The notes under the pieces: model-generated
Database searches by the model: none
Told to the model about the DNA's origin: nothing
The model's input: the letters and a program-made list of their open reading frames with translations, nothing else
NCBI GenBank assembly: GCA_973895155.1
Contig: OZ316896.1
Location: 4,241,595 to 4,305,594, forward strand
Reading direction: 5' to 3'
Source of the DNA: Marsupella aquatica
Taxonomy: Eukaryota; Plantae; Marchantiophyta
Length of the DNA stretch: 64,000 nt
Shown here: piece after piece, positions 1-64,000 of the stretch
Numbering within the stretch: position 1 is the stretch's first letter
Layout: the number at the start of each line of letters is the position of its first letter
Made by a program: the position numbers and the translations under genes

Positions 1-787
1 TCTATTGGATTTCTTGAGCTCAAGCAACGAGTGCACACATTTCTGTAGTGATCGACTGCAACAAGACGCAAACGGCAGAACGGGTGAAAACTTGGGAGTC
101 TGCCTGGTGGACTGGGGAGCAACCAAAAAGAATTGTGTGGCTGTCTCTTCTTGACCCAATCCGTATAGACCAGATTAAAACGAGCAGGAACTACACCTGG
201 ACTACACAAAAATGGCAAAAAGATAACTAAAGCACCAAGTAGTAATCCATGTCTGGGTCCATTGCTATGACTGGAGCTCAAACAACACTCACGAAGAATG
301 ACCCTGCAACTCTGCCAACCTCATCTGCTGATGGGAGAAGCCTAGTAAACTCCTTGCCACTAGTCACAACTTGAAACCGGCTGTAATGGACAGATTACCT
401 GGTGAAGTGAGAGAAAACCTCCTCCAAATTGTGTAGGGAGAGTTACAAGTCACATATGGGATGGCAGAGTTAACGTATCATCATAGTAAATAACTATGTT
501 TGGCTTTGGTCCTCCGGGTTGCCAAAACCTACCTGGGCATTCTGCCTTCCTTGGAGGTGAGAATTTTTTTTTTCAAATGTTTTCTTGTGAGATCTCGGGC
601 CTGTACCAAATATAGAAGCGGACCAAAAATGGAATAACTTTTAAAAATTATTGGTTCATACCCATGTCAACTGCCAAGCGTGGGTTCACTAGGGTTTAGG
701 ACCAGTAATTGATGAAACTTTGCACTTGCTCTCAACCTGCCGAGACATTGTTAACCTAATAACTTACTACTAGTCTCCCATATTAGT

Positions 788-1477
788 TTTGTTTGTTTTT
801 TTATTTTAAGGGAAGGCAACGAGGCGCAAATTTATTCGACGACACCCGCGGCGAAAACCAGCGGGAGGAGAAAAACAAGCCCGGAATCCAGGCCGCCCGA
901 GAGCCCCCCCAAGGCAGGAGCGCCGGCCCCCAACAAGCCGCAGCAGAGAGGACCGGGCAGCAAGCCAGCAACAACAGACAAAGACCAGAACCCAGGCGAA
1001 CCCAAGACAGCCGCCAAGCCAAGGGGAACACAAAGGCCCACAAAAAGGCACACAGCAAGGGCCCAAAGGGGATTCAGTGCAAGTCATCGGACGTAAGTGA
1101 ACCAAGACCTAAAGTGCCAGCATACGGAAGGCAAGTCAAAAGGACACTGATCCTTAAAACAAACTGGCAATTACCCCTCACAGGCTCGATAACCATGATG
1201 AGCAAAAACACCCCTCTAATGGTGGGGGACACAGTGGAAGACACAGGTAGCAGAGTCATTCAAGCACAGAGAACAACAACAGGACAGCCACTTCAAGGAA
1301 TACTATGTCTGATGGTGCATCTATCAGTCATGTCAGTCAGGTCAATGAGTGTCCTGCTTAAGCTCCTGGATTTTCTTGCCCCCTTAGTCCGTTGAAGGGT
1401 TGCATGGGCACTAATGACAACCCCGTGGAGGATAAGTTGCACTGGGAATCTGGTGGCGGTGGCTTGGTATGTTCGTT
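788..1477 (-). mobile_element. 5'-truncated non-LTR retroelement insertion with 15-bp TSD
   Basis: GTCTCCCATATTAGT occurs at 773-787 and 1478-1492. The minus-strand 3' end has AATAAA and an A-rich tail at ~788-808, after a GC-rich 3'UTR-like segment. Confidence 0.75.
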
Positions 1478-2866
1478 GTCTCCCATATTAGTGAAGCTCA
1501 ATGGCCTTGCCAAACTCACATAGAACGCGTTTTGGTGGTTGGTTTTTCCTTCCTTTTCCACTCAACTGACCTTGCTGTGTCATTTTTCACTCATTGGCCT
1601 TGCTGAGTAGGAAGATTCCACATGCAAACAACTGATGGGAAAATACTTGGTACCAACTACTGATAACTTAGATAGGGTCATTCTAAGGTTGGAGTTGATC
1701 TCTAGGAAGGATTGTGATAGATCCTACGGGGTATAACCACCGTGACAACAAACAGCAAATAGTTACTCGTAACAGCAAACGAGTGGGTAAATGTTTTGGA
1801 ATTTGTTTTGGAAATTTTTTCTTGGAATTTGTTTTTTGGTTTATTAAATATGGCCCACAAAATTTTTGGGGGAAAAAAATTTAATTAATTTGTGTATAGT
1901 CAAAATGTTTTGGCTAGCACTCGGAGCTAGTAACAATATTGCTTGACACTAGCAAAAACTGTCTTGTTTTAAATTATTTTGGAAACTGTGACTTTTAATG
2001 ACACATTTTTAGATTGTCTGTTTTGCTGGTAACAAGATTTTTTTTTCTCTTAACAATAAATCTGTTCGTTGTTTGCTGTCACGGTAAACCCTTGATCCTA
2101 CAAGGCTAAGTCTTGTTGCTGTAGCGTGACATGTACCACACGTGTCAAGGAGGAGGCTGATGCAACTTGCTACTACTTGGGAATAATTACCCCCTTGCTC
2201 TGGAGGTTCCAGGACCTTTACACTATCTTCTAGACCAGTTATGCTCATGCGTGATCTTTTGTTGGAGCTAGAAGCTTACCTTCCAATTCATGTCCTCAAT
2301 ACCGTAGTTTGGTCAAATGTGTTTGTTGCACTTCAGAGGGATCGGGTGTTCAGAGGACAAAGGCTATAGGCTTTAGAGCAAATAGACAACCTTCACTTTG
2401 AGTTCCTCGTATGCAGTTTACTAAAAATATACGAGAACATTGCAATGACCAAGCAACCCAGTTCTGGAAACCCAAGCTCACTAGTCTTTAGGCCAATGGA
2501 TGAGCCATGCCTCCATGGGGATCCTTTATGAATTGTGTCATGAAAAGGAGGTTAACCATACAGTAATTATTAGTAATGAAAGAAACATACATAGATACAA
2601 TTATTTGTGTCATAATAGGCTTGCTGGCCTGAATTATACTAACTTATTCTAATTGTGTGTAACACTAAATGGGGTATAATACTCATCTACACACACTAAT
2701 TTGTCTACCTTCCATACAGTGAACGTTTGTGAGTAGTTAAAGGGAGTGTGGGTAAGGGAGCCCTTCCTGTGCATACCCACTTGTGTTTAGGCTAGTTCAA
2801 TTCAAACATTAATGTTAGTATGAAGATTGAACTTAAGACCTATTTGTTAAACTATGACACCCTCCT

Positions 2867-3175
2867 TGATGACAATACAATCATGACTCATACCATGCTC
2901 ACGTAATCGACACAATCGATACGTGGTTCACCTCTTCTCCAAGGCTACGTCCACACGAACACAACAACTTACTTCAAGAGTCGTCGAACACACAAGCTCT
3001 CTCTCTTCCTCAAGTTGCTTCATTACAATGAGCAAGCACCGCATACCAGCGGCTTACACTAGCCCTGGTATATGCAAGGTCACACACGACTAACCTAACC
3101 TCAGCTAAGTCCCTAACTGAGGTTAACCTAATTACCGTAACCTTTGAGTCACAAGACTAAGAGCAATCCTTAACA
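2867..3175 (-). mobile_element. solo LTR related to the copia LTR at 14379
   Basis: Minus strand begins TGTTAAGGATTGCTCTTAGTCTTGTGACTC (cf. TGTTACATATTGCTCTAGTCTTGTGACTC), contains the GTGGACGTAGCC..GTGAACCACGTATC motif and ends TCATCA. Flanks are CTCCT/CTACT (TSD with 1 mismatch). Confidence 0.7.
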
Positions 3176-6100
3176 CTACTGTTGTGGTCACAAAGTTACA
3201 CAAAGTCACTTGAGCTAACAAACAACCAAATGGTTGCAACCCCTAATTTAGCTAGATCAGACGAACCTTTCTCCCAAGAGTACTACAGTGTAGAAAGTAG
3301 TGTTCTCCAATGTTATTACAATAGGGCGTCTCAAAGCAGGGCCATAAGGAAAAGTTACGGGACACCAGTTTAGGCCCATAAAACACCTCAAGACCATACC
3401 CTGCGGGCCATGGGTCGCAAGGGGAATACACATTGACCCGTGTCATAAGGGATGAGTTATGAGTACTCCCGCTCAGAGTAAGTCCCTTTTGGTCCATCCC
3501 TGTCGGACAATCTCAACCCTATTACCTTGACAAGCGATCACCATAGCATTCTAATGATACACAGTGACTGGCATGTCATTTCTGTCTATGGATGACATGA
3601 TGTTGTGATGACGCGAACTCAAAGTCCTTCGGGAATGTTGAGTAGACAAAAATACAGAAAATTACATAGTGTTTGTGCTCCGTGTTACAACTCAGAGTTA
3701 AAGTTACGGGTTTTGGTCAACAGCCGTGACACTTTCATATGGAAACCAATGTTGGCCTTTCGCAAACTTTATCACCTTTCCCGTACCTCAGTATTTAAGG
3801 CCAACTTGTAACTTGTTATGACCGTGCTTTGAGAGCCCTATTACTAACACCATGCCATCATGAGTCCCTACTGGAGTTCCATACCTTAGATTTATGAAAA
3901 GTTTTCTACTGAAGTGTCTTTGCTCTTTATTGGCATTGCCAGTCTTGTTGTTGAAGTTTCCCATATATATACATCGTAATTAGAACCTATTAAAAATCAT
4001 TGCAAAAATAATGATAATTATTGAAGACTGCTGAGATGGAAAAGAGACGTGATGACAATGATGACTAAGACATTGGTATGCCAATTTGGCATGATTATAC
4101 AACCCAGGCATAGGCCCTACTCCTTCCACCGGCTAAAACGCATTACTGCCCCACCCCACCATGCTTCTGTCCTCTAACCCAGATGGACGGCTATCCTAAT
4201 GCTGGAGACCAGATCCGCGGACACGATCACCCGGCCATGTTTTGAATTCGGATCTAACATCCAAAGAAAAAGCAATGAATCACCAGGCTTTTCAGATTAC
4301 TCATCAGTATGGCTTTAGTTTTTTGCCTTGATCGGGGATTCTAAGGCTTTTTGGCTCCTGAGTGCTTTGGCTCTTTTTGGTATTCCTGGGATAAGGAGTA
4401 GATAAGCTTGTTAACTCCTTTTGGCCACCTTATGTTTTTGTTGTGGATTATGACTCCCCTATGCTACTTTTGACTTTGACTGCCTTTATGGACGATGTGG
4501 TCCCCTGCTTTTTCCCATCGTTCATATCGCCATGAAGTTCTCCACATTTTTACAAACAAGATAAAGTAGCGTGTCTACTGTTGGACGAAAGAAAATGAGA
4601 TATAGGGCAGCAAGAAACAATAGTGAAACTAAACGAAAACTTTATGCTTGGCACGCCCATTATGTGCATTTTGGTGACCTTACAACATGCTCAAGCTTGC
4701 CTAAATCTCCTGTTTTTTAATTTAAAACATAATGTGTCCACTGAAAAGTCAGTTGTTAGATAAAAATGCTCAGAACACTCTTAAAATTTTAATCCCAAAA
4801 TTCTTTATAAGTTTCACAAGCACTCTAGAATAATTTGTCAGTTAGGTCCAAAATTTCAATTGTTATTATTTCGGTGAACCCTGATGTCACTACTGTGGAC
4901 TTGACGGAACTAAGGCTTGCCTCCCTTGGAGGAGACCTAAGTCCCACTTGCAAAGTTAGTTATGAGACTAGATGTGGACCATTAGATCATCACTATTACA
5001 ATGGTAGATATTTATTTCTCAATATCTCTTTGGGTTTGGCATCTAGCCTCTTCTTTTGCGTTTAGTATTTCTACTCTTTGGATCTCTGTTGCTGTCACTC
5101 CATTGTAATTTGTTTGGCCCCTTTTAGTAAATTAATCCCTTTCTCCTTGCTCATCTAGTTTGGAAGAAACCAAACAACATGATAAATGTCCCATGGCATC
5201 TAATCATGTCCGAAATGCCTTAGTAGGTTTTCCACCTCATTTGAAACATCAGAAAATGTGTTCAAACGTGTTCTCATGAGCTCATGTGATGTTTTGGACA
5301 GGCACAAGTGTTATGTAAAGCTTGCCATGAAGGGAGTTGTCCAAAAACTAAATAAATCCCAAGGGCATTCCTTCTTTACATCTCTTGGCAGCAAAAGGAG
5401 CATTAACCCACTTTGGTCTCTGCCAAAAAATTGTAAGTTGGTGTCCAGACAAAGTGAGAATGCCTTGCCCGCGACAAAATTCCCTCTTAGTTAGCTCCTT
5501 CCAGTGTTGTTGCTCTCTCGGTTGCTCTAGATAAGAGCATCCAATCTTTAAAAACAATTTTGGGCAGGAATGAAAGGTTTACACAAGCTTTGTAGTGGAG
5601 GGAAGACCCCCCAAATTCTGTTGTCATGGCATTCATTTCCTATCACTTGTAGAACAACCAACTCTACTCTCAATTTTTAAAAAAAAATCCCAATGTCCAA
5701 TTTAGACAGACCCTTTTTAGAAAATCACTTTTTGCCTGCTAAAATTTTCAGCATGAATGGTAAGTACTCAATCAGTCTCAACCATTCAAAACATATAATT
5801 ATGACCTTCCCTTGTTGATCTACAAAAACAAAGCTCCGATGGGCTGGCACATTGTTTGTAAAGGCTAGATGAGACTGAGCAAACCAGGATGGACTCGAGC
5901 CAAACACACAAAATTTGTTAGGATACTGTTGTTTACAGTTTTGTTAAAAAAGTAACTTGTAAGTGGCCAGATCATTAGTGACAGCAAGTTTGGATTCATT
6001 CTCCACTTACTCTTCTCCCTACGTCCAGTTAATCCATCCCATTTCAAAGACTTCTGTACTAAGAAAATATGAACTTTAAGGTATATTTATTTGATGTAGG

Positions 6101-8269
6101 TCTTTAGGGACCTTGTCTGGTCTCCATGATGATGATGATGATGAATGGAATTGCGAGGAGAGTGAGTGCTTCACAAAGAAAGGTGTAAACTACATTAGAT
6201 CTTATATTTGGTAGTAGCAACTACTAATTTGTGTTTAGCTACGGCAGTTGTTGTCTTGTTTGGATTTTGCATGGAGCCAGTGGTTGTGATCACTACATTC
6301 CTGTTATGCATGTGATGAATTAATTAATTTTCATGGGGCACAGACAAGATATTGTGGGGAAGGGTAAGGAGAATTTGGTCTGCATGTTTTTGAAGCATCT
6401 TGGTATACTATCTGATAATTTGTCAGCTACTACTTAATTTTAGTTAACTCTACGAGAAGAGGGGAGTTACCTTCTAGAATTTCCCATGGAGACACATATA
6501 CAGACTAGAAGAGCTAGCTAGGTAGTTAACTCATTACTAGTGTTAAGGGAAAGTGTTTTGGTACCTAACTCTAGCACCTGGTAGGTTAGCTAGAGGGGAG
6601 CTTAAACATGCACGGTTAGGGTAGAGTAATGGAGAGGACCTATATCCTAGAGGAGCATCTCAATGTGCTCATACTAGAGATGAATCTTCAGGTCTTGGAG
6701 ACTGGGGAGAGAGAAGGAACCGGGGAAGGAACTCATCTAGAGCAACTTGTTCGCTTTGCTAGGCTATGGAGGATGTAGGTGTTAGTAGATGGTGATTTTC
6801 TCTCAACCATAGAGGTAACCTAGACAAAGTGAACTCTTCAGTTATATATGTGTTGGTGTTGATTATATATTGTGTACTGGTTCCATGTGACATGAACATA
6901 TTCTCTTGTTTGATGTTTGCATTTATTCCAAGCGCAAAGAGGCTTGAAATCATTTTGCTAAACAAAGATGTTATTAAGCATAACACTCAGAACACTCTCA
7001 TCAAGTTGCATGTCCTGATAAGTGCACACCCTTTCTTAATAAGGAAAAAATGCACTTATGGATTTGGATTCTTAAAAAGTGCAAATTTGAGGCTTGCACT
7101 TATCATGTAATGCAATAATTGGTTTAGTGCACATTGGACCTGTCTTCCAGCAAGTTTGCACTTAGAGAGAGTTAACTGTACATATAATGGTTTGAAAAGT
7201 GCATGAACATTTGGGTAAAGAATCCGAGAGCCTGCAATATTGCACTTATGTATTTTGCACTTAGACACTTCTTACCAAGCAAAGAAGGATGCGCAATTAG
7301 GCACAAGTACGGAACTGGGCAGGGGCTTCATTGTGGGCAATATAGCCCACAATGTCTTGTAAATCAGTTGTTCACTCGAGTTTAGAGTGGCAATTGTTAT
7401 ATACAATGCTCTTGAAACATGACTTTAAAGATCTAATATATTTCTATTTTTCCGGATTGTAGTAAAAGTATAGGAGAATCTTTCGAAATAAGTAATCCAA
7501 AAATTGAGGGGGCATTCTTCTCAAAGAATGCACTGAATTTATAAAGAGAATGCTCCGAAAAAGTACAGCAGAATTTTGGTAAGAACCCGAGATCCTGCAC
7601 TTATGGACGTTGCACTTACACACGTCTGACGGAGCAGAGAAGGACGCACGATTGGACGCATGATCGGGACCGGGCAGGGCTGCATGGCAGACTCTCTCGT
7701 ACGGGCTATACGGCGCTGCATGGGTAAGATACCATGCCATGGATCCATGCCATTCCCTGCGTCGTTTAGCGGCATACGGTATCAGGGCAGGCAATGTTTT
7801 TACCGGTTGTGAGAGGCCCATACCGTGCCCCTGACACAACCATGTCATTCGGATAGCGAAACATGATATGGATATGTGTGGTACAAACATGCATGAGGGC
7901 ACGCGTCCCGCTACTTTAGGCGCCCCAACAACCCACCTGCCCGGTGCCCGCGTCGGGATTCCACTGCAAAAAGGCACTTATCGGGCAGATTAGACAAACG
8001 GGCCGTATGTCGGACTGCCAGGTCGGACCATTTCGGGCATATTGCGATAATAATAATATTGAGTATTGGGCGGTACAGCGGACTGTCCGGTCAGGGGTTC
8101 CGGATATATGTGAAGTGAAGTTCAATCCAGAGGAGATTATTTGGATAATTTTGAACCCGATTTGCAATTGCCATTCAAGCTACAATGTAATTTTGAATGG
8201 GTGTCGTAGTACTAATCTGGTGCCTTCATGTAATTTGGCTTTTGAAATGGCATGTAGCCTAAATTCCTT

Positions 8270-8555
8270 CCAAAAATGGTGGCTTGGGAAAATGTATGGC
8301 AGATTACAAAAAATTGCAGACATGAAAAACTGAAAAACTATGTATGAGGCAAAATTGTCCCGAAAACAGGTGTTATCAACATGCTCTGGAAAGCAGTGCT
8401 GTTTTTGACCTGAATTTGACCTCCCCCAAAATGGTGGTTTGGAAAATGTATGGCCAGATTATGACAATAAGCTGCAGACATGAAAGACTGAAAACTATGA
8501 GGCAAATTGTCCGGAAAACAGTGTTATCAACATGTTCTAAGGAGCAGTGCTGTCA
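8270..8555. repeat. diverged ~155-bp tandem duplication (~2 copies)
   Basis: CCAAAA(A)TGGTGG..GGAAAATGTATGG..GCAGACATGAAA..GTGTTATCAACATG recurs at ~8270 and ~8425. Confidence 0.75.
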
Positions 8556-9379
8556 ATTAAAATTGGTCACAAACACCGAGATATACTGAACCGATTTTTT
8601 TACCAATCTTTCGACCAATTTTTGCTCTACTTCGCAGAAATTATTGAGAAAAATAGACCGAAAAAAGTTTTTGGTTTGAGTAGCCACAAGGAAAGTATGT
8701 AAGCAAGTAGAACAACTTTTTGCCATTGAGAATTGCGAACTAAGTAACTACTATGGTAACGTAACTTTGAATGGGTGTAAGGAGCACTAATTAAATAGAG
8801 TGGTCATTGTAGCAACTTTCATGAAGTCAACATTTGAGGGGAAAATTGCAAAAGTGGGAAGGAGGCACAAAAGAACAAATTGCATGCAGCCAGGTCAAAT
8901 AAGCTGAAATAAAGAAAACAAAGTCAAATCATCAGTTGGGGATGAGAGTGGTCAGACCTCTCCTAGCTTGGAGCCTCCTCCGCTTGAGACTCTAAAGAGG
9001 AGAGCTTGACACTTGTAAGCTTTTGGCTCTATTAATGACTTCCCATGATTTGGAACCACAGCTCCCACTATCCAGTCACTGTTCATTTGCCTGAGTGAAC
9101 AGTAAACCTACCCTGCAAGCTCTCCCATCTTAGGACCTAAGTACTGTAAGAACCTTTTTTTGTGACTTCTTAGACAACAGAAACTATTTTAAGAGGTGTT
9201 TCTTGCTCAAAGTAGGTCTCATCCAGATCTATAATTGAGACATAGATCGCTCCCAGCACTGAACTAATGAGATGACACCTAAAAAAATACACAAAATAGG
9301 ATATGTTATTTTGATTCAAGGAGACTATTCCCTGGAAAGTCATTTATCATGGCTTTCAAATGTAATCTAAACCCCACTT

Positions 9380-9472
9380 TTGGGCGGGATTTGTTTAAAA
9401 TCTACACGCGCAGAGGGAGTTGAACGCGGAACATCTGCCTCCCCACTCGCATGAGCTGCCACTATGCCAGAG
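9380..9472 (-). mobile_element. tRNA-derived SINE-like head (Pol III A and B boxes)
   Basis: Minus strand has TGGCATAGTGG (A box, 9469-9459) and GTTCAACTCC (B box, 9425-9416) 33 nt apart. No full cloverleaf or TSD was found. Confidence 0.45.
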
Positions 9473-10807
9473 CCTGCTGCATGGAAGCATTTTTGGTGAT
9501 TTCCTACTTTTCACGATGGAGACTTCGGGCAGCAGCCGGCTTGCATTGGACCCATAGCCCTGAATTTATTTCGCATGCAGGGTTGTGTTGTATGTGAAAT
9601 GACTAATATGGGTTACATAGAGTTCTTTCTAAGGATTTTGTGGTTCACTGAGTACAAACTAATGAGTTTGCTTTTCACTTAGTAAGTCCTTATAGTAGAA
9701 ATTGTGCCTTGTCGTTATAGCAACAGATTCTGCCAATAAACCCACTTCAAGAGACCCGGGTCCACCATGAAACCCAGATTCCCCTACTTGGAGTGGGACT
9801 GGGAGGCTCCAGTCCTCATATTGTGCCCATGAAATCCCCAAAAGTTGGCTTCCAAAAGTCGGATAGAAGGCCCATAAGTGCAAGTCAGCACTTACTGCAT
9901 TGAGATATCAGGGACTTCTTTGTATTATGTATGCCATAAATTGTAATTGTATAAATCGCTTTTCTAAGAGGAGAAGATATGACTAAAATTGGTATTTGGA
10001 CTCGTTTTTCTTATGAATGAGGAGGGAAACCCCACCCAAGAATTAAGGCAGTGGAACCTGCCACCCTCCAAACCTCAACCAAGAATCAAGGCTGTGGAAC
10101 CTGCAAGCCTCCTCTTCTATCATAAACAGGAAGGGTACAAACCGGCCTAAGGGCAAAACCACACAAGGCAAAACCAAAGTATTAAGACCTGCACCTGTTT
10201 CATGAAAGTTGGGACACTGTCCACAAGAACTCACAAGGGAAATGAAACCACAAAGCCTAGCTAATTTGATGGTATGAAATGCACTTGTCATCTGTAGATA
10301 TTGAAAGAGTATCTAATCCCAGTCACAAGAGCTCAGTGGCCCCTGTCCAACTCTTCGATGACAGCCATTCCAGACTTGGATCAACCAGTATTCAGATGAA
10401 GAGGGGAGGGGAGGGCCTCATGATCCACATTCAGGAGCAAGATAGAGCATACCACAACTTGGATGTGTGCCAAGGGGAACTAGAAGCCAAAACTGATATA
10501 AGACCCACGCAGCAAAACACACCTTGCATTGCTACTGTTCAGATGCTGGATAACCATGAACTGCACAATTTCATGCATGTAGATGTTGTTCAACATGGGA
10601 AAGCAAGTCCAGTTTTCATTGTGATGGGAACTGTAGTTGTAGAATGGCCAAATGTTGATCAACACTCCAGTGGATTTGCAAAACTCCCAGGAGCAGAGAT
10701 TGCCCTTGCTGTGGCGGGATGATGCATGGAGAGTGAGTCCTCTAGATCTCTCATGATGTGAATCTAATCAGAAGCATTTGACTTTGTGCCCATGCAGCAG
10801 TATTACT

Positions 10808-10841
10808 ATCCCCATCTTTCTTGCGCAAGAAAGATGGGGAT
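10808..10841. repeat. perfect 34-bp palindrome
   Basis: ATCCCCATCTTTCTTGC|GCAAGAAAGATGGGGAT, with no spacer. Confidence 0.95.
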
Positions 10842-11259
10842 GCTTAGGCTAAAGCATTTAGAATATTTAAAAACAGATTTTTACTAAATTACCCCCCAAA
10901 CTGTTTGCTATTACCATACTGCCCCCAAAACTATATATATATATATAGTATACTGCCCCAAAACCGTATCCAGTCACCTATAGCCCGAGTACTTGACCAC
11001 TGTTGCGTTCCTATTGGCCGACAAGTAACCATAGTTGATGACCTAAGGTGAACCTAACGGGCATTCCCTTTCACGCAATCCACTACTTTGTTCAGGCTCT
11101 AGGCGCAGTTGTGATGAATGCGTAACGGGCCCAAAGTGCAGTGCAAGGATTGGGGATTGGGCCCTGAAGGGCAGCAAATCCATCAGGTCCCCACTCGGAC
11201 CCAACTCCTATTGGGCCTTTGTTTGCAGGCCTCATTTTCTTTGGGGAAACAACACCAAA

Positions 11260-13090
11260 ATGTGTCAATTTTTTAAGCTATGCCAGTTCAGGCCAGACAG
11301 GGAAACATTCAAGAGTTGGAAAGACCTTAAGAAATTAATTGTGGATGGAGATATATCTTTTGAGAGACTCCTGGTCACCCACAAGAAGGATGAGTATAAA
11401 TGGAAGTTAAGATGTAAACAAAATAGTTATCCTGGAGGTTGAGAGCTACAAAAAAATCCAGAACCGAGACCATTACCATCACAAAAACATGCATTCAGAA
11501 TCACACTTGTGGGCTAACCATTACAAGAGGCGAATGCACAGCAGTTCAAATAGGTTTGCAAACAATATTATGGACTTAATTCTCAAAAACCATCAAACTT
11601 GACCTTCCACCATCTGAGAAATTGCTCAGGCCTGGGTTCAATCTGACATAAAATACCATACAGCCCACATTGCCAAGAATGAATGCTTGAAGCGCCTTGA
11701 TGGAGATGAAACAGACTCATTTCACCTCATACCAGCACATTGCCATCATATCCTTGAGAGAGATTCCACATTAGTTGCTAAGTACAGGGGACCCGGTGGC
11801 CATCTTGACATGTTATCAAATGTGTGCCCTTCAGCATCCAAGGAATCTTTCTGTCGCTGTAGGCCGATGATTGCATTAGATGGGACTCACACAAGGTGCA
11901 TGTACGCTGGAATTCTCCTGCTTGCCACTGTGACAACATTGGATGCCATTTACTTACACAGTATATTGCTTGCATGCTCTTGGGTACCCTCTTAAAATGA
12001 GGCGAATTGGCTGGTGTTCCTAATTTTGCTAAGCAAGCAATTTCAAACTTGTCTCAACCATGAGTAGTTTTTATTCTGATCAGGAAAACAGCCTAACCGA
12101 TGGGGTGCCAGATGTTTTTCCTTGTGGATATCCTGCCTACTGTACATGGCATCTTGGGGAGATGTACACAAGCATTATGGCAAGGAGACCCTTAAGTTGT
12201 TTGAAGCACTACCATATGCTATATCTCCTGCCAAATATGAAACCCGCTTGAAGCAACCAAGGAGAAGAACAAAGCAGTAGCAGAATAAATTTGAAGGATG
12301 TACAGCTGACCCGAAGTTCTACTCTTGAGCATACTTCCCATCTAGAAGGTCAGTCAACAGAGGACCTTTCTAAGTATACTGCTAATTGCCTATGCATACA
12401 AGTGGTCTTGGTTCAATTCTAGGTGTTTTGCATATTGCTGTTTGAATTTGATATAGATGAATTGTCTTGTAGGTGGGGACATGAAACCTCCCAGCAAGCA
12501 AAGAGAGTGGTAGCATTAAAACTTCAAAGACAAGAGGTGACATTGAATATGTCATGCCAGATCTGGGATTACATGATGGTCAAGTTTTTTTAGAAGCGAG
12601 AACTTGCTGATACTATTACAACTCCATTTCCACTGAACATCATGGAAGCACTAAATGAGGTGGAAGTTGAAGCTGGTTGTTTGATTACATCCTTTCCATA
12701 CTGTTGAGGTCAGAATCATGAATGACTGCAATGGACAATACATAGTGCACCTTGAGTCACCTTGGTTGTGCAGTTGTGGTGATTTTCAGAATACATTGTT
12801 GCCTTGTATACATGCCTGGCAAGCAATGACTTGACTACACAAATGTCACTATGATTTTGTGAGTACGGCTACTACAACACAAAGTCGTATAAAACTACCT
12901 ATGAGTCCCATCTACCAGCTTTGATAAGAGATGGGCTCATTCCAGATCCACATTGTGGGCCTCTGTGAAAAAAAGACGCAAAGGTTGTCCAACACAACGA
13001 ATTCAACTCGCTTTGATGATGAGGAGGTTTGTAAGTTACCACAAAAGTGTGGGGTTTGTGGAGCACAAGGACATGATCACATAACTTGTC
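11260..13090 (+). pseudogene. Mutator-like (MULE/MuDR) transposase pseudogene
   Basis: Ordered motifs across frameshifts: CRPMIALDGTH..GILLLAT (MULE domain), YSDQENSL..VFP..YCTWHL, a probable intron at ~12348-12472, SWIM finger CSCGDFQNTLLPCIHA (~12768-12815) and knuckle KCGVCGAQGHDHITC (~13045-13089). A MULE-TIR-like sequence lies near 10876, but no partner TIR was found. Confidence 0.85.
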
Positions 13091-14107
13091 GGACCAAATT
13101 GAATTGCAAGTGGTGGAAAATGTGGAAGAAGGGAGTGAATTGTAAGACAGGGGTCAACTATTTCATCGGTTATCAATCATTTTGTCAATTATTTTTGTGA
13201 ATCTCAGCTGCGCAGCTGAGATAGAGCCTTGCACCTATGTGCATCTCAGTTAGGCAAAGAGAAACCAAAACTTTTGTGAAAGCTAATTGGGATGCACAAA
13301 ACCTTGCTGAGATGGGCATATGGATGGAAAAACCAAAACAAAACAAAACCAAAAACAATTCAAAAATAATAATAAACAAATGTTTTTTAGTGTCCATACA
13401 GTACAGATGCCCCATATTGTATAAAAAATTGGAAAAAAAGTTTTCTTGTCAAATTTTGATGGAAAAAATCAAAATTTACTTTCCCACCGCAACTCGGCTG
13501 CCTCTTTGAGATGCATGACATGGCAACTGGTATCAGGGTCACTGATGGACTTCACTGATAACTCATGAGATTATTTATCTCTCGCAAGACATAGTGGAAG
13601 AACACTGTGTTGCCAAAGAGGAGGCCAATCACACTGTACTGGGGTGGCGTTCGTAGGAGAGCATCCCCCTTGGAAGTTTTTCTCAGTTGCTAGCTATCAT
13701 GGAAACTCAACCATCCAAGTGTACAGCTCGCAAATTGTTTTACTCTTCCGTTGGGCCTCGGCGTACTGAGTACTATATTTCTCATTGAAGACTAAGCCAA
13801 GCTGAATTGAATTAGCTCCTCCATGATTTACTTTAGTTTCACAGTCAGGAAGGTTGATAGACTGACTTCAGTCTACAACTTTGTGTATCATGCTGAAACT
13901 TTTTGTAACTTTTTACAAGTTGATGGCAATGCAATAGAATTTTATGGCTTCAGTTCATGTTCAGACACATACAATGTAACAATTGACACCAGAAGTGTTC
14001 ACATTGGACATAAGCACAAGAATACTTTTACTCAGAATTGGCCACTTGGGCAGTAAGGCGAGTGTGATTCATGAACTAAATTGGAAGGCTATGTAATAAT
14101 TCTTGCA

Positions 14108-14378
14108 CTAAGATTTATCCCGCCTAATACACATAAATCCATCCTGCAAATATGCCAATGCTTTCTGTCGAGTCTTGAAACTCTTGAACTTGCATCCACT
14201 GAAGCTATGGACCTGGTGTTGGCACGCCTCCCATGTGTCAAAGATGCCTGTGTGTACCCACACACAACTGCATAGTATTGCCGCTTCTGTCCAGGATGCC
14301 GAGCCTGAATCTGTTCATTTGGCAGCTGCCTTGACTGTGCGCCCGTAATCTCAATCACAAATTCCTGAGTTGCAGTAT
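14108..14378 (-). pseudogene. 3' part of a decayed gene with a C-terminal RNase H1 N-terminal (hybrid-binding)/Cauli_VI domain
   Basis: Minus strand reads YYAVVCGYT[1-nt frameshift]GIFDTWEACQHQVHSFSGCKFKSFKTRQKALAYL (14277-14147), matching the family pattern YYAVxxGxxPGIYxxWxxCxxQVxGFxGxxFKxFxTxxEAxxYL. Confidence 0.8.
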
Positions 14379-14722
14379 TGTTACATATTGCTCTAGTCTT
14401 GTGACTCATGAGCTAACTACAGTTAGGCTAACTCAGGTTAGGACTTAGCTAATGTTAGCGGTAGTGCTGTTGTGCATATAGCCAGGGCTGATGCCAGACC
14501 CGGGTGAAACTTAGGCTCATTGTTACGGAGCTAGTTGAGAGATAGGGAGAGCTTGTGCTGTGGATGCTTGGTATGGCCGGTCGGGCTAGAGTGCAGTAAA
14601 GCTCTTGTGTGTTCCCGTGGACGTAGCCTCATGTGGAGGTGAACCACGTATCTCTTTGTTTCAACTCTTGTGCGTTGGATGGTTCATGGGCTTGCCGTTA
14701 CAAATGTCGTCTATGCTCAACA
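14379..14722 (+). repeat. 5' LTR
   Basis: TGTTAC..TCAACA; about 15 substitutions versus the 3' LTR by hand count. Confidence 0.97.
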
Positions 14723-14724
14723 CG

Positions 14725-14736
14725 TGATATCAGAGC
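14725..14736 (+). promoter_or_regulatory. primer binding site (tRNA-iMet type)
   Basis: TGATATCAGAGC, one mismatch from TGGTATCAGAGC, 2 nt after the LTR. Confidence 0.85.
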
Positions 14737-16407
14737 ATGCCTGGGAGGTGACGAGGTTTTTTCGTAATGGGTTTTTTCCAACGTTCGTTGTCGATGGTAC
14801 ATTTGGAGTTTTGTCACATGAAACTCGAATGTGTGTGGCTGTGCGGATAGGTTAGTGAGAGGGCTTTCTAACGGTGGTTAGAACTCGCTGATCGGTATCC
14901 GTGGTGCAGAGGAATTGAAGTTTGTGTCGTTCAGGGTTTATTCATGTTCGACGGTATTTCGGGGGAGAGACCAGAGTTTACGTTTTTCAACGGTGTGCGC
15001 TGTGCGGTGCGGGAGGGATTGCACATTATTGCTTAAGTTGATGGTTGAAGCGAGCTGGTCGTTTCGGTAGGTGAGTTGCTGCCGAGTTGTTACCGAGTAC
15101 GACGTGACGAGTGAAGGAGGCGTTCAGGTTTTTTTCACAAGCTAGGGAGCTTGTTCCCATCTGAACCGGGTTTCTCTTCGTGACGTCCAACTCGGTGAAA
15201 GAAATGCAAAGTGCTACGGCTCAACGGTTTGATCACAGCGAGGCGGTCGTTTTGAGCCCGGGATTGGCACTTGACGCGGCGGAAATTTTGTACTGAGTTG
15301 GGGCTGCAGACTGTGCCGGTACAATTTGGCAACCTTTTTCCGTCGGCCGCGCTCACTTTCTTCGTTTCAATCAGCGGCTATTGAAGTGAGTTTTTTCCTT
15401 GTTACTTTGGGGGGAGTTTTTTGAATTTTAAAGGGGTTTGTAACCCCTTGTGTGTGTACAAACACACGACCCCCGGCCCTGTGTACTAGTATACCCCCCC
15501 TGCCCGCGTCCTGATTTTTTAATTACCGTAGCGCCAGCGAGCTGCGCAGCGCCGGCCGGCGCGTTTGCACCCGCAACTGGCCGTGTTTACCCCCTGGCCC
15601 TTCGCGAGCCCATGAACAGGGGCTCGCTGCCCCATCCTGCACCCCCGTCGTCCCTTCGCCAGGCCCTATCTTTGCCCTGCCCCTACGCGAACCCCGTGGC
15701 TCGCCCTCGCTCCGGTTGCTTGCCTAGCGAGTCAGGGCTGTGCCTTGACTTCCACCCCCGGCCTGGTTTTTTGGTTATACGCGGCTGCGTACACAACCGC
15801 TCCTATCCCCTGTGCATATTCCTGCCTGGCCCGCCTCGCGTCGCCTATACGACGTGGATGCGCCTTTTATTATACTTGTATTTTTGCTAAGGAGCACTAA
15901 CCACCCCTTTAAGGCCCTTTTTTATGCCGGTTTTTCCTCCCCTTTGTTCTCCTTGTGCAGGGACCTGCCGCCCTCCATTTTAACCGCTTTGACAGGGGAA
16001 CGGCCCCCTGTGAGCCCTATCATACTGTGCGGGAATATTCCTGAAAAACAGAGAGCTATTTTTTGGCCATCCGACAAAGATTCCATCTGCCGAATGGTAA
16101 CGTTTTTGGATCTTTTTTGGTGAGGACGTTGCCACTGGAGTTAGCAACGCGGCGCATTGATCACATCGCAATTTCGACGACGGGTTGTACTGGGTATTTT
16201 GGTTATTCTCCAAGGTGGTCAAAATGGGGGAGTTTCCCAAGGTGGTCAAAACGGGGGAGTTTCCCAAGATGGTCAGACGGTGAGTCTGAGGAGGAGCTGC
16301 TGCCGTTTGAGGAGGAACTAGTGACACCGGTACGATCACCGGTGCGGTGTGCAGTGGAGGAAGCTGTACTACTATCAGAGCTGTCGATAGTTGGGAAGAA
16401 GAGGGAG

Positions 16408-19400
16408 ATGGCTAGATTTGGAGGAGTGAAGTTTGAGGTGGAGAAGTATGATGGTCGTACTGATTACTTGCTCTAGGAGAAGCAAGTGAAGGGTGTCCTT
16501 CGGGCCATGGCCTTAGCTCATCTGCTTTCTTCGTGAAAGCAGTATGATGGAGATGAGGAGATTTCTATGAAGCAGTGGAGACAGAAGCAGGTGATTGCTG
16601 TCAATGCAATGATGCTATATCTCAAGCCGCACATCATTAAGCAGCTGGATGATTATGCGGATTGCGCGTCACTGTTCAAGGCTCTAAGAGAGAAGTACTA
16701 TCGGGAAGATGCGTCACACCGGTTGTACAAGAAGTCTCTCTTGATGAGCCTTAGGCTCAAGGAAGGGAGCAAGTTGCAGGATCACTTGGATGAGTTTGAC
16801 AGTCTAGCGGTGGATTTGTCAAACCTGGATAAAGGAGTTGAAGATGAGGATAAGGCCTTGCTTCTGCTAAGCTCCTTACCGCCGTCATATCAGGGCTTGA
16901 AACAAGTGCTCTTGTATAGAGATTTGAAGTCCATTTCGTATAATGAGGTGGTGAGCTCTTTACTGTCTGATGATGCTCAGAAGAAGCTGGGTCAATCACA
17001 AACAGCATCTTCTTCTAGCACTGCGCTCTATGCGAATAGGGGAAGAGCAGCGCAACGCACGAATGGGCAGAACAGGTTTAGATCTACATCACAGGGGAGA
17101 TCTAAATCCAGAGGGAAATCGCAAGAGAGGAAGCCTCTTGCATGTTGGAATTGTGGCAAGCCTGGCCACATGAAAAGGGATTGTCGAGTAAAGATCCCTA
17201 CTGCCTCTGCTAACGTGGCATCGAGCCCGCATGAGGTAGATTTACTCGATGATGATGACATATTGTGATGTCAAGGTTATGCTCTCAACGTAGTGTCAAA
17301 TCTAGGTAGTGATGACTGGATTCTAGATAGTACATGTACTTTTCACATTTGCTCTAGGAGAGATTTTTTCAGTTCTTACACGATTTCCAACGGGTCAATG
17401 TTGATGGGAAATGGAATCCCATGTCAAGTTGTTGGACTTGGATCTGTTAGATTTCAGATGTTTGATGGTGCTGTGAGAACGTTGAAAAATGTGAGACATT
17501 CCCAGCATGATGAAAAATCTCATTTCACTTGGAGTTTTAGAAGCAAATGGTCATCAGTGGAGTTCTGCTAATGGTGTTCTTCAGGTTTCAATTGGTACTA
17601 AAGTTGTATTGAAGGGAAAAAGACATAGCAATCTATACATTTTGGAGGGCAGTGTAGTTTGTGATGAAGCCAATGTAACCTTATCTCATGAGGAGACGAC
17701 CCGGCTGTGGCACTTCCGTTTGGGTCACATGAGTGAAAAAGGTTTGGCTATTCTTCAGAAAAATAGGATTACTTTCTAATTTGCAATCTTTAAGTTGGAA
17801 TTTTGTAAGCACTGTGTGCTTGGGAAGCAGCACAGGAAACCCTTCGGAGTTGGAACTCACACTAGCAAGGAGGTACTTGAGTATGTACACAATGATGTGT
17901 GGGGTCCAGCCCCTACTCCCTCACATTCTGGACGGTTATACTATGTCACTTTCATAGACGATTACTCAAGGTATGTGTGGATATACTTTCTACATAGTAA
18001 GTCTGATGTTTTTGCCACTTTTAAGGAGTGGAAAGCCCAAGTTGAGAATTAGACTGGTAATAAGGTGAGATATCTTTGATCGGATAACGGCAGTGAATAC
18101 AGTTCCGGGGAATTTGGAACGTATCGTAAGGAGCAGGGAATTAACCGTCATCTCACAACAAGTTATACTCCTCAGCAGAATGGTGTTTCTGAGAGACTCA
18201 ACCGAACACTATTGGACCGCTTGAGGAGTATGTTGAGTCAATCATGCTTACCACATGAGTTTTGGGCTGAAGCTGTCAACACTGCAACTTATTTGGTAAA
18301 TTTTTCTCCATCCAGTTCTATTGGATTCAAGACGCCATATGAAATGAGGTACGGACGTCCAGCAGATTACTCACATCTCAGGATTTTTGGATGTGATGCT
18401 TATGTGCTTACACCTTCCCAGCTTCGATCCAAGCTGGAGTCCAAGTCGAAGAAGTGCATTTTCCTTGGTTATCAGAAGGGTGTAAAGGGTATAGGTTATG
18501 GGATCCAGTAACCTGTAAACTAATTGTCAGTAGAGGTTTGTACTTTAATGAATCCAGATCATCAAAGGAGGAGGAGAGTTCTCAAGACTCCCATACTGAC
18601 AAGGGAAAATCTCTCATCCCGGACCGGGTTGAGGGGGAGTTTAGTCATGATGCTGTTCATGACAAGGAAGATGGAGAAGCTCCGGGCTTGGAGCTGGTTC
18701 CTGTGATGGAACAAGAGGAGCAGATTGTTGTTGGGGTATTTCAAATTCAGTCAGCAGCAGCAGCAGATCAGCCTGAGTCATCTACTAGAAGAACTTCTAG
18801 CCGTTCTACTAGAGTTCCTACCAGGTATGGTCAATGGGCAGACTCATCTAAGCTAGATGATATTGATATTGCACCGATGATGATGATATGGCTTTGATCT
18901 TGGAAGAAGAAGAGTCTTCTTCGTACAATAAGGCTTGTGCTTTAAAGCAGAAGCATAAGTGGAATGCAGCAATGCAGAGGGAGCTGCAATCTTTGAGTGA
19001 CAACAAGACGTGGGAGCTGGTGGAGCTTCCAAGAGGTTAGCAAGTGGTGGACAGCAAGTGGATTTACAAGTTGAAGGACAGTCCTTCAGAGGGTGGAGAC
19101 AAGATCTACAAGGCAAGGCTTGTTGCCAAGGGATTCACTCACGAGAAAAGAGTGGATTATAATGAGGTCTTTTCACCGGTGGCTAAGTATTCCACAATTT
19201 GGATCTTGTGTCAGCTTGTTGTGTTTTTTGGTCTGGTGATGGATCAGATGAATGTTGTTACTACTTTTCTCTATGGCAACTTGGAAGAGTTGATCTTCAT
19301 GAGACAGCCACTAGGCTTTATGAAGAAGGGCCAAAAGAACTTAGTTTGCAGATTGCTCAAGTCCTTGTATGGATTGAAGCAGTCTCCCAGACAGTGGAAC

Positions 19401-20480
19401 AAGCGTTTTGATGATTTCATGTTTGCTCCCGGTTTTACAAGGATGGTGTATGATCCTTGTGTGTATATAAAATCAGTCAAGAATGATGTATTTGGTTTCA
19501 TCATTCTGGTTATCTATGTGGATGACATGCTGATTGTGGCTAAAGATCAATCTGAAGTTGACAGTCTCAAGGCAAAATTGAGTGTTGAATTCAAGATGAA
19601 GGATCTTGGTAAGGCCAAGAGGATCTTAGGGATGGAGATTTTTAGGAACTCTGAGACTGGATAGTTGTGCTTGAGTCAAGGCCAGTATGCGAGAAAAGTA
19701 CTTGCACGATTCAACATGGAGAACTGTAAGTCAGTGAGTATTCCTTTAGCTTCATATTTCAAGTTATCATCGGCTTTCTCTCATACGGATGCTGTGGAGA
19801 AAGGTCTGATGGCTAAGATTCCTTATGAGAAGGCAGTAGGTAGTCTGATGTATTTGATGACTTGTACTAGGCCTGACTTGGCCCTAGCGATGGGCAAGGT
19901 TAGCAGATTCATGTCAAATCGAGGGAAGGTACATTGGGAAGCTGTGAAGTGGATTCTCAGGTATCTGAAGGGAACACAAGACTATGGATTACTAGTTGAT
20001 GCCAGATCAGATAGAACGTTAGTTGGCTATGTAGATTCTGACTATGGAGATTTGGATACAAGGAGGTCTACAACTGGGTTTGTTTTTACTCTTGGAGGAG
20101 GATGTATCAGTTGGAAATCTACCTTGCAAAAGTGTATATCTCAGTCTACTACAGAAGCAGAGTATGTTACAACAACAGAAGCAGCAAAGGAAGCAATTTG
20201 GTTGGACAAGTTGATCGCGGAGATGGGTTTAGAGCATGGCAAAATGACTCTAAACTATGATAGTCAGAGTGTTCTTCACTTGGCTGCTAACCAGGTGATG
20301 GATAGCAGGTTGAAGCACATTGATATCAGGTACCATTTTATCAGGCAAGCAGTGTCTGATAAAACTTTTGAGCTAGTCAAGATTGATGGAAAGCTCAATC
20401 CCGCTGATGCCTTTACCAAAGTGATTCCTTTGGAAAGTTTCTCAAGACACCGTGCTACTTTGCAGGTTTTGCAGTTGTAG
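16408..20480 (+). pseudogene. copia gag-pol polyprotein disrupted by stops and frameshifts
   Basis: KFEVEKYDG gag start, CWNCGKPGHMKRDC knuckle, WILDST protease, LWHFRLGHMS and YVTFIDDYSR integrase, YKARLVAKG and YVDDML RT, YVDSD and KHIDIRYHF RNase H. Confidence 0.95.
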
Positions 20481-20669
20481 TGCAAGTAGAGTTATTTAGC
20501 AATGTGTGACTATTTGTATATGGATTACTCATTCCTGTTTGGCTACGGCTTAGTTCTAGTTAACCCTTAGTTAACCCTTGTGGTTTTTAGGGGGAGACCT
20601 GGTTTGGTGATTGTCTAGAACTTCCCGCTGAGGATTCCATATGGTAGCATTTAGTCTAGTCCCCAAGAC

Positions 20670-20685
20670 AAGAGTCAAGGGGGAG
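20670..20685 (+). promoter_or_regulatory. polypurine tract
   Basis: AAGAGTCAAGGGGGAG immediately 5' of the 3' LTR. Confidence 0.85.
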
Positions 20686-20687
20686 TT

Positions 20688-21031
20688 TGTTAGATATTGC
20701 TCTAGTCTTGTGACTCATGAGCTAACTATAGTTAGGCTAACTCGGGTTAGGACTTAGCTAATGTTAGCAGTAGGGCTGTTGTGCATATAGCCAGGGATGA
20801 TGCCAGACCCTGGTGGAACTTAGGCTCATTGTTACGGAGCTAGTTGAGAGATAGGGAGAGCTTGTGCTGTGGATGCTTGGTATGGCCGGTCGGGCTAGAG
20901 TGCAGTAAAGCTCTTGTGTGTTCTCGTGGACATAGCCTCATGTGGAGGTGAACCACGTATCTCTCTGTGTCAACTCTTGTGTGTTGGATGGTTCATGGGC
21001 TTGCCGTTACGAATGTTGTCTATGCTCAACA
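20688..21031 (+). repeat. 3' LTR
   Basis: TGTTAG..TCAACA followed by the AGTAT TSD. Confidence 0.97.
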
Positions 21032-21036
21032 AGTAT

Positions 21037-21300
21037 GTGGGTGCACATGGCGCACGGGATGCACAATTGGCGTATGCAATGCTTCCTTTTCTATCAAATT
21101 TGATTGCCTTGACAAAGTTGGAGGTACTGCTACAGGAGCTGGTTGCTCCCTGGATGATTGCAACCAGACATGCAATTAATCTCAGCTGAGCTGCATTGCA
21201 TCAGAGATGAGGCAAAACATGCACCCAAACACTCACAACAAGGCCCAAATGCATACTGCAAGTGCCCTCACAATGGTGCGAGTCCTTGGCACCATTGCTT
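21037..21300 (-). pseudogene. 5' part of the Cauli_VI-domain gene split by the copia insertion
   Basis: Removing the element plus one TSD joins LHVWLQSSREQPAPVAVPP..HPVRHVHPH in frame to TATQEFVIEITG..YYAVV. Upstream is a hydrophobic stretch with stops. Confidence 0.6.
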
Positions 21301-21879
21301 CAATGAATGTCCTTATAAAAATCAGAACCACTCTACACAACCCCTTCACTCTTTGGCATTCAACCTCAATCGAGTCCTTATGCAAAAACGTGAAGAGGGG
21401 ACAATGTGAAGCTTTTCTACAGTGAAAATGGGGCTGAGGATGAGGGCCTGACTTTGTTCATGGTGGAGTACTACGTACATTGTAGGAGTTTCTCATTTTA
21501 TTTCTAATTGTTTTCTCCCTATGAAAGGTGAAGGGTGCCCCAGGCAGAATTGTCGGTGATAAGTTGAGGACATTGGGGGCCCTCACATCTAGCTAGAGAT
21601 ACTTTCCATAGAGGCCCACTTGGTAAATTGTCATTATGTGGTGTCCATTGAGCTCGAAAGCCCAGGTGTGGATACTCTTTGAAACACAAGTTCCCATAAA
21701 GTACACGGGTAGCCATACGTACTTTACAGACAATACAATGTGTCTACTAAAAAGCACATCCTTTGAGTATAAGTGTCATCTCATTAGTTCACCATATCTG
21801 AGAGATTGTCCGAGAACCTCCGAGAACAAGAATAAGTCATATCCAGACATACAATCCAGAAGGCAGGAAACCCAATAAA

Positions 21880-22200
21880 GGGGAAAAAAACAAAAGGAAA
21901 ACTAGGGATGACCAAAATGCCAAAAAAATCCAATAGTCCTTACTTAACAAAGACAAAATGTTGAAGGGTAGAAGGGAAAGGTCACCCCACAACTCCTTTT
22001 CTATAGATTGCTTCTTGACTATCCTCAGTAGCAAGTTCTTTTTCCTCCACCTCAAGTTCGCAAACAATCACATGCCCTTCTCTGCTTCTCCTTTCCACCC
22101 AACAACAATGGCACAGCAGATCCATGGGTTCACCATAGACTTGACATACAGCTTCAAAACTAGTTCTCATTTACTTTCCACAAAAGCTCACATCTGAAAA
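21880..22200 (-). mobile_element. probable L1-type LINE 3' remnant
   Basis: LCHCCWVERRSR resembles the L1 ORF2 C-terminal WxERNxR motif and is followed by a T-rich UTR-like segment. Confidence 0.35.
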
Positions 22201-23731
22201 TAGTTCATATTTTCAAAGAAACATGCATCTAAAAATAGCTCATATTTCTAAAGAAATTGCCAACTAACAATTTTAGGGTACTGGGTCCAATGATGGGCAG
22301 TGAGTAGGAAAGCCTGTAGGGTAGGTCTACTTCTCACCCAGGCAAAATGATCAGAGGCCAGTCAGGGGCAGGGCCCCTTTGATAGTGGCAGTTCTGGTTT
22401 GAAAGCATAATTAAACAAGGAGACCAGTACATTAAATCATTCAGCACCTTTATAAAATAAAAATTGATATTTGAGGCAAAAAATGTACATGAGCTTAATA
22501 TGAGGTCTACATTGCAAAAGCTGAAGAAATTAAATATATAAATTGGGTATCCCCTACCTGCAAGCCAATTGTGTGCCTTGCTCTGGGTTGTTGGCTTGCA
22601 AAATTTTTGTGCTTTTGTGGAAGATGAGACACTTGATGAACAAACAATCCTCTAACCCCATCTATTATGTCAGCTTTCTTGGGAGCAAGCTTTGACAGTT
22701 TGTTAAGATTTATGTAATCAAAAAACCTAATGCAGTTTCTGGTGACTGTTGAATTTCAAAGTCAAAGCCCAGCTGGACCAGCACATTGTCTGTAAATGCA
22801 AATGGACTGAGTTAACCTGGATGGACTAGAGCCGCACACACCAAATTGTCTGGATACCCTTTATAGTCAAGTCCATACAATAAGCTGTTAGTGGCTAAAT
22901 CACTAGTGACTACAATAGTTGGTTCATTCTCTCAAATCTTTATTGCTTCATGAGTTTTGAAGGAAAAGATCCAAACGATAAATCAAGTTTTGATCTTTCA
23001 GTAAGAAGAAAAGATCAAGTTTCAGGTATATTTGGTTCATTTAAGTCTGTAAGGACCTCATCAGGTCTCTATGGTAACTGATATTGCAAGTAGACTGAGT
23101 ACTTCACAATACACTCACAATGCCTCAAGCAGTTTACTCAATGGTAAAAAACAAAAGAACTCAATCTCACAAAGATGCTGCAGTTTATATACACACCGTT
23201 GAAGGATTCTAGGCCTTGATCTATGACTTGTGGGAAAGTTGTTGCAAAATCTTGTATATCTTGTTACAAGATGCGGTTTGAGCAATTGTGCCCTTGCAGA
23301 GCTACCAGAGATTTAAATTTGCGAGATGGTTGTCACCAAATCTTGTTTTTCAGGAAGCAATGCTCTTGTTACAAGGAGCATTTTTAGAAATTATGTCATT
23401 GCGGAGCTATTAAAGATTTCAAATATACTACCAAAAAGCTTCCTTACCATAATTGGGCAAGTAATAGACAATGAGACACGTTCTAACTTTTACCATCCAT
23501 TGGCACCTAGTTTCTCTCATGATTGGGGTAAAGTGGTGAGTCCCCCTCTCAGATTGCATTTGAGGTTGATGGTTTTGGGTTCGTTTTTTCCTGTTTGGAT
23601 CCTATACATCATGTTTAAAACACCTTGCAATCCCCCGCCCCCCCTGCCCCCCGCAGGATGAGCGGCACTAGGCTTTGCTGCAAAGAGCTCCCAATGTGTT
23701 GCAACAGGCCCCCACAAGGGCAAGCAAAAAC

Positions 23732-24069
23732 TGTAGAATTACAATAGATAGCATGACGTCTCAAAATCACCACACATATAGCACACAAGTACACCAACAC
23801 AAAGATACGTGGTTCACCCCTTCCGGGCTACGTCCATAGCTGCACAAAGAGCTTCACTATCAACCTCGCTATCAACATGAAAATGTACATCACCAGAGCT
23901 CTATGGTGCAAGTTCTCTTTCTCTCACACACACAAAGTTCTCTACTAAGTGCACTATCTTCATGTGATACAAAGAGGGTTATCCCTTCATGAAGAGTCTA
24001 GTTAACTAATGTTAATTCTTGTTACCTTAATCTAGTTAACCTAACCAAGGTTGAGTCAAAACCTTAACA
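23732..24069 (-). mobile_element. solo LTR, copia-related
   Basis: TG..CA ends, 338 bp, carries the reverse complement of the GGACGTAGCC..GTGAACCACGTATC motif. Flanks are AAAAC/CAAAC. Confidence 0.6.
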
Positions 24070-25639
24070 CAAACCCTAACCATAATTGGTACCAGGGCCT
24101 CTTCCTACTGCTTTAGGTCTATCTTTGTACAAAACATGACTCACCCTAGAGCAAAAGCATATTGTCATTATTATTAAGCTTATCATATTACATCACTAAA
24201 TGTGAACCATTAGCTCATCACACTTGCAAATTTGTGCTCTTTATGGGTTTTGCATTTGCTTTGAATTTGCTTTATTCTCTAGTGTTTGTCATTTTGGAGA
24301 TCTTGCTTTCACACCGTTGTTTTCAGTAAAATTTGATACTTTTTCTAAATAAATGGACCTTCAGTTTTGTTTAATGAGGAAAAGTCACAAAAGCCCCCTA
24401 CACTTTGTAAAGCCACCCCCGAAAAAAGAGGACTTGTGAAGTAGACTTTTCTGTCTAGGGGCACTTTTTCTCGAGGAATGATCCATGTTTACAACTTTGA
24501 TATACTTTGATGAACGAGCACAAAAGCTGACCCTGTCTTGATCTGACCGTACGTTTGTCCCCACTCCAATCCGTCAGGAATTCATGGAAACTAGACCTTA
24601 TTAGTGCCCTATAGGTGTACAGAAAAGTATTTCCATTGGTAACTTCCTTTATGTAGAAAAGTGCCCACTATATAACGGTCAACAGAAAGGAAGGGCACCT
24701 ATAGTGGGTTAGCAAGAACCTAGAATCCCAAAACAAGTCACCACTGAGGTTTGCTAGATCATCCTAGATTGTCTATCAATCGTTGTCCGAACTCAAGGCC
24801 CATGCTGGGTGGGTGTGTGGGGTACAATCGGGTTGCAGCGTGTTAATTAGTAACAAAAAATTGTCAAATTTGAATCACTGAAAAATGTTTGGCCACTTTT
24901 GGCAGAAATCTACTAGGTTTTGTGTCTTTGATTAGCTACAGTAATTCCCATTTATCTACACTCTATTAGCCCGAATCTGACAGTAGAATAAGGACTATTT
25001 TTAACATCTTCCCCTACAGGCATGCCCTCTGCCTAAGTCCTCCAAGCGACTCGGTGCATAGGAGAGCGGCCCTGCCCGGGAGAGGCCTTGCCCTGAGAGA
25101 CATTGCAGCGTGCAGCCCCCGGGAGGGAGGCATGCACAGGGACGGAGACCGTGGATTGGGAGAGGCCCTAATAGGCTGTGTGCAGGAGAAAGGACGGGAG
25201 TGGGGGCAGTTTACCACCCTTTGGTCGACTGACCCATGGGCTGCCAAAGACACCATGATGGAGACCAGAGCTGTACAACCTGGGATATGAATCAGCTAAC
25301 TGAGATTAATATTCTTAACACACAAATAAAACCAATGACATTGTGCTGAACAGAAGAAGAAGAAGGTACTGTACGGCTTACTATGCTGCAAAAGCAGGAT
25401 AATCTAGGCTATCCCTGAAAAAGACCCTGGTTAGAGTGTGCTTCCAACATCATAGATTTTCTATGTATGGTTGTCCCAGCTCAAGGTGCATGCTGGGTGT
25501 GTGGGTTACAATCCAGTCGTCACATCATAGATTGTCCATGGGTGGTCACTATGACGAAGCATGACCTTCATGTTTGCTCTGTGGGGTGAAAATAATCCCT
25601 AGCTACTTCCAAAACACCTCTTTAAAAAGGTCCAAAGAA

Positions 25640-26830
25640 AACATTGCCCGAAACCGGCTTCCCAGATTTAGGGGTCCACTGCCCAACCACCTACCCACCT
25701 ACCTGACTGGTCGAACCTTCGCGGGACGGGACGGACGGCAAGGGCAGGCTTGCGTCCAATCCTGGTCCGCTGAGGAGACGGGTCGTGCGACATCGGAGCT
25801 GCCCAAGCACTGACGCTAGCTTTGACTAAAACAAAACTTCGCAAAAAGAAACAATAATACCCTACCCTGACCAGACCCAGAGACTCGGAAACTGGAAACT
25901 GTGGCCCGGCATTCGCTCGATCTCGGCTCGGACTGGCACAAGCCTTAAGAGCACGCGGTTCGGGGCTGGGCCCTGACGTCGCTGGTGCCGCGGGGCCAGG
26001 CTCGTCTACGTAACGGACTTAAGGGAACGACGGGCCGGTAACGGCCGCGATGACAGAAGATGTGCTTAATTAACTATTCCATATAATAATGATAACCAAT
26101 GAGATTTAGAAATATTTTATTCATGGGGTAATTATGAGCGAAATTAATGCTTCGATGGACCACTCTTGTTAAACTTGAAATCCGGATGGACTGGGTGTTG
26201 GGCAGAACAACGTGAATGTTTCGCAAGATAAGAGCTATTTGAGTGCACACGGGGTCTATCCGGTTCATCCGTGAAACTCGTCAAGAATTTAGGTGTATGG
26301 GGATCTAGTTTAATTGTTATGTGATTAATTACCCCGGTTAATGAAATGGGCAGGTCCGGCAGGAGCAGGTAGAACGGGCAGGAGCGTGGGAAAGTGTGCC
26401 AGTCTGCACAGGGCAATGCAGGGTAGGGCAGGACATGGCGGGCAGGACAAGACAAGAGAGGCGGGCAAATTTAGCAAGAATAGCGGGCTGCGGCGCATAA
26501 GTTTTGGTCCGTAAAAACGACGTTTCACGACGACGACGCTGTTTGCCTGGCCGCTTTTAGGGCAGGGGCTCCATCAATCCGTCCAGCCAACCCGCCTTTT
26601 CCTTTTCCTAAGATGAGGGACAGCGCTCCTTATCCCCATTCCCTCCTGGCGGACGGTGGGACCGGGCCATCGTACCTGCCCAAACCTGCCCGCCTGCCCG
26701 CACTTGCGAAAGAAGGAAGGGCACCTGCTTGGAATTACTGTCTGGAGTAAGTTGTACGATTCTTCTGAATGTGGCTGAGAATGTAATCATTGCCATTTCA
26801 GAGAGGACAAAACATCGTGCTCGTGTAAGA
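25640..26830. promoter_or_regulatory. CpG-retaining island, putative promoter/first-exon region
   Basis: High CpG content against a CpG-depleted background, clustered GGGCAGG/CCTGCCC motifs, and GTAAGT and GTAAGA donors at 26747 and 26825. Confidence 0.5.
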
Positions 26831-29800
26831 CTTTTGGGTGGGGCAGACTGTTTCTATACTTTCTATGTATGAAAAGTTTCCGTGGTAAGAGGATACTCTA
26901 ACGGATACGTACCCAGTCTGACGGCACCATATTTAGGTTTACTATAATAGTACTCATGGTCCTAGAAACTCAACCCAAATCCTTGCTGGGTAATTTAATT
27001 CCACACCAGAAACTCAACCCCAACCCATGGGTACAATTATACAGTGAATTCTCACTAAGTGCACCCTCTGGGGAAAACGGATATGGCTTGCTAAACCAGG
27101 TGCTTCATGCTCTAATAGATAAGTGTGCTTCATTTACATTCATTTGTTAAATCTGTATGCACTATGGACGCCTCTGTCAATGAGCAGTCAGCCTCTTACC
27201 TCATATGCCTGCCTTAATTATGTGCCCACACTCCTTAAGTGCATTCTATACTCTATTAAGAATGGACATGCATTTATCGGTAAATGGGATTTCAGGAGTT
27301 TATGCGTTTACATACAAGTGGATACAAACACTTATCAAGGGTAAGTGCTTATAAAGTTGTTGTTTAGCGGAATGATTTTAGCCCTGTAAAAAAATGGAAA
27401 GAACAAGATGACATGCACTAATCAAGGGTAAGTGCTTATGGACTGTGCGCTTAGAGAGAGTTCACTGTATTACAGACTAGAAATGACCTTTTAGGTTACT
27501 ATAAATTTTGGTCATGGTCAAAGCAACCAAACCCCAACTCTTACCTGCTTACACCTCAAGTAGATTAAGACCATCCTCCAAAGGTTACCTGGTTTGATTG
27601 CACCCATTGTGAAAACAACCTTGTTTAATTAAGCTCACTACAAGACTGCAGCTGGACAGACAGGAGTCCTGCAGGTTGAGCCGCAGCAAGCCCCTTGTTT
27701 TCTCCCCTTTAATAGGGCATCTCAAATCTTGTGTGTTTGCCTCTGGCCGTGGTTAGCAATAAATTCCTAAGAAAAAAGAGGGGGTCCCAAAAATCTGTGT
27801 TAGCACACTCCTGATCCATGACCTAAACCAATAGTTTGGGCATCATTTTTTCCCGCAGCTTCAAAGGTTGAGACTCCCTATTGGGTCTCTGGCATTTGTG
27901 ATCCTATCTCCCTGTTAACACACTTTTGGTTATTTGGGTATAGAATATTAAATCTGCTCACAACCTTCTTTTACTTTATCATACTGCCATTCATGTAAAG
28001 TAATGCTTGGATGGATCACTCCCAGGAACCTTGCAAATCAGATTGCCAAGGTCACTTTTGACCAGGGCAGTACAAATGTTTTCTACAAGAAATTGATACT
28101 ATCTGAGTACAAGGAAGGTTTCTTTGAGGTCCATCTGAGAACTGTAGAGGCTTCATTTTAGTCATCCAAGTTTTCACAGCAGATGAATAATTATTGGGCC
28201 CTAACAAGAAAAACTTTGGGGTCTTTGTGAATCTTCCAAATGATTTCTCATATAAAATTTAAGATCATTCTAAGCATCCTTGTGTAAACATGGACTTTTC
28301 AGTGTAGTATTTTTTTCAAATTAAGAAATGAGAACAGGAGAATAATATTCTGGAATCAAGTTAGTTACTGAAATGAAAATCAATTAATGTCTCAACCAGT
28401 CCTGCTCAGTAGATAACAATTTTGAAACCGAGTAATGAACCCAGTCAGAATCAAAATAGTGTGTTGTCTTCCAAATACTGATCCAGCTACCAAAAAACTC
28501 AGTGTCTGGAAATCTGATAGTATATTAGTAAATGGGTTGGACACAACCTTTTGCATTTTAGTCATTGGTTCGGACAACACCTAGTTACAGTAGGTTTTCC
28601 ACTAAGTGTTGGACCTGTTCTACCACGTTGGAGGTGTTGGGGGTTGTATACCCTATCTTTGACCCTTTCGTATGGGCATGTGTGGTTTTGTAGAGTGGAG
28701 GCCTTACCCTCAGTTTCTCCCATCAGTCCCTTCTTTCGAGAAGGGGTGGTTGTTACACTACAATTGAGTACTAAAATTGATAAAGAAAAATAGCTCAATT
28801 GGGTGACAAAGGTGACCCTATCAAGGAGAGAGTTTGAATTCTGCTTTTGAAAGCTACTTGATAGGTCTGTCCACCCTGGGCTATCCGGAGTGCAACCTCG
28901 AATCATTTTCTGTTTTAAAAGCAAGCTTTACTGAAGAAAAGTGCAATAGCAACAAAAAAGATAACCTATACACTGGAAAGTCAGCGTTTACAGCAAGATG
29001 TAAATTCTTTCAGTGCATATCACTAGGTTTTATCCCGCACTCCACAAATATTGTCAGCTAGGCCCAAAATTTTAATAATTATTTGTTTTTCATGCCAATC
29101 TGGGTTGGTAACACGGTAGAGTGAAGTACTAGAGTGAAACCAAACAGACCATGATGTGAGTGAGCCATTTCTATGGCTATGACTGCGCATAGCTCAAGCA
29201 GTTGAACGAGTACCACATAAACATGGGACCCATAGTTTTGGTTTTTGGGGAAATGAAAGGAGGGAAACCCACCGGACCCATGATTTTGCGTCTTGGGGGA
29301 GTGAAAGGAGGAAACCTATTAGACCCATGGTTTTGGTTTTTGGGGGAATGAAAGGAGGGAAACTCATGGGACCTACGGTTTTATCTCAGACCCTCAAAGG
29401 CTCATATTTTTCCGATTGTCAACAACAGACAATTGTTTTTAAATGTCATTTTTTGGGATAGAGGGGAGGGAACCCAGACCAAGAAAGCAAGCGGCTGAGC
29501 CGGCTAGCCAGATATGGCCATGAATTAATGTTGTTTGATACAGTGGTGCCATCTGAGTGCACGCAAAACAAAATAGTTACTAACATTTGGGGCCTAACTA
29601 ACAAAATAAATGGGAGTCCTTGTGGAAACCTTGGATGAATTCTGTCATGTAGATTTTAAGACTGACTTTTCAGTGTATAGGTTGTCCTTAAATTGAAAGA
29701 CAATCTGGCCTTGGATAATTTCTTAAAATGAAAAATAGTTCATGTTTAGCATGGACAGCAGTGGGAAGTCTACTAATAGGAAAAGTCAACTTCATGAAAG

Positions 29801-30835
29801 AAATGTGCAATATGCAACCTGTAAATGTTTTACTTGGTTCTTGAAGACTTGATTAGGTCAACACAAGAAGCCCATTTGGATCCAGTTGGATGTTTGGAGA
29901 CAACTGTGCCATACCCAGCTCGTCATCAAAATTTGAAAACAGACAAATGAAGTGGGGGCCCTGGATGCTTCAACTCTTGGCCTGTCCAGCTGCCAATTGG
30001 AAATGACTTATTTGGCATCAAATGACACATAGACATTTGTCGAAAAGTTAGTGGCGTCCTTTCCCTCGAACTCTATCCTCAATCTCCACAAAATTATAGT
30101 TTAAACCTAAAATTATTAATGAATGAGAGTTGGGGACTCCGGTTGTAATTCTGTGGGGCCGTGATTGGGGCTCCACCAGCACATAGATTAGGGTATTCTG
30201 GAAGTTGAATTTGCATGATTTCCCTGGGTGGCTTTGCAAGAAGTTGGGGCCACTTATTATTCTGAAGATAGACTCCACACCAAAAAATATTTGAACTGAT
30301 GTTTGATTAATCAAAATGCATATTATTTGAATGAAGTAACCAAAGTTTAGAATGTTTGGACCACTTATGGAGGTGATATAAAGTTCTAGACAAAATTAAC
30401 ACTCCACATGAGCATCCTTGGGCCCATTGCTTGCCATGTAAGATACAAAGACCTCAGGCCTGAATCGGGCCCTTAATCTTCGTGAATCAACTGCAGCATT
30501 CTCATTATACAGTCCCAATTTAATCTTACGCTATTTACAATTACTTTGCCCTTGTTTTGCTACACCCTAGTTTGAGGTGTCCATCCGAGGCTTTAGAACT
30601 GTGTCTAGAATCAACCATTTTGTATAGGGGATAGTCTTTCCAAAGGCCAAGGAACTTCTGGGATCCTTTGAAAAACTAAGATACTAGCCTATGCCATTTA
30701 TGCAAGGCATGACAGGAAAAAATCCAGGAGCCCCAAAAAGGGACAAATGACCCCCCACACCCCTGAAATCGGTTGAGGTAAAATGGTAGAGCATGATGTC
30801 ACACAAAACCAGTGTACAATATACAATTTATACCA

Positions 30836-30871
<36 letters not shown>

Positions 30872-33800
30872 GTTACATCCATAGCCAAGAGCAGAAATGC
30901 ACCATGCCATACATCCCCATAGCCTGCCAAATACAAACTGCTCTGACTGTAACTAGTTTCTCTCTTCTCTCTCTCTCAGTCTCTCACTCCAGAAGTCTGA
31001 TCTCTAAGATCCACAATAAAGTATTACTACAGGTACGCCCCTTCTCCACTAGTCTAAACTCAATTGACGTTAAGAAAAAACATAAATAGTTATTGTAACC
31101 TAACCAGACACTGGAGTTAAGTTCCAATAAAATCCATGTGAAAGCAAGTGAGCCTAGATGTTGAAGACTAGAGACCTTGGGTCTTGAATGGGTATTACTG
31201 TAGTCATCCACCAATTGATGTTTATCATCATGTGAGTCCAAGTGTTGTCAAAGTGTAAGACACTATCTAGTGCTAACCACCCCGCAAAAGGAACTCTGTT
31301 ATGTCTACTATAGTTTGGAGAACATATTGAACTTCTGATTATGTCTTATGTTGGCTTGAGTTTGTGAGATCCGATGTTGCTAAACTTGATAAACCTGAAA
31401 AGAGACAACGTTGTACCATAGGATCCGTCAACTTATCTAATTTGGAGAGAGTGTACTAACAATTCAACGTTATTTTTGAAATTCTTATTTTTGGAATGAA
31501 ATTTGAACTAATTTTTATAATCGGTTGTAAACAATTAAGATACATCTTAAAAATAAAATACATTCTTATTTGGAGGAAATTAATTTGCATGAAGGGGGTA
31601 ACAATAGGGCAGGACACATCGCATCTTATCATTGGTACGCATGCCCAATTCTTATCTCACCATGCATATACATATAATATTATGCTTTGAATTTTTGCCT
31701 ATGCTTAAGGGCATTAGTGTGAATCTTATAGGGGGTGAGATTAGGGTGAGGGTTTGAAGCGGGGGGTTAGGCCAGGGTGCAGGGTGGGGCTATACGGGGA
31801 GGAGGGACCTATTGTCACCTACTCTGACCAACAAGTCAAATTACTCCCCCCCTGGGAATGTTCTCACTTGTCCAAGAAAGGGGAGTGAATGGTAACTATT
31901 ATGAGGCGACTAGAACAGGTTATACCACTTGAGCCCATTTTCATTACTGAAAAACATTGTGTTAGAATGGGGAGCCCCAAAAGAAAAGTAAACCCTATTT
32001 TTTAGGGGTAAGAAAGGGAAATTTATGGGAAGGAGATAATAATGGGCATTGGGGGGAGCGTGATTAAAGGTATACCCCGTTAGTTTACATATAGCGAGGG
32101 CCGGGGGTTACTTCTGGTCTAGACCCCCTCCAGATGGGTCTGGTGGGGACCCTCACTACCCGGCTCAACACCTGGTTTTGGGTTGCCTGGTCCTTACAGT
32201 TTTGCATTATGTTTATCTATGACGGGGAAGGAAGTGCTGAATTGAGGTGGACAATTGTTGTCTGCCAGCCAGCAAGTACGGTATGTGGGACTTTCAGGTT
32301 AGCGTAACAAATATATAATAATTACACTGACTAAATTATAGGACGCTTTTGTGGAAGCTGAAAAACGTTTCTATTGCATATTTTAGAAACCATTTTTTAA
32401 TGTCAGCAGTGACTTATCAGTGGAGACACTGTTTTTTAGAGTTAGGGAATAAGATCTGGAGGAATTTTTATTGGAATTGCCCAATCGGGTGGAAGTAAAA
32501 GAAAATAAGGATTTTGCACAGGTGCAGTGTGAATCTGAACATGCTACTGCAACCTTATTCCAAGAAAGTCTTTCACATGTAGAGAAAAAACCTTACACAA
32601 AGGGTTTCTAAGGGTCAGATTTCATGTCTCTATGTGCTCATGAAGCACCAGGATGTGTGAGGAGGAACTGCTGTGGAGCTTGGATCTTCCAGGAATGGAC
32701 TTGTTGGATGAATGTTGAGGAAGGATGGGGAGGGCAGGAGCTATGGAGACTGAATCAAGTCTAATGGTTCAGCTCAGGTGGTCAGGGCATGGTCACTATC
32801 TGGAGGGTCATACATCACTAGGGTTTGGGGTATGTGCGATCCCCTTTAATCACTCTAAATAAGGTTGAATCATATGATGACATGCAAGTAATATAAAGAA
32901 AAAAACTTTGTATAATTACTAACATCTAAATATATATCTCTCAAAATGATTAAACTGACCTTATATTTTATCACACTTGATGTAGTACTTCCATGGAAGA
33001 GATCCCGCTCCCCCCCCCCCTTCACTAGTTCACGAGGGTGTGTGTAAAGTATACATCCGGTGTGGGGTAGTGGGGGTCATCTTGGATGCTCCGGGTGGGT
33101 AGTGGCCTGACAAGGCCTTTAGTCAAACCTCAATATCTTACTGTAGTAGAAGGGTTCATGTTGTGTGTTTATGTGTGTTTGAAAAAAACAATTGTCATGT
33201 ACATGAGTCACGTAAATGAGACAGGGATGGCCCTTGGGTCTAAGAATCCATTGACCCCCTTGTATATGAATGCCCTATATGGACTAAAATTCATGATCTT
33301 TTCCATGGAGTGAAGCCATATGTCGTCGGGGTGGAGCACAGGGAAGCAGCAAACCCAAGTCAGGATTATGCATCCAGACCAGTCTTCTCCCTTGATGAGT
33401 GCCGTGTTTGGCTCGGGATGAGCGAATAGACCTTTGTAACTACTTAACAATCCTCTTCCGATGGAACCCTTCTCCAGCCCTGGGTTATTAGGCTTCGCAC
33501 CAATATGAACTGAACACCACTACAACTCTTCTACTACTACTACTGCATGGAAAGCCCGTCGGATATTCAAGAGACCTATGCACCACTGATCAAAAAGGGG
33601 CACCAAGTCACGGACTAATTTTCTAAAGGTATGACTATGCATAGTTCTCGTGATCCTAACTTTCGGTTTTGGCATCCTGGCTACAGGCTTCCGCACCCGA
33701 CGTCCTATCATGATTGTATCCGGACCAAGTATAGGGCTGTGAGTTTGGTCTAGGCTTAGCCTGGACGTCCACTCAGAGTGCTCTACTTTGTCCGAACCTC

Positions 33801-36800
33801 CCCGGAGCACACCTTCTCCTTTCTGACCACGAGGTCACAAGACGGTACTCATTAGCGGAGGTGAACCCTTCCCACTGCGTCTGAACCACCCGGGGATAGG
33901 AAAAAGGGGACACTACCTCTTTTCCCTTATCCACCCCCGAATGGTGCGTATGCCACCAGATCAGTATAAAAGGCTTTCGTCCTATGAGTTATTCCACGGG
34001 ACGAAGACGTGAGGTGGTGCGTAGGGGTTAATTTCCAGCTAGACTCCTTGACTCACGTCACCATTGGGGCTCTTCATCTTTACTCTTATCGTAGGCGAGA
34101 CACCTAGTCATTAAGAACAATTGAGCTCGTCCACTCTTGACGCTGGTCCGGATAGACTACAATAGAGGGGAAAACCTCCTCCTGTTGTCACTATTGTGAG
34201 CATCCGAACCTGACTTCCCCAACGACATTCTCTACTGTAAATTCAATAAAGACTGACTTATTAGAATGGGAAAAGAACATTACACACCAACGCGATTATC
34301 CTTGCAAGAATGTGTACCATATAACTGAGCAATGCTCTCCCCCCTTTGCCCATGACAGGCCAGGGGTTTAAATACTTTACAATCTATGCTAAGAATGGGG
34401 TAATGGCCACCATTCTTCTACGAAGCGATGTGCTTCCCTAACCTAATCCTATCCACCGCTCTTTCACTCCTCTGGCACAACAGGCGGTCACCTTATTTCT
34501 CTTTCGTGGGCGGCCTCCCACGCGGCTACCTCTAGATCCCTTGCTGCCACTGCCGTAATTCGGCGGCGAGTCCAACGCTATCATTGGAGCTCATTCCGCT
34601 GCCTCAACCATCGTTCCTCCCGTTCCCCTGGCGTCTCACCCGCGACCACACACCAATTGTGGTATTCTTTGTAAGTGTTAGGACCCCATTCATCCTCAAG
34701 CTCAATCTTGTTGTCCATGGTGTCGGGATTGGGCTGGTATACCATGAGGTATGCCCGAGTTGACGCTGGTGGTCCTCTGCATCTAATGATGGGGTCCTCC
34801 CCCTTCAAGAACTTGGCGCTTATTAACAAATTGTACATCCGCGCGGCTGCTGGCCCCGCCCGGCAAAATAGCTTCCACATGATCATCCCTTTACACTTCA
34901 TCTCGCCATTAAGATCCACGTCAACTTTGCCTGCTTGTCCGGATCAATCCACTACCTCAATTAGAGAGCGCGCAAAACAGTACCATCGGAAGTAGCGGGT
35001 GTCTACAATCGAACGCCCGAAAATATATCGATTTGTAAGGGCATTTATCCACCGTCGGAGTTAAGCCAAAAGACTTAATGGTGGATCGGCCTTGTGCTGG
35101 GGCAGTCGCATCCTAACCCGGGGATCATGCTGCCATATTGAATGATATACAGGTATAGGGTTGGTCTTGATGTGTAGACCAAACCCGTCATCGTCCACAA
35201 TCTCCCGAAAGAATTGGTGTGGTGTCCAGAAGATTGCAGGTCCAAAGTAATTTCCTAATCTATAATTATGTACACTTGCCTCTAACCATCTAATTACATT
35301 CTCCGTAGGGGTCACCCTTTCCCAAAAGGATGTCTTCTCCCAAACACCCAGACTCAAATCAACTGGATCAAAGGGAAGCTCGTCGGTTCGGATAGTGTCT
35401 CCCACACAAGCCACTGCAGCTGGATCTCTACCTAGTGAATAAAAATGAGTCATGGCAAGATGACTGAATTGGGGTAGGGCAGGGAGGTCTACAAAGCTCA
35501 TCCACTCATTGGTTACTATAAGATGGGAGGTGTAGTAAGGATTAAAAATCATACTCGTCCTATTTCTCTCTTCGTTGTGCCATCCGGCCGTTTGGAGAAA
35601 AGTAACTAGGCAGGGCAGAGTATACTTCCCACAGTTGGTATGGATTTCTCTTGCCGCCCAAGACTTCATCACTACTTCTCCTAAATCAAAGACTTTTCTA
35701 TGTACTGCTAAACTATAGAACCAATGGAGTTTCCACGCCGGACAGTCGGGATACGTAGTATCCGCATCTGCCATGAGGGCCACATAATGGGGGTGGCCAG
35801 CGTGCTCCCACTCCAGTTTGGACAGCAAGATTTGTGTGACTCTGTTGTTGGCCCTTCCTCCCAATCTAAAATATAAGTCTGTGGGTTGGGTGAACCCAAT
35901 GGCTCCCGACCATTTGAAGAATGGAGGCATAATCTGATCCGGACTGGGATGTTGTACCAAAATCCAATCCCAATCGTCCGGACGAATGGCCCTCTTGTTA
36001 ATCCTTGCTGTAGCCAAAATAACACGAAGGGTTTCCAACCCCATAGCTTCATCAACTTCAATAGCATTTTGAGATGCTATCTTTTGCTCAGTGAATAATT
36101 TCCACGAGTTTACACTCACCTTCTTGAGTTGTTCCAGCCTCCTCTTGTGCACTGAATCTGCCAGTGCATCCTTCAATAACTTAGCTGCCGTGGCAGCCTC
36201 ATGCGGCAGGCTCTGCACTTATAGGTCCCAAGCCTCGTAAGTGTCCGTCGAAATCCGAACCACCTTATTGCATTGCTGGATGAGCTCCTTACTTGCTACT
36301 TCCTGTAGCATCTCTTCCTCTCCTTCTCCCTGCTTTCTCCTTCTTCTTCTAACGCGGCAACGTATGCCTGCTTCTCCTCCAATTGTCCTTGTAGCTCATG
36401 ATTGACTCTCCTTACTTCTTGGAGCTTCTCTTCACACTCCAAAGCCCCCAGTTTGGCTGACGCCTCTTTGTCTACGAGCTCTTCCATTCTTTTCCCATGC
36501 GCAGTCAGCTGGTCGGACAGCCGGAGTGCCAATTGTTCTCCTTCCCCTACTCTCTGCTCCAACTCTTCAATTACCCTTTGCAGCTCATCGGCTTTCAGCT
36601 GGGACACAGAATTGCACTTTGCATGCTGGGTGGTTACCTCCTTTAACTCCTCTTTGGCGGTCGACAAGAGGTGACTCCATTCTTCCTCCTTGTCAGCCAG
36701 CAGCTCCTGCAGCTTCTTTCTATCCTTCTGGGCCTTTCCTAACTCGACCTTTAGGGCCTGTGAGCCAACCTTCTCCGTCCGGACCGCCTCCCGGGTCTGC

Positions 36801-39800
36801 TGCAGGGCTGTGGTTGCTTCCTCATTTTTCTCCCTTGCTTTGTCTAGCAATCCCTCTGAGTCCTCCAGCTGTTTCAATGCAAGCTTGTTAGATTCAGACT
36901 TCTTATGTACCTTTATGAGGAGTCGCTCAACCTTCTCTTCTGCTACCCTCAGCCTCTCCATGTCCCGAATCTTGCCCTCCGATTCCAAGATTGCTATCCT
37001 CACCATTGCCTTGCTCTCCTTCAAATCCCTCAACTAGTAATGTAAATCCCTGGTGTTGGGGATTGGCTTCCCTATGAACGCCAGACGTTGGGCGGGAGTC
37101 CTCAACTCTGCCAGATTGGTGGTATCCCAAAGTTTGGACAGCGTGGGTTGTTGGAAGGTGGCATGCCTCCCTTTTTCTTCTTCTTCTTTGTCTTCATTTT
37201 CCTCCGGGAGGGTTACTGCCCTCCGTTTCCTCTTGAGGCTCCTTCGACATTGCTCGGCCTACTCACTCAGGTTTCGTCAGGATTCTGCTCCTCCCTCACT
37301 CTCTGCATCCGAGTTTTGAGGTGCTTCGCCCTCCTCTTCCTCCTCGTCAGTCTCAAAATCCTCTTCATTGTATTCCGGTGGATCCACATTAACATTAGCT
37401 GTGGATCCCAACTCCGCCCTTACTGGTACTATCTCCTGGGCTTCTTCTTGATCTTCTGACTCCGACTCTCTTGAGTCTGAATTGTCCGGCGGAGCTCTAC
37501 TGACTGTCTCCAGGATCTCAAAACATTGTGTACTACAACTCCTAGTTGATACGCTAATAGTGACGGGAACTTCGGACAGCCCTTTGCGTCGATCAACGGA
37601 TACACTCGCCTTCCATAGCTGAAGCGGATGGAGGGATCCCACGAATAGGGCCCTTGCGATGAGAATTCCTGGTAGTGTGGCATGATGGTACCCGCTCTTA
37701 ACCATCACCCACTTGGTGCAAAACTCGATGAAGTTGCAGTACTCCTTCTGCTGGATGGCGTCGTACTGTATATTTCCTCGACTTATCCGGACCTCTGCCT
37801 GTTGCAAGAAGCTTGCTACGCCTGCTTCCTCGAGGGGGTCTACTTGGTACGTGAGAGGCAGCCGTCCTACCGTGGGAAGATCGAACATTGCGCACAACTT
37901 TTCCTTGGAATGGATTTTTTATAAATTTTAATACCGTGAAACCCCACGGATAGGGGGGGACAACAAAGGCCAATGCAGCCAGAACCTAACAACACAGCAG
38001 GGGCAACAGTCCGGGGCCAACACACCCCAGCAGCCCCACACCCCCAATAGGGCCCCTGGGAGCCCAACATTGCGCACAACTTTTGGTTGGAGAAAGTATA
38101 AGTCTTTCCCCGGTACATAATAAACACCCCCTCGGGTGACACTGTTACCTTAGTGATTCGTGAACAGATTTCTCCTCCTTGAGAAGTTGATAGATAGCGA
38201 TCCATTCGGACCTCCGTAATGGAGTTGCGGATCTTCTCTTCGGCCGACAGGGCTCCCTTCTTGTTCTTGGCCGGGGGAACCTCTGCTCTTTGTGCTCCTG
38301 CCGCTTCCATTTTTGCTCGATGTAAGTGAGGAGTGAGTGGATAGTGCTGGTGATCACCAAGTGCTCTCGTAAGGGGGGGGGGGGGGGTGGTTTTTCGAGT
38401 GTTCTAATGTGTTGTGAGACGAAAAATAGCCCGCCTTCCTGCCTTAAGCTCAAATGTGGAGCCTCTTTGGTTTGCGGATGTTCGGAAGGGTGGGACGGTC
38501 GTTGTCTTGTTATCGTGAAGTGCCTCGGTCCAGCGGCTCAATTCTGACGATCCTAATCACGGCGTTATTCTGGTGGCGCTCATGATTGCCCCTTTACTCA
38601 TGACTTGGTAAAGGTATAGTACCTATCGTGGTTGTGTACGCAGCTTCCTCTTCCTTCGTTTGCCAGCGGTATCTTAAGTACATATTATGGTTATCCTAAC
38701 CGTATTAGGGTAATAATGGTGTTTTACTGAAAGAGAAATAAATGATGGGGTGATAAATTTTCTCATACTAACATTTATTTTTATTAGACTATGTTTATGA
38801 GTAGTGGCACACCCCCATCAGCTTTTTGTTGTTTGCATGTGGAACCTTCCTACTCCACAGGGCCACCAGATGAGTCAGCTGGACTTCCAAGTTAGAAAAC
38901 CAACATAACCTTTTTATCGAATTAGATTTTGCCCTAAATTCTCATTCAGTGAGGGCATTGAGTGGAAAAGTGATTTGGTGAGGCCAGCTGAGTGGAAAAT
39001 TTCAATGTGTCAAGTCTCTAGAGTGAAACAGAGATTCATCCAGGAAATTTTCCAAAAAGGAAAGGAAGCATTATCTTACTAATAAACTGCAAAGCTATTT
39101 TTGAGAGCTATTGTGTAGAGTGAAGTCTCTAGGCTGTAACTCTCAATAAATACAAAACAAAAAAGTAGAGTGGACAAACAACAAAGATAGAGCAAAAATG
39201 AACCAGAAATAATATACAATATCCTTTACTGCAGGATTATTTAGTGTCTTGGTCTCTAATGATGTTCAAGGACTTAGGAGGTGATAATCAAATTAGGGGT
39301 GGGGGTGAAAATGGGGATAGGGGTGGAGTAGTGCAGTGAGTATTCTGCTGGAAGTATTACTCTGTATTTGAAAATAGGGCTGCCTGTGAAGAGAGCAGAT
39401 GAATATGGGCCGCATGTGAAAAGAGTCAACGGATTACGCAGGCCATCTCTGACTAGGTGAACCGCTATCATCGAGTGTCAAGAGCTATGGTAAAATGGCC
39501 AGCTCTTTGTCAATTGCTTGGAGAAGTTTTGGTCAGCTATTTGGTATAATCCAATACATGACAAGTGCCCACATCCGGAACGGATTTACCACACCCTAAT
39601 TCTGATTGTTGGCTGATGTGCTGAGTGTTATTTCCTTCTACATGTATGAATATTGCGTTTTGATTTGCAATAGCATTTGGTATAATACATTACATGAGAA
39701 GTGCCCACATCCTGAACGGATTTTCCACACCCCAATAAATTTGATTGTTGGCTGATGTATTGAGTGTTATTTGCTTCTACAAGTATGAATAATGCTTTTC

Positions 39801-39888
39801 GATTTGCAGTTACCACGATCAGGAAGGGGCCGAAGTGTTTACCGAGCCGGGCAGGAGTGAGGAAGGCAAGAGACTGAGACTGGTCTAG
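26613..39888 (+). CDS. tentative four-exon small-protein gene (~104 aa); exons 26613-26746, 26802-26824, 39378-39456, 39810-39888
   Basis: GT-AG sites with compatible phases (2,1,2) give an ATG-to-TAG frame, MRDSAPYPH..NYCLE-EDKTSCS-WLPVKR..PSLT-SYHDQ..LRLV. No homology recognised. Confidence 0.25.
27042..27467. mobile_element. Tc1/mariner (pogo-like) MITE
   Basis: TIRs CAGTGAATTCTCACTAAGTGCAC and CAGTGAACTCTCTCTAAGCGCAC (20/23), TA on both flanks, 426 bp, non-coding. Related ends lie near 7158-7180 and 59395-59418. Confidence 0.8.
29222..29382. repeat. ~50-bp minisatellite, ~3.3 copies
   Basis: GACCCAT.GTTTTG..TTGGGG.A.TGAAAGGAGG.AAAC repeated. Confidence 0.85.
30838..30871. repeat. (CA)n(TA)n microsatellite
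   Basis: Read directly from the sequence. Confidence 0.95.
32209..32821 (+). pseudogene. decayed two-exon orphan ORF (~185 codons)
   Basis: ATG at 32209, a GTATGT..TATAG intron at 32281-32341 joins in phase 0, then 160 codons with several internal stops. Confidence 0.3.
33208..34228 (-). pseudogene. decayed orphan ORF (~340 codons)
   Basis: Track ORFs 33520-33810 and 33208-33450 share a frame separated by one TAG. An upstream part starts at ATG 34228, just after a TTTACAG acceptor-like site. Confidence 0.4.
34581..38310 (-). pseudogene. decayed ~1180-codon intronless ORF: retrotransposon accessory-ORF-like N-terminus, acidic linker, coiled coil, Trp-rich C-terminal region
   Basis: Five track ORFs concatenate after removing a 182-bp insertion and TSD, reading through point stops and one frameshift near 36290. 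The N-terminal YRGKTYTFSNQKLCAMFDLPTVG resembles Athila/Tat accessory-ORF domains. Confidence 0.65.
37903..38065 (-). mobile_element. 163-bp retroposed insertion with 19-bp TSD
   Basis: AACATTGCGCACAACTTTT at 37884-37902 and 38066-38084. Removing the insertion restores the host reading frame. Confidence 0.9.
39540..39808. repeat. 136-bp tandem duplication (2 copies)
   Basis: TTTGGTATAAT..AAGTGCCCACATCC.GAACGGATTT..GATTGTTGGCTGATGT..GATTTGCA at 39540 and 39676. Confidence 0.9.
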
Positions 39889-40689
39889 TTCTGACTTTTT
39901 CACACTTGTTTTTCGAATAAAGAATCCCTTCCGAGGTTAAAAAAAGACTCCCAGATCACACAGTGCATCGGGCGGTCTGGTGTCAGGCCGAACAGGTTTT
40001 GGCGGGAACTCTTATAGTGCCGTACAAAGACTGCAGACTGCCCTATGAAGGTGGCGAATGGGAAGGCTGCATGCATGCTTGCCCAGACTGTAGATGACTA
40101 GATGTGCCTTTCGTTCATGGGAAGTGACGACGAATGTGGAGAACACAAGTGGAAAACAAAGGGGCAGCCGGGCAGACCTGCATAGTGAATGAACCTGGGC
40201 CTCCGGGCAGACCTAGAGAGTGAAAGACGAAGGCAGCCGATAAGCCGGGCAGTCCTCAACAGTGAACGACAAACGAAGGGGGCAGCTGGGCAGCCACTAA
40301 GGCATCGCCTGCAGGCGTAGTCATCATGAATGCGGATACGGCCCCCCATGATGCCAAACCAGGTGTAGGTTGACCCTCGATGCCGAGCGGGCCCCTATGC
40401 GCTGCCCGCTTTTGAAGGAGTGTGACTAGACTGGGTGCCCGGAACAAGATATCTAAACCCTGACCCACCGACCTTCTTGGCGACAAGTGTCCTTCGTGAC
40501 GATGAAAATACTTTCACGACGCGTGGCGTTGGAATAAGCAGACAAATGTTTTGAGTCAGACAAAATATAATATGCACGGGTAAGTCCGAAACGGGCAGCT
40601 CTCCTTTCCTATTGATGATGGAGCGAACTCGCATAATGGTGCGGTCCAAGATAAGATACTTTGCGTGTCGTCCCCTTTTCATTTATGTG

Positions 40690-40930
40690 TATACTATACT
40701 ACTACAGAACAAAAATTGTCCAACGGGGAGACAAATGAGGAGACCCAATATAAAGTAAAATATACACACTTTTTATATACAAAGGGACCAAACAGAGTAC
40801 AAATGAACAAACAAAAGAGGGCCCAATATAAAGGGTAAACCAAGGGAAAAACTTTGAAAGGCCAAAGAGCCAAAAGAACCTGATAATTTGACACAGCAGT
40901 AAAACGAACTAAAGTCCCACTCGAGCATAA
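40690..40930 (-). mobile_element. 3'UTR fragment related to the CRE-like element at 46540-47777
   Basis: Shares AATATACACA..AAAGGG.CCAAACAGAGTACAAA.GAA.AA.CAAAAGAGG.CCCAA with ~46709-46777. Confidence 0.55.
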
Positions 40931-41778
40931 TTTATAAGGTCCAATATGGCAAATCTCCAATTTTGCAAATCTCATTTTGTGTGAAGGAGAAGATGCCATA
41001 AATATTCCCTATCTGATTTTACTGCATTTTTTTGAACCTTCACATCTCCTCAGATTTAAGGACGAGTCTTTAGATTCTTGCTAATGGGGCCTATTGCCAG
41101 GTGGAAAACTGGCTATTGGAGGAAAGAAAACCTAAAAAGCTTCACTAAAAGTGATGAAAACATTTAGCAGAGGTGGGATCTAGCAAATTTCCACCACTCA
41201 AAAATGCTGCCCTACTCACCAGTAAACTGCAAAGGCTCCTAAAGCTCAGGAGTGAATTACATAGGAGAGTCAAGAAGACAAATTTGTTTAGAAGCACTTT
41301 AAAACCAACAGCCTCGCCCCAGAGAATAGTGGATGTATGAGCCGTTTGTAGTGCAAGACACATCAGTTATCTAAAGAAGATACCTGACACAGAAGTTGGG
41401 AGATAAGGCCCTTGCCCTTCCCCTCTTCCTTTTGGAATTTGTTTGATTGTGTAGACGAGCATTTCTGATCAATCAGATGTATTATACTTAGTGATCCAAG
41501 TATACATTTATGGCTAACTTTATAGAGTGAAGTCATAGGCCTATACTTTTACCAACATTTTTCTGGGAAGTAAAATCCAAGTTGAAAAGTGCAATGTACT
41601 TAGGAAAGGTTGTAGTCAGAATAGGTTGCCTTCAAGATTGATAAAACTTGACTGACAATTAATTGAGACGAGTCCACTACAATTGATTCACAATTGATAA
41701 GAGCCGAGAAGACAACAAGGTACCAACAAGAAAAGAGAAAAAATGTTGTAGACGGGAACTGCAGTGAGTAAGGTGTAG

Positions 41779-41877
41779 GGTAACCCATCCCCAAGAGGGG
41801 GTAATGGGCTGTAATCCCCGAGGGCATTGAGCCCGAGGGGGTTACAGCCAATTACCCCCAAGTGGGGATGAGTTACC
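41779..41877 (+). repeat. 99-bp imperfect inverted repeat (hairpin)
   Basis: 47-nt arms with 39/47 Watson-Crick complementarity and a 5-nt loop ATTGA (41826-41830). Confidence 0.92.
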
Positions 41878-42039
41878 GAGCGTAAGCCCCAGAGTGAAAT
41901 TTTGAAAAATATTCTCACGTTTATCTTGGGCGCCAGAATGGGAAACGTCACGTGGGGATAGTATTTGACACACTTCCATTGTTCACACCGGACAGTTTTG
42001 TCATTATTTTGTTTAGATTTGCTTAGATTTGCGTACGCC

Positions 42040-43742
42040 ATGGAAATCTCGATGTCAGCAAAGAGGAGTCGTAGCTCAATAGATCAAAAAGCTGTGTCAC
42101 GATTTGCAGCAATTGATCCTGTGGAGGTACATAATGTGAGTATCGGAGGCCATCAAAAGAGTGCTAAGTCAGAGGCCTGGGCGGAGAAGTCGTTCAATGA
42201 CTGGAGGGTGCATAGGGGATTCAGCATCGATACTAGCCTTGCAGACCTTTCCGAATGTGAGCCGAAGTTGTTGGTCGACTTGCTCACAGAATTCATTTTA
42301 CAGGTGAGGAGACAAGATGGTAAGTTGTATCCAGCAACTACCATTCAGAATATGCTTCGAGCAATTAATCGTGTAATTAGAGGTCGTCAAGAGATGCGGG
42401 CAGTGGAGAGTGGCGAAGCATTTATTCCAATAGACATTTTCAAGGCCCCTATGTACATGAAGGTGAAGCTTGCTGGAGATGAAGCTGCTACACGAGCAAT
42501 ATTGGCAGGGATTGGAAAGGAAATCAAGAAGAGTGACATCCTTAGTCCTGCGGAGGAAGCCAAAATGCTGCGTCTCCCACAGAATCAAGCTACATCTCCG
42601 ATGGGGACCAACTTGAGATTTGCATGGTACTGTGTGAACCGGTTTCTTATTAGAGGCTCTGGTGAGCTAAGATTGGTGGCGCAAGGCGATTTAATACTCT
42701 CCAAGACGGCAGCAGGCGAGTATGTCAGATTCTCTCAAAGTCTCTCCAAGAACTGGAAAGCAAGTGTGCAGAGATGCTCAGCGGAGCACTTGAGGCCACC
42801 CGTAGATGTTTACATGAAAGATGTTATAGTCACGTACAAGGTTATGATGTCTAAATGGCCAACCTGGCTGCCCGACGAATTGAACGAGCCCCATCCATTG
42901 TTCTTGCAGCCTAAACGAACTTGGCGTTTTCAGGATCCTGTGTGGTACACCAATGAGCCCATGGGAAAGAATACTTTAGAGAAGGCAGCACAGATGATGA
43001 CAAAGGAAATGCCAGAACTGGAGGGCAAAAGTATTACCAATAAGTCAGGTCGAACCACTGCCATCACTCGACTTCTGGACGCAGGCACCCCAGCAGAGTT
43101 TGGCATTGAAATATCGGGGCATCATGATGTGAAATCTTTTAAAAAGTACGTATCTAGTTGTGTAGAGTACGCATTGTGCAATATTTGATAGAAGACTAAG
43201 AGTTGTTCCCGTTCTGGTCATTTATGCCTCGACTGTGTCCCTTTGATGTGCTTTCATTGTGCATTCTTTCATGTTTACAATCTGAGACTTCTTGTAGGTA
43301 CAATCGAGGTGACAAGGAGGTGAGAGAGAGAGAGCAATGCAGAGAATCGTTGGTGCAGAGATAGTTGGAGGAAAGCTCATGAAGTGGAGTGAGGCCCTGG
43401 ATCTAGAGATTAAACATCTTGAAGAGATTCAGATGCAAGAAGTATCAGCAATGGAGACGTCGCTAGCAATGTCGAATGGAAAGGAAACAATGCAAATTAT
43501 TTCCAAAAGAAGACGAGGACGATGCTAAGTTCTGGGGCTCTGATGAAGTTTAGACTCTCTTAGAGCATACTGAGATGAAAACAAAGAAAGTGGTTGTTGC
43601 TACTGCTTCGAGCTCTGAAGGCCACACTTTTCGGGATCTAACTAATTGTCCAATTACTATTATCAACATCACTGACCCCAACGCAGCCCTCAAATGCATA
43701 GGGAGTTTGAATTTCCATCTGAAGGAGAACGCTGCAGCCTGA
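42040..43742 (+). CDS. DUF3504/Crypton-type tyrosine recombinase; exon 1 42040-43145 intact, intron 43146-43297, exon 2 frameshifted
   Basis: Motifs YPATTIQNML, FLIRGSGELR, SKNW, LFLQP..WYTNEPMGKNTL, TNKSGRTTAITRL and SGHHDVKSFKK/Y. Intron is AA|GTACGT..TTGTAG|G. The tail motif is FRDLTNCPITIINI. Confidence 0.85.
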
Positions 43743-43940
43743 CCAGGATTTGATTGTTTGTTTATTTGATTCAAATTAGACGTAAGAGACGTAGATCCAA
43801 TTCGATTGACCAGGATTTGATTGTTTGTTTATTTGATTCAAATTAGATGTAAGAGACGTAGATACAATTCGACTGACCAGGATTTGATTGATTCTTTATT
43901 TGATTTAAATTAGACGTAAGAGACGTAGATCCAATTTGAC
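43740..43940. repeat. 67-bp tandem repeat, 3 copies
   Basis: TGACCAGGATTTGATTG.. starts at 43740, 43807 and 43874. Confidence 0.95.
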
Positions 43941-44394
43941 GTATAAAATAGATAGATAGCTTGATCTGATCAATCCAATTTAGATACAAGAGATGTGGAT
44001 TTGGACATGCGACAGAAATATAGCTTCATTTGATTTGATTAGAAGTAGATTGCATTGTTGTACGTACAGATTAATTGACATGATATTGAAACGGTTTATT
44101 TCATTGATCATTGTCAGGCTGCAAGTCCATGGATTGACTGTTTATCCTCATGTTTCATTCAATTTTGCATGGTCTCTCTCTTCTGGTGTTTGATTCAATT
44201 TAGACGTAGACTGCATTACTGTACAGAAATTGAATATTGTTTCGCTCCATGTTGAACATTACCTTAGTTTGTTCTCAGTTAGTTCTCAAAGCTCCAGGGT
44301 CGATGGTCTCTCTGTCCTCATCGACTTAATTCAGATATTGAACAAGTTTGAGTTACACTGCAACATGTGTGCGTAGCTTTTGTCAGTGTTTGCC

Positions 44395-44557
44395 ACTTGT
44401 GGTTGGCAGCCTCCGCTGCCAGGGTCCGTAGCTTACTATGTAAAAAAGTTACAATGTACTTTCAAAATTACTTGTGGTTGGCAGCGTCCGTTGCCATGGC
44501 GCGCTGCCAGGGTCCGTGGCTTACAATGTAAAAAAGTGAAAATGTACTTTCAAAATA
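44395..44557. repeat. two-copy subterminal direct repeat (~75-88 bp)
   Basis: ACTTGTGGTTGGCAGC..CGCTGCCAGGGTCCGT.GCTTAC.ATGTAAAAAAGT..AATGTACTTTCAAAAT at 44395 and 44470. Confidence 0.9.
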
Positions 44558-44698
44558 GGGAATCCCCAGGCCAGGCTAGCTCAGGGGTTCTGTGGCCCCA
44601 CCCGCGGGGTAATGCCTCATAACCCCTTGTAAAAACACAAAGACAAAAATTCAGGAGGGGTTAACGAAATCAGTTTCTCTGTTTTCATTCAGGTTACC

Positions 44699-44789
44699 TG
44701 TTGTGGACAATCTCTTATCAAAATATGGTCTCTTGATTCAGAATGGTTCATTCAAATGGTCATCTTTTGATAATAGATTGTCCACAACA
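44699..44789 (+). repeat. 91-nt fold-back (miRNA-precursor-like or miniature inverted-repeat element)
   Basis: Outer 25-nt arms are 24/25 complementary, and the stem extends inward with G-U pairs on the + strand. Confidence 0.8.
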
Positions 44790-45339
44790 TCAAGACTATA
44801 ATAGGCACTCCTCTTTGCTGGATTCAATCATAGGATTTGCAGGTGTTGAGTCTCTTTTGAAAAGGAAATTAGAAACTACATAATTCTGGAATGAGGAGTT
44901 TATAGGAACGATTAAAAGTGGCCATTGTCGAGTACTCAATTAGCACAAAAAATTCTCCTTACACCACTTTGTTGCCACCCACAAAATGCTGGAAGTTTGG
45001 AAACAATGAACAACACAGTCCTAGAAGGCCTAAACAATGCATGTTTCCGTTGCACAAAACCCCTGGAACAAGGCCGGGCCAAAAAGGCTAAAAGGCAAAA
45101 TGAAGAGAAAGCAGGAGAGAATGCCACTAGGCATTATACCTCAACGGAAGAAGCAATCTTTGCCACTAGGGGGAGAAAGAAATTGCAGTCATTGCCTCAC
45201 CCCCCTCTCGGTTGAAGATTGGAGGAACGCAAACAATTCAAGTCGGGAAGCAAGCGTTGTGGACAAGCAATGTCGACGTAATCACAGAAATCAATTTGCA
45301 GCGACTAAGTTTGTGACGGTGACGAGATTGTGACATCTC

Positions 45340-45830
45340 TTAATCGAGAAAGTGTTTCCAATGAGCCTACGATTAAATTTTTTTGTCAAGTTCCGTATGA
45401 GTTTTTGAATTTCTCTGCCTTTCCAATGAGTGTGACAATAAAAAAATTTGATCATGAGTTCTGGAATTCTTTTAGCTTTCCAACATTGAGTCCAACATTG
45501 ACAAATTTTATGTCAAATTTTGTCATTGTACTAAAAGAGATCATGAGGTTTTCAATCTCTCTAGCTTTCTAATGTGTGACATTGGGAGTACTCGTCAAGA
45601 ATTAGAGAGATCATGAGTATCTAAATTTCTCTAGCTTTCCAATGAATTTAACGTTGATAGATTTGGCCAAGTACTAAGGAGATGATGAGTTTCTAATTTT
45701 ACTCTAGCTTTCCAATGAGTGTGATATTGAGAGATTTTATCAAGACAGTATTAAAAAGGTCATGAATTTCTAGATCTTGAGCTTGATAGATTGACAGATT
45801 TCATCAAGTACTAAGGAGATTGATTATTTA
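45340..45830. repeat. degenerate ~60-85-bp tandem array, probably a DNA-transposon interior
   Basis: Recurrent (CTA)GCTTTCCAATGAG and GATCATGAG(T) motifs. Confidence 0.6.
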
Positions 45831-46539
45831 GTTTTATAATGTGGAGCCAAAGGGTTTCTAACTATGTACATTTGTATCGATTGGTTTTTTCAAACTTGCA
45901 AACAATTAAAATATACAAGCATTTTTATGTAAAACACTGATATATCATTGACAAACATCAAATTGGTAACTTTATTTTACTAAATGACATCTCTTCATTT
46001 GTATCATGTTGGTGTTTTTTATGATTAAAACTTACGGCATGGTGCCCCCAAAATTACGTTGCTTTTGCCACAAACATGAATGTGCGCTTTTGTTATTGTC
46101 AAAATAAGATCTTTCCTGTTTGTGGCTGGTTGTGCTGATGTGGCACAACCTCGTGGCAGGGAATTTTCAAGGGACCTCTCATGGGGGTAAGTAAACAATA
46201 CAAAGAACCTTTTAGCACCAAGTTTCAAGTTCAATCCCAAACCTATGTGCTCTAGTTTCAATGCTAGGTACCTATAGGTTATGCTCTAGAGGGTCTCAGG
46301 CGGGCAAGCTCAATTAAAGTGTTATGTGCCATAGGCTCTTTGTAGGAGTGTAGGAATTTCTATTAAAACAATACAGAGATATATACCAATGGGTGGTCTT
46401 GCACTTTCCCCTTTCCTCTAAACCACAAGAAACTACGTGTGAACCTCACCTAAGTGGAGCATCTCCATTGGCTTAGTGGCCAATGACCCTCAAACAATAG
46501 AAATAGAGGTGCATTAATGAGGATTGATATGGTGAAAGA

Positions 46540-47777
46540 AACTAACCAAACAGGGACACAATAACTAAAAGGTCAGGGACCCAACAAAGGGGGAAAAACA
46601 AGGAAAAAAATCCCAGGAAGACAAACGAGCCAAAAAGCCCAAGAAGTTACACAAAACTGCAAAGGAACTATTTTTGTGTGTGGGTTGGCTTAACCAGACT
46701 AACCTGTGAATATACACAAACGTTTTACAGAAAAGGGCCAAACAGAGTACAAAAGAATAACCAAAAGAGGTCCCAAGTGGGCAAAACCAAACGCAAAAGA
46801 AGTGAGTGAAAGGAAACCTCTAAGAACCAAGAAAGGGGAACTAAAACAACTGCAAATGGACCGAGGTCCTTATCATTCCTAGCTAGTGTGGCTAATAGCT
46901 AAAGGTCCACATCAAGTGTCAAAACTAAATCGGCAAGTGGGAATGAAATGTCCTCTAGGGGGGCTAGCCGCTGTGGAGGCACACTAGCACCCACTGTCAG
47001 AGATCAACGATGGATGGGCCGAGCTTGAGCACGCTATAAGGTGACTGAAATGCATTGGCAAAATTGCGTGGTCAAAACGTATAGCGGGGGTCTGGTGGGA
47101 CCCATCCGGCCATGAACATCCCGAGCAGCTTGTTGAAGAAGCCCGTCAAATTGTTGATGGAGATGCCCAAATATCTCAAGAGCAAGGGGGAGAAAGCTAT
47201 TAGATGAAGCTCGGGCAGCATATCTGGCCTCCTTTGTTGTTGCCGCTCGTGATGCCGCTGCCCCTGCCATTGTTGCCACTGACCCAATGATGTCTTGGCG
47301 CAATGGGTTTGCCACTACTACATCTGCCAAAGTACGTTGACCCTCATGGACCATGGTAAGATCCACCCGTAACCGCTGTGATGGAGGACCAGGTAACTCG
47401 AGCACCACCTCCCGCCGCATGCTAACCAAAGAGCCAGAGAGAACCTGAGCAGTCTCATCTCTCACAACATCGTGAACAAAAATGGTTTCGCCGCCCAAAC
47501 AGCACCAAAGAAGATGGACACCTGCATCACAAGGCTTCCCACAAGTGCAAGAGGGAGGTAAACCAGCAAGAAGTGGGTGGGGCAACCCCATACGAAGACG
47601 CATGGCTGTCAAGAACTCCGCTGAAGACATCCGCAAATGAGGAATGACTGGATTGGCCTGAAGCCAACCCCCCGCGCCCTTCCCTCCGGACGAAAGAAGT
47701 GGTTTGGGGACACATAGAGGCTCATAATTTGTCCAAGCCAGCACCCCGCAAAATTTGGGGAAAATGAGCAGGACCAA
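46540..47777 (-). mobile_element. 5'-truncated non-LTR retrotransposon with restriction-like endonuclease (CRE-like)
   Basis: ORF 47034-47777 has RLRMGLPHP, CTC..HLLWC zinc motif, HDVVRD, RVD, TLADV, KEARY and FLPLALEIFG, which are the CCHC plus PD-(D/E)xK RLE signatures. A T-rich 3'UTR follows on the minus strand. Confidence 0.8.
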
Positions 47778-50040
47778 AATGTGATAGTTTTTGTTTGTAG
47801 ACTATAGCCAGCACCCATGTTCTTGTGCTGGCTATAACTGGCATATAGATAGCATATTCTCCTCAACCAAGGTGACATTTGCCACCCTCATTCTCCTCCC
47901 AATCTCCATTTTACACCCACATCCCCAACTTTAGTTATACCCCAAGTCACTATCTAGAGACTTTACTCTAGACCATAGCCCTGAAGAGTATTTTTCTATC
48001 CTGATTATATACTTAGATAGCATTACTACACAAGTAATGTCATTTTAAAGTTTTTTTCAGTCTATGAATATAGTGCAGGGACATTGAATGTCCTCAACTC
48101 TCACATTAATTTTATCTTCCTAAAAGCACACTCAGGATATTAAAGAAAGTCACTGATACATCGACAGTCCAGATGTATATAGTTATGACTTGTTTAGAGG
48201 GCATTGTGGGATATAATGCCCCCAAAACCAGAGCTTATTCTCTAGTTTTGACAATGCTTGGGAAACAGGGCCTTATTACACTTAAAAGTCCTGAAAGATT
48301 TATCTTTTTACTAATTTAGTAAAGGTATGGGAGATTCTTCCTAAAGACATGATTCAAATCTTGACCGGGGCATTCTTGTTCAAGAATGCACTGAAAATAC
48401 AAATGTTAAAAATCTCCAAGGACATTAGGGATTGAGAAGCTTTTACAAAACATGATTGACAGTAATCACCATTGTTTTTGTTGCAAAAATAGCCAAATTG
48501 CACCTGAACAGTGGTGGTCAATTTTGGCCAAAATTAGTCAGGCTTTTTGTCTTAGATTAGCCAGTTTTTCACTTAGCCGCAGTCCCCATTAGCCAAATGG
48601 TTATCCTTATATCTAGGGAGATCTAAAGATCAGACATCAATCTAGTGAAATCAGGTGTGGAATATTCTTAGGATCTTCTGCTGGGCCACAACCGTGTGCC
48701 AAGGAGAAAAATGTGACTAAAAACTTAAAACCCCAGTGAAACAGAAAAGAAACCTTAAAAGTTACCCTGACATAATGCCATCTGCTCGGATTACTCTCAC
48801 CGCAGCAAGGAGTGTGCTTTTCATCGACAACCCAAATTGTATGTTTGTCTGCCAAGATAAGTGGTGGAAAGTTCTCAAAATTGTCACATGCGGGATCATA
48901 TGAACGCCTTAGTAAGAACCTGTGTTCTCACTGGATACTGAAGTCTGTCATGGTTTAAAAGGGAGAGAAGACAAAGGGTGAGGGCAACCTGTTCTTGCGG
49001 TCATGCTCCAAACACATGGCATAGTCTAAACAAAGCCTGAGAAGTAGTCAAGGTTTTCTTCGGCAACTCATTCTGTGACACCAAACATGGCATGCAAATT
49101 TTTTCAATCTAATCCTTATCAGGCTGTGGCCAGGCCTTATAGTGTTACGAGATAATAACTGAGAGAATATACTAGGTGGACTTCAATAGACTCACTAGAA
49201 AAATGGCTTAACACCATGAACTAAGCAAAGCAAGAGACTTTTTTTTATAGCAAAGCAAGAATTTTGTGGGGGTTCCCGACAGAATTGCCTATCATATTGA
49301 ACAGAGCATCAATCCATCAGAATTGAATATCATACCAAACAGAGTATAGATCCATTGCTGCAAATCTTGTAGGCATTCCCTGATTTTCTGGCATAGGCAT
49401 CCCTCCCTTCACTTCCAATGAACATGCCAGGTGCAGGTTCCAATACAACATCTACCTTAATGTCTATTGTAGTTGGTAATTCAGGTTTTCAGCTGTCCTC
49501 CCACTTACGAATGATTTCTTCTATCGCCCCTTTCTTTGGCCTCTCCTTAATAAGTATTAAGGGGTTCAAATTTCCCTACATTGTGAGAAAGGGTATGAAT
49601 ATTTGGGGGAGGCAATAATTGTGGTCAGAAATCTAACAGGCAGCCTTCTAGTACTGAGACAGCTATGAAGTCATAGACTCATATCACAGCTATTCGTCAA
49701 GGCCAAGGAGGAAAGGGATGCCTAGATTGAGGTTTCCTTGTCACTCCAAATGGATGCTAATAAATCCCATTCCAAACAAACACCTAAAACTGTCAACCCA
49801 CAAGTGAACCATCTGTGCGTGGACCAGCAAAGAGGTCTTCAAATTGAGTTTAAGCAAACTAAAGGCAAAAGTATATAAAAAAGAAGAAGGAAAAAGTAGA
49901 GAGAGAAAACGTTTTGGCTGGAAAAAGTTTAAATGACCAGCAAAATCTGGCCACTACGTACGGTAGCTCTGTATGCATGCTTGAGAATTTACACTTGTGA
50001 GAATGTACTCTTAATCACATTTTTTTTAGTGGGAAAATCT

Positions 50041-50447
50041 TGCTAGATTACACTTCATTGACAAGTCTATTAGGTTATGTCTCTAGTAGAATCCATTTAT
50101 CTTCATAATACTAGTCAGACTTTAGTAGACTAGAATAGTACTAGTTTGAGCTCTAGGTTCCCATAGAACATCGAAGGGGGTATACCCCAAGGGGGTATAC
50201 CTGAGGGGAACATAAACTTGTGCTCACCCTAGAAGGTTCAATCTCTAGGAAAGAGAGTGAATTGAGAGAAAGAGCTTTAGCATGTTGACTATGAAGCAAG
50301 TGTAATCATGTTGAGTATTATTGAATTTCTCTCACAATTGTGGACATAACCTAGACGAGATGAACCACTTACTTGCAGTGTCAAAATCTATGTATATTGT
50401 TCACCTATGTTGATAGTATCTAATTAAGTTTAGATTTATTCCCAACA
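50041..50447 (+). mobile_element. diverged LTR-like remnant
   Basis: GTGGACATAACC..ATGAACCAC motif and a CCCAACA end; no TSD found. Confidence 0.35.
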
Positions 50448-50739
50448 ACTTCTTAGTCATATTTTTTAAATTTGGCAAAACATTGTGGGGTTAACTATTT
50501 TGTATTAGCTAATTTTCCACCTAGACACAAATCCCATTAGCCAGAATCTGACAGAATATATTGGTTTAGAGATTGATCTAGCGAACACGTTATCCAGATC
50601 TACTTTTTGGGAGATCTATCGTCAATTGAATCTAAGAAGATTAAAGAAAGATTGTTCTAGAATCTTATATTGTACACACAATGGTGCCATAGGCCGCCCT
50701 GGCTAAAAGGAAAAAAAACCTTAATTAAAAATTGAAGCC

Positions 50740-51210
50740 GGTCTCCATCCATCTTGTGTTCCCCCTCTTGTTGTCACCATGCCACATTGGAAGGGCGGGG
50801 AGAAAAACTCCCTGTTCCCTCCCAGAGTCCCGTCCCGTCGCTTCCCAATCCACCCACCCATCCGCTGCACCCATCAGTCCGTTCACCCGTACGTCCTCCT
50901 CTTCCTTTTCTTTCGGCCTTGGAAAGTGAACTTTCGTAAACAATATCAACACCAAATGAACAGTTACGCGGCACGTACATCTCACTCTTTCCCTCAGGGC
51001 CACGGTCTGCCCGACCCGTACATCTTCCGGCCTGTCAACATTCTGGAAAGGCCGAATCAGGTACTCCTCGCCCTTTCACCTTGCCCGCGGGCAGGAGGTG
51101 AGGGAGTGCACAACGACAGCCTCCACCTGCAACCCGTCTGGTCTGCCCGATGTTTCCGTCTGCCAACATTAGGGGAAGCAAAAGAGAGGGTGTCTCAAAG
51201 CTTCCTACTG
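50740..51210 (+). promoter_or_regulatory. CpG-retaining island, possible 5'UTR and first coding exon (MNSYAARTSHSFPQGHGLPDPYIFRPVNILERPNQ)
   Basis: CpG-rich, pyrimidine-rich leader, ATG near 50957, and candidate donors CAG|GTACT (51061) and GAG|GTGAG (51098). Confidence 0.3.
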
Positions 51211-51468
51211 TAGTTATTTATGATAGCTTTTGACTAAAAACAAATGACCATAATTTTTTCATAGGGTTATGTATTTATTGTCCTTTTCACTAGTCTCTAC
51301 AGTGACTTCTGACCATGTCATATGACCAATGTGTATGGATCTTGAATTTGGCATTCCATAACTTTTTCTAGTTTGGGACCCCTAGTGCAAATGCATCCAG
51401 ATCAGATACTCCTCCCTTTTACCTTGCCCGAGAGCAGAAGGTGAAATGTACCATTTTTGAAAATTTTG

Positions 51469-51538
51469 TATAGGGTAAAATGGAAAATGGTAATTACCCT
51501 TAGTATAGGGTAAAATGGAAAATGGTAATTACCCTTAG
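51469..51538. repeat. perfect 35-bp tandem duplication
   Basis: TATAGGGTAAAATGGAAAATGGTAATTACCCTTAG twice. Confidence 0.95.
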
Positions 51539-51899
51539 TCACCCTAGTTTTTATGTTCAACTTTGAGAGCTGCAATGGAGACTTCATGCACAGTGAGGGA
51601 TGAGCCTAGGTGCAGCTTTGAAGAGATATACTTAGTGGACCTCCAAATGCAACTTTTTCTCTTGATGGACCAAGCACTCCCAATGGACCTCTGGGCCCAC
51701 CAAGGGTGTCATTTCGTGTGAGATGTTCTTCTAACATATTGTGCAGTTCTTATAACGCGAGATTGTCACTGTAAAACGCAGCATGTTCTACTGTTCTTCA
51801 GTGTCGCCAAATGTGGTCAACTACGATCGCAGTTCCGAGTGAATCAACGTATCCCGCAATGTATACATTGACCACAATGCATACAAACATGAACCGCGG

Positions 51900-52340
51900 C
51901 GGGGGGCGTTTTTGTAAAGTCAGAGGGACAAATTTTTTTTCTAAGTGTGAAATTCGAATACAACGTGCAAAGTGTATACATGACAAATTATTTCTCTGTG
52001 TTGTAATACAAAAGGTTTTGATTATTTGGGCAGGATTGGCGGGGGGTGTCTTCGTAAAGTCGGAGGGACAAAGTTTTTTCTAAGTGTGAAATCTAAATAC
52101 AGCGTGCAAAGTGTATACATGACAAATCATATTTCTATGTTGAAATACAATAGGTTTTGTCCATTTGGGCAGGTTTCGGCGGGGGCGTCAAGTTCGTAAA
52201 GTTAGAGGGACAAATATTTTTCTAAGTGTGAAATCTGAATACAACGTGCAAAGTGTATACATGACAAATTATATTTCTGTGTTGTAATACGATAAGTTTT
52301 GTCCATTTGGGAAGGCTTCGGCAAGGGGGTGTCTTCGTCG
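51900..52340. repeat. ~140-bp tandem repeat, ~3 copies, inside the MULE
   Basis: TAAGTGTGAAAT at 51942, 52081 and 52223, each with CGTGCAAAGTGTATACATGACAAAT. Confidence 0.9.
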
Positions 52341-52804
52341 TAAAGACGGGGGAAATGTGAATACAACATGCATATTGTATGCAAAACACACATATATCGT
52401 TCTATGTTGAACAGGTTTTGGTTTTGTCCATTATAGCAACCCTTGTTGCCTGTATGTAAGGTAGGGGAGTCCTGACTTTGTTTAAGTGCAATCTTTGAAT
52501 ACAATGTCCACTATGTATCCAAGGTAAAAATGGTTTGTCCATTTGTAGGTTGCGGAGTCATGAATACCATTTTTGAAGTGTGAATAATGAATACATTGTA
52601 TGGCATGTATACCATCAAATCATGGTTTGTGCATTCTTGTCTACTTTGACCATTTTTGGAACAGATCCCCGAACAGATCATGCTGTACAGTCTTCAAAGA
52701 GAGCAAGAAATGAAACAACATTTCATATTTATTATCACAAACACATTGGTGACAAAATAGGGCTAGATACCCTAAACTATCCGTCAGATATTGCTAATTG
52801 TACC

Positions 52805-55300
52805 CTAATTTTCATCCACGTTACTCATGATTATATAAATTGCCTTGTGGAAAGAGCTAACATCAACTAGGCTACAGTCTTGGTGAATTTGTGATGCGTG
52901 CAAGGAATCCAAAATGTCATCCTCCTGGACAGTGACCTCTTGTGATATAGACCCCGGGATTACAAATTCACTTTGCGCAATGGCCCACAAACTATCAACT
53001 TAGTCCGACGTCTACTTGCATATGGGTCTGGTTGCACATAAGGTGGTTTCTGGTACTCCTGTCAATTCACATATAAAAGCAATCAGCAAACAAACGTATC
53101 TTACCAATGAATCGTAGCCACCAAAATCAATTAAAGGAGGTGTGCTCACCCCTACCGGTGTAGTCACCTCTCTTGATGGGATTGCAGACACATTCGGTGG
53201 AAGGGCAGTACCCTCAATATCGATAACGTTGCCTCCCTCTGGTCCTGGTTGAGCATCGATATCCTCCACTTGTTCAGATGAATCCTGCAATTGTAAGGCA
53301 GAAATAAGTATATTAAAGTCAATCATGTGTTTGGTCCCTATATATTATGGCCAGCGAGTACCAAGGTAAGTAATTATTTGTACTTACCTTGGTTTTGTTT
53401 TTGGTCATCTTTTTTGTTTGGGCAATTTTCTCTTGGGCGGGAGCAAGGTTTTGCTTCCTCTTTGAACGTCTATGTTGACTTGTTTCCGTCTCTGCGGTTG
53501 CCGTTGCCTACTCTCCTTCCTTTGGAACCTGTAATTGCAAAGGTTATTGGATATTTAAATCAAATAAGTATTGTTGCACATAGAATACATTTACCACTAT
53601 GTCTAGTACTGTGGAATGTTTCTCTCGGGCCTACTGAAAAGATGGTTACCTCAGGCGCAGGCTTCTTTGGTTGTACCAATTTCTTGGTTCTTGTTGATGT
53701 CCTCTTAGATTGGTCGAGTTTAGGTCCTTCATTGGATTCAGGAACCTAAAATGCAGTACTCAGGTGCAAGCACATTCAAACATTAAGTATACATGAACAT
53801 CATGGTATGCAACCCCAACATAATGTCATACTCTTGAACTTGTAGTGTTGTAAAAGAGAAAACATTCTCCACACTAATTTACAGATGTTGAGAAGATCTT
53901 TGATCAGTAAATGTTACCTGGTCAGCTTGCTGAGAATCTGCAGGAAGGGTGGTACTGTCGTTCGGTGTGGGCAAATGTGGCTCTGCAGATTTCTTGGTTC
54001 TTTGTTGTTTTCCGCTTTGATTGGTCGGCTTTCGCTCCTTTATTGGGAGGAACCTAAAATGCAATACTCGGGCTAAGAGCACTAAACCATCGTGCATACA
54101 TTGATATCATGGTATACAAATGGGGTACTTACATTGGAAGTGCAAATTTTACCTCATCGGCTTGCTAAGTGTCAACAAGATGCGTAGCAGTCTATGGAGG
54201 CTACTTCTTGGGTTCTTTCCTTTCTTCCCTGATTCGTTGGCTTGAGCTCTATCATTCAAAGGAACCTGAAGTTTGGTAGACATTCTGGTCATGTTTTCAA
54301 ACTCTGCAGATTCAGAAAAAATGATTGGCAAAAGGGGAAGAGGAACTATACCTCTGAACATTGCATCTTTGTCGTCAGAGGAATCATGATACTCTCATCC
54401 CCACTTGTTAGGGTGGGCTCGTACCCCTCCTCATCTGAGGTATCAACCCACACTTTGTGAACTCCAGCCTGCAATATAAAAACTGGTGTAAACATTATGC
54501 TTGAAGTATATACAAAAATGCAAAGGCAAGCAAAATGAATGTGGTACGTACCGCGTCCTATGCTTCTTCTTGTGACATGCCATCACCTTTGTAATCTTGC
54601 ACACAATTTTTACTGGCTATAGAAATTGACAAACGCTTCTACTCCTTCCACTTCACATAGTCTAGATAAGCATTGTCAAAATCAATTTCTTTTGGTCCCA
54701 AGTCTTTCCACAACAAAGTTTCCCTCTTCTTCCTCAAAAACTCCAAGGTGTCTGCAACAACGACTTCTCTACTCTCCTGACCTGTTGAAGGTTGGCCAGA
54801 CTGAGCAACAACATCTCTCTTTGGAAAAAGTACTTGTGATACTTGACAATCGACTTGCTGAGCATGCAATTTTTGATCCACAGGCAACTGTTGCACATGC
54901 TTGTCCTAGTGATAGACAACATTGGTGATAGGAGCAGAGCTCACATGGTCCTCCAACATCTCAAAGAAATTTTTGTCTACCAAGCAGCCCCAACCCTTCT
55001 TCTCCTAGATTCGAATGTGGAACACCTTAATCAGACAAACAAGGATCGATTTGGATGGGATAGATGACTCACTCTTCCCCAAAGTTGAAACACAATAGTC
55101 TTCCTTGAGCTGATTCTTCTTTTGCTGCTTGGTCATCTGCCATCTCAGCTTTGCAATAGACCTCAAACGAATCCATGATGCACCTTCCGTCTTCTTCCCA
55201 CTGGTGTTGCTCAATTTTTGTGGTTTCTTTGCGGGACGAGAGATGGTGAGTTTTGAACTCAACCAAGGCAGGCACTTGTTGATCTCCTTGAATCACTCTG
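52805..55300 (-). pseudogene. decayed ~8-exon cargo gene of the MULE (possibly plant-mobile-domain-like N-terminus, low-complexity tail)
   Basis: GT-AG introns at 54469-54551, 54266-54351, 54054-54152, 53746-53917, 53529-53649, 53285-53387 and 53012-53104. Four successive exons start GTTCC (Val-Pro). Confidence 0.65.
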
Positions 55301-56539
55301 CACTCACTCCAAATTGCCCGACAGGCAGTCCCGATTCATTTCACAGTCTCCCTTCACCAACCCGACAGGCCTTGGATCCGTCTACGAGCTGCCTGGTCTC
55401 CAATAGTCAAATCCCTAAAACAATCCTCCTCTCTCGATCACCATTCCTATTGGCCTCCACCTAAAATCCTAAAACCCTCGCCAAAGAGAAGGCATACATG
55501 CGCAAATGATCGTGCCCTCATCCCTAACGATGAACTAGCAAAGCAGATGCAACCTAGAATTGTGACGTGTCATTGCATCATGTTTAGAGTGAATACATTG
55601 ACCATGTTGTATTCTTCCGATTGTTCTAGATTGTGGCTATTGTAGTTTTGAATACAATAGTCATATTGTATTCACAAAAACTAGGAAGCCATGGTGCTAC
55701 GACGCTCAATTTGCGGCCAGGGCTACGATGCTTGTGGACTGCAACGTTATTGATGGCCTACTACACATGACCAACCACGGTGTCCACATGGTACGTAGTG
55801 GACCTGAACTGTGTGGTAAGGTGTTTCAGAAGAACATGCTTGTACGGAGTGGGCCTAGAAGTCCATTGGGAGAGAATCTAAACGTTGAGGTCCACTGGGA
55901 AGGCGTGTGCAACTTTTGGTCCATTAAGAGAAAAAGTTGCATTTGGAGGTCCACTAAGTATATATTTCAGCTTTGATGTGCAATTCCTAAATAAGTTCTC
56001 GGGAAATTTATGTATACAATGAGCCTTCATGCACAGTGAGCAATGGGCGGCCAGGACATCTCTCACTGGAAGGGGAGCTTTTTTGCCTATGGTAGAGTCG
56101 ATGGTGATACCTCATATCACACAGAAGCTCCTTAATGTAATATGCTCTCAGCCAAAAGTATATCCTAAGGAGCCCTCATAAACCCAACCTGAATTTTTGT
56201 GAATCAACAGCTATCACGGTAGTTTTCACCATTTCCCATTTCTGGGAGTATCTTACTACAAATTTATGAGTTTCACTTTCTACATTTACATATAACTCTA
56301 AAGGACCCATCCGTGAAGATCATCAAGTTTTGAGTGCATCTTTACAGAATGAAACAATTAACCATGAAAAGTTTAGAGAATATTCGTCCATCTAAAAAGA
56401 TACTTCAAATATTGAAACTTTGAGTCTGATACTATATTTTTTTCTCATAGGAGGAAAAAACACATATTATCCAGCAGTTGGCAAGCAAAATTTAGTCCCT
56501 TGTTAGCCAAGACTTGTTTTCAGATTTGGATTTGTTATC

Positions 56540-56704
56540 CCTTGGCCCTTTTTTTAAGGTGACCTTGTGATCGGTTGGGGTGATTTTTGGCGTTGAGTCA
56601 CTGTTTTGGGCGCGTGTGGCCCTGCATTTTGTTTGTTTTTTGCACCGGTGGTCTTCGCTGCGGTGGCTTCTCTAATAAATGCAAAATTTCTTTAATAAAA
56701 AAAA
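56540..56704 (+). mobile_element. short non-LTR 3' tail
   Basis: GT/CpG-rich segment ending AATAAA..AATAAAAAAAA; no TSD found. Confidence 0.35.
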
Positions 56705-59479
56705 GAACATGCGTATGACAACAGTTTAGTTTTTAGGGGTTGTCTCTTCAAGAAAAAATTAAAAATAAAGACCTGGTTTCAGATACACTAATTTTTGAGG
56801 TATTGTTTAGGAAACCCAAAGTTTGAGTCCTTTTTCTGCTAGCAAATTCTCTGACCTTCCCAAGTCCTACTACAAATGCAGTAGTATCAAACATCTCCGG
56901 GTAGTGACCTAGCTGACAAAGAGGTACCCCGAGAGACTCCATACATTCATACTGAAATTGGAACCGTTGTGGCTTGACAGCAATCAGATTTTCCTCGCTT
57001 GCAATACCCTTCCTCGCTAGCAAATATTTGGGTTTGCTCTCATCTTACAAACCCCTCTTGACTTGGTGCGCAAGGAAAGATCCATCCATCGCACACATAC
57101 ACGGAGATAAACACACAAAAGAGACAGGGACATACATAGAGAGTGGATCTCAGTTTTCACTTGATCAGAAAATTTTAAGCGGCAGTTTGCCTGATATAAA
57201 CCTTTCAGGCTATAGTGTCTATACTTTAATCTCATTCTCATTTCCCAGACCCGGAATATATTTCTAGGCCACTGTTTGCGTAAAGTCACTTTTGCGCCGG
57301 GTGCTATGTTTTTCATTTCATTGTTTTTTGCCATTGTCTATGGTATCATACAAGTGATAAGTGGGTACCTTAGTAAAATGATGTACCAGGTGGGTGTCAT
57401 TTTTATTTTCCCTATTACGAGGTTTCTCAATCATGCTATGGTATCTTATTCAAAAAAATTAAAATAATAATTTATAATAAATGGATGGATTTGACTTTAT
57501 TATGAATAAATACAGGTGCAATAAATCTTGGAGAATGTGAGCAAGACTCGGAGATGCAGACCAGGGGGTGTGGGCCACGAAAATATTAATTAAATATAAT
57601 GACAGGTCCACAAAGGACAGAGTCCACATCTAGTGAAGTGGTGGGTACCTTACATTGGGACTTGCAAGTTCGGAGCTCGAAGCCTGTCCCTAGCTCTTGT
57701 CCCTAACATGATATGGAAAATTATGGGCGGCAGAGAAGACAAAGAAATGAAGAAAAACAATAGTGAGACAAAATTAAACATTCAAAATTGGAATAATAGA
57801 TAAGGTATATTGGGGTTTCAAATAAATTTACAATTGATGGATAACAAAGAAAACAGCCCTCATAGGCTACAATTGAAATTGAAATAATTACCAAATAAAC
57901 TAAACTTGGTAGACGGAATTAGAGGTACGCCTTATGGCCGCATCAAAAAAATTAATCCCTTTGCCGCCTGTTTCAATAAGCATATGGACCCACACAAATT
58001 TTCAAGCTCTAGTGTTTGGTATTTAATTTTGTTCTCATTTTCCAGACCTATCACTGTGCTTTAATTGAATTCCCATTTCCCATACTCGTGAGTATTTCTA
58101 GGCCACCATTGTTGGGAGAGGTACACTTTGCGCTGGGGGCCTTGTTATTATTTTTTGCAATTACGATTACAGTGTCATACATAGTGGTACGTCTATACCA
58201 CAGTCAATGAAGTACCAGGTGGGGATTAGAATAATTACTGACTGATTAATGATGAGTAGTTAGTCGTAGAAATACGTATTCAGCAGAGTGATCGGCGGCA
58301 CTAAGTGAGTGCGGTCATGTCATCATGTGGGGTTACGATTACGGATGTTTAATTATTATTACTCTCATTGGATGATTAGTCACGTCGGGAACCCAATGGA
58401 ATCACGGAAGACTGCGGTCAAATTTGAAAGTTCGTTAAGTGACGTACTTATTTTGAGACCCAAGCAGAAAATAATCTCGCTTCTTTATGGTTTATGATTG
58501 GATGTTGAACTTTAATTGATTTCAAAAGTCGGCCAGTCTGAACCGGTCAAACTTGTTAATCTGGTCCAAATTCAATTTTAATTATCGGACGGGATATCAT
58601 TTTGTGTATGCGTTTACTTAGCCAGATTAGACCAATTCAAGGTGACACATAATCTGTTTATGTAAAAGTGATTACTTCGCATTTATCCACGAGTCCCCCA
58701 GTCCCTAACTTTTAAGGTGGAAGTGGTTCAGCAGGCCCTAAAAGTTAAGGGTGCCAAAAATGTAACCCAATGTCTATAGTACAGATTAATTGGCTTGGAT
58801 CCCGTGACAAAATATTGGAGTATTTATTTAGGTTCTGACAAACTTGGGCCAGAGCAGGCCATAGCATAGGGGACTGGGACAGGCACTGTAGGGGACCTAG
58901 GAAATGGGGGAGCTTTAACTCCGCGTAGATTTAACCAGCGATTATGATAAATGAACTGCATCTTGGATAAGTGAAGGTCAACACTGTGGTTCCCTAATGT
59001 TAAAATAATTTTCTTTATAAATGCAACAAAAAATGCATTTTGCATAAAGGCAGGACAACCTCACTACATGACAAATACATAAGTATTTCTGTTTATGAGT
59101 GTACATATGCATATTTATCTCACTGCAATATATAAGATGCACTGATTGATAATAGCAACAAACAACTACACAAAGTAAGCATGCATTTCTCCAGTTGAAA
59201 TGTGGATTATGAGGGCTCCGGGAGTAAGGAGTCCAATGTGTGTAACCTGACAACACAGCGGTGAACTCATAAGTGATTTCGATTAGATAGTGCAGACCAT
59301 GCACATATGGAGAAGTGCATAAATATATCCCGTGCACTCATGGGATAGTACACTCCATGGATAAGTGCTGGCTGGTGGTGCATTCCCAGGAGCCTGCACT
59401 TAAATAAGGTTCACTATAGTCCCAAAAAATGCACCCATCAAACACTCACTGACAGCAGGAACAGGATAGGGTCCTGAGC

Positions 59480-60250
59480 ATAAGGGAAGTGACTGAGTTG
59501 TGTCCAGAAATGTTCAACATTGTATTGGTGCAAAGGTTGGCTTCCCATTTTATATCGGTCATTTTAATGAGAGTAGACTAATCCAAGTTGACATGTCATT
59601 GGTCTATTTACAAAACTTGGATAGCATTATTTTGACAAGCAACTTGGATAACCCATTGCAACTGAGATGTACCATCTTTGAACAATATTTTGAGAGGCAT
59701 ATGCTTGATGGACCCCCTTTGTGGAACATCACAACAAAGGTTTACACCTAGGGCTTCCATCAAACAGGTACCTCTTATCTTGAATTTTTTTTGTTCAATT
59801 AGTTGAGTAAATAGTCACACTTTTGCCTCAAGCTCTAAAGGTCATTCCAAGTTGTTGTGTTACACATTGTGATCCAGCTTACCATCTTTTTCAAACAAAT
59901 TATGAATATAAACTCAATCAGCTGCCCTGCAAAGAAAAACTGCAGAGCACAGAGACTTAAGACTGCGCAATATACTAATGTAGTTCATGAAATCCATCAT
60001 AAATTTCATCAGAAGTCTAGTCAGGAGTAAGCTCTCAAAAGATCTCCATCCAGACCTTTGTGCATCAGGTTAACATGAGGACTGTTAAGCACAAATGTAG
60101 AGGTAGATTAATTCTACTATCATCAAAATTTGTGCATGTGGAACAAGAGATGGTTGTTAAAAAAGGGAGGCAGATTGAACACTCCAGCCAGAGCTGCCTG
60201 CTGTTGCCTATCTCGGGGAGATGGCGTGTCAGTATATTCATGGCCATATA
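59480..60250 (-). pseudogene. highly decayed hAT (ZNF862-like) transposase remnant
   Basis: Ordered weak motifs FLTTISCSTCTNFDD, GSQCVTQQLGMTF (cf. GxHCxAHRxNL) and LCCDVPQRGS (cf. xVxTRW). Confidence 0.3.
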
Positions 60251-60714
60251 CCATGTGTGATAGTTTGTTTTATTTATGCCCCCTTAGTAACTTTAGGTAA
60301 GTCATAACAACCATACCATGACATGTATGCATTTTTTTAATTAAAACCATACATCATCAACATCCTAATAAATTTAGTTCAAAATGATTTAGATTACCCT
60401 ATACTTCGTCGCATGTCATGTGTCACTTCCACGAAAGCAACCCCTCCATCTTCTATGCCTGCTTCTATGCCTCTTCTAGCTTCAATTCTCTCATGAATTG
60501 CTGGAGTTTGTAGGCATGTCAAGCAAATCATAAGGGAAATTTTGTCCATTGTCTTCTCCTTCTCTTGATGGACAGAACTCATCTTCTTTTGAGCATGCGC
60601 TATCAATTTCAAATCTTCCTATTGGACTGAACCCTCTTTGCTAGGTTGTCTCTGCTGAGCAATCATATATGTAGTAGTCTTTGCCCTCCCCTAGACCAAA
60701 GTCAAGGGGGAGAT

Positions 60715-61060
60715 TGGTAGGATTTACTCTTAGGTCTAGAGTACATGATTGTACCAGAGTTAGGGCTAACCTTAGTCGCAGACTAGGTTAGGTTAGTCAT
60801 GTTGTGCACACACTATACCCAAGTGGTGTTTTCTTGGAGAGTCTTAACTCATAATCATTGTTACAGAGCCAGTTGAGAGATAGGGAGAGTTTGTGTTATG
60901 GATGCTTGGTATGGCCAGTCGGCCTAGAGTGCAGCAAAGTTTTTGTGTGTTCCCGTGGATGTAGCCTTATGTGGAGGTGAACCACGTATCTCTCTGTGTT
61001 GACACTTGTGCATTGGATGGTTCATGGGCTTCTCATTGTGATTGTCGTCTATGTTCAACA
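60715..61060 (+). repeat. LTR related to the 14379 copia LTR, preceded by a PPT
   Basis: AGTCAAGGGGGAGAT then TG..TCAACA (346 bp). The 3' two-thirds closely match the copia LTR (GTTGAGAGATAGGGAGAG, GGAGGTGAACCACGTATCTCT). Confidence 0.85.
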
Positions 61061-61305
61061 CACATCCTTGAAGATCACAAAAGGACGTTTGAAGATCACA
61101 TTGATGGTTTGAACGACTTGGTTGTTGACTTGAAGAATCTGGGGGAGAATTTGAGTGATGAGAGACACATTTTTCACTTGCTTAGCTCTTTGCCATCTTT
61201 GCTTCATACACCGTCACAAATGCTGCTTCATCATGATAGAAAGATGATCACTTACAACCAGACAATAAGTGCTTTGTTGATTGATGCCTTACAACAAAAG
61301 TTAAC

Positions 61306-63683
61306 TGTCACTTGCCTATCCAATGATTAATACGTGCACACCGTACTTTTCTTTGCTTAAACCGTTGGTATCATATTACGGGGTCGTGGAGGGACGCTAT
61401 TTGGAGGATTTCCACACCTAAGGATGAGTATGTTTGATTCCGCTCCTGGAAGTGTACTTTTTGATCAAGTCTACCGACTGGTCTCTCCATTTTTGATCAA
61501 GTCCAAGGGACTGGCCCTACCATCTACAACTCATGCCCCCCCGGGTGAGTGCTCTCACCACCCCCCCTCTCATTGGGCAAGCACACAAACGTTTACAATA
61601 AGATTTGAACACTAGTGACACGGGCAAATGTTTCCACAATGAAACCGACCACATGCACTAGGGGAGGAAAACAAACAACACAAGTAACAACAAGTGACAC
61701 ACAAAATATTGGAACCTCAAGCCAAATCCATATCTCTTGGTGTTTCCCGTAACACATGCAAGGAAACCCCGGCCTCCTATCGTCTACCCAACTCCTGCCT
61801 CCCGGGGACAAGTGCTATGTTCTCCACCTCACTACTCTGGCTTGAACTTCTCCTAATCGATGCGCTACTCACAAAAGCTACTCAAAATCATCAGGGCACT
61901 ATGTTGAGTTCCCCCCTCACTACTCCGGGGCTCTTCCCCCTAAATACTGGAAACCAACACACCAAAGCACCCCTCACGGGGTCACAAAGATGGCGGCTAC
62001 CCTAGTGGCGCCGCTAAAACCATTCACGAGAAATCCCTAACCTAAAACATGCGGCACACACATGATCCTAAAGCCCTAATCTAACTATGGGACCGACGAT
62101 GCCTTCGACAACGACACAATCTCGCTCCGTGAACCGCAAAAATGCAAGGGACCCCATAATTGCCGAAACTAGGTGACACTTTGAGTGCACCTCTGAGCTC
62201 ACCCCTGGGTAGCCCTGCTCCTCCTGATCATGAATCACCAAACCGCTCCCGAAATGGATGTCACCTATGAATCACCAAACCACTCCACTAAACAAGGACT
62301 CACTTGAGTCCACCACCTCCTATCCTATCTATCTACCCTGCCTATCAGTCTCAATCCTCCTGATCGCCACCACCGGTCCGTTGTAAAAGGAGGGGGCCCC
62401 TATAATTGTTGAAACTAAAATTTTCTCAGAATTCACTTCTGAAAACATATTTGAGGAGCTCTCCTCTTCCTGATCACGTCTCTATAAACGGTGCACAAAA
62501 CGGAGGCCAAACGACCAAGATATGATCGTTTAACTTTTCATGGGGCATCGTCTCCCTCCGTTTCGTCCGTACAACACCAGGGGGCCCCGGCTTTGCAAAA
62601 CACGGATCACGAGTTCTCCCTATGTGGTGCTACCTCCTCCTTCCCTTGCAAAGCCGGGACCTCCTGCCGTATGGATGTCCATACGGCCTCAAAACCCTGG
62701 TATTCTCAAAAAATGCGATTTGTTGTATCTTCCCCGTCTTAGCTCCGTTTTGGCCGTGTGACACATCGTTGGATTTAGCTCGAGCTCTTTCCAACAAGCC
62801 TGTAGACTCCTGATTTGAGATGGTCGAAAATCTGATGTTCGTACAACCAAGGTCCGTACACACGTTGAAAGCAAGCACAAGAGGGAAAGGGTTTAGGGTT
62901 TAGGGTTTAGGTATGGGTGGAAACCCCACAAGTGAGAATAGAGAAAAAGGGAAGGAAGAAAGTGTGAGGGCCCCTTCTACCGATGTAATCTTCTATGAAG
63001 TGCCCCTTCTACGGTGTGGTTCTTGTATGGAGTGCCCCTCTACGGAGTGGGGAAGGGAAAGAGAGCAAAAACCATGTGAGGACCACACAAAGAGTGAAGG
63101 GGAACACAAGTGTGGGAACCCCTTCCTTCTAAGGGCCCTCCAAGATCACTACTCCAAGATCACTACTCCAAGATTGTCTAGTTTGTTATTTTACGGGCGT
63201 TAAGGTCCCTCAAGATGTCACTGTTTGATATAGACCTAGAATCAACTAGAGAACCTCAGTTTCGCATGGGGCTCATTGAGGGCTTGAAAATGAATCCAAA
63301 CATGACTATGTTTGGAATAGTACTAGCGCAGCAACATCTATTTTAAGTTTTAACATTTTCTATATTTTGGTTATTCTTCCCGTTTTGCGCCTTACGTGGA
63401 GCCTCCGATCAGCCCCCACCCCTCCAAGATGCCCACACCTTGGCTCCAAGTCCTTGGGCTGCCTTGTGGCCTCCTTGTACCCCCTCAATGGTTCCCTTGT
63501 CATCCATCACCGCCCGGCACTGCTCTCAACTCCGGCCTCCGGTTGTCGCATCCATTTATTAGAACTAACAAAAATAAAAAATTTGAAAATCCAAACACTT
63601 TTACTACATCTACTTGTCTTTCTACTTATATACGCAATTATAAGTCATCACTAAGTTACTACCGGGTTTGGGGCCCTGTCACA
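61306..63683 (-). mobile_element. 2378-bp solo LTR, probably Ty3/gypsy
   Basis: TGTCAC..GTCACA ends, perfect TTAAC TSD (61301-61305 and 63684-63688), no coding domains. Orientation is inferred. Confidence 0.85.
62888..62911 (+). repeat. interstitial plant telomere-type repeat (TTTAGGG ~3x) within the LTR
   Basis: AGGGTTTAGGGTTTAGGGTTTAGG. Confidence 0.9.
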
Positions 63684-64000
63684 TTAACCATGCCCTTTTA
63701 GCCATTGTTGTCATCTAGTGTTGCATTCAATGTGAACCATGGGAGGTCACAATAGCACACAAATGAGAAGATTTGCTTGCAGTAGAAGTTCTAGGAGAGG
63801 AACTAGTGGTATGCTTGAAGTGTGGCAAGACTGGTCACGTGGATTGCAAGGGTGAGGCAATTGAATCTTCATCAATCCAATAATACAGTAGACACACTCT
63901 CTTTCTACTTCAGGTTTTATCCCTTTTGCTTACAAGGTTTTAGATAATGTATCTAAAATATGGTAAGTTATTTCTTTGATACCATATGCCATTACGTCTT

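Follow-up and report, generated by a model that had tools for sequence, protein, structure and literature searches.

Reports of Cryptons cover fungi, animals, stramenopiles and green algae. In the operational sense, a Crypton is a eukaryotic DNA transposon that encodes a tyrosine recombinase (YR) (PMC13465315, in the part of the paper available). The accessible portions of the literature describe terminal repeats of 4-6 bp and the Goodwin model of movement (PMC3212892). For a Chlamydomonas Crypton, they describe clean excision that leaves one copy of the target and an increase in copy number in lines (PMC9977147). Circles have been demonstrated for Starships (10.64898/2026.09.21.753150), while a 2026 review, in its accessible part, notes that the Crypton mechanism is without experimental proof (PMC13565253). 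No land-plant Crypton family was found in the available text of the literature searched, including PMC11630846, PMC3537659, PMC12130899, PMC11162782, PMC10288648, PMC13565253, PMC4455052 and PMC6681497; supplements, repeat tables, Repbase/Dfam and subscription journals lay outside this search. Likewise, a literature search for DUF3504 together with plants returned no paper on a plant element.

The locus described here lies on contig OZ316896.1 of the liverwort Marsupella aquatica, in a stretch of 64,000 nucleotides that was analysed as a whole (the window) and in which all positions are numbered. Positions 41772-44661 are an inserted mobile element with a TAA repeat on either side. With good confidence, the locus is regarded as a TAA-flanked transposon whose sole gene encodes a tyrosine recombinase of the Cre fold and which likely moves in the manner of Cryptons, by way of a circle. 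Its features are as follows.

41769..41771, + strand: left TAA direct repeat, the target and predicted crossover core; 2893 bp to the right TAA, the length skipped in the empty allele
41772..44661, + strand: transposon of 2890 bp flanked by the TAA repeats, from contig joints and the depth jump; ends within about 4 bp
41779..41877, + strand: left terminal hairpin of 99 nt, with 47-nt arms and a 5-nt loop, from folding and a pairing count
42040..43145, + strand: recombinase exon 1, intact, with R205, K237, K335, R338 and H361, from Pfam, fold and alignment
43146..43297, + strand: putative GT..AG intron of 152 nt just 5' of the catalytic Tyr codon, from the homologue match to the downstream frame
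43298..43742, + strand: exon 2, broken, with the catalytic Tyr, a conserved C-terminal helix and a variable tail, from frame analysis and homologues
43740..43940, + strand: 67-bp tandem repeat, three copies, in the 3' non-coding part, from repeat analysis
44468..44661, + strand: right end common to the short derivatives, from derivative joints; includes the palindrome at 44606-44626
44662..44664, + strand: right TAA direct repeat, from its spacing to the left TAA and the empty allele

The ends were placed by aligning contigs of five public runs (X1-X5, from three studies and under two organism labels) to the region. A homologous empty site that lacks 41768-44660 (2893 bp) appears as a joint from 41767 to 44661 in one contig each of X3 (depth 15) and X4 (depth 60), both runs from one study. 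The flanks of these contigs are about 90-93% identical and measure 42 letters on the shorter side; they belong to a diverged homologue rather than to an allele of the same species. The distance between the TAA at 41769-41771 and that at 44662-44664 is also 2893 bp, the size absent from the empty allele. In X5, a flank piece starts exactly at 44661 and does not bridge the empty site. The insertion (or excision) is later than the split from the empty homologue.

The left end is marked in other ways too. Contigs that start at 41773 and carry unrelated flanks number 37, 59, 58 and 28 in X2-X5, respectively, with a flank agreement of only 0.36-0.38, and at bin 41769 the depth in these runs rises from 0.9, 38, 64 and 0.2 to 2601, 11194, 20746 and 505. 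At its end, behind a purine-rich stretch, the consensus of the unrelated left flanks has TAA+T in X3, X4 and X5 and TTA+T in X2; the X1 consensus is out of the TAA register. At the other end, the loose letters after 44624 agree at 0.66-0.72 and resemble 44627-44657, and the right end therefore extends beyond the TTGTA at 44627 that a preliminary description of this DNA had taken as the terminus. Overall, the empty allele, the TAA spacing, the depth jump, the unrelated flanks and the joints define the element as 41772-44661, to within about 4 bp.

The same description had placed TTGTA at both ends and from it had drawn a seamless empty site and a circle junction. The word does stand at 41746 and at 44627 without marking the termini: the first of these lies in single-copy flank (41746-41768), which the empty allele has as well, and 44632-44661 lies inside the element. 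Because TTGTA occurs 214 times in the window (99 and 115 on the two strands) and 41746-41768 belongs to the empty allele, the pair is ascribed to chance. The search for an empty site succeeded in X3 and X4, but the single-TTGTA form was not what it returned; the target repeat is TAA, which refutes both the seamless TTGTA site and a circle junction across that word. A pair of TGTA repeats at 41774 and 44628 with a palindromic junction was ruled out as well, since neither the empty allele nor the consensus of the right end agrees with it. A head-to-tail joint from 44662 to 41772, with three letters in between, is found in X3 and X4; its junction is one letter longer than a plain TAA crossover predicts, and since it occurs at chromosomal depth, it reflects a tandem and not a free circle. 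Comparison of the ends at 41772 and 44661 revealed no terminal inverted repeat, and the palindromes are subterminal only.

The sole gene begins with an ATG at 42040, and the uninterrupted first exon of 368 codons that had been reported earlier is retained at 42040-43145 (368 codons plus 2 nt). Unspliced, the frame stays open to a stop at 43186-43188 and keeps Y370. Splicing between the GT at 43146 and the AG at 43297 would connect KK with YNRG. Because the sequence after 43297 matches the C-terminal helix of the homologues (43325-43510 against residues 342-403 of homologue P0001, 37%, E 7e-9), a spliceosomal intron at 43146-43297, as previously proposed, is likely. An intron at the Tyr codon throughout the family was ruled out, since none of the 20 homologues with Lys in place of the tetrad His and a full motif ends within 20 aa of Tyr, and all 20 continue for at least 44 aa. 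Exon 2 has a frameshift about ten codons past Tyr, within the (AG)n stretch around 43320-43335; a second shift is probable around 43500, and a stop follows at 43551-43553. Because of the frameshift, this copy is probably impaired. It is also probably not very young; the earlier suggestion of a young insertion finds no support in the damaged exon 2, and no close coding sister of this copy was seen in the contigs of the public runs.

The Pfam search of exon 1 supports the DUF3504-type motifs described before (E 2.5e-6), though the 28.1 bits fall below the cut-off of 29.7; Phage_integrase also matched (E 0.0065), as did QRICH1 weakly. When exon 1 was modelled with AlphaFold (16-row alignment, pLDDT 78.8) and the model was compared by Foldseek, the first 12 matches were Cre or Tre structures (best E 1.9e-8, TM 0.55), and after these came a QRICH1 chain at rank 13, the Tn1549 integrase and Xer. 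A PDB sequence search with the recombinase gave no real match. The viral matches of the recombinase are phage integrases. The catalytic set reads R-K-[K]xxR-H-Y, the last residue being Y370, and K335 stands where most relatives have His. Across 17 plant-type plus His-type sequences, conservation is 90% or more at R205, K237, R338 and Y370. The query and 20 of the 59 full motifs among the 150 matches carry Lys for the tetrad His; the motif reads N-K-S/T-x-R on the plant side and N-H-S-x-R in the others. Type IB topoisomerases have Lys at the position of the tetrad His, and by this analogy recombinase activity with Lys for His is plausible. No reverse transcriptase (RT) is encoded in the element; among 104 frames of the window that were scanned, the only RT match was a Copia sequence at 19041-19661. 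The absence of both RT and terminal inverted repeats, stated in the preliminary description, is thus borne out, as the true ends are not complementary. Pfam and the frame scan detected no remnant of another transposase in the element, and Rfam gave 0 matches.

A phmmer search with the recombinase against 1.84 billion representatives gave 908 matches at E <= 0.001, and among the 30 that were looked up, all those named to organism come from seed-free plants: Riccia sorocarpa and R. fluitans (39-44% for Riccia), Calypogeia, Marchantia, Ceratodon, Physcomitrium, Diphasiastrum and Adiantum. None of these 30, which are a sample and not a survey, is from a seed plant. A word-indexed protein search yielded 0 of 3649 candidates with the single protein and 3 of 7995 with the alignment. 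A quick 72-row tree was built from the query and 71 of the 195 proteins that cover at least 200 query residues; it is rooted at its midpoint and leaves out cluster duplicates and over-long envelopes. The query clusters with all 17 named plant rows in a clade of 30 rows (SH-aLRT 100, branch 1.2), from which the other 42 rows stand apart. DUF3504 is above the cut-off in all 14 sequences tested from the 42-row side and in one of 16 plant-side homologues; the Riccia protein P0002 reaches 31.7 bits, and one UniRef name labels a Marchantia homologue 'DUF3504 domain-containing'. The nearest clusters in the ESM Atlas are cnidarian and mollusc DUF3504 proteins. These sequences place the element in a clade that extends over liverworts, mosses, clubmosses and ferns. 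The HMM search and phylogeny that had been recommended gave a DUF3504 match and a plant clade, but with a score under the cut-off and in a tree without named Crypton references. In addition, some of the plant relatives look domesticated.

Compared with described systems, the element is a Crypton in the operational sense given in the available part of PMC13465315. Its YR is the sole gene, and it has no RT and neither terminal inverted nor long terminal repeats. A 3-bp direct repeat flanks its ends and one copy is present at the empty target (at one locus, in one study). It also belongs to a dispersed family, with 28-59 contigs per run starting at 41773 and with derivatives that join both ends. 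The idea of a land-plant lineage of RT-less tyrosine-recombinase DNA transposons is upheld by the fold, the homologues, the tree, the empty site and the multi-copy ends. As far as the accessible portions of the sources describe them, CryptonA of animals (PMC3212892) and Glomhoppers of Glomeromycota (PMC13465315) likewise have a single YR gene with no RT and no terminal inverted repeats, CryptonA in medaka has abundant non-autonomous derivatives as does this element, and Glomhoppers have introns, as is likely here. In contrast, the R-H-R-Y tetrad of both is replaced by R205, K335, R338 and Y370. The element further differs from CryptonA in its TAA direct repeat, since in animal Cryptons, according to the literature consulted, terminal repeats were looked for and none found, and in its 99-nt terminal hairpin, its plant clade on a long branch and a DUF3504 score at or under the cut-off. 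It is not filed under CryptonA because Lys stands for the tetrad His, DUF3504 is under the cut-off and nesting within CryptonA is not shown.

CryptonF of fungi, oomycetes and Chlamydomonas (CryptonF-1_cRei, PMC9977147) and CryptonS, in the text available, likewise have an end repeat equal to the target, of which one is left at the empty site. However, the element has a DUF3504-related enzyme and no GCR1_C domain (by Pfam, in exon 1 and two exon 2 frames), unlike CryptonF, and its 3-bp repeat is shorter than the 5-6 bp of CryptonF and CryptonS and than the 4-6 bp given for Cryptons generally in the accessible part of PMC3212892. Starships, with their DUF3435 captains, are likewise YR-driven with microhomology at the ends, and for Hephaestus the circle was shown experimentally, according to the portion of the source available; the element, at 2.9 kb, has no cargo and no DUF3435 match. 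The fold is shared with Cre (TM 0.55, E 2e-8) and QRICH1, at 13-14% identity and with no match to the PDB at the sequence level. The RT and RNase H of DIRS, Ngaro and VIPER are absent from the element. PIF/Harbinger elements share the TAA/TTA duplication but not the lack of terminal inverted repeats.

Many copies are short. These derivatives have both element ends in common: eight of the 15 joints listed run from 41816-41885 to 44549-44566, and a joint from 41940 to 44468 occurs in X2 and X3. The coding core has single-copy depth, and its listed pieces from X2, X3 and X4 show 0-1 differences over about 1.9 kb. Further coding copies, at about 80-85% identity, occur in X2-X5, for example on a 9.5-kb contig in X2, and 8 of the 14 changes listed fall at third codon positions. 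The summed depth over that of the core is about 500-600 for the left end and 100-150 for the right end; these ratios are not copy numbers because hairpin arms can count twice. A metagenome scan with the end pattern gave 0 matches, and one with the alignment of the recombinase family gave 271 pattern matches, none of which was confirmed.

The hairpin at the 5' end of the element has folding z scores of -8.8 (+ strand) and -8.7 (- strand), and the scan of the window found no other like it. Its 47 positions comprise 39 Watson-Crick pairs, six purine-purine mismatches, one G.T, one A.C and no pyrimidine-pyrimidine mismatch, and a tandem GA/GA lies at 41820-41821/41835-41836. Among other copies, the majority variants include an extra A.G mismatch at 41809 (72% of depth, X2) and a + strand G.T wobble at 41855 (80%). 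The hairpin contains two palindromes of the form GGGGT(A/T)A-N7-T(A/T)A(C/T)CCC, and a third, GGGGTAA-N7-TAACCCC, lies at 44606-44626 near the right end, where no significant hairpin was found (z 0.08 and -1.2). The 7-N7-7 arrangement fits that of ordinary duplex binding sites, here putative, for a recombinase.

That a YR mobilises the transposon is held with high confidence. A double-stranded circle, proposed by analogy with related systems, is probably the route. Recombination between the two TAA sites would excise a DNA circle, with the enzyme binding the GGGGT(A/T)A palindromes close to each end and exchanging strands at TAA, and excision would restore a single TAA. The circle would then re-integrate at another TAA, preferring purine-rich targets similar to the element's own right end, and the recombinase may mobilise the short derivatives in trans.

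An unlikely alternative route, which recalls integron integrases and attC sites, would have the recombinase recognise the top strand of the left hairpin in its folded form and mobilise a single-stranded copy, making transposition replicative. The strength and singularity of the hairpin favour it, as do the mismatches: all six non-wobble mismatches are purine-purine on the + strand, including the tandem GA/GA, and the majority variants at 41809 and 41855 add A.G and G.T on the same strand. Both strands fold nearly alike, however (-41.6 versus -40.1 kcal/mol), and the folding model has no strand preference; the six mismatches also form only three clusters, so that chance would give the pattern at about p 0.25 by cluster and 0.03 by base. 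Moreover, the crossover in attC is located in the stem, whereas the TAA here lies 8 bp outside the stem of the left hairpin. The palindrome is equally explained by an inverted array of double-stranded binding sites. The gain of Crypton copies in Chlamydomonas lines, described in the accessible part of PMC9977147, would suit replicative movement. A broader version of this idea, to which only a small probability is given, would make the element an undescribed ancient Crypton-type lineage with Lys for His that reads the folded, G.A-mismatched hairpin, transposes single-stranded in integron style at a minimal TAA core and was also domesticated into plant genes, in parallel to animal ZMYM/QRICH1.

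Other explanations concern the gene and not the route. The recombinase may have been captured by a non-autonomous element of another class, either PIF/Harbinger-like with TAA or a hairpin-ended HUH element, that is moved by another transposase. TAA/TTA is the target duplication of PIF/Harbinger, hairpins with short direct repeats are typical of HUH elements, and just one recombinase copy has been shown between these ends. Replitrons are also present in the same plant groups (PMC10288648, in the part available). This capture is nonetheless doubtful: the ends at 41772 and 44661 form no inverted repeat, no trace of a second transposase was detected, the gene is complete from the ATG to its tail with all catalytic positions filled, and related coding copies exist in a family that extends across seed-free plants. 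A domesticated host gene, the plant counterpart of ZMYM/QRICH1, would account for the single-copy, nearly invariant core, for the intact exon 1 and retention of Tyr in the unspliced reading, and for the relatives that look domesticated. This explanation is very improbable and is already largely refuted by the empty site, as the gene is absent from the homologous position, shares its ends with many dispersed copies and has a broken exon 2. The least probable account makes the YR part of a DIRS-like retrotransposon. It draws on a homologue model from Adiantum (P0194) that is fused to a gag domain, and it conflicts with the whole insertion, which at 2.9 kb holds neither RT nor RNase H, with an intron of spliceosomal type and with the lack of an RT domain in all 35 homologues scanned.

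For the Crypton-style transposon, the locus supplies the parts that are usually missing: the target, precisely placed ends, a site without the insertion and a set of short derivatives. Together these are enough for an assay of excision to be designed in Marchantia or Physcomitrium. The locus also hints that the genomes of bryophytes and ferns hold a hidden class of repeats that largely escapes Pfam, that the active site is altered, and that plants may have domesticated DUF3504-like recombinases.

As a separate observation, in keeping with a liverwort host, the Copia sequence at 19041-19661 of the window shares 72% identity with a Marchantia protein, 65-66% with Calypogeia proteins and at most 58% with the named seed-plant proteins among the rows listed.

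Contigs of four public sequencing runs (X2 to X5), when compared with the window over 41400-45080, differ in the alleles that they carry at the site of the Crypton-type element. X2 contains only the filled allele, in which the element is present, X3 and X4 contain both the filled type and a diverged empty type, and X5 contains only diverged pieces of the flanks. This pattern fits hybrid, allopolyploid or mixed material under a single species label. In X3 and X4, a contig joint also runs from 44624 to 41799, connecting the right-end palindrome of the element to a palindrome at its left end. It is possible that this joint formed by recombination between the subterminal palindromes.

The predicted intron of the recombinase gene, at 43146-43297, could be a recent gain. 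Its first four letters, GTAC, are also those of exon 2, as seen over 43146-43301, so Lys-Tyr370 is obtained in both the spliced and the unspliced readings. Other homologues with Lys in place of the HxxR His read through the point at which this intron is placed.

Some plant relatives of the recombinase are candidates for domesticated copies. The homologues from Marchantia polymorpha (P0018, Mp5g04240) and M. paleacea (P0157) belong to the same 90% cluster in two species, and the second His is missing from this pair. In the Diphasiastrum clade (P0041, P0048, P0120 and P0123), the catalytic residues have all been lost. A further candidate, P0160 from Physcomitrium, contains a fused Coilin_N domain, and isoforms are annotated for it.

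Both flanks of the element contain very high-copy repeats (40602-41003 and 45225-46200), where the summed depth can be thousands of times higher than in the coding core. Other features of the window are as follows:

16045-20480, + strand, broken Copia LTR retrotransposon with gag, integrase and RT matches
34581-38537, − strand, cluster of long frames (385, 245, 213 and 178 aa), one coiled-coil-like
44699-44789, inverted repeat of 38 nt (spacer 15 nt), located 35 bp beyond the element in the right flank
47034-47801, − strand, 255-aa frame outside the element that carries the motif CxC..H..xC and a stretch of the D..D type
60965-61327, second gag fragment

The inverted-repeat region is also covered by a diverged flank contig. 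Pfam searches returned no matches for the long frames of 34581-38537 or for the 255-aa frame. The latter may be similar to the endonuclease end of non-LTR retrotransposons, and no RT frame was seen by eye upstream of it. Among the named relatives of the Copia element, proteins from liverworts have the highest identity to it.

What the first reader, a model, noticed from the sequence alone, without database searches (positions are those of the whole stretch)
41779..41877. Subterminal 99-nt hairpin with purine-rich internal loops at the left end of the recombinase element
Seen: 47-nt arms pair at 39 positions. The mismatches are clustered: a tandem GA/GA near the apex (CCGAGGGC-ATTGA-GCCCGAGG), a 3x3 purine loop (AGA/AAG) and one T-G pair. 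GGGGTAATG and TAACCC motifs recur at the right end (~44606-44626). Established: tandem G-A mismatches are stable in hairpins. Inference: the structure is selected as a + strand single-stranded hairpin or cruciform, possibly a recombinase-binding or replication signal for the circular intermediate. It resembles hairpins I recall near animal DUF3504 elements, but that comparison is unverified.
Basis: partly seen in the sequence, partly recalled or inferred. Interest (0 to 1): 0.75.

Follow-up and report, generated by a model that had tools for sequence, protein, structure and literature searches.

The report
Folded end of plant Crypton transposon
This 99-base DNA hairpin is real and sits just upstream of a Cre-like recombinase gene, at what is likely the left end of a jumping gene in a probable non-flowering plant; it is built from two mirror-image copies of a likely recombinase site, and its purine-rich mismatches suggest, without proof, that the enzyme works on one folded DNA strand, as some bacterial systems do.

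Summary
The hairpin is real: 39 of 47 positions pair, z = -10. It lies 162 bp upstream of a Cre-fold, DUF3504-like tyrosine recombinase gene whose nearest named relatives are Riccia liverwort proteins. Each arm is itself a GGGGTWA-N7-TWACCCC site; a third copy lies at the right end, and no other occurs in 64 kb. Six of 8 mismatches are purine-purine on the + strand (p about 0.001 per position, 0.06 per loop), and the unfolded right-end site lacks these purines. The hairpin bin is 37-48 times deeper than the gene in the three fully read runs, and contigs join both ends, pointing to non-autonomous derivatives. Best reading (0.5): a folded single-strand recombination site, as in CTX phage attP(+) or integron attC. 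Main rival (0.3): a double-stranded binding-site array. Covariation was not tested and the termini are inferred. The scan noted the same design before in other genomes (55 notes, at least 16 genomes; unchecked). My paper searches found no description of it.

The parts
41779..41877 (+). 99-nt imperfect inverted repeat: 47-nt arms, 5-nt loop, 39 pairs, 8 non-Watson-Crick positions of which 6 are purine-purine on the + strand
41798..41818 (+). core-type site 1 (GGGGTWA-N7-TWACCCC, 1 mismatch), in the left arm
41838..41858 (+). core-type site 2 (0 mismatches), in the right arm, inverted relative to site 1; the two 7-nt spacers differ at one base, the G.A mismatch 41806/41850
41869..41889 (+). degenerate core-type site (3 mismatches) straddling the base of the hairpin; its mirror image is the outward-facing half-site at 41781-41787
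   Evidence: 3 mismatches is at background level (8 in the window, 7.3 expected)
41883..41906 (+). stretch 3' of the hairpin that is predicted to pair with the right terminus if the two ends are joined
   Evidence: suggestive only
42040..43145 (+). exon 1 of a Cre-fold, DUF3504-like tyrosine recombinase (R205, K237, K335 in place of His, R338, H361)
43146..43297 (+). predicted 152-nt GT-AG intron just before the catalytic Tyr codon (Y370)
   Evidence: no RNA evidence
43298..43528 (+). predicted exon 2; the spliced frame stops at 43364, while the homologue-like tail lies in another frame (43313-43528) beyond a GA run, so this copy's C-terminus appears frameshifted
   Evidence: compared by eye
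43740..43940 (+). three tandem 67-bp repeats inside the inferred element
   Evidence: D1
44395..44556 (+). subterminal tandem repeats (75-88 bp spacing); the last unit takes part in a degenerate inverted similarity to the left end
   Evidence: D8 and D14
44606..44626 (+). core-type site 3 (0 mismatches) near the right end; this region does not fold (z = -0.25)
44644..44670 (+). inferred right terminus: outward-facing half-site 44657-44663 and the segment complementary to 41883-41906
   Evidence: inferred, not mapped from copies
41774..44670 (+). whole inferred element, about 2.9 kb; ends uncertain by about 10 bp
   Evidence: inference from site symmetry; contig joint 41818 to 44549 in 4 of 4 runs

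Best explanation
The hairpin is made of two inverted copies of a 21-bp site that also occurs near the far end of a DUF3504-like tyrosine recombinase element, and it is likely that element's left-end recombination module, likely selected to fold on the + strand and predicted to be read by the recombinase as a folded single strand. Shown: the fold, the three GGGGTWA-N7-TWACCCC sites, the purine-purine mismatches on one strand, the Cre-like enzyme 162 bp downstream, the high read-contig depth of this end, and contigs that join both ends without the gene. Inferred: (1) the half-sites bind recombinase protomers, with a 7-nt spacer as crossover-type region; (2) a + strand copy of the element (displaced strand, or an extruded cruciform arm) folds so that site 1 pairs with site 2 and rebuilds a duplex site from one strand; (3) if the ends are joined as a circle, the right terminus extends the stem by about 22 nt and builds a junction site at the base; (4) one strand exchange with a double-stranded target, resolved by replication, would give copy-and-paste insertion without target duplication, and gene-less derivatives that keep the ends would be mobilised in trans.
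For: Fold z = -10, 0 of 200 shuffles. Sites with at most 1 mismatch: 3 in 64 kb, all at the element's ends, against a mean of 0.05 and a maximum of 1 in 100 shuffles. YR sites are two inverted repeats around a 6-8 bp spacer (PMC3212892 passage). 6 of 8 mismatches are purine-purine and none pyrimidine-pyrimidine on +, where the substitution spectrum (run X1) predicts about 16% of each: p = 0.0006-0.0008 by position. The purines of the loops (GA, AAG) are replaced by GC and TTG beside the otherwise matching, unfolded right-end site, so they are not part of the shared sequence motif. The only indel listed inside the hairpin removes the A at the G.A mismatch (10-33% of depth, 4 of 4 runs) and leaves the predicted fold intact (-39.5). 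attC sites carry purine-rich unpaired parts on the recombining strand (PMC5027507 passages); CTX phage folds two inverted dif-like sites into attP(+) (PMC4246890 passages). An active CryptonF gains copies, which plain excision does not explain (PMC9977147 passage). Enzyme: Cre is the top fold match, E 9e-10; R205, K237, R338, H361, Y370 are kept in 25-29 of 30 rows.
Against: No alignment of copies was obtained, so covariation and conservation of the GA/GA pair are untested. Counted by loop rather than by base the purine bias is only p = 0.06. Nearest-neighbour energies differ by only 1 kcal/mol between strands. The end-joining extension is not significant by energy: 161 of 63,681 positions do as well, 54 of 637 100-bp tiles reach it, and other places inside the element (44488, 43733, 43541) score better; among 40 half-site matches it ranks joint fourth. 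The element encodes no HUH or helicase protein to make a single strand. The integron integrase structure ranks only 38th. The indel at 41850 also shortens the 7-nt spacer of site 2, so that spacing is not invariant. The left end is 7-10 times deeper than the right end. No relatives with flanking DNA were found.
Confidence: 0.5

Rival explanations
1. Double-stranded binding-site array: the left end carries several recombinase half-sites in mirror symmetry (core plus accessory sites) that act in duplex DNA, as in the standard Crypton excision-to-circle model; the ability to fold is a by-product, and the purine loops come from small sub-palindromes whose centres are repeated directly in the two arms.
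For: Every arm segment is explained by the site motif. The loop bases sit at the centres of short C-run/G-run palindromes and read as direct repeats between arms, which small inversions could produce. The model fold is closest to Cre. The published model uses a double-stranded circle. Strand energies are nearly equal.
Against: Complementarity runs through the spacers and linkers, not only the half-sites (39 of 47). The unfolded right-end site does not keep the purine linkers. No pyrimidine-pyrimidine mismatch occurs on +.
Confidence: 0.3
2. Replication signal: the hairpin is a priming or origin structure that lets an excised circle be copied by host enzymes, not a recombinase substrate.
For: Copy gain is reported for an active Crypton. 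The hairpin is GC-rich and strand-biased.
Against: It is built from the same inverted-repeat-plus-spacer motif found at the other end. No Rep or helicase gene is present.
Confidence: 0.08
3. Independent foldback element or MITE that inserted upstream of the recombinase gene.
For: The hairpin bin is 37-48 times deeper than the gene in the three fully read runs and 7-10 times deeper than the right-end bin.
Against: No target duplication flanks it: no shared word of 5 or more bases between the two end regions and no pairing beyond 41779/41877. It shares its motif with the far end. Left end versus right subterminal region scores 47, against at most 39 for tiles elsewhere among 905. Contigs join 41818 to 44549 in 4 of 4 runs. 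Non-autonomous CryptonA derivatives outnumber autonomous ones.
Confidence: 0.07
4. RNA hairpin (microRNA-like or small-RNA precursor, or 5' leader structure).
For: Folds as RNA at -77.4 kcal/mol on +; sheared GA pairs also occur in RNA (general knowledge).
Against: No Rfam family comes near its threshold: best overlap mir-247, 21.6 of 70 bits. ACGT boxes lie between hairpin and start codon, which would place the element's own transcription start downstream of it (inference). The site motif is shared with the right end.
Confidence: 0.05

Closest known systems
CryptonA / DUF3504-encoding Crypton DNA transposons (Kojima and Jurka 2011, PMC3212892: sections 5 and 8 and passages; Glomhoppers, PMC13465315: part 1 of 9 and passages)
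   Same: Single tyrosine recombinase gene with a DUF3504-like domain, no terminal inverted repeats, no target duplication, abundant apparent non-autonomous derivatives, intron in the gene as in many Glomhoppers.
   Different: Probable land-plant host; Lys in place of the first His of the HxxR motif; a long subterminal hairpin and repeated core-type sites, whereas these papers report no terminal repeats for animal Cryptons and could not define Glomhopper ends.
CTX phage attP(+) recombined by XerC/XerD (PMC4246890, passages)
   Same: Two core-type sites in inverted orientation that can fold into one duplex site on a single strand.
   Different: Sites are 19 bp apart rather than 90; the element has its own recombinase; no single-stranded stage is known for the element.
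Integron attC sites and IntI integrases (PMC5027507, PMC4792948, passages)
   Same: Imperfect hairpin with unpaired features that are purine-rich on one strand; tyrosine recombinase partner.
   Different: No extrahelical bases in this copy's main stem (loops are symmetric); no cassette array; the I2 domain was not tested and IntI is not the nearest fold.
CryptonF-1_cRei of Chlamydomonas (PMC9977147, passages)
   Same: Tyrosine recombinase transposon without target duplication that gains copies.
   Different: Different Crypton group; ends in a 5-bp motif that matches its target; no 5-bp repeat between the two end regions here.
SE strand-biased circularizing integrative elements of Vibrio (PMC9345347, passages)
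   Same: Tyrosine recombinase element proposed to copy out one strand as a circle.
   Different: Bacterial, four genes, no hairpin described in the passages seen.

Membership tests
CryptonA (DUF3504 group) | Encodes a tyrosine recombinase with R-H-R-Y type catalytic residues | tested here: met
   Cre-fold model, E 9e-10; R205, K237, R338, H361, Y370 present; first His replaced by Lys, as in 15 of 30 aligned rows
CryptonA (DUF3504 group) | DUF3504 domain | tested here: inconclusive
   PF12012 E 2.7e-06 but 28 bits against a cut-off of 29.7; 12 of 28 clade members match at E 0.01; top Atlas cluster is 83% DUF3504, score 0.98
CryptonA (DUF3504 group) | No reverse transcriptase, no DDE transposase, no extra C-terminal domain | tested here: met
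   No other ORF of 120 aa on the gene's strand between 41.7 and 44.7 kb, no other Pfam family on the ORF beyond YR-related ones
CryptonA (DUF3504 group) | Groups with reference CryptonA proteins in a tree | tested here: inconclusive
   Falls in a 6-row clade with four Riccia proteins (99) inside a 17-row clade whose named members are all land plants (100); the other 13 rows had no organism names among the 10 looked up, and no Repbase reference was available (quick tree, SH-aLRT only)
Crypton (general) | No long terminal repeats or TIRs; short 4-6 bp direct repeats at the termini (absent in animal CryptonA) | tested here: inconclusive
   No shared word of 5 or more bases between the end regions; four 4-mers, three of them overlapping at the half-sites; termini not mapped
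Crypton (general) | Dispersed copies with discrete ends and empty sites | tested here: inconclusive
   High depth at the left end and a joint of both ends in 4 of 4 runs; no genome held, no empty site seen
Integron attC / IntI system | Strand-specific hairpin with purine-rich unpaired parts | tested here: met
   6 of 8 mismatches purine-purine on +; weak when counted by loop
Integron attC / IntI system | Extrahelical bases in the stem | tested here: not met
   All 8 mismatches are symmetric in this copy; a variant with a 1-nt deletion would bulge one base
Integron attC / IntI system | Integrase-specific I2 domain | not tested
   No residue-level structural alignment obtained; IntI structure 2a3v ranks 38th, TM 0.45
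Integron attC / IntI system | Recombination of the folded single strand with replicative resolution | not testable with these tools
   Needs biochemistry
MITE | Own target site duplication around the inverted repeat | tested here: not met
   Flanks 41755-41778 and 41878-41901 show no duplication and no further pairing
Known structured RNA (Rfam) | Match at gathering score | tested here: not met
   6 matches to E 5 in 41500-45000, all far below threshold

The most novel reading that the evidence does not exclude
CryptonA-type transposons, including a little-described land-plant clade, move by recombining a folded single DNA strand: the hairpin, completed at its base when the two ends join, is a eukaryotic counterpart of CTX attP(+) or integron attC, which makes this a eukaryotic tyrosine recombinase that reads DNA structure and transposes by copy-and-paste.
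Probability: 0.4. Interest if true: 0.85.

Novelty: new variant of a known kind. Interest (0 to 1): 0.62.

Why it matters
How Cryptons move has not been shown biochemically in the papers I read, and for the DUF3504 group even the ends are undefined in print. This element offers a compact, explicit candidate substrate (three 21-bp sites, one 99-nt hairpin, a 2.9-kb element) and a near-intact enzyme, so the question of double-stranded circle versus folded single strand becomes directly testable with oligonucleotides. If the folded-strand model holds, single-strand recombination by tyrosine recombinases, so far described in bacteria and their phages, would extend to plants and perhaps animals, and would bear on the DNA preferences of the domesticated DUF3504 proteins (ZMYM2-4, QRICH1). 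It also adds a well-preserved example of a land-plant Crypton clade.

Tried and rejected
No whole genome is held, and a self-comparison found no second copy of either end or of the gene in the window. A 13-bp match to the right end at about 56185 (- strand) scores at background level (34 against 33) and is treated as chance. Word-based protein search: none of 3649 candidates passed. Searches for relatives with flanking DNA found nothing: viral contigs by DNA pattern and by alignment A3, metagenome contigs by A3 and by P0152, genome contigs by the window protein; alignments A1 and A2 were too divergent to search with. So the test for hairpins beside related recombinases could not be run. No RNA holder was listed, which says nothing on expression. 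A table of copy variants focused on the hairpin was not obtained; one search shows only 40 of 2077 substitution rows, none inside the hairpin, so covariation remains open. Depth ratios are not copy numbers: overlapping short contigs and the two arms inflate them; run X3 was only 57% read and has holes over the gene, so its ratio (260) was set aside. The end-joining extension was tested four ways and is kept only as a lead. Junctions through the 4-bp shared words fold 6 kcal/mol worse than those that keep 7-nt spacing, but neither is observed. A second structural search (VIA-align) never ran because the machine was busy. A hairpin-telomere (protelomerase) site was considered and dropped: the repeat has a 5-nt loop and internal mismatches, and no protelomerase appears among the listed fold matches. 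Paper searches that found no description of Crypton hairpins or plant CryptonA elements; Repbase entries, subscription journals and supplements (not opened, including the element list of PMC3212892 and the repeat supplement of PMC13465315) may hold one.

Full report
Observation. The sequence at 41779-41877 is an imperfect inverted repeat with 47-nt arms and a 5-nt loop, the longest short-range one in the window. Position by position 39 of 47 pair; the other eight are C.A (41785/41871), a 3x3 purine loop (41794-96/41860-62), G.A (41806/41850), T.G (41815/41841) and a tandem GA/GA (41820-21/41835-36). As DNA it folds at -40.1 kcal/mol on + and -39.1 on -, and none of 200 shuffles per strand reaches this.

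Context: the gene. An ORF starts 162 bp downstream (ATG 42040). It hits DUF3504 just under the cut-off and Phage_integrase weakly; its nearest Atlas cluster is 83% DUF3504. A model from a 28-row alignment (pLDDT 82) matches Cre best (E 9e-10), then Tn1549 integrase, the QRICH1 complex, an integron integrase (rank 38) and Xer proteins. R205, K237, R338, H361 and Y370 are kept in 25, 28, 29, 25 and 25 of 30 aligned rows; the first His of HxxR is Lys here and in 15 of 30 rows. A GT-AG intron is predicted at 43146-43297. The spliced frame stops at 43364, while a tail resembling the homologues lies in another frame past a GA run (by eye), so this copy seems frameshifted after the catalytic Tyr; contigs of X1 and X3 match the window there without differences. 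Of 908 proteins at E 0.001, the best named ones are from Riccia, with further hits in Diphasiastrum, Calypogeia, Adiantum, Marchantia, Ceratodon and Physcomitrium (20 of 150 listed hits looked up). In a quick tree of 30 rows the protein groups with four Riccia proteins and one unnamed one (99), inside a 17-row clade whose named members are all land plants (100). The host is therefore probably a non-seed land plant; this is inference.

Anatomy: each arm is itself a site. The pattern GGGGTWA-N7-TWACCCC occurs at 41798 (1 mismatch), 41838 (0) and 44606 (0), and nowhere else in 64 kb at one mismatch or fewer; 100 shuffles give a mean of 0.05. The pattern was derived from these sites, so the shuffle figure overstates significance, but three near-exact 14-base matches confined to the two ends are not chance. 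This is the layout of tyrosine recombinase sites, two inverted repeats around 6-8 bp (PMC3212892, passage). A degenerate fourth site straddles the hairpin base (41869-41889), and single outward-facing half-sites lie at 41781-41787 and 44657-44663, which is where I place the ends. The left end also resembles the right subterminal region in inverted sense (score 47; best tile elsewhere 39 of 905 tiles).

Copies. Four public runs from two studies hold the element; one may be the window's source. Laid at 80% likeness, the bin with the hairpin is 37, 48 and 45 times deeper than the gene bins in the three fully read runs, the gene is about 2.5 times single-copy depth, and the right-end bin 13-17 times. 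These are not copy numbers. A joint from 41818 to 44549 appears in 4 of 4 runs, showing molecules that carry both ends without the gene. This fits non-autonomous derivatives, which outnumber autonomous CryptonA elements in medaka (PMC3212892 section 8). Against a tidy picture, the left bin is 7-10 times deeper than the right. One listed variant lies in the hairpin: a 1-nt deletion at 41850, in 10-33% of depth in all four runs; it hits the G.A mismatch, keeps the predicted fold, and shortens the spacer of site 2. Only 12 of 287 indel rows and 40 of 2077 substitution rows were shown, so covariation could not be assessed.

Is the fold selected? Using the substitution spectrum of run X1, decay of a perfect repeat should give about 68-70% transition-type mismatches and about 16% purine-purine. 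Observed: 6 purine-purine, 0 pyrimidine-pyrimidine, 2 transition-type; p = 0.0006-0.0008 by position, but 0.06 by loop (3 of 5), and clustering p = 0.08. The loop purines are not part of the shared site: beside the unfolded right-end site (z = -0.25) they are replaced by GC and TTG. Tandem GA steps are unusually stable in DNA (PMC8163305, passages). On the other side, the loop bases are centres of short palindromes repeated directly in the two arms, which small inversions could generate, and standard energies hardly separate the strands.

End-joining. Prompted by an earlier scan note (e1-9883132), I folded modelled junctions. Joining the right end near 44666 to the left end near 41777 extends the stem by pairing 44644-44666 with 41883-41906, again with purine-only loops on +, and gives -50.4 against -43.4 for the native context. 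Controls weaken this: the site is in the top 0.25% of positions, but 54 of 637 tiles of 100 bp reach the same energy and three other places in the element do better. Among 40 half-site matches it ranks joint fourth overall and joint first for the upstream 20 nt. It is a lead, not a result.

Mechanism. I commit to a folded-strand model at 0.5: the + strand folds, sites 1 and 2 rebuild a duplex site, the recombinase exchanges one strand with a duplex target and replication resolves the junction. Precedents: CTX phage folds two inverted dif-like sites on its single strand (PMC4246890, passages); attC hairpins have purine-rich unpaired parts on the active strand and can extrude as cruciforms (PMC5027507, passages); resolution is replicative (PMC4792948, passages); Vibrio SE elements copy out one strand (PMC9345347, passages). 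An active CryptonF both excises and gains copies (PMC9977147, passages). Every step of the model beyond the sequence anatomy is inferred. The duplex binding-array rival stands at 0.3, replication signal 0.08, MITE 0.07, RNA 0.05.

Comparison and novelty. It works like a CryptonA transposon and most likely is one, although the DUF3504 score and tree placement are inconclusive and the termini unmapped. It is not an integron element: extrahelical bases are absent in this copy. Kojima and Jurka found no terminal repeats in animal Cryptons; the Glomhopper paper could not define ends and has no occurrence of 'hairpin' or 'palindrom'; a curation guide lists only a short direct repeat (PMC8969392, passage); the Repbase review gives no hairpin for Crypton-derived Eulor repeats (PMC5753468, passages); PMC3627910 (passages) assigns hairpins to IS200/605 and direct repeats to Cryptons. 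Seven searches found no description of the design; other hits were seen as listings only, and supplements were not opened. The scan itself has 55 notes on Crypton hairpins in at least 16 genomes (8 shown), including a moss case and the same CGAG/CGAG motif; these are unchecked and not counted as support, though they moved me from my first odds (55% duplex array, 30% folded strand) to run the strand and junction tests.

Verdict. Real feature; new variant of a known kind; interest 0.62. Novel case (eukaryotic folded-strand recombination) probability 0.4, interest 0.85 if true.

Noticed in passing
window 44699-44789: A second long hairpin (38-nt arms, 84%) begins about 30 bp beyond the inferred right end. 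Its mismatches are 3 pyrimidine-pyrimidine and 3 transition-type on +, so purine-purine on the - strand; it may be the end of a neighbouring element in opposite orientation, or a decayed MITE. No duplication seen at its flanks.
   Followed up: partly
window 43320-43340: A GA run in predicted exon 2 appears to shift the frame, cutting off the homologue-like C-terminal tail of the recombinase.
   Followed up: partly
window 43042-43044 (residue 335): Lys replaces the first His of the HxxR motif in this protein and across most of the land-plant clade (15 of 30 rows).
   Followed up: partly
window 41915-41956: ACGT boxes, including a CACGTG, between hairpin and start codon; possibly a stress- or light-responsive promoter (label recalled, not tested).
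   Followed up: no
window 47034-47801 (-): High-depth 255-aa ORF that looks like the C-terminal restriction-like endonuclease region of a CRE-type non-LTR retrotransposon (recalled; no Pfam hit; depth).
   Followed up: no
window 14378-21034: Degenerate Copia-type LTR retrotransposon with 348-bp direct repeats, 95% alike (14378-14725, 20687-21034), and broken gag-pol frames (family label recalled).
   Followed up: no
window 10808-10841: Perfect 34-bp palindrome with no loop.
   Followed up: no
window 62889-62912: Three tandem GGGTTTA units, resembling the plant telomere repeat at an internal position (label recalled).
   Followed up: no
proteins P0018, P0027: Relatives annotated as host genes in Marchantia (603 aa, DUF3504 name) and Physcomitrium (named coilin N-terminal domain protein) may be domesticated plant Crypton genes.
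   Followed up: no
window 41788-41817: Run X3 lists a joint from 41817 to 41788 with 34 other letters that resemble an arm variant; unexplained, possibly a subfamily with a different hairpin (table 5c).
   Followed up: no
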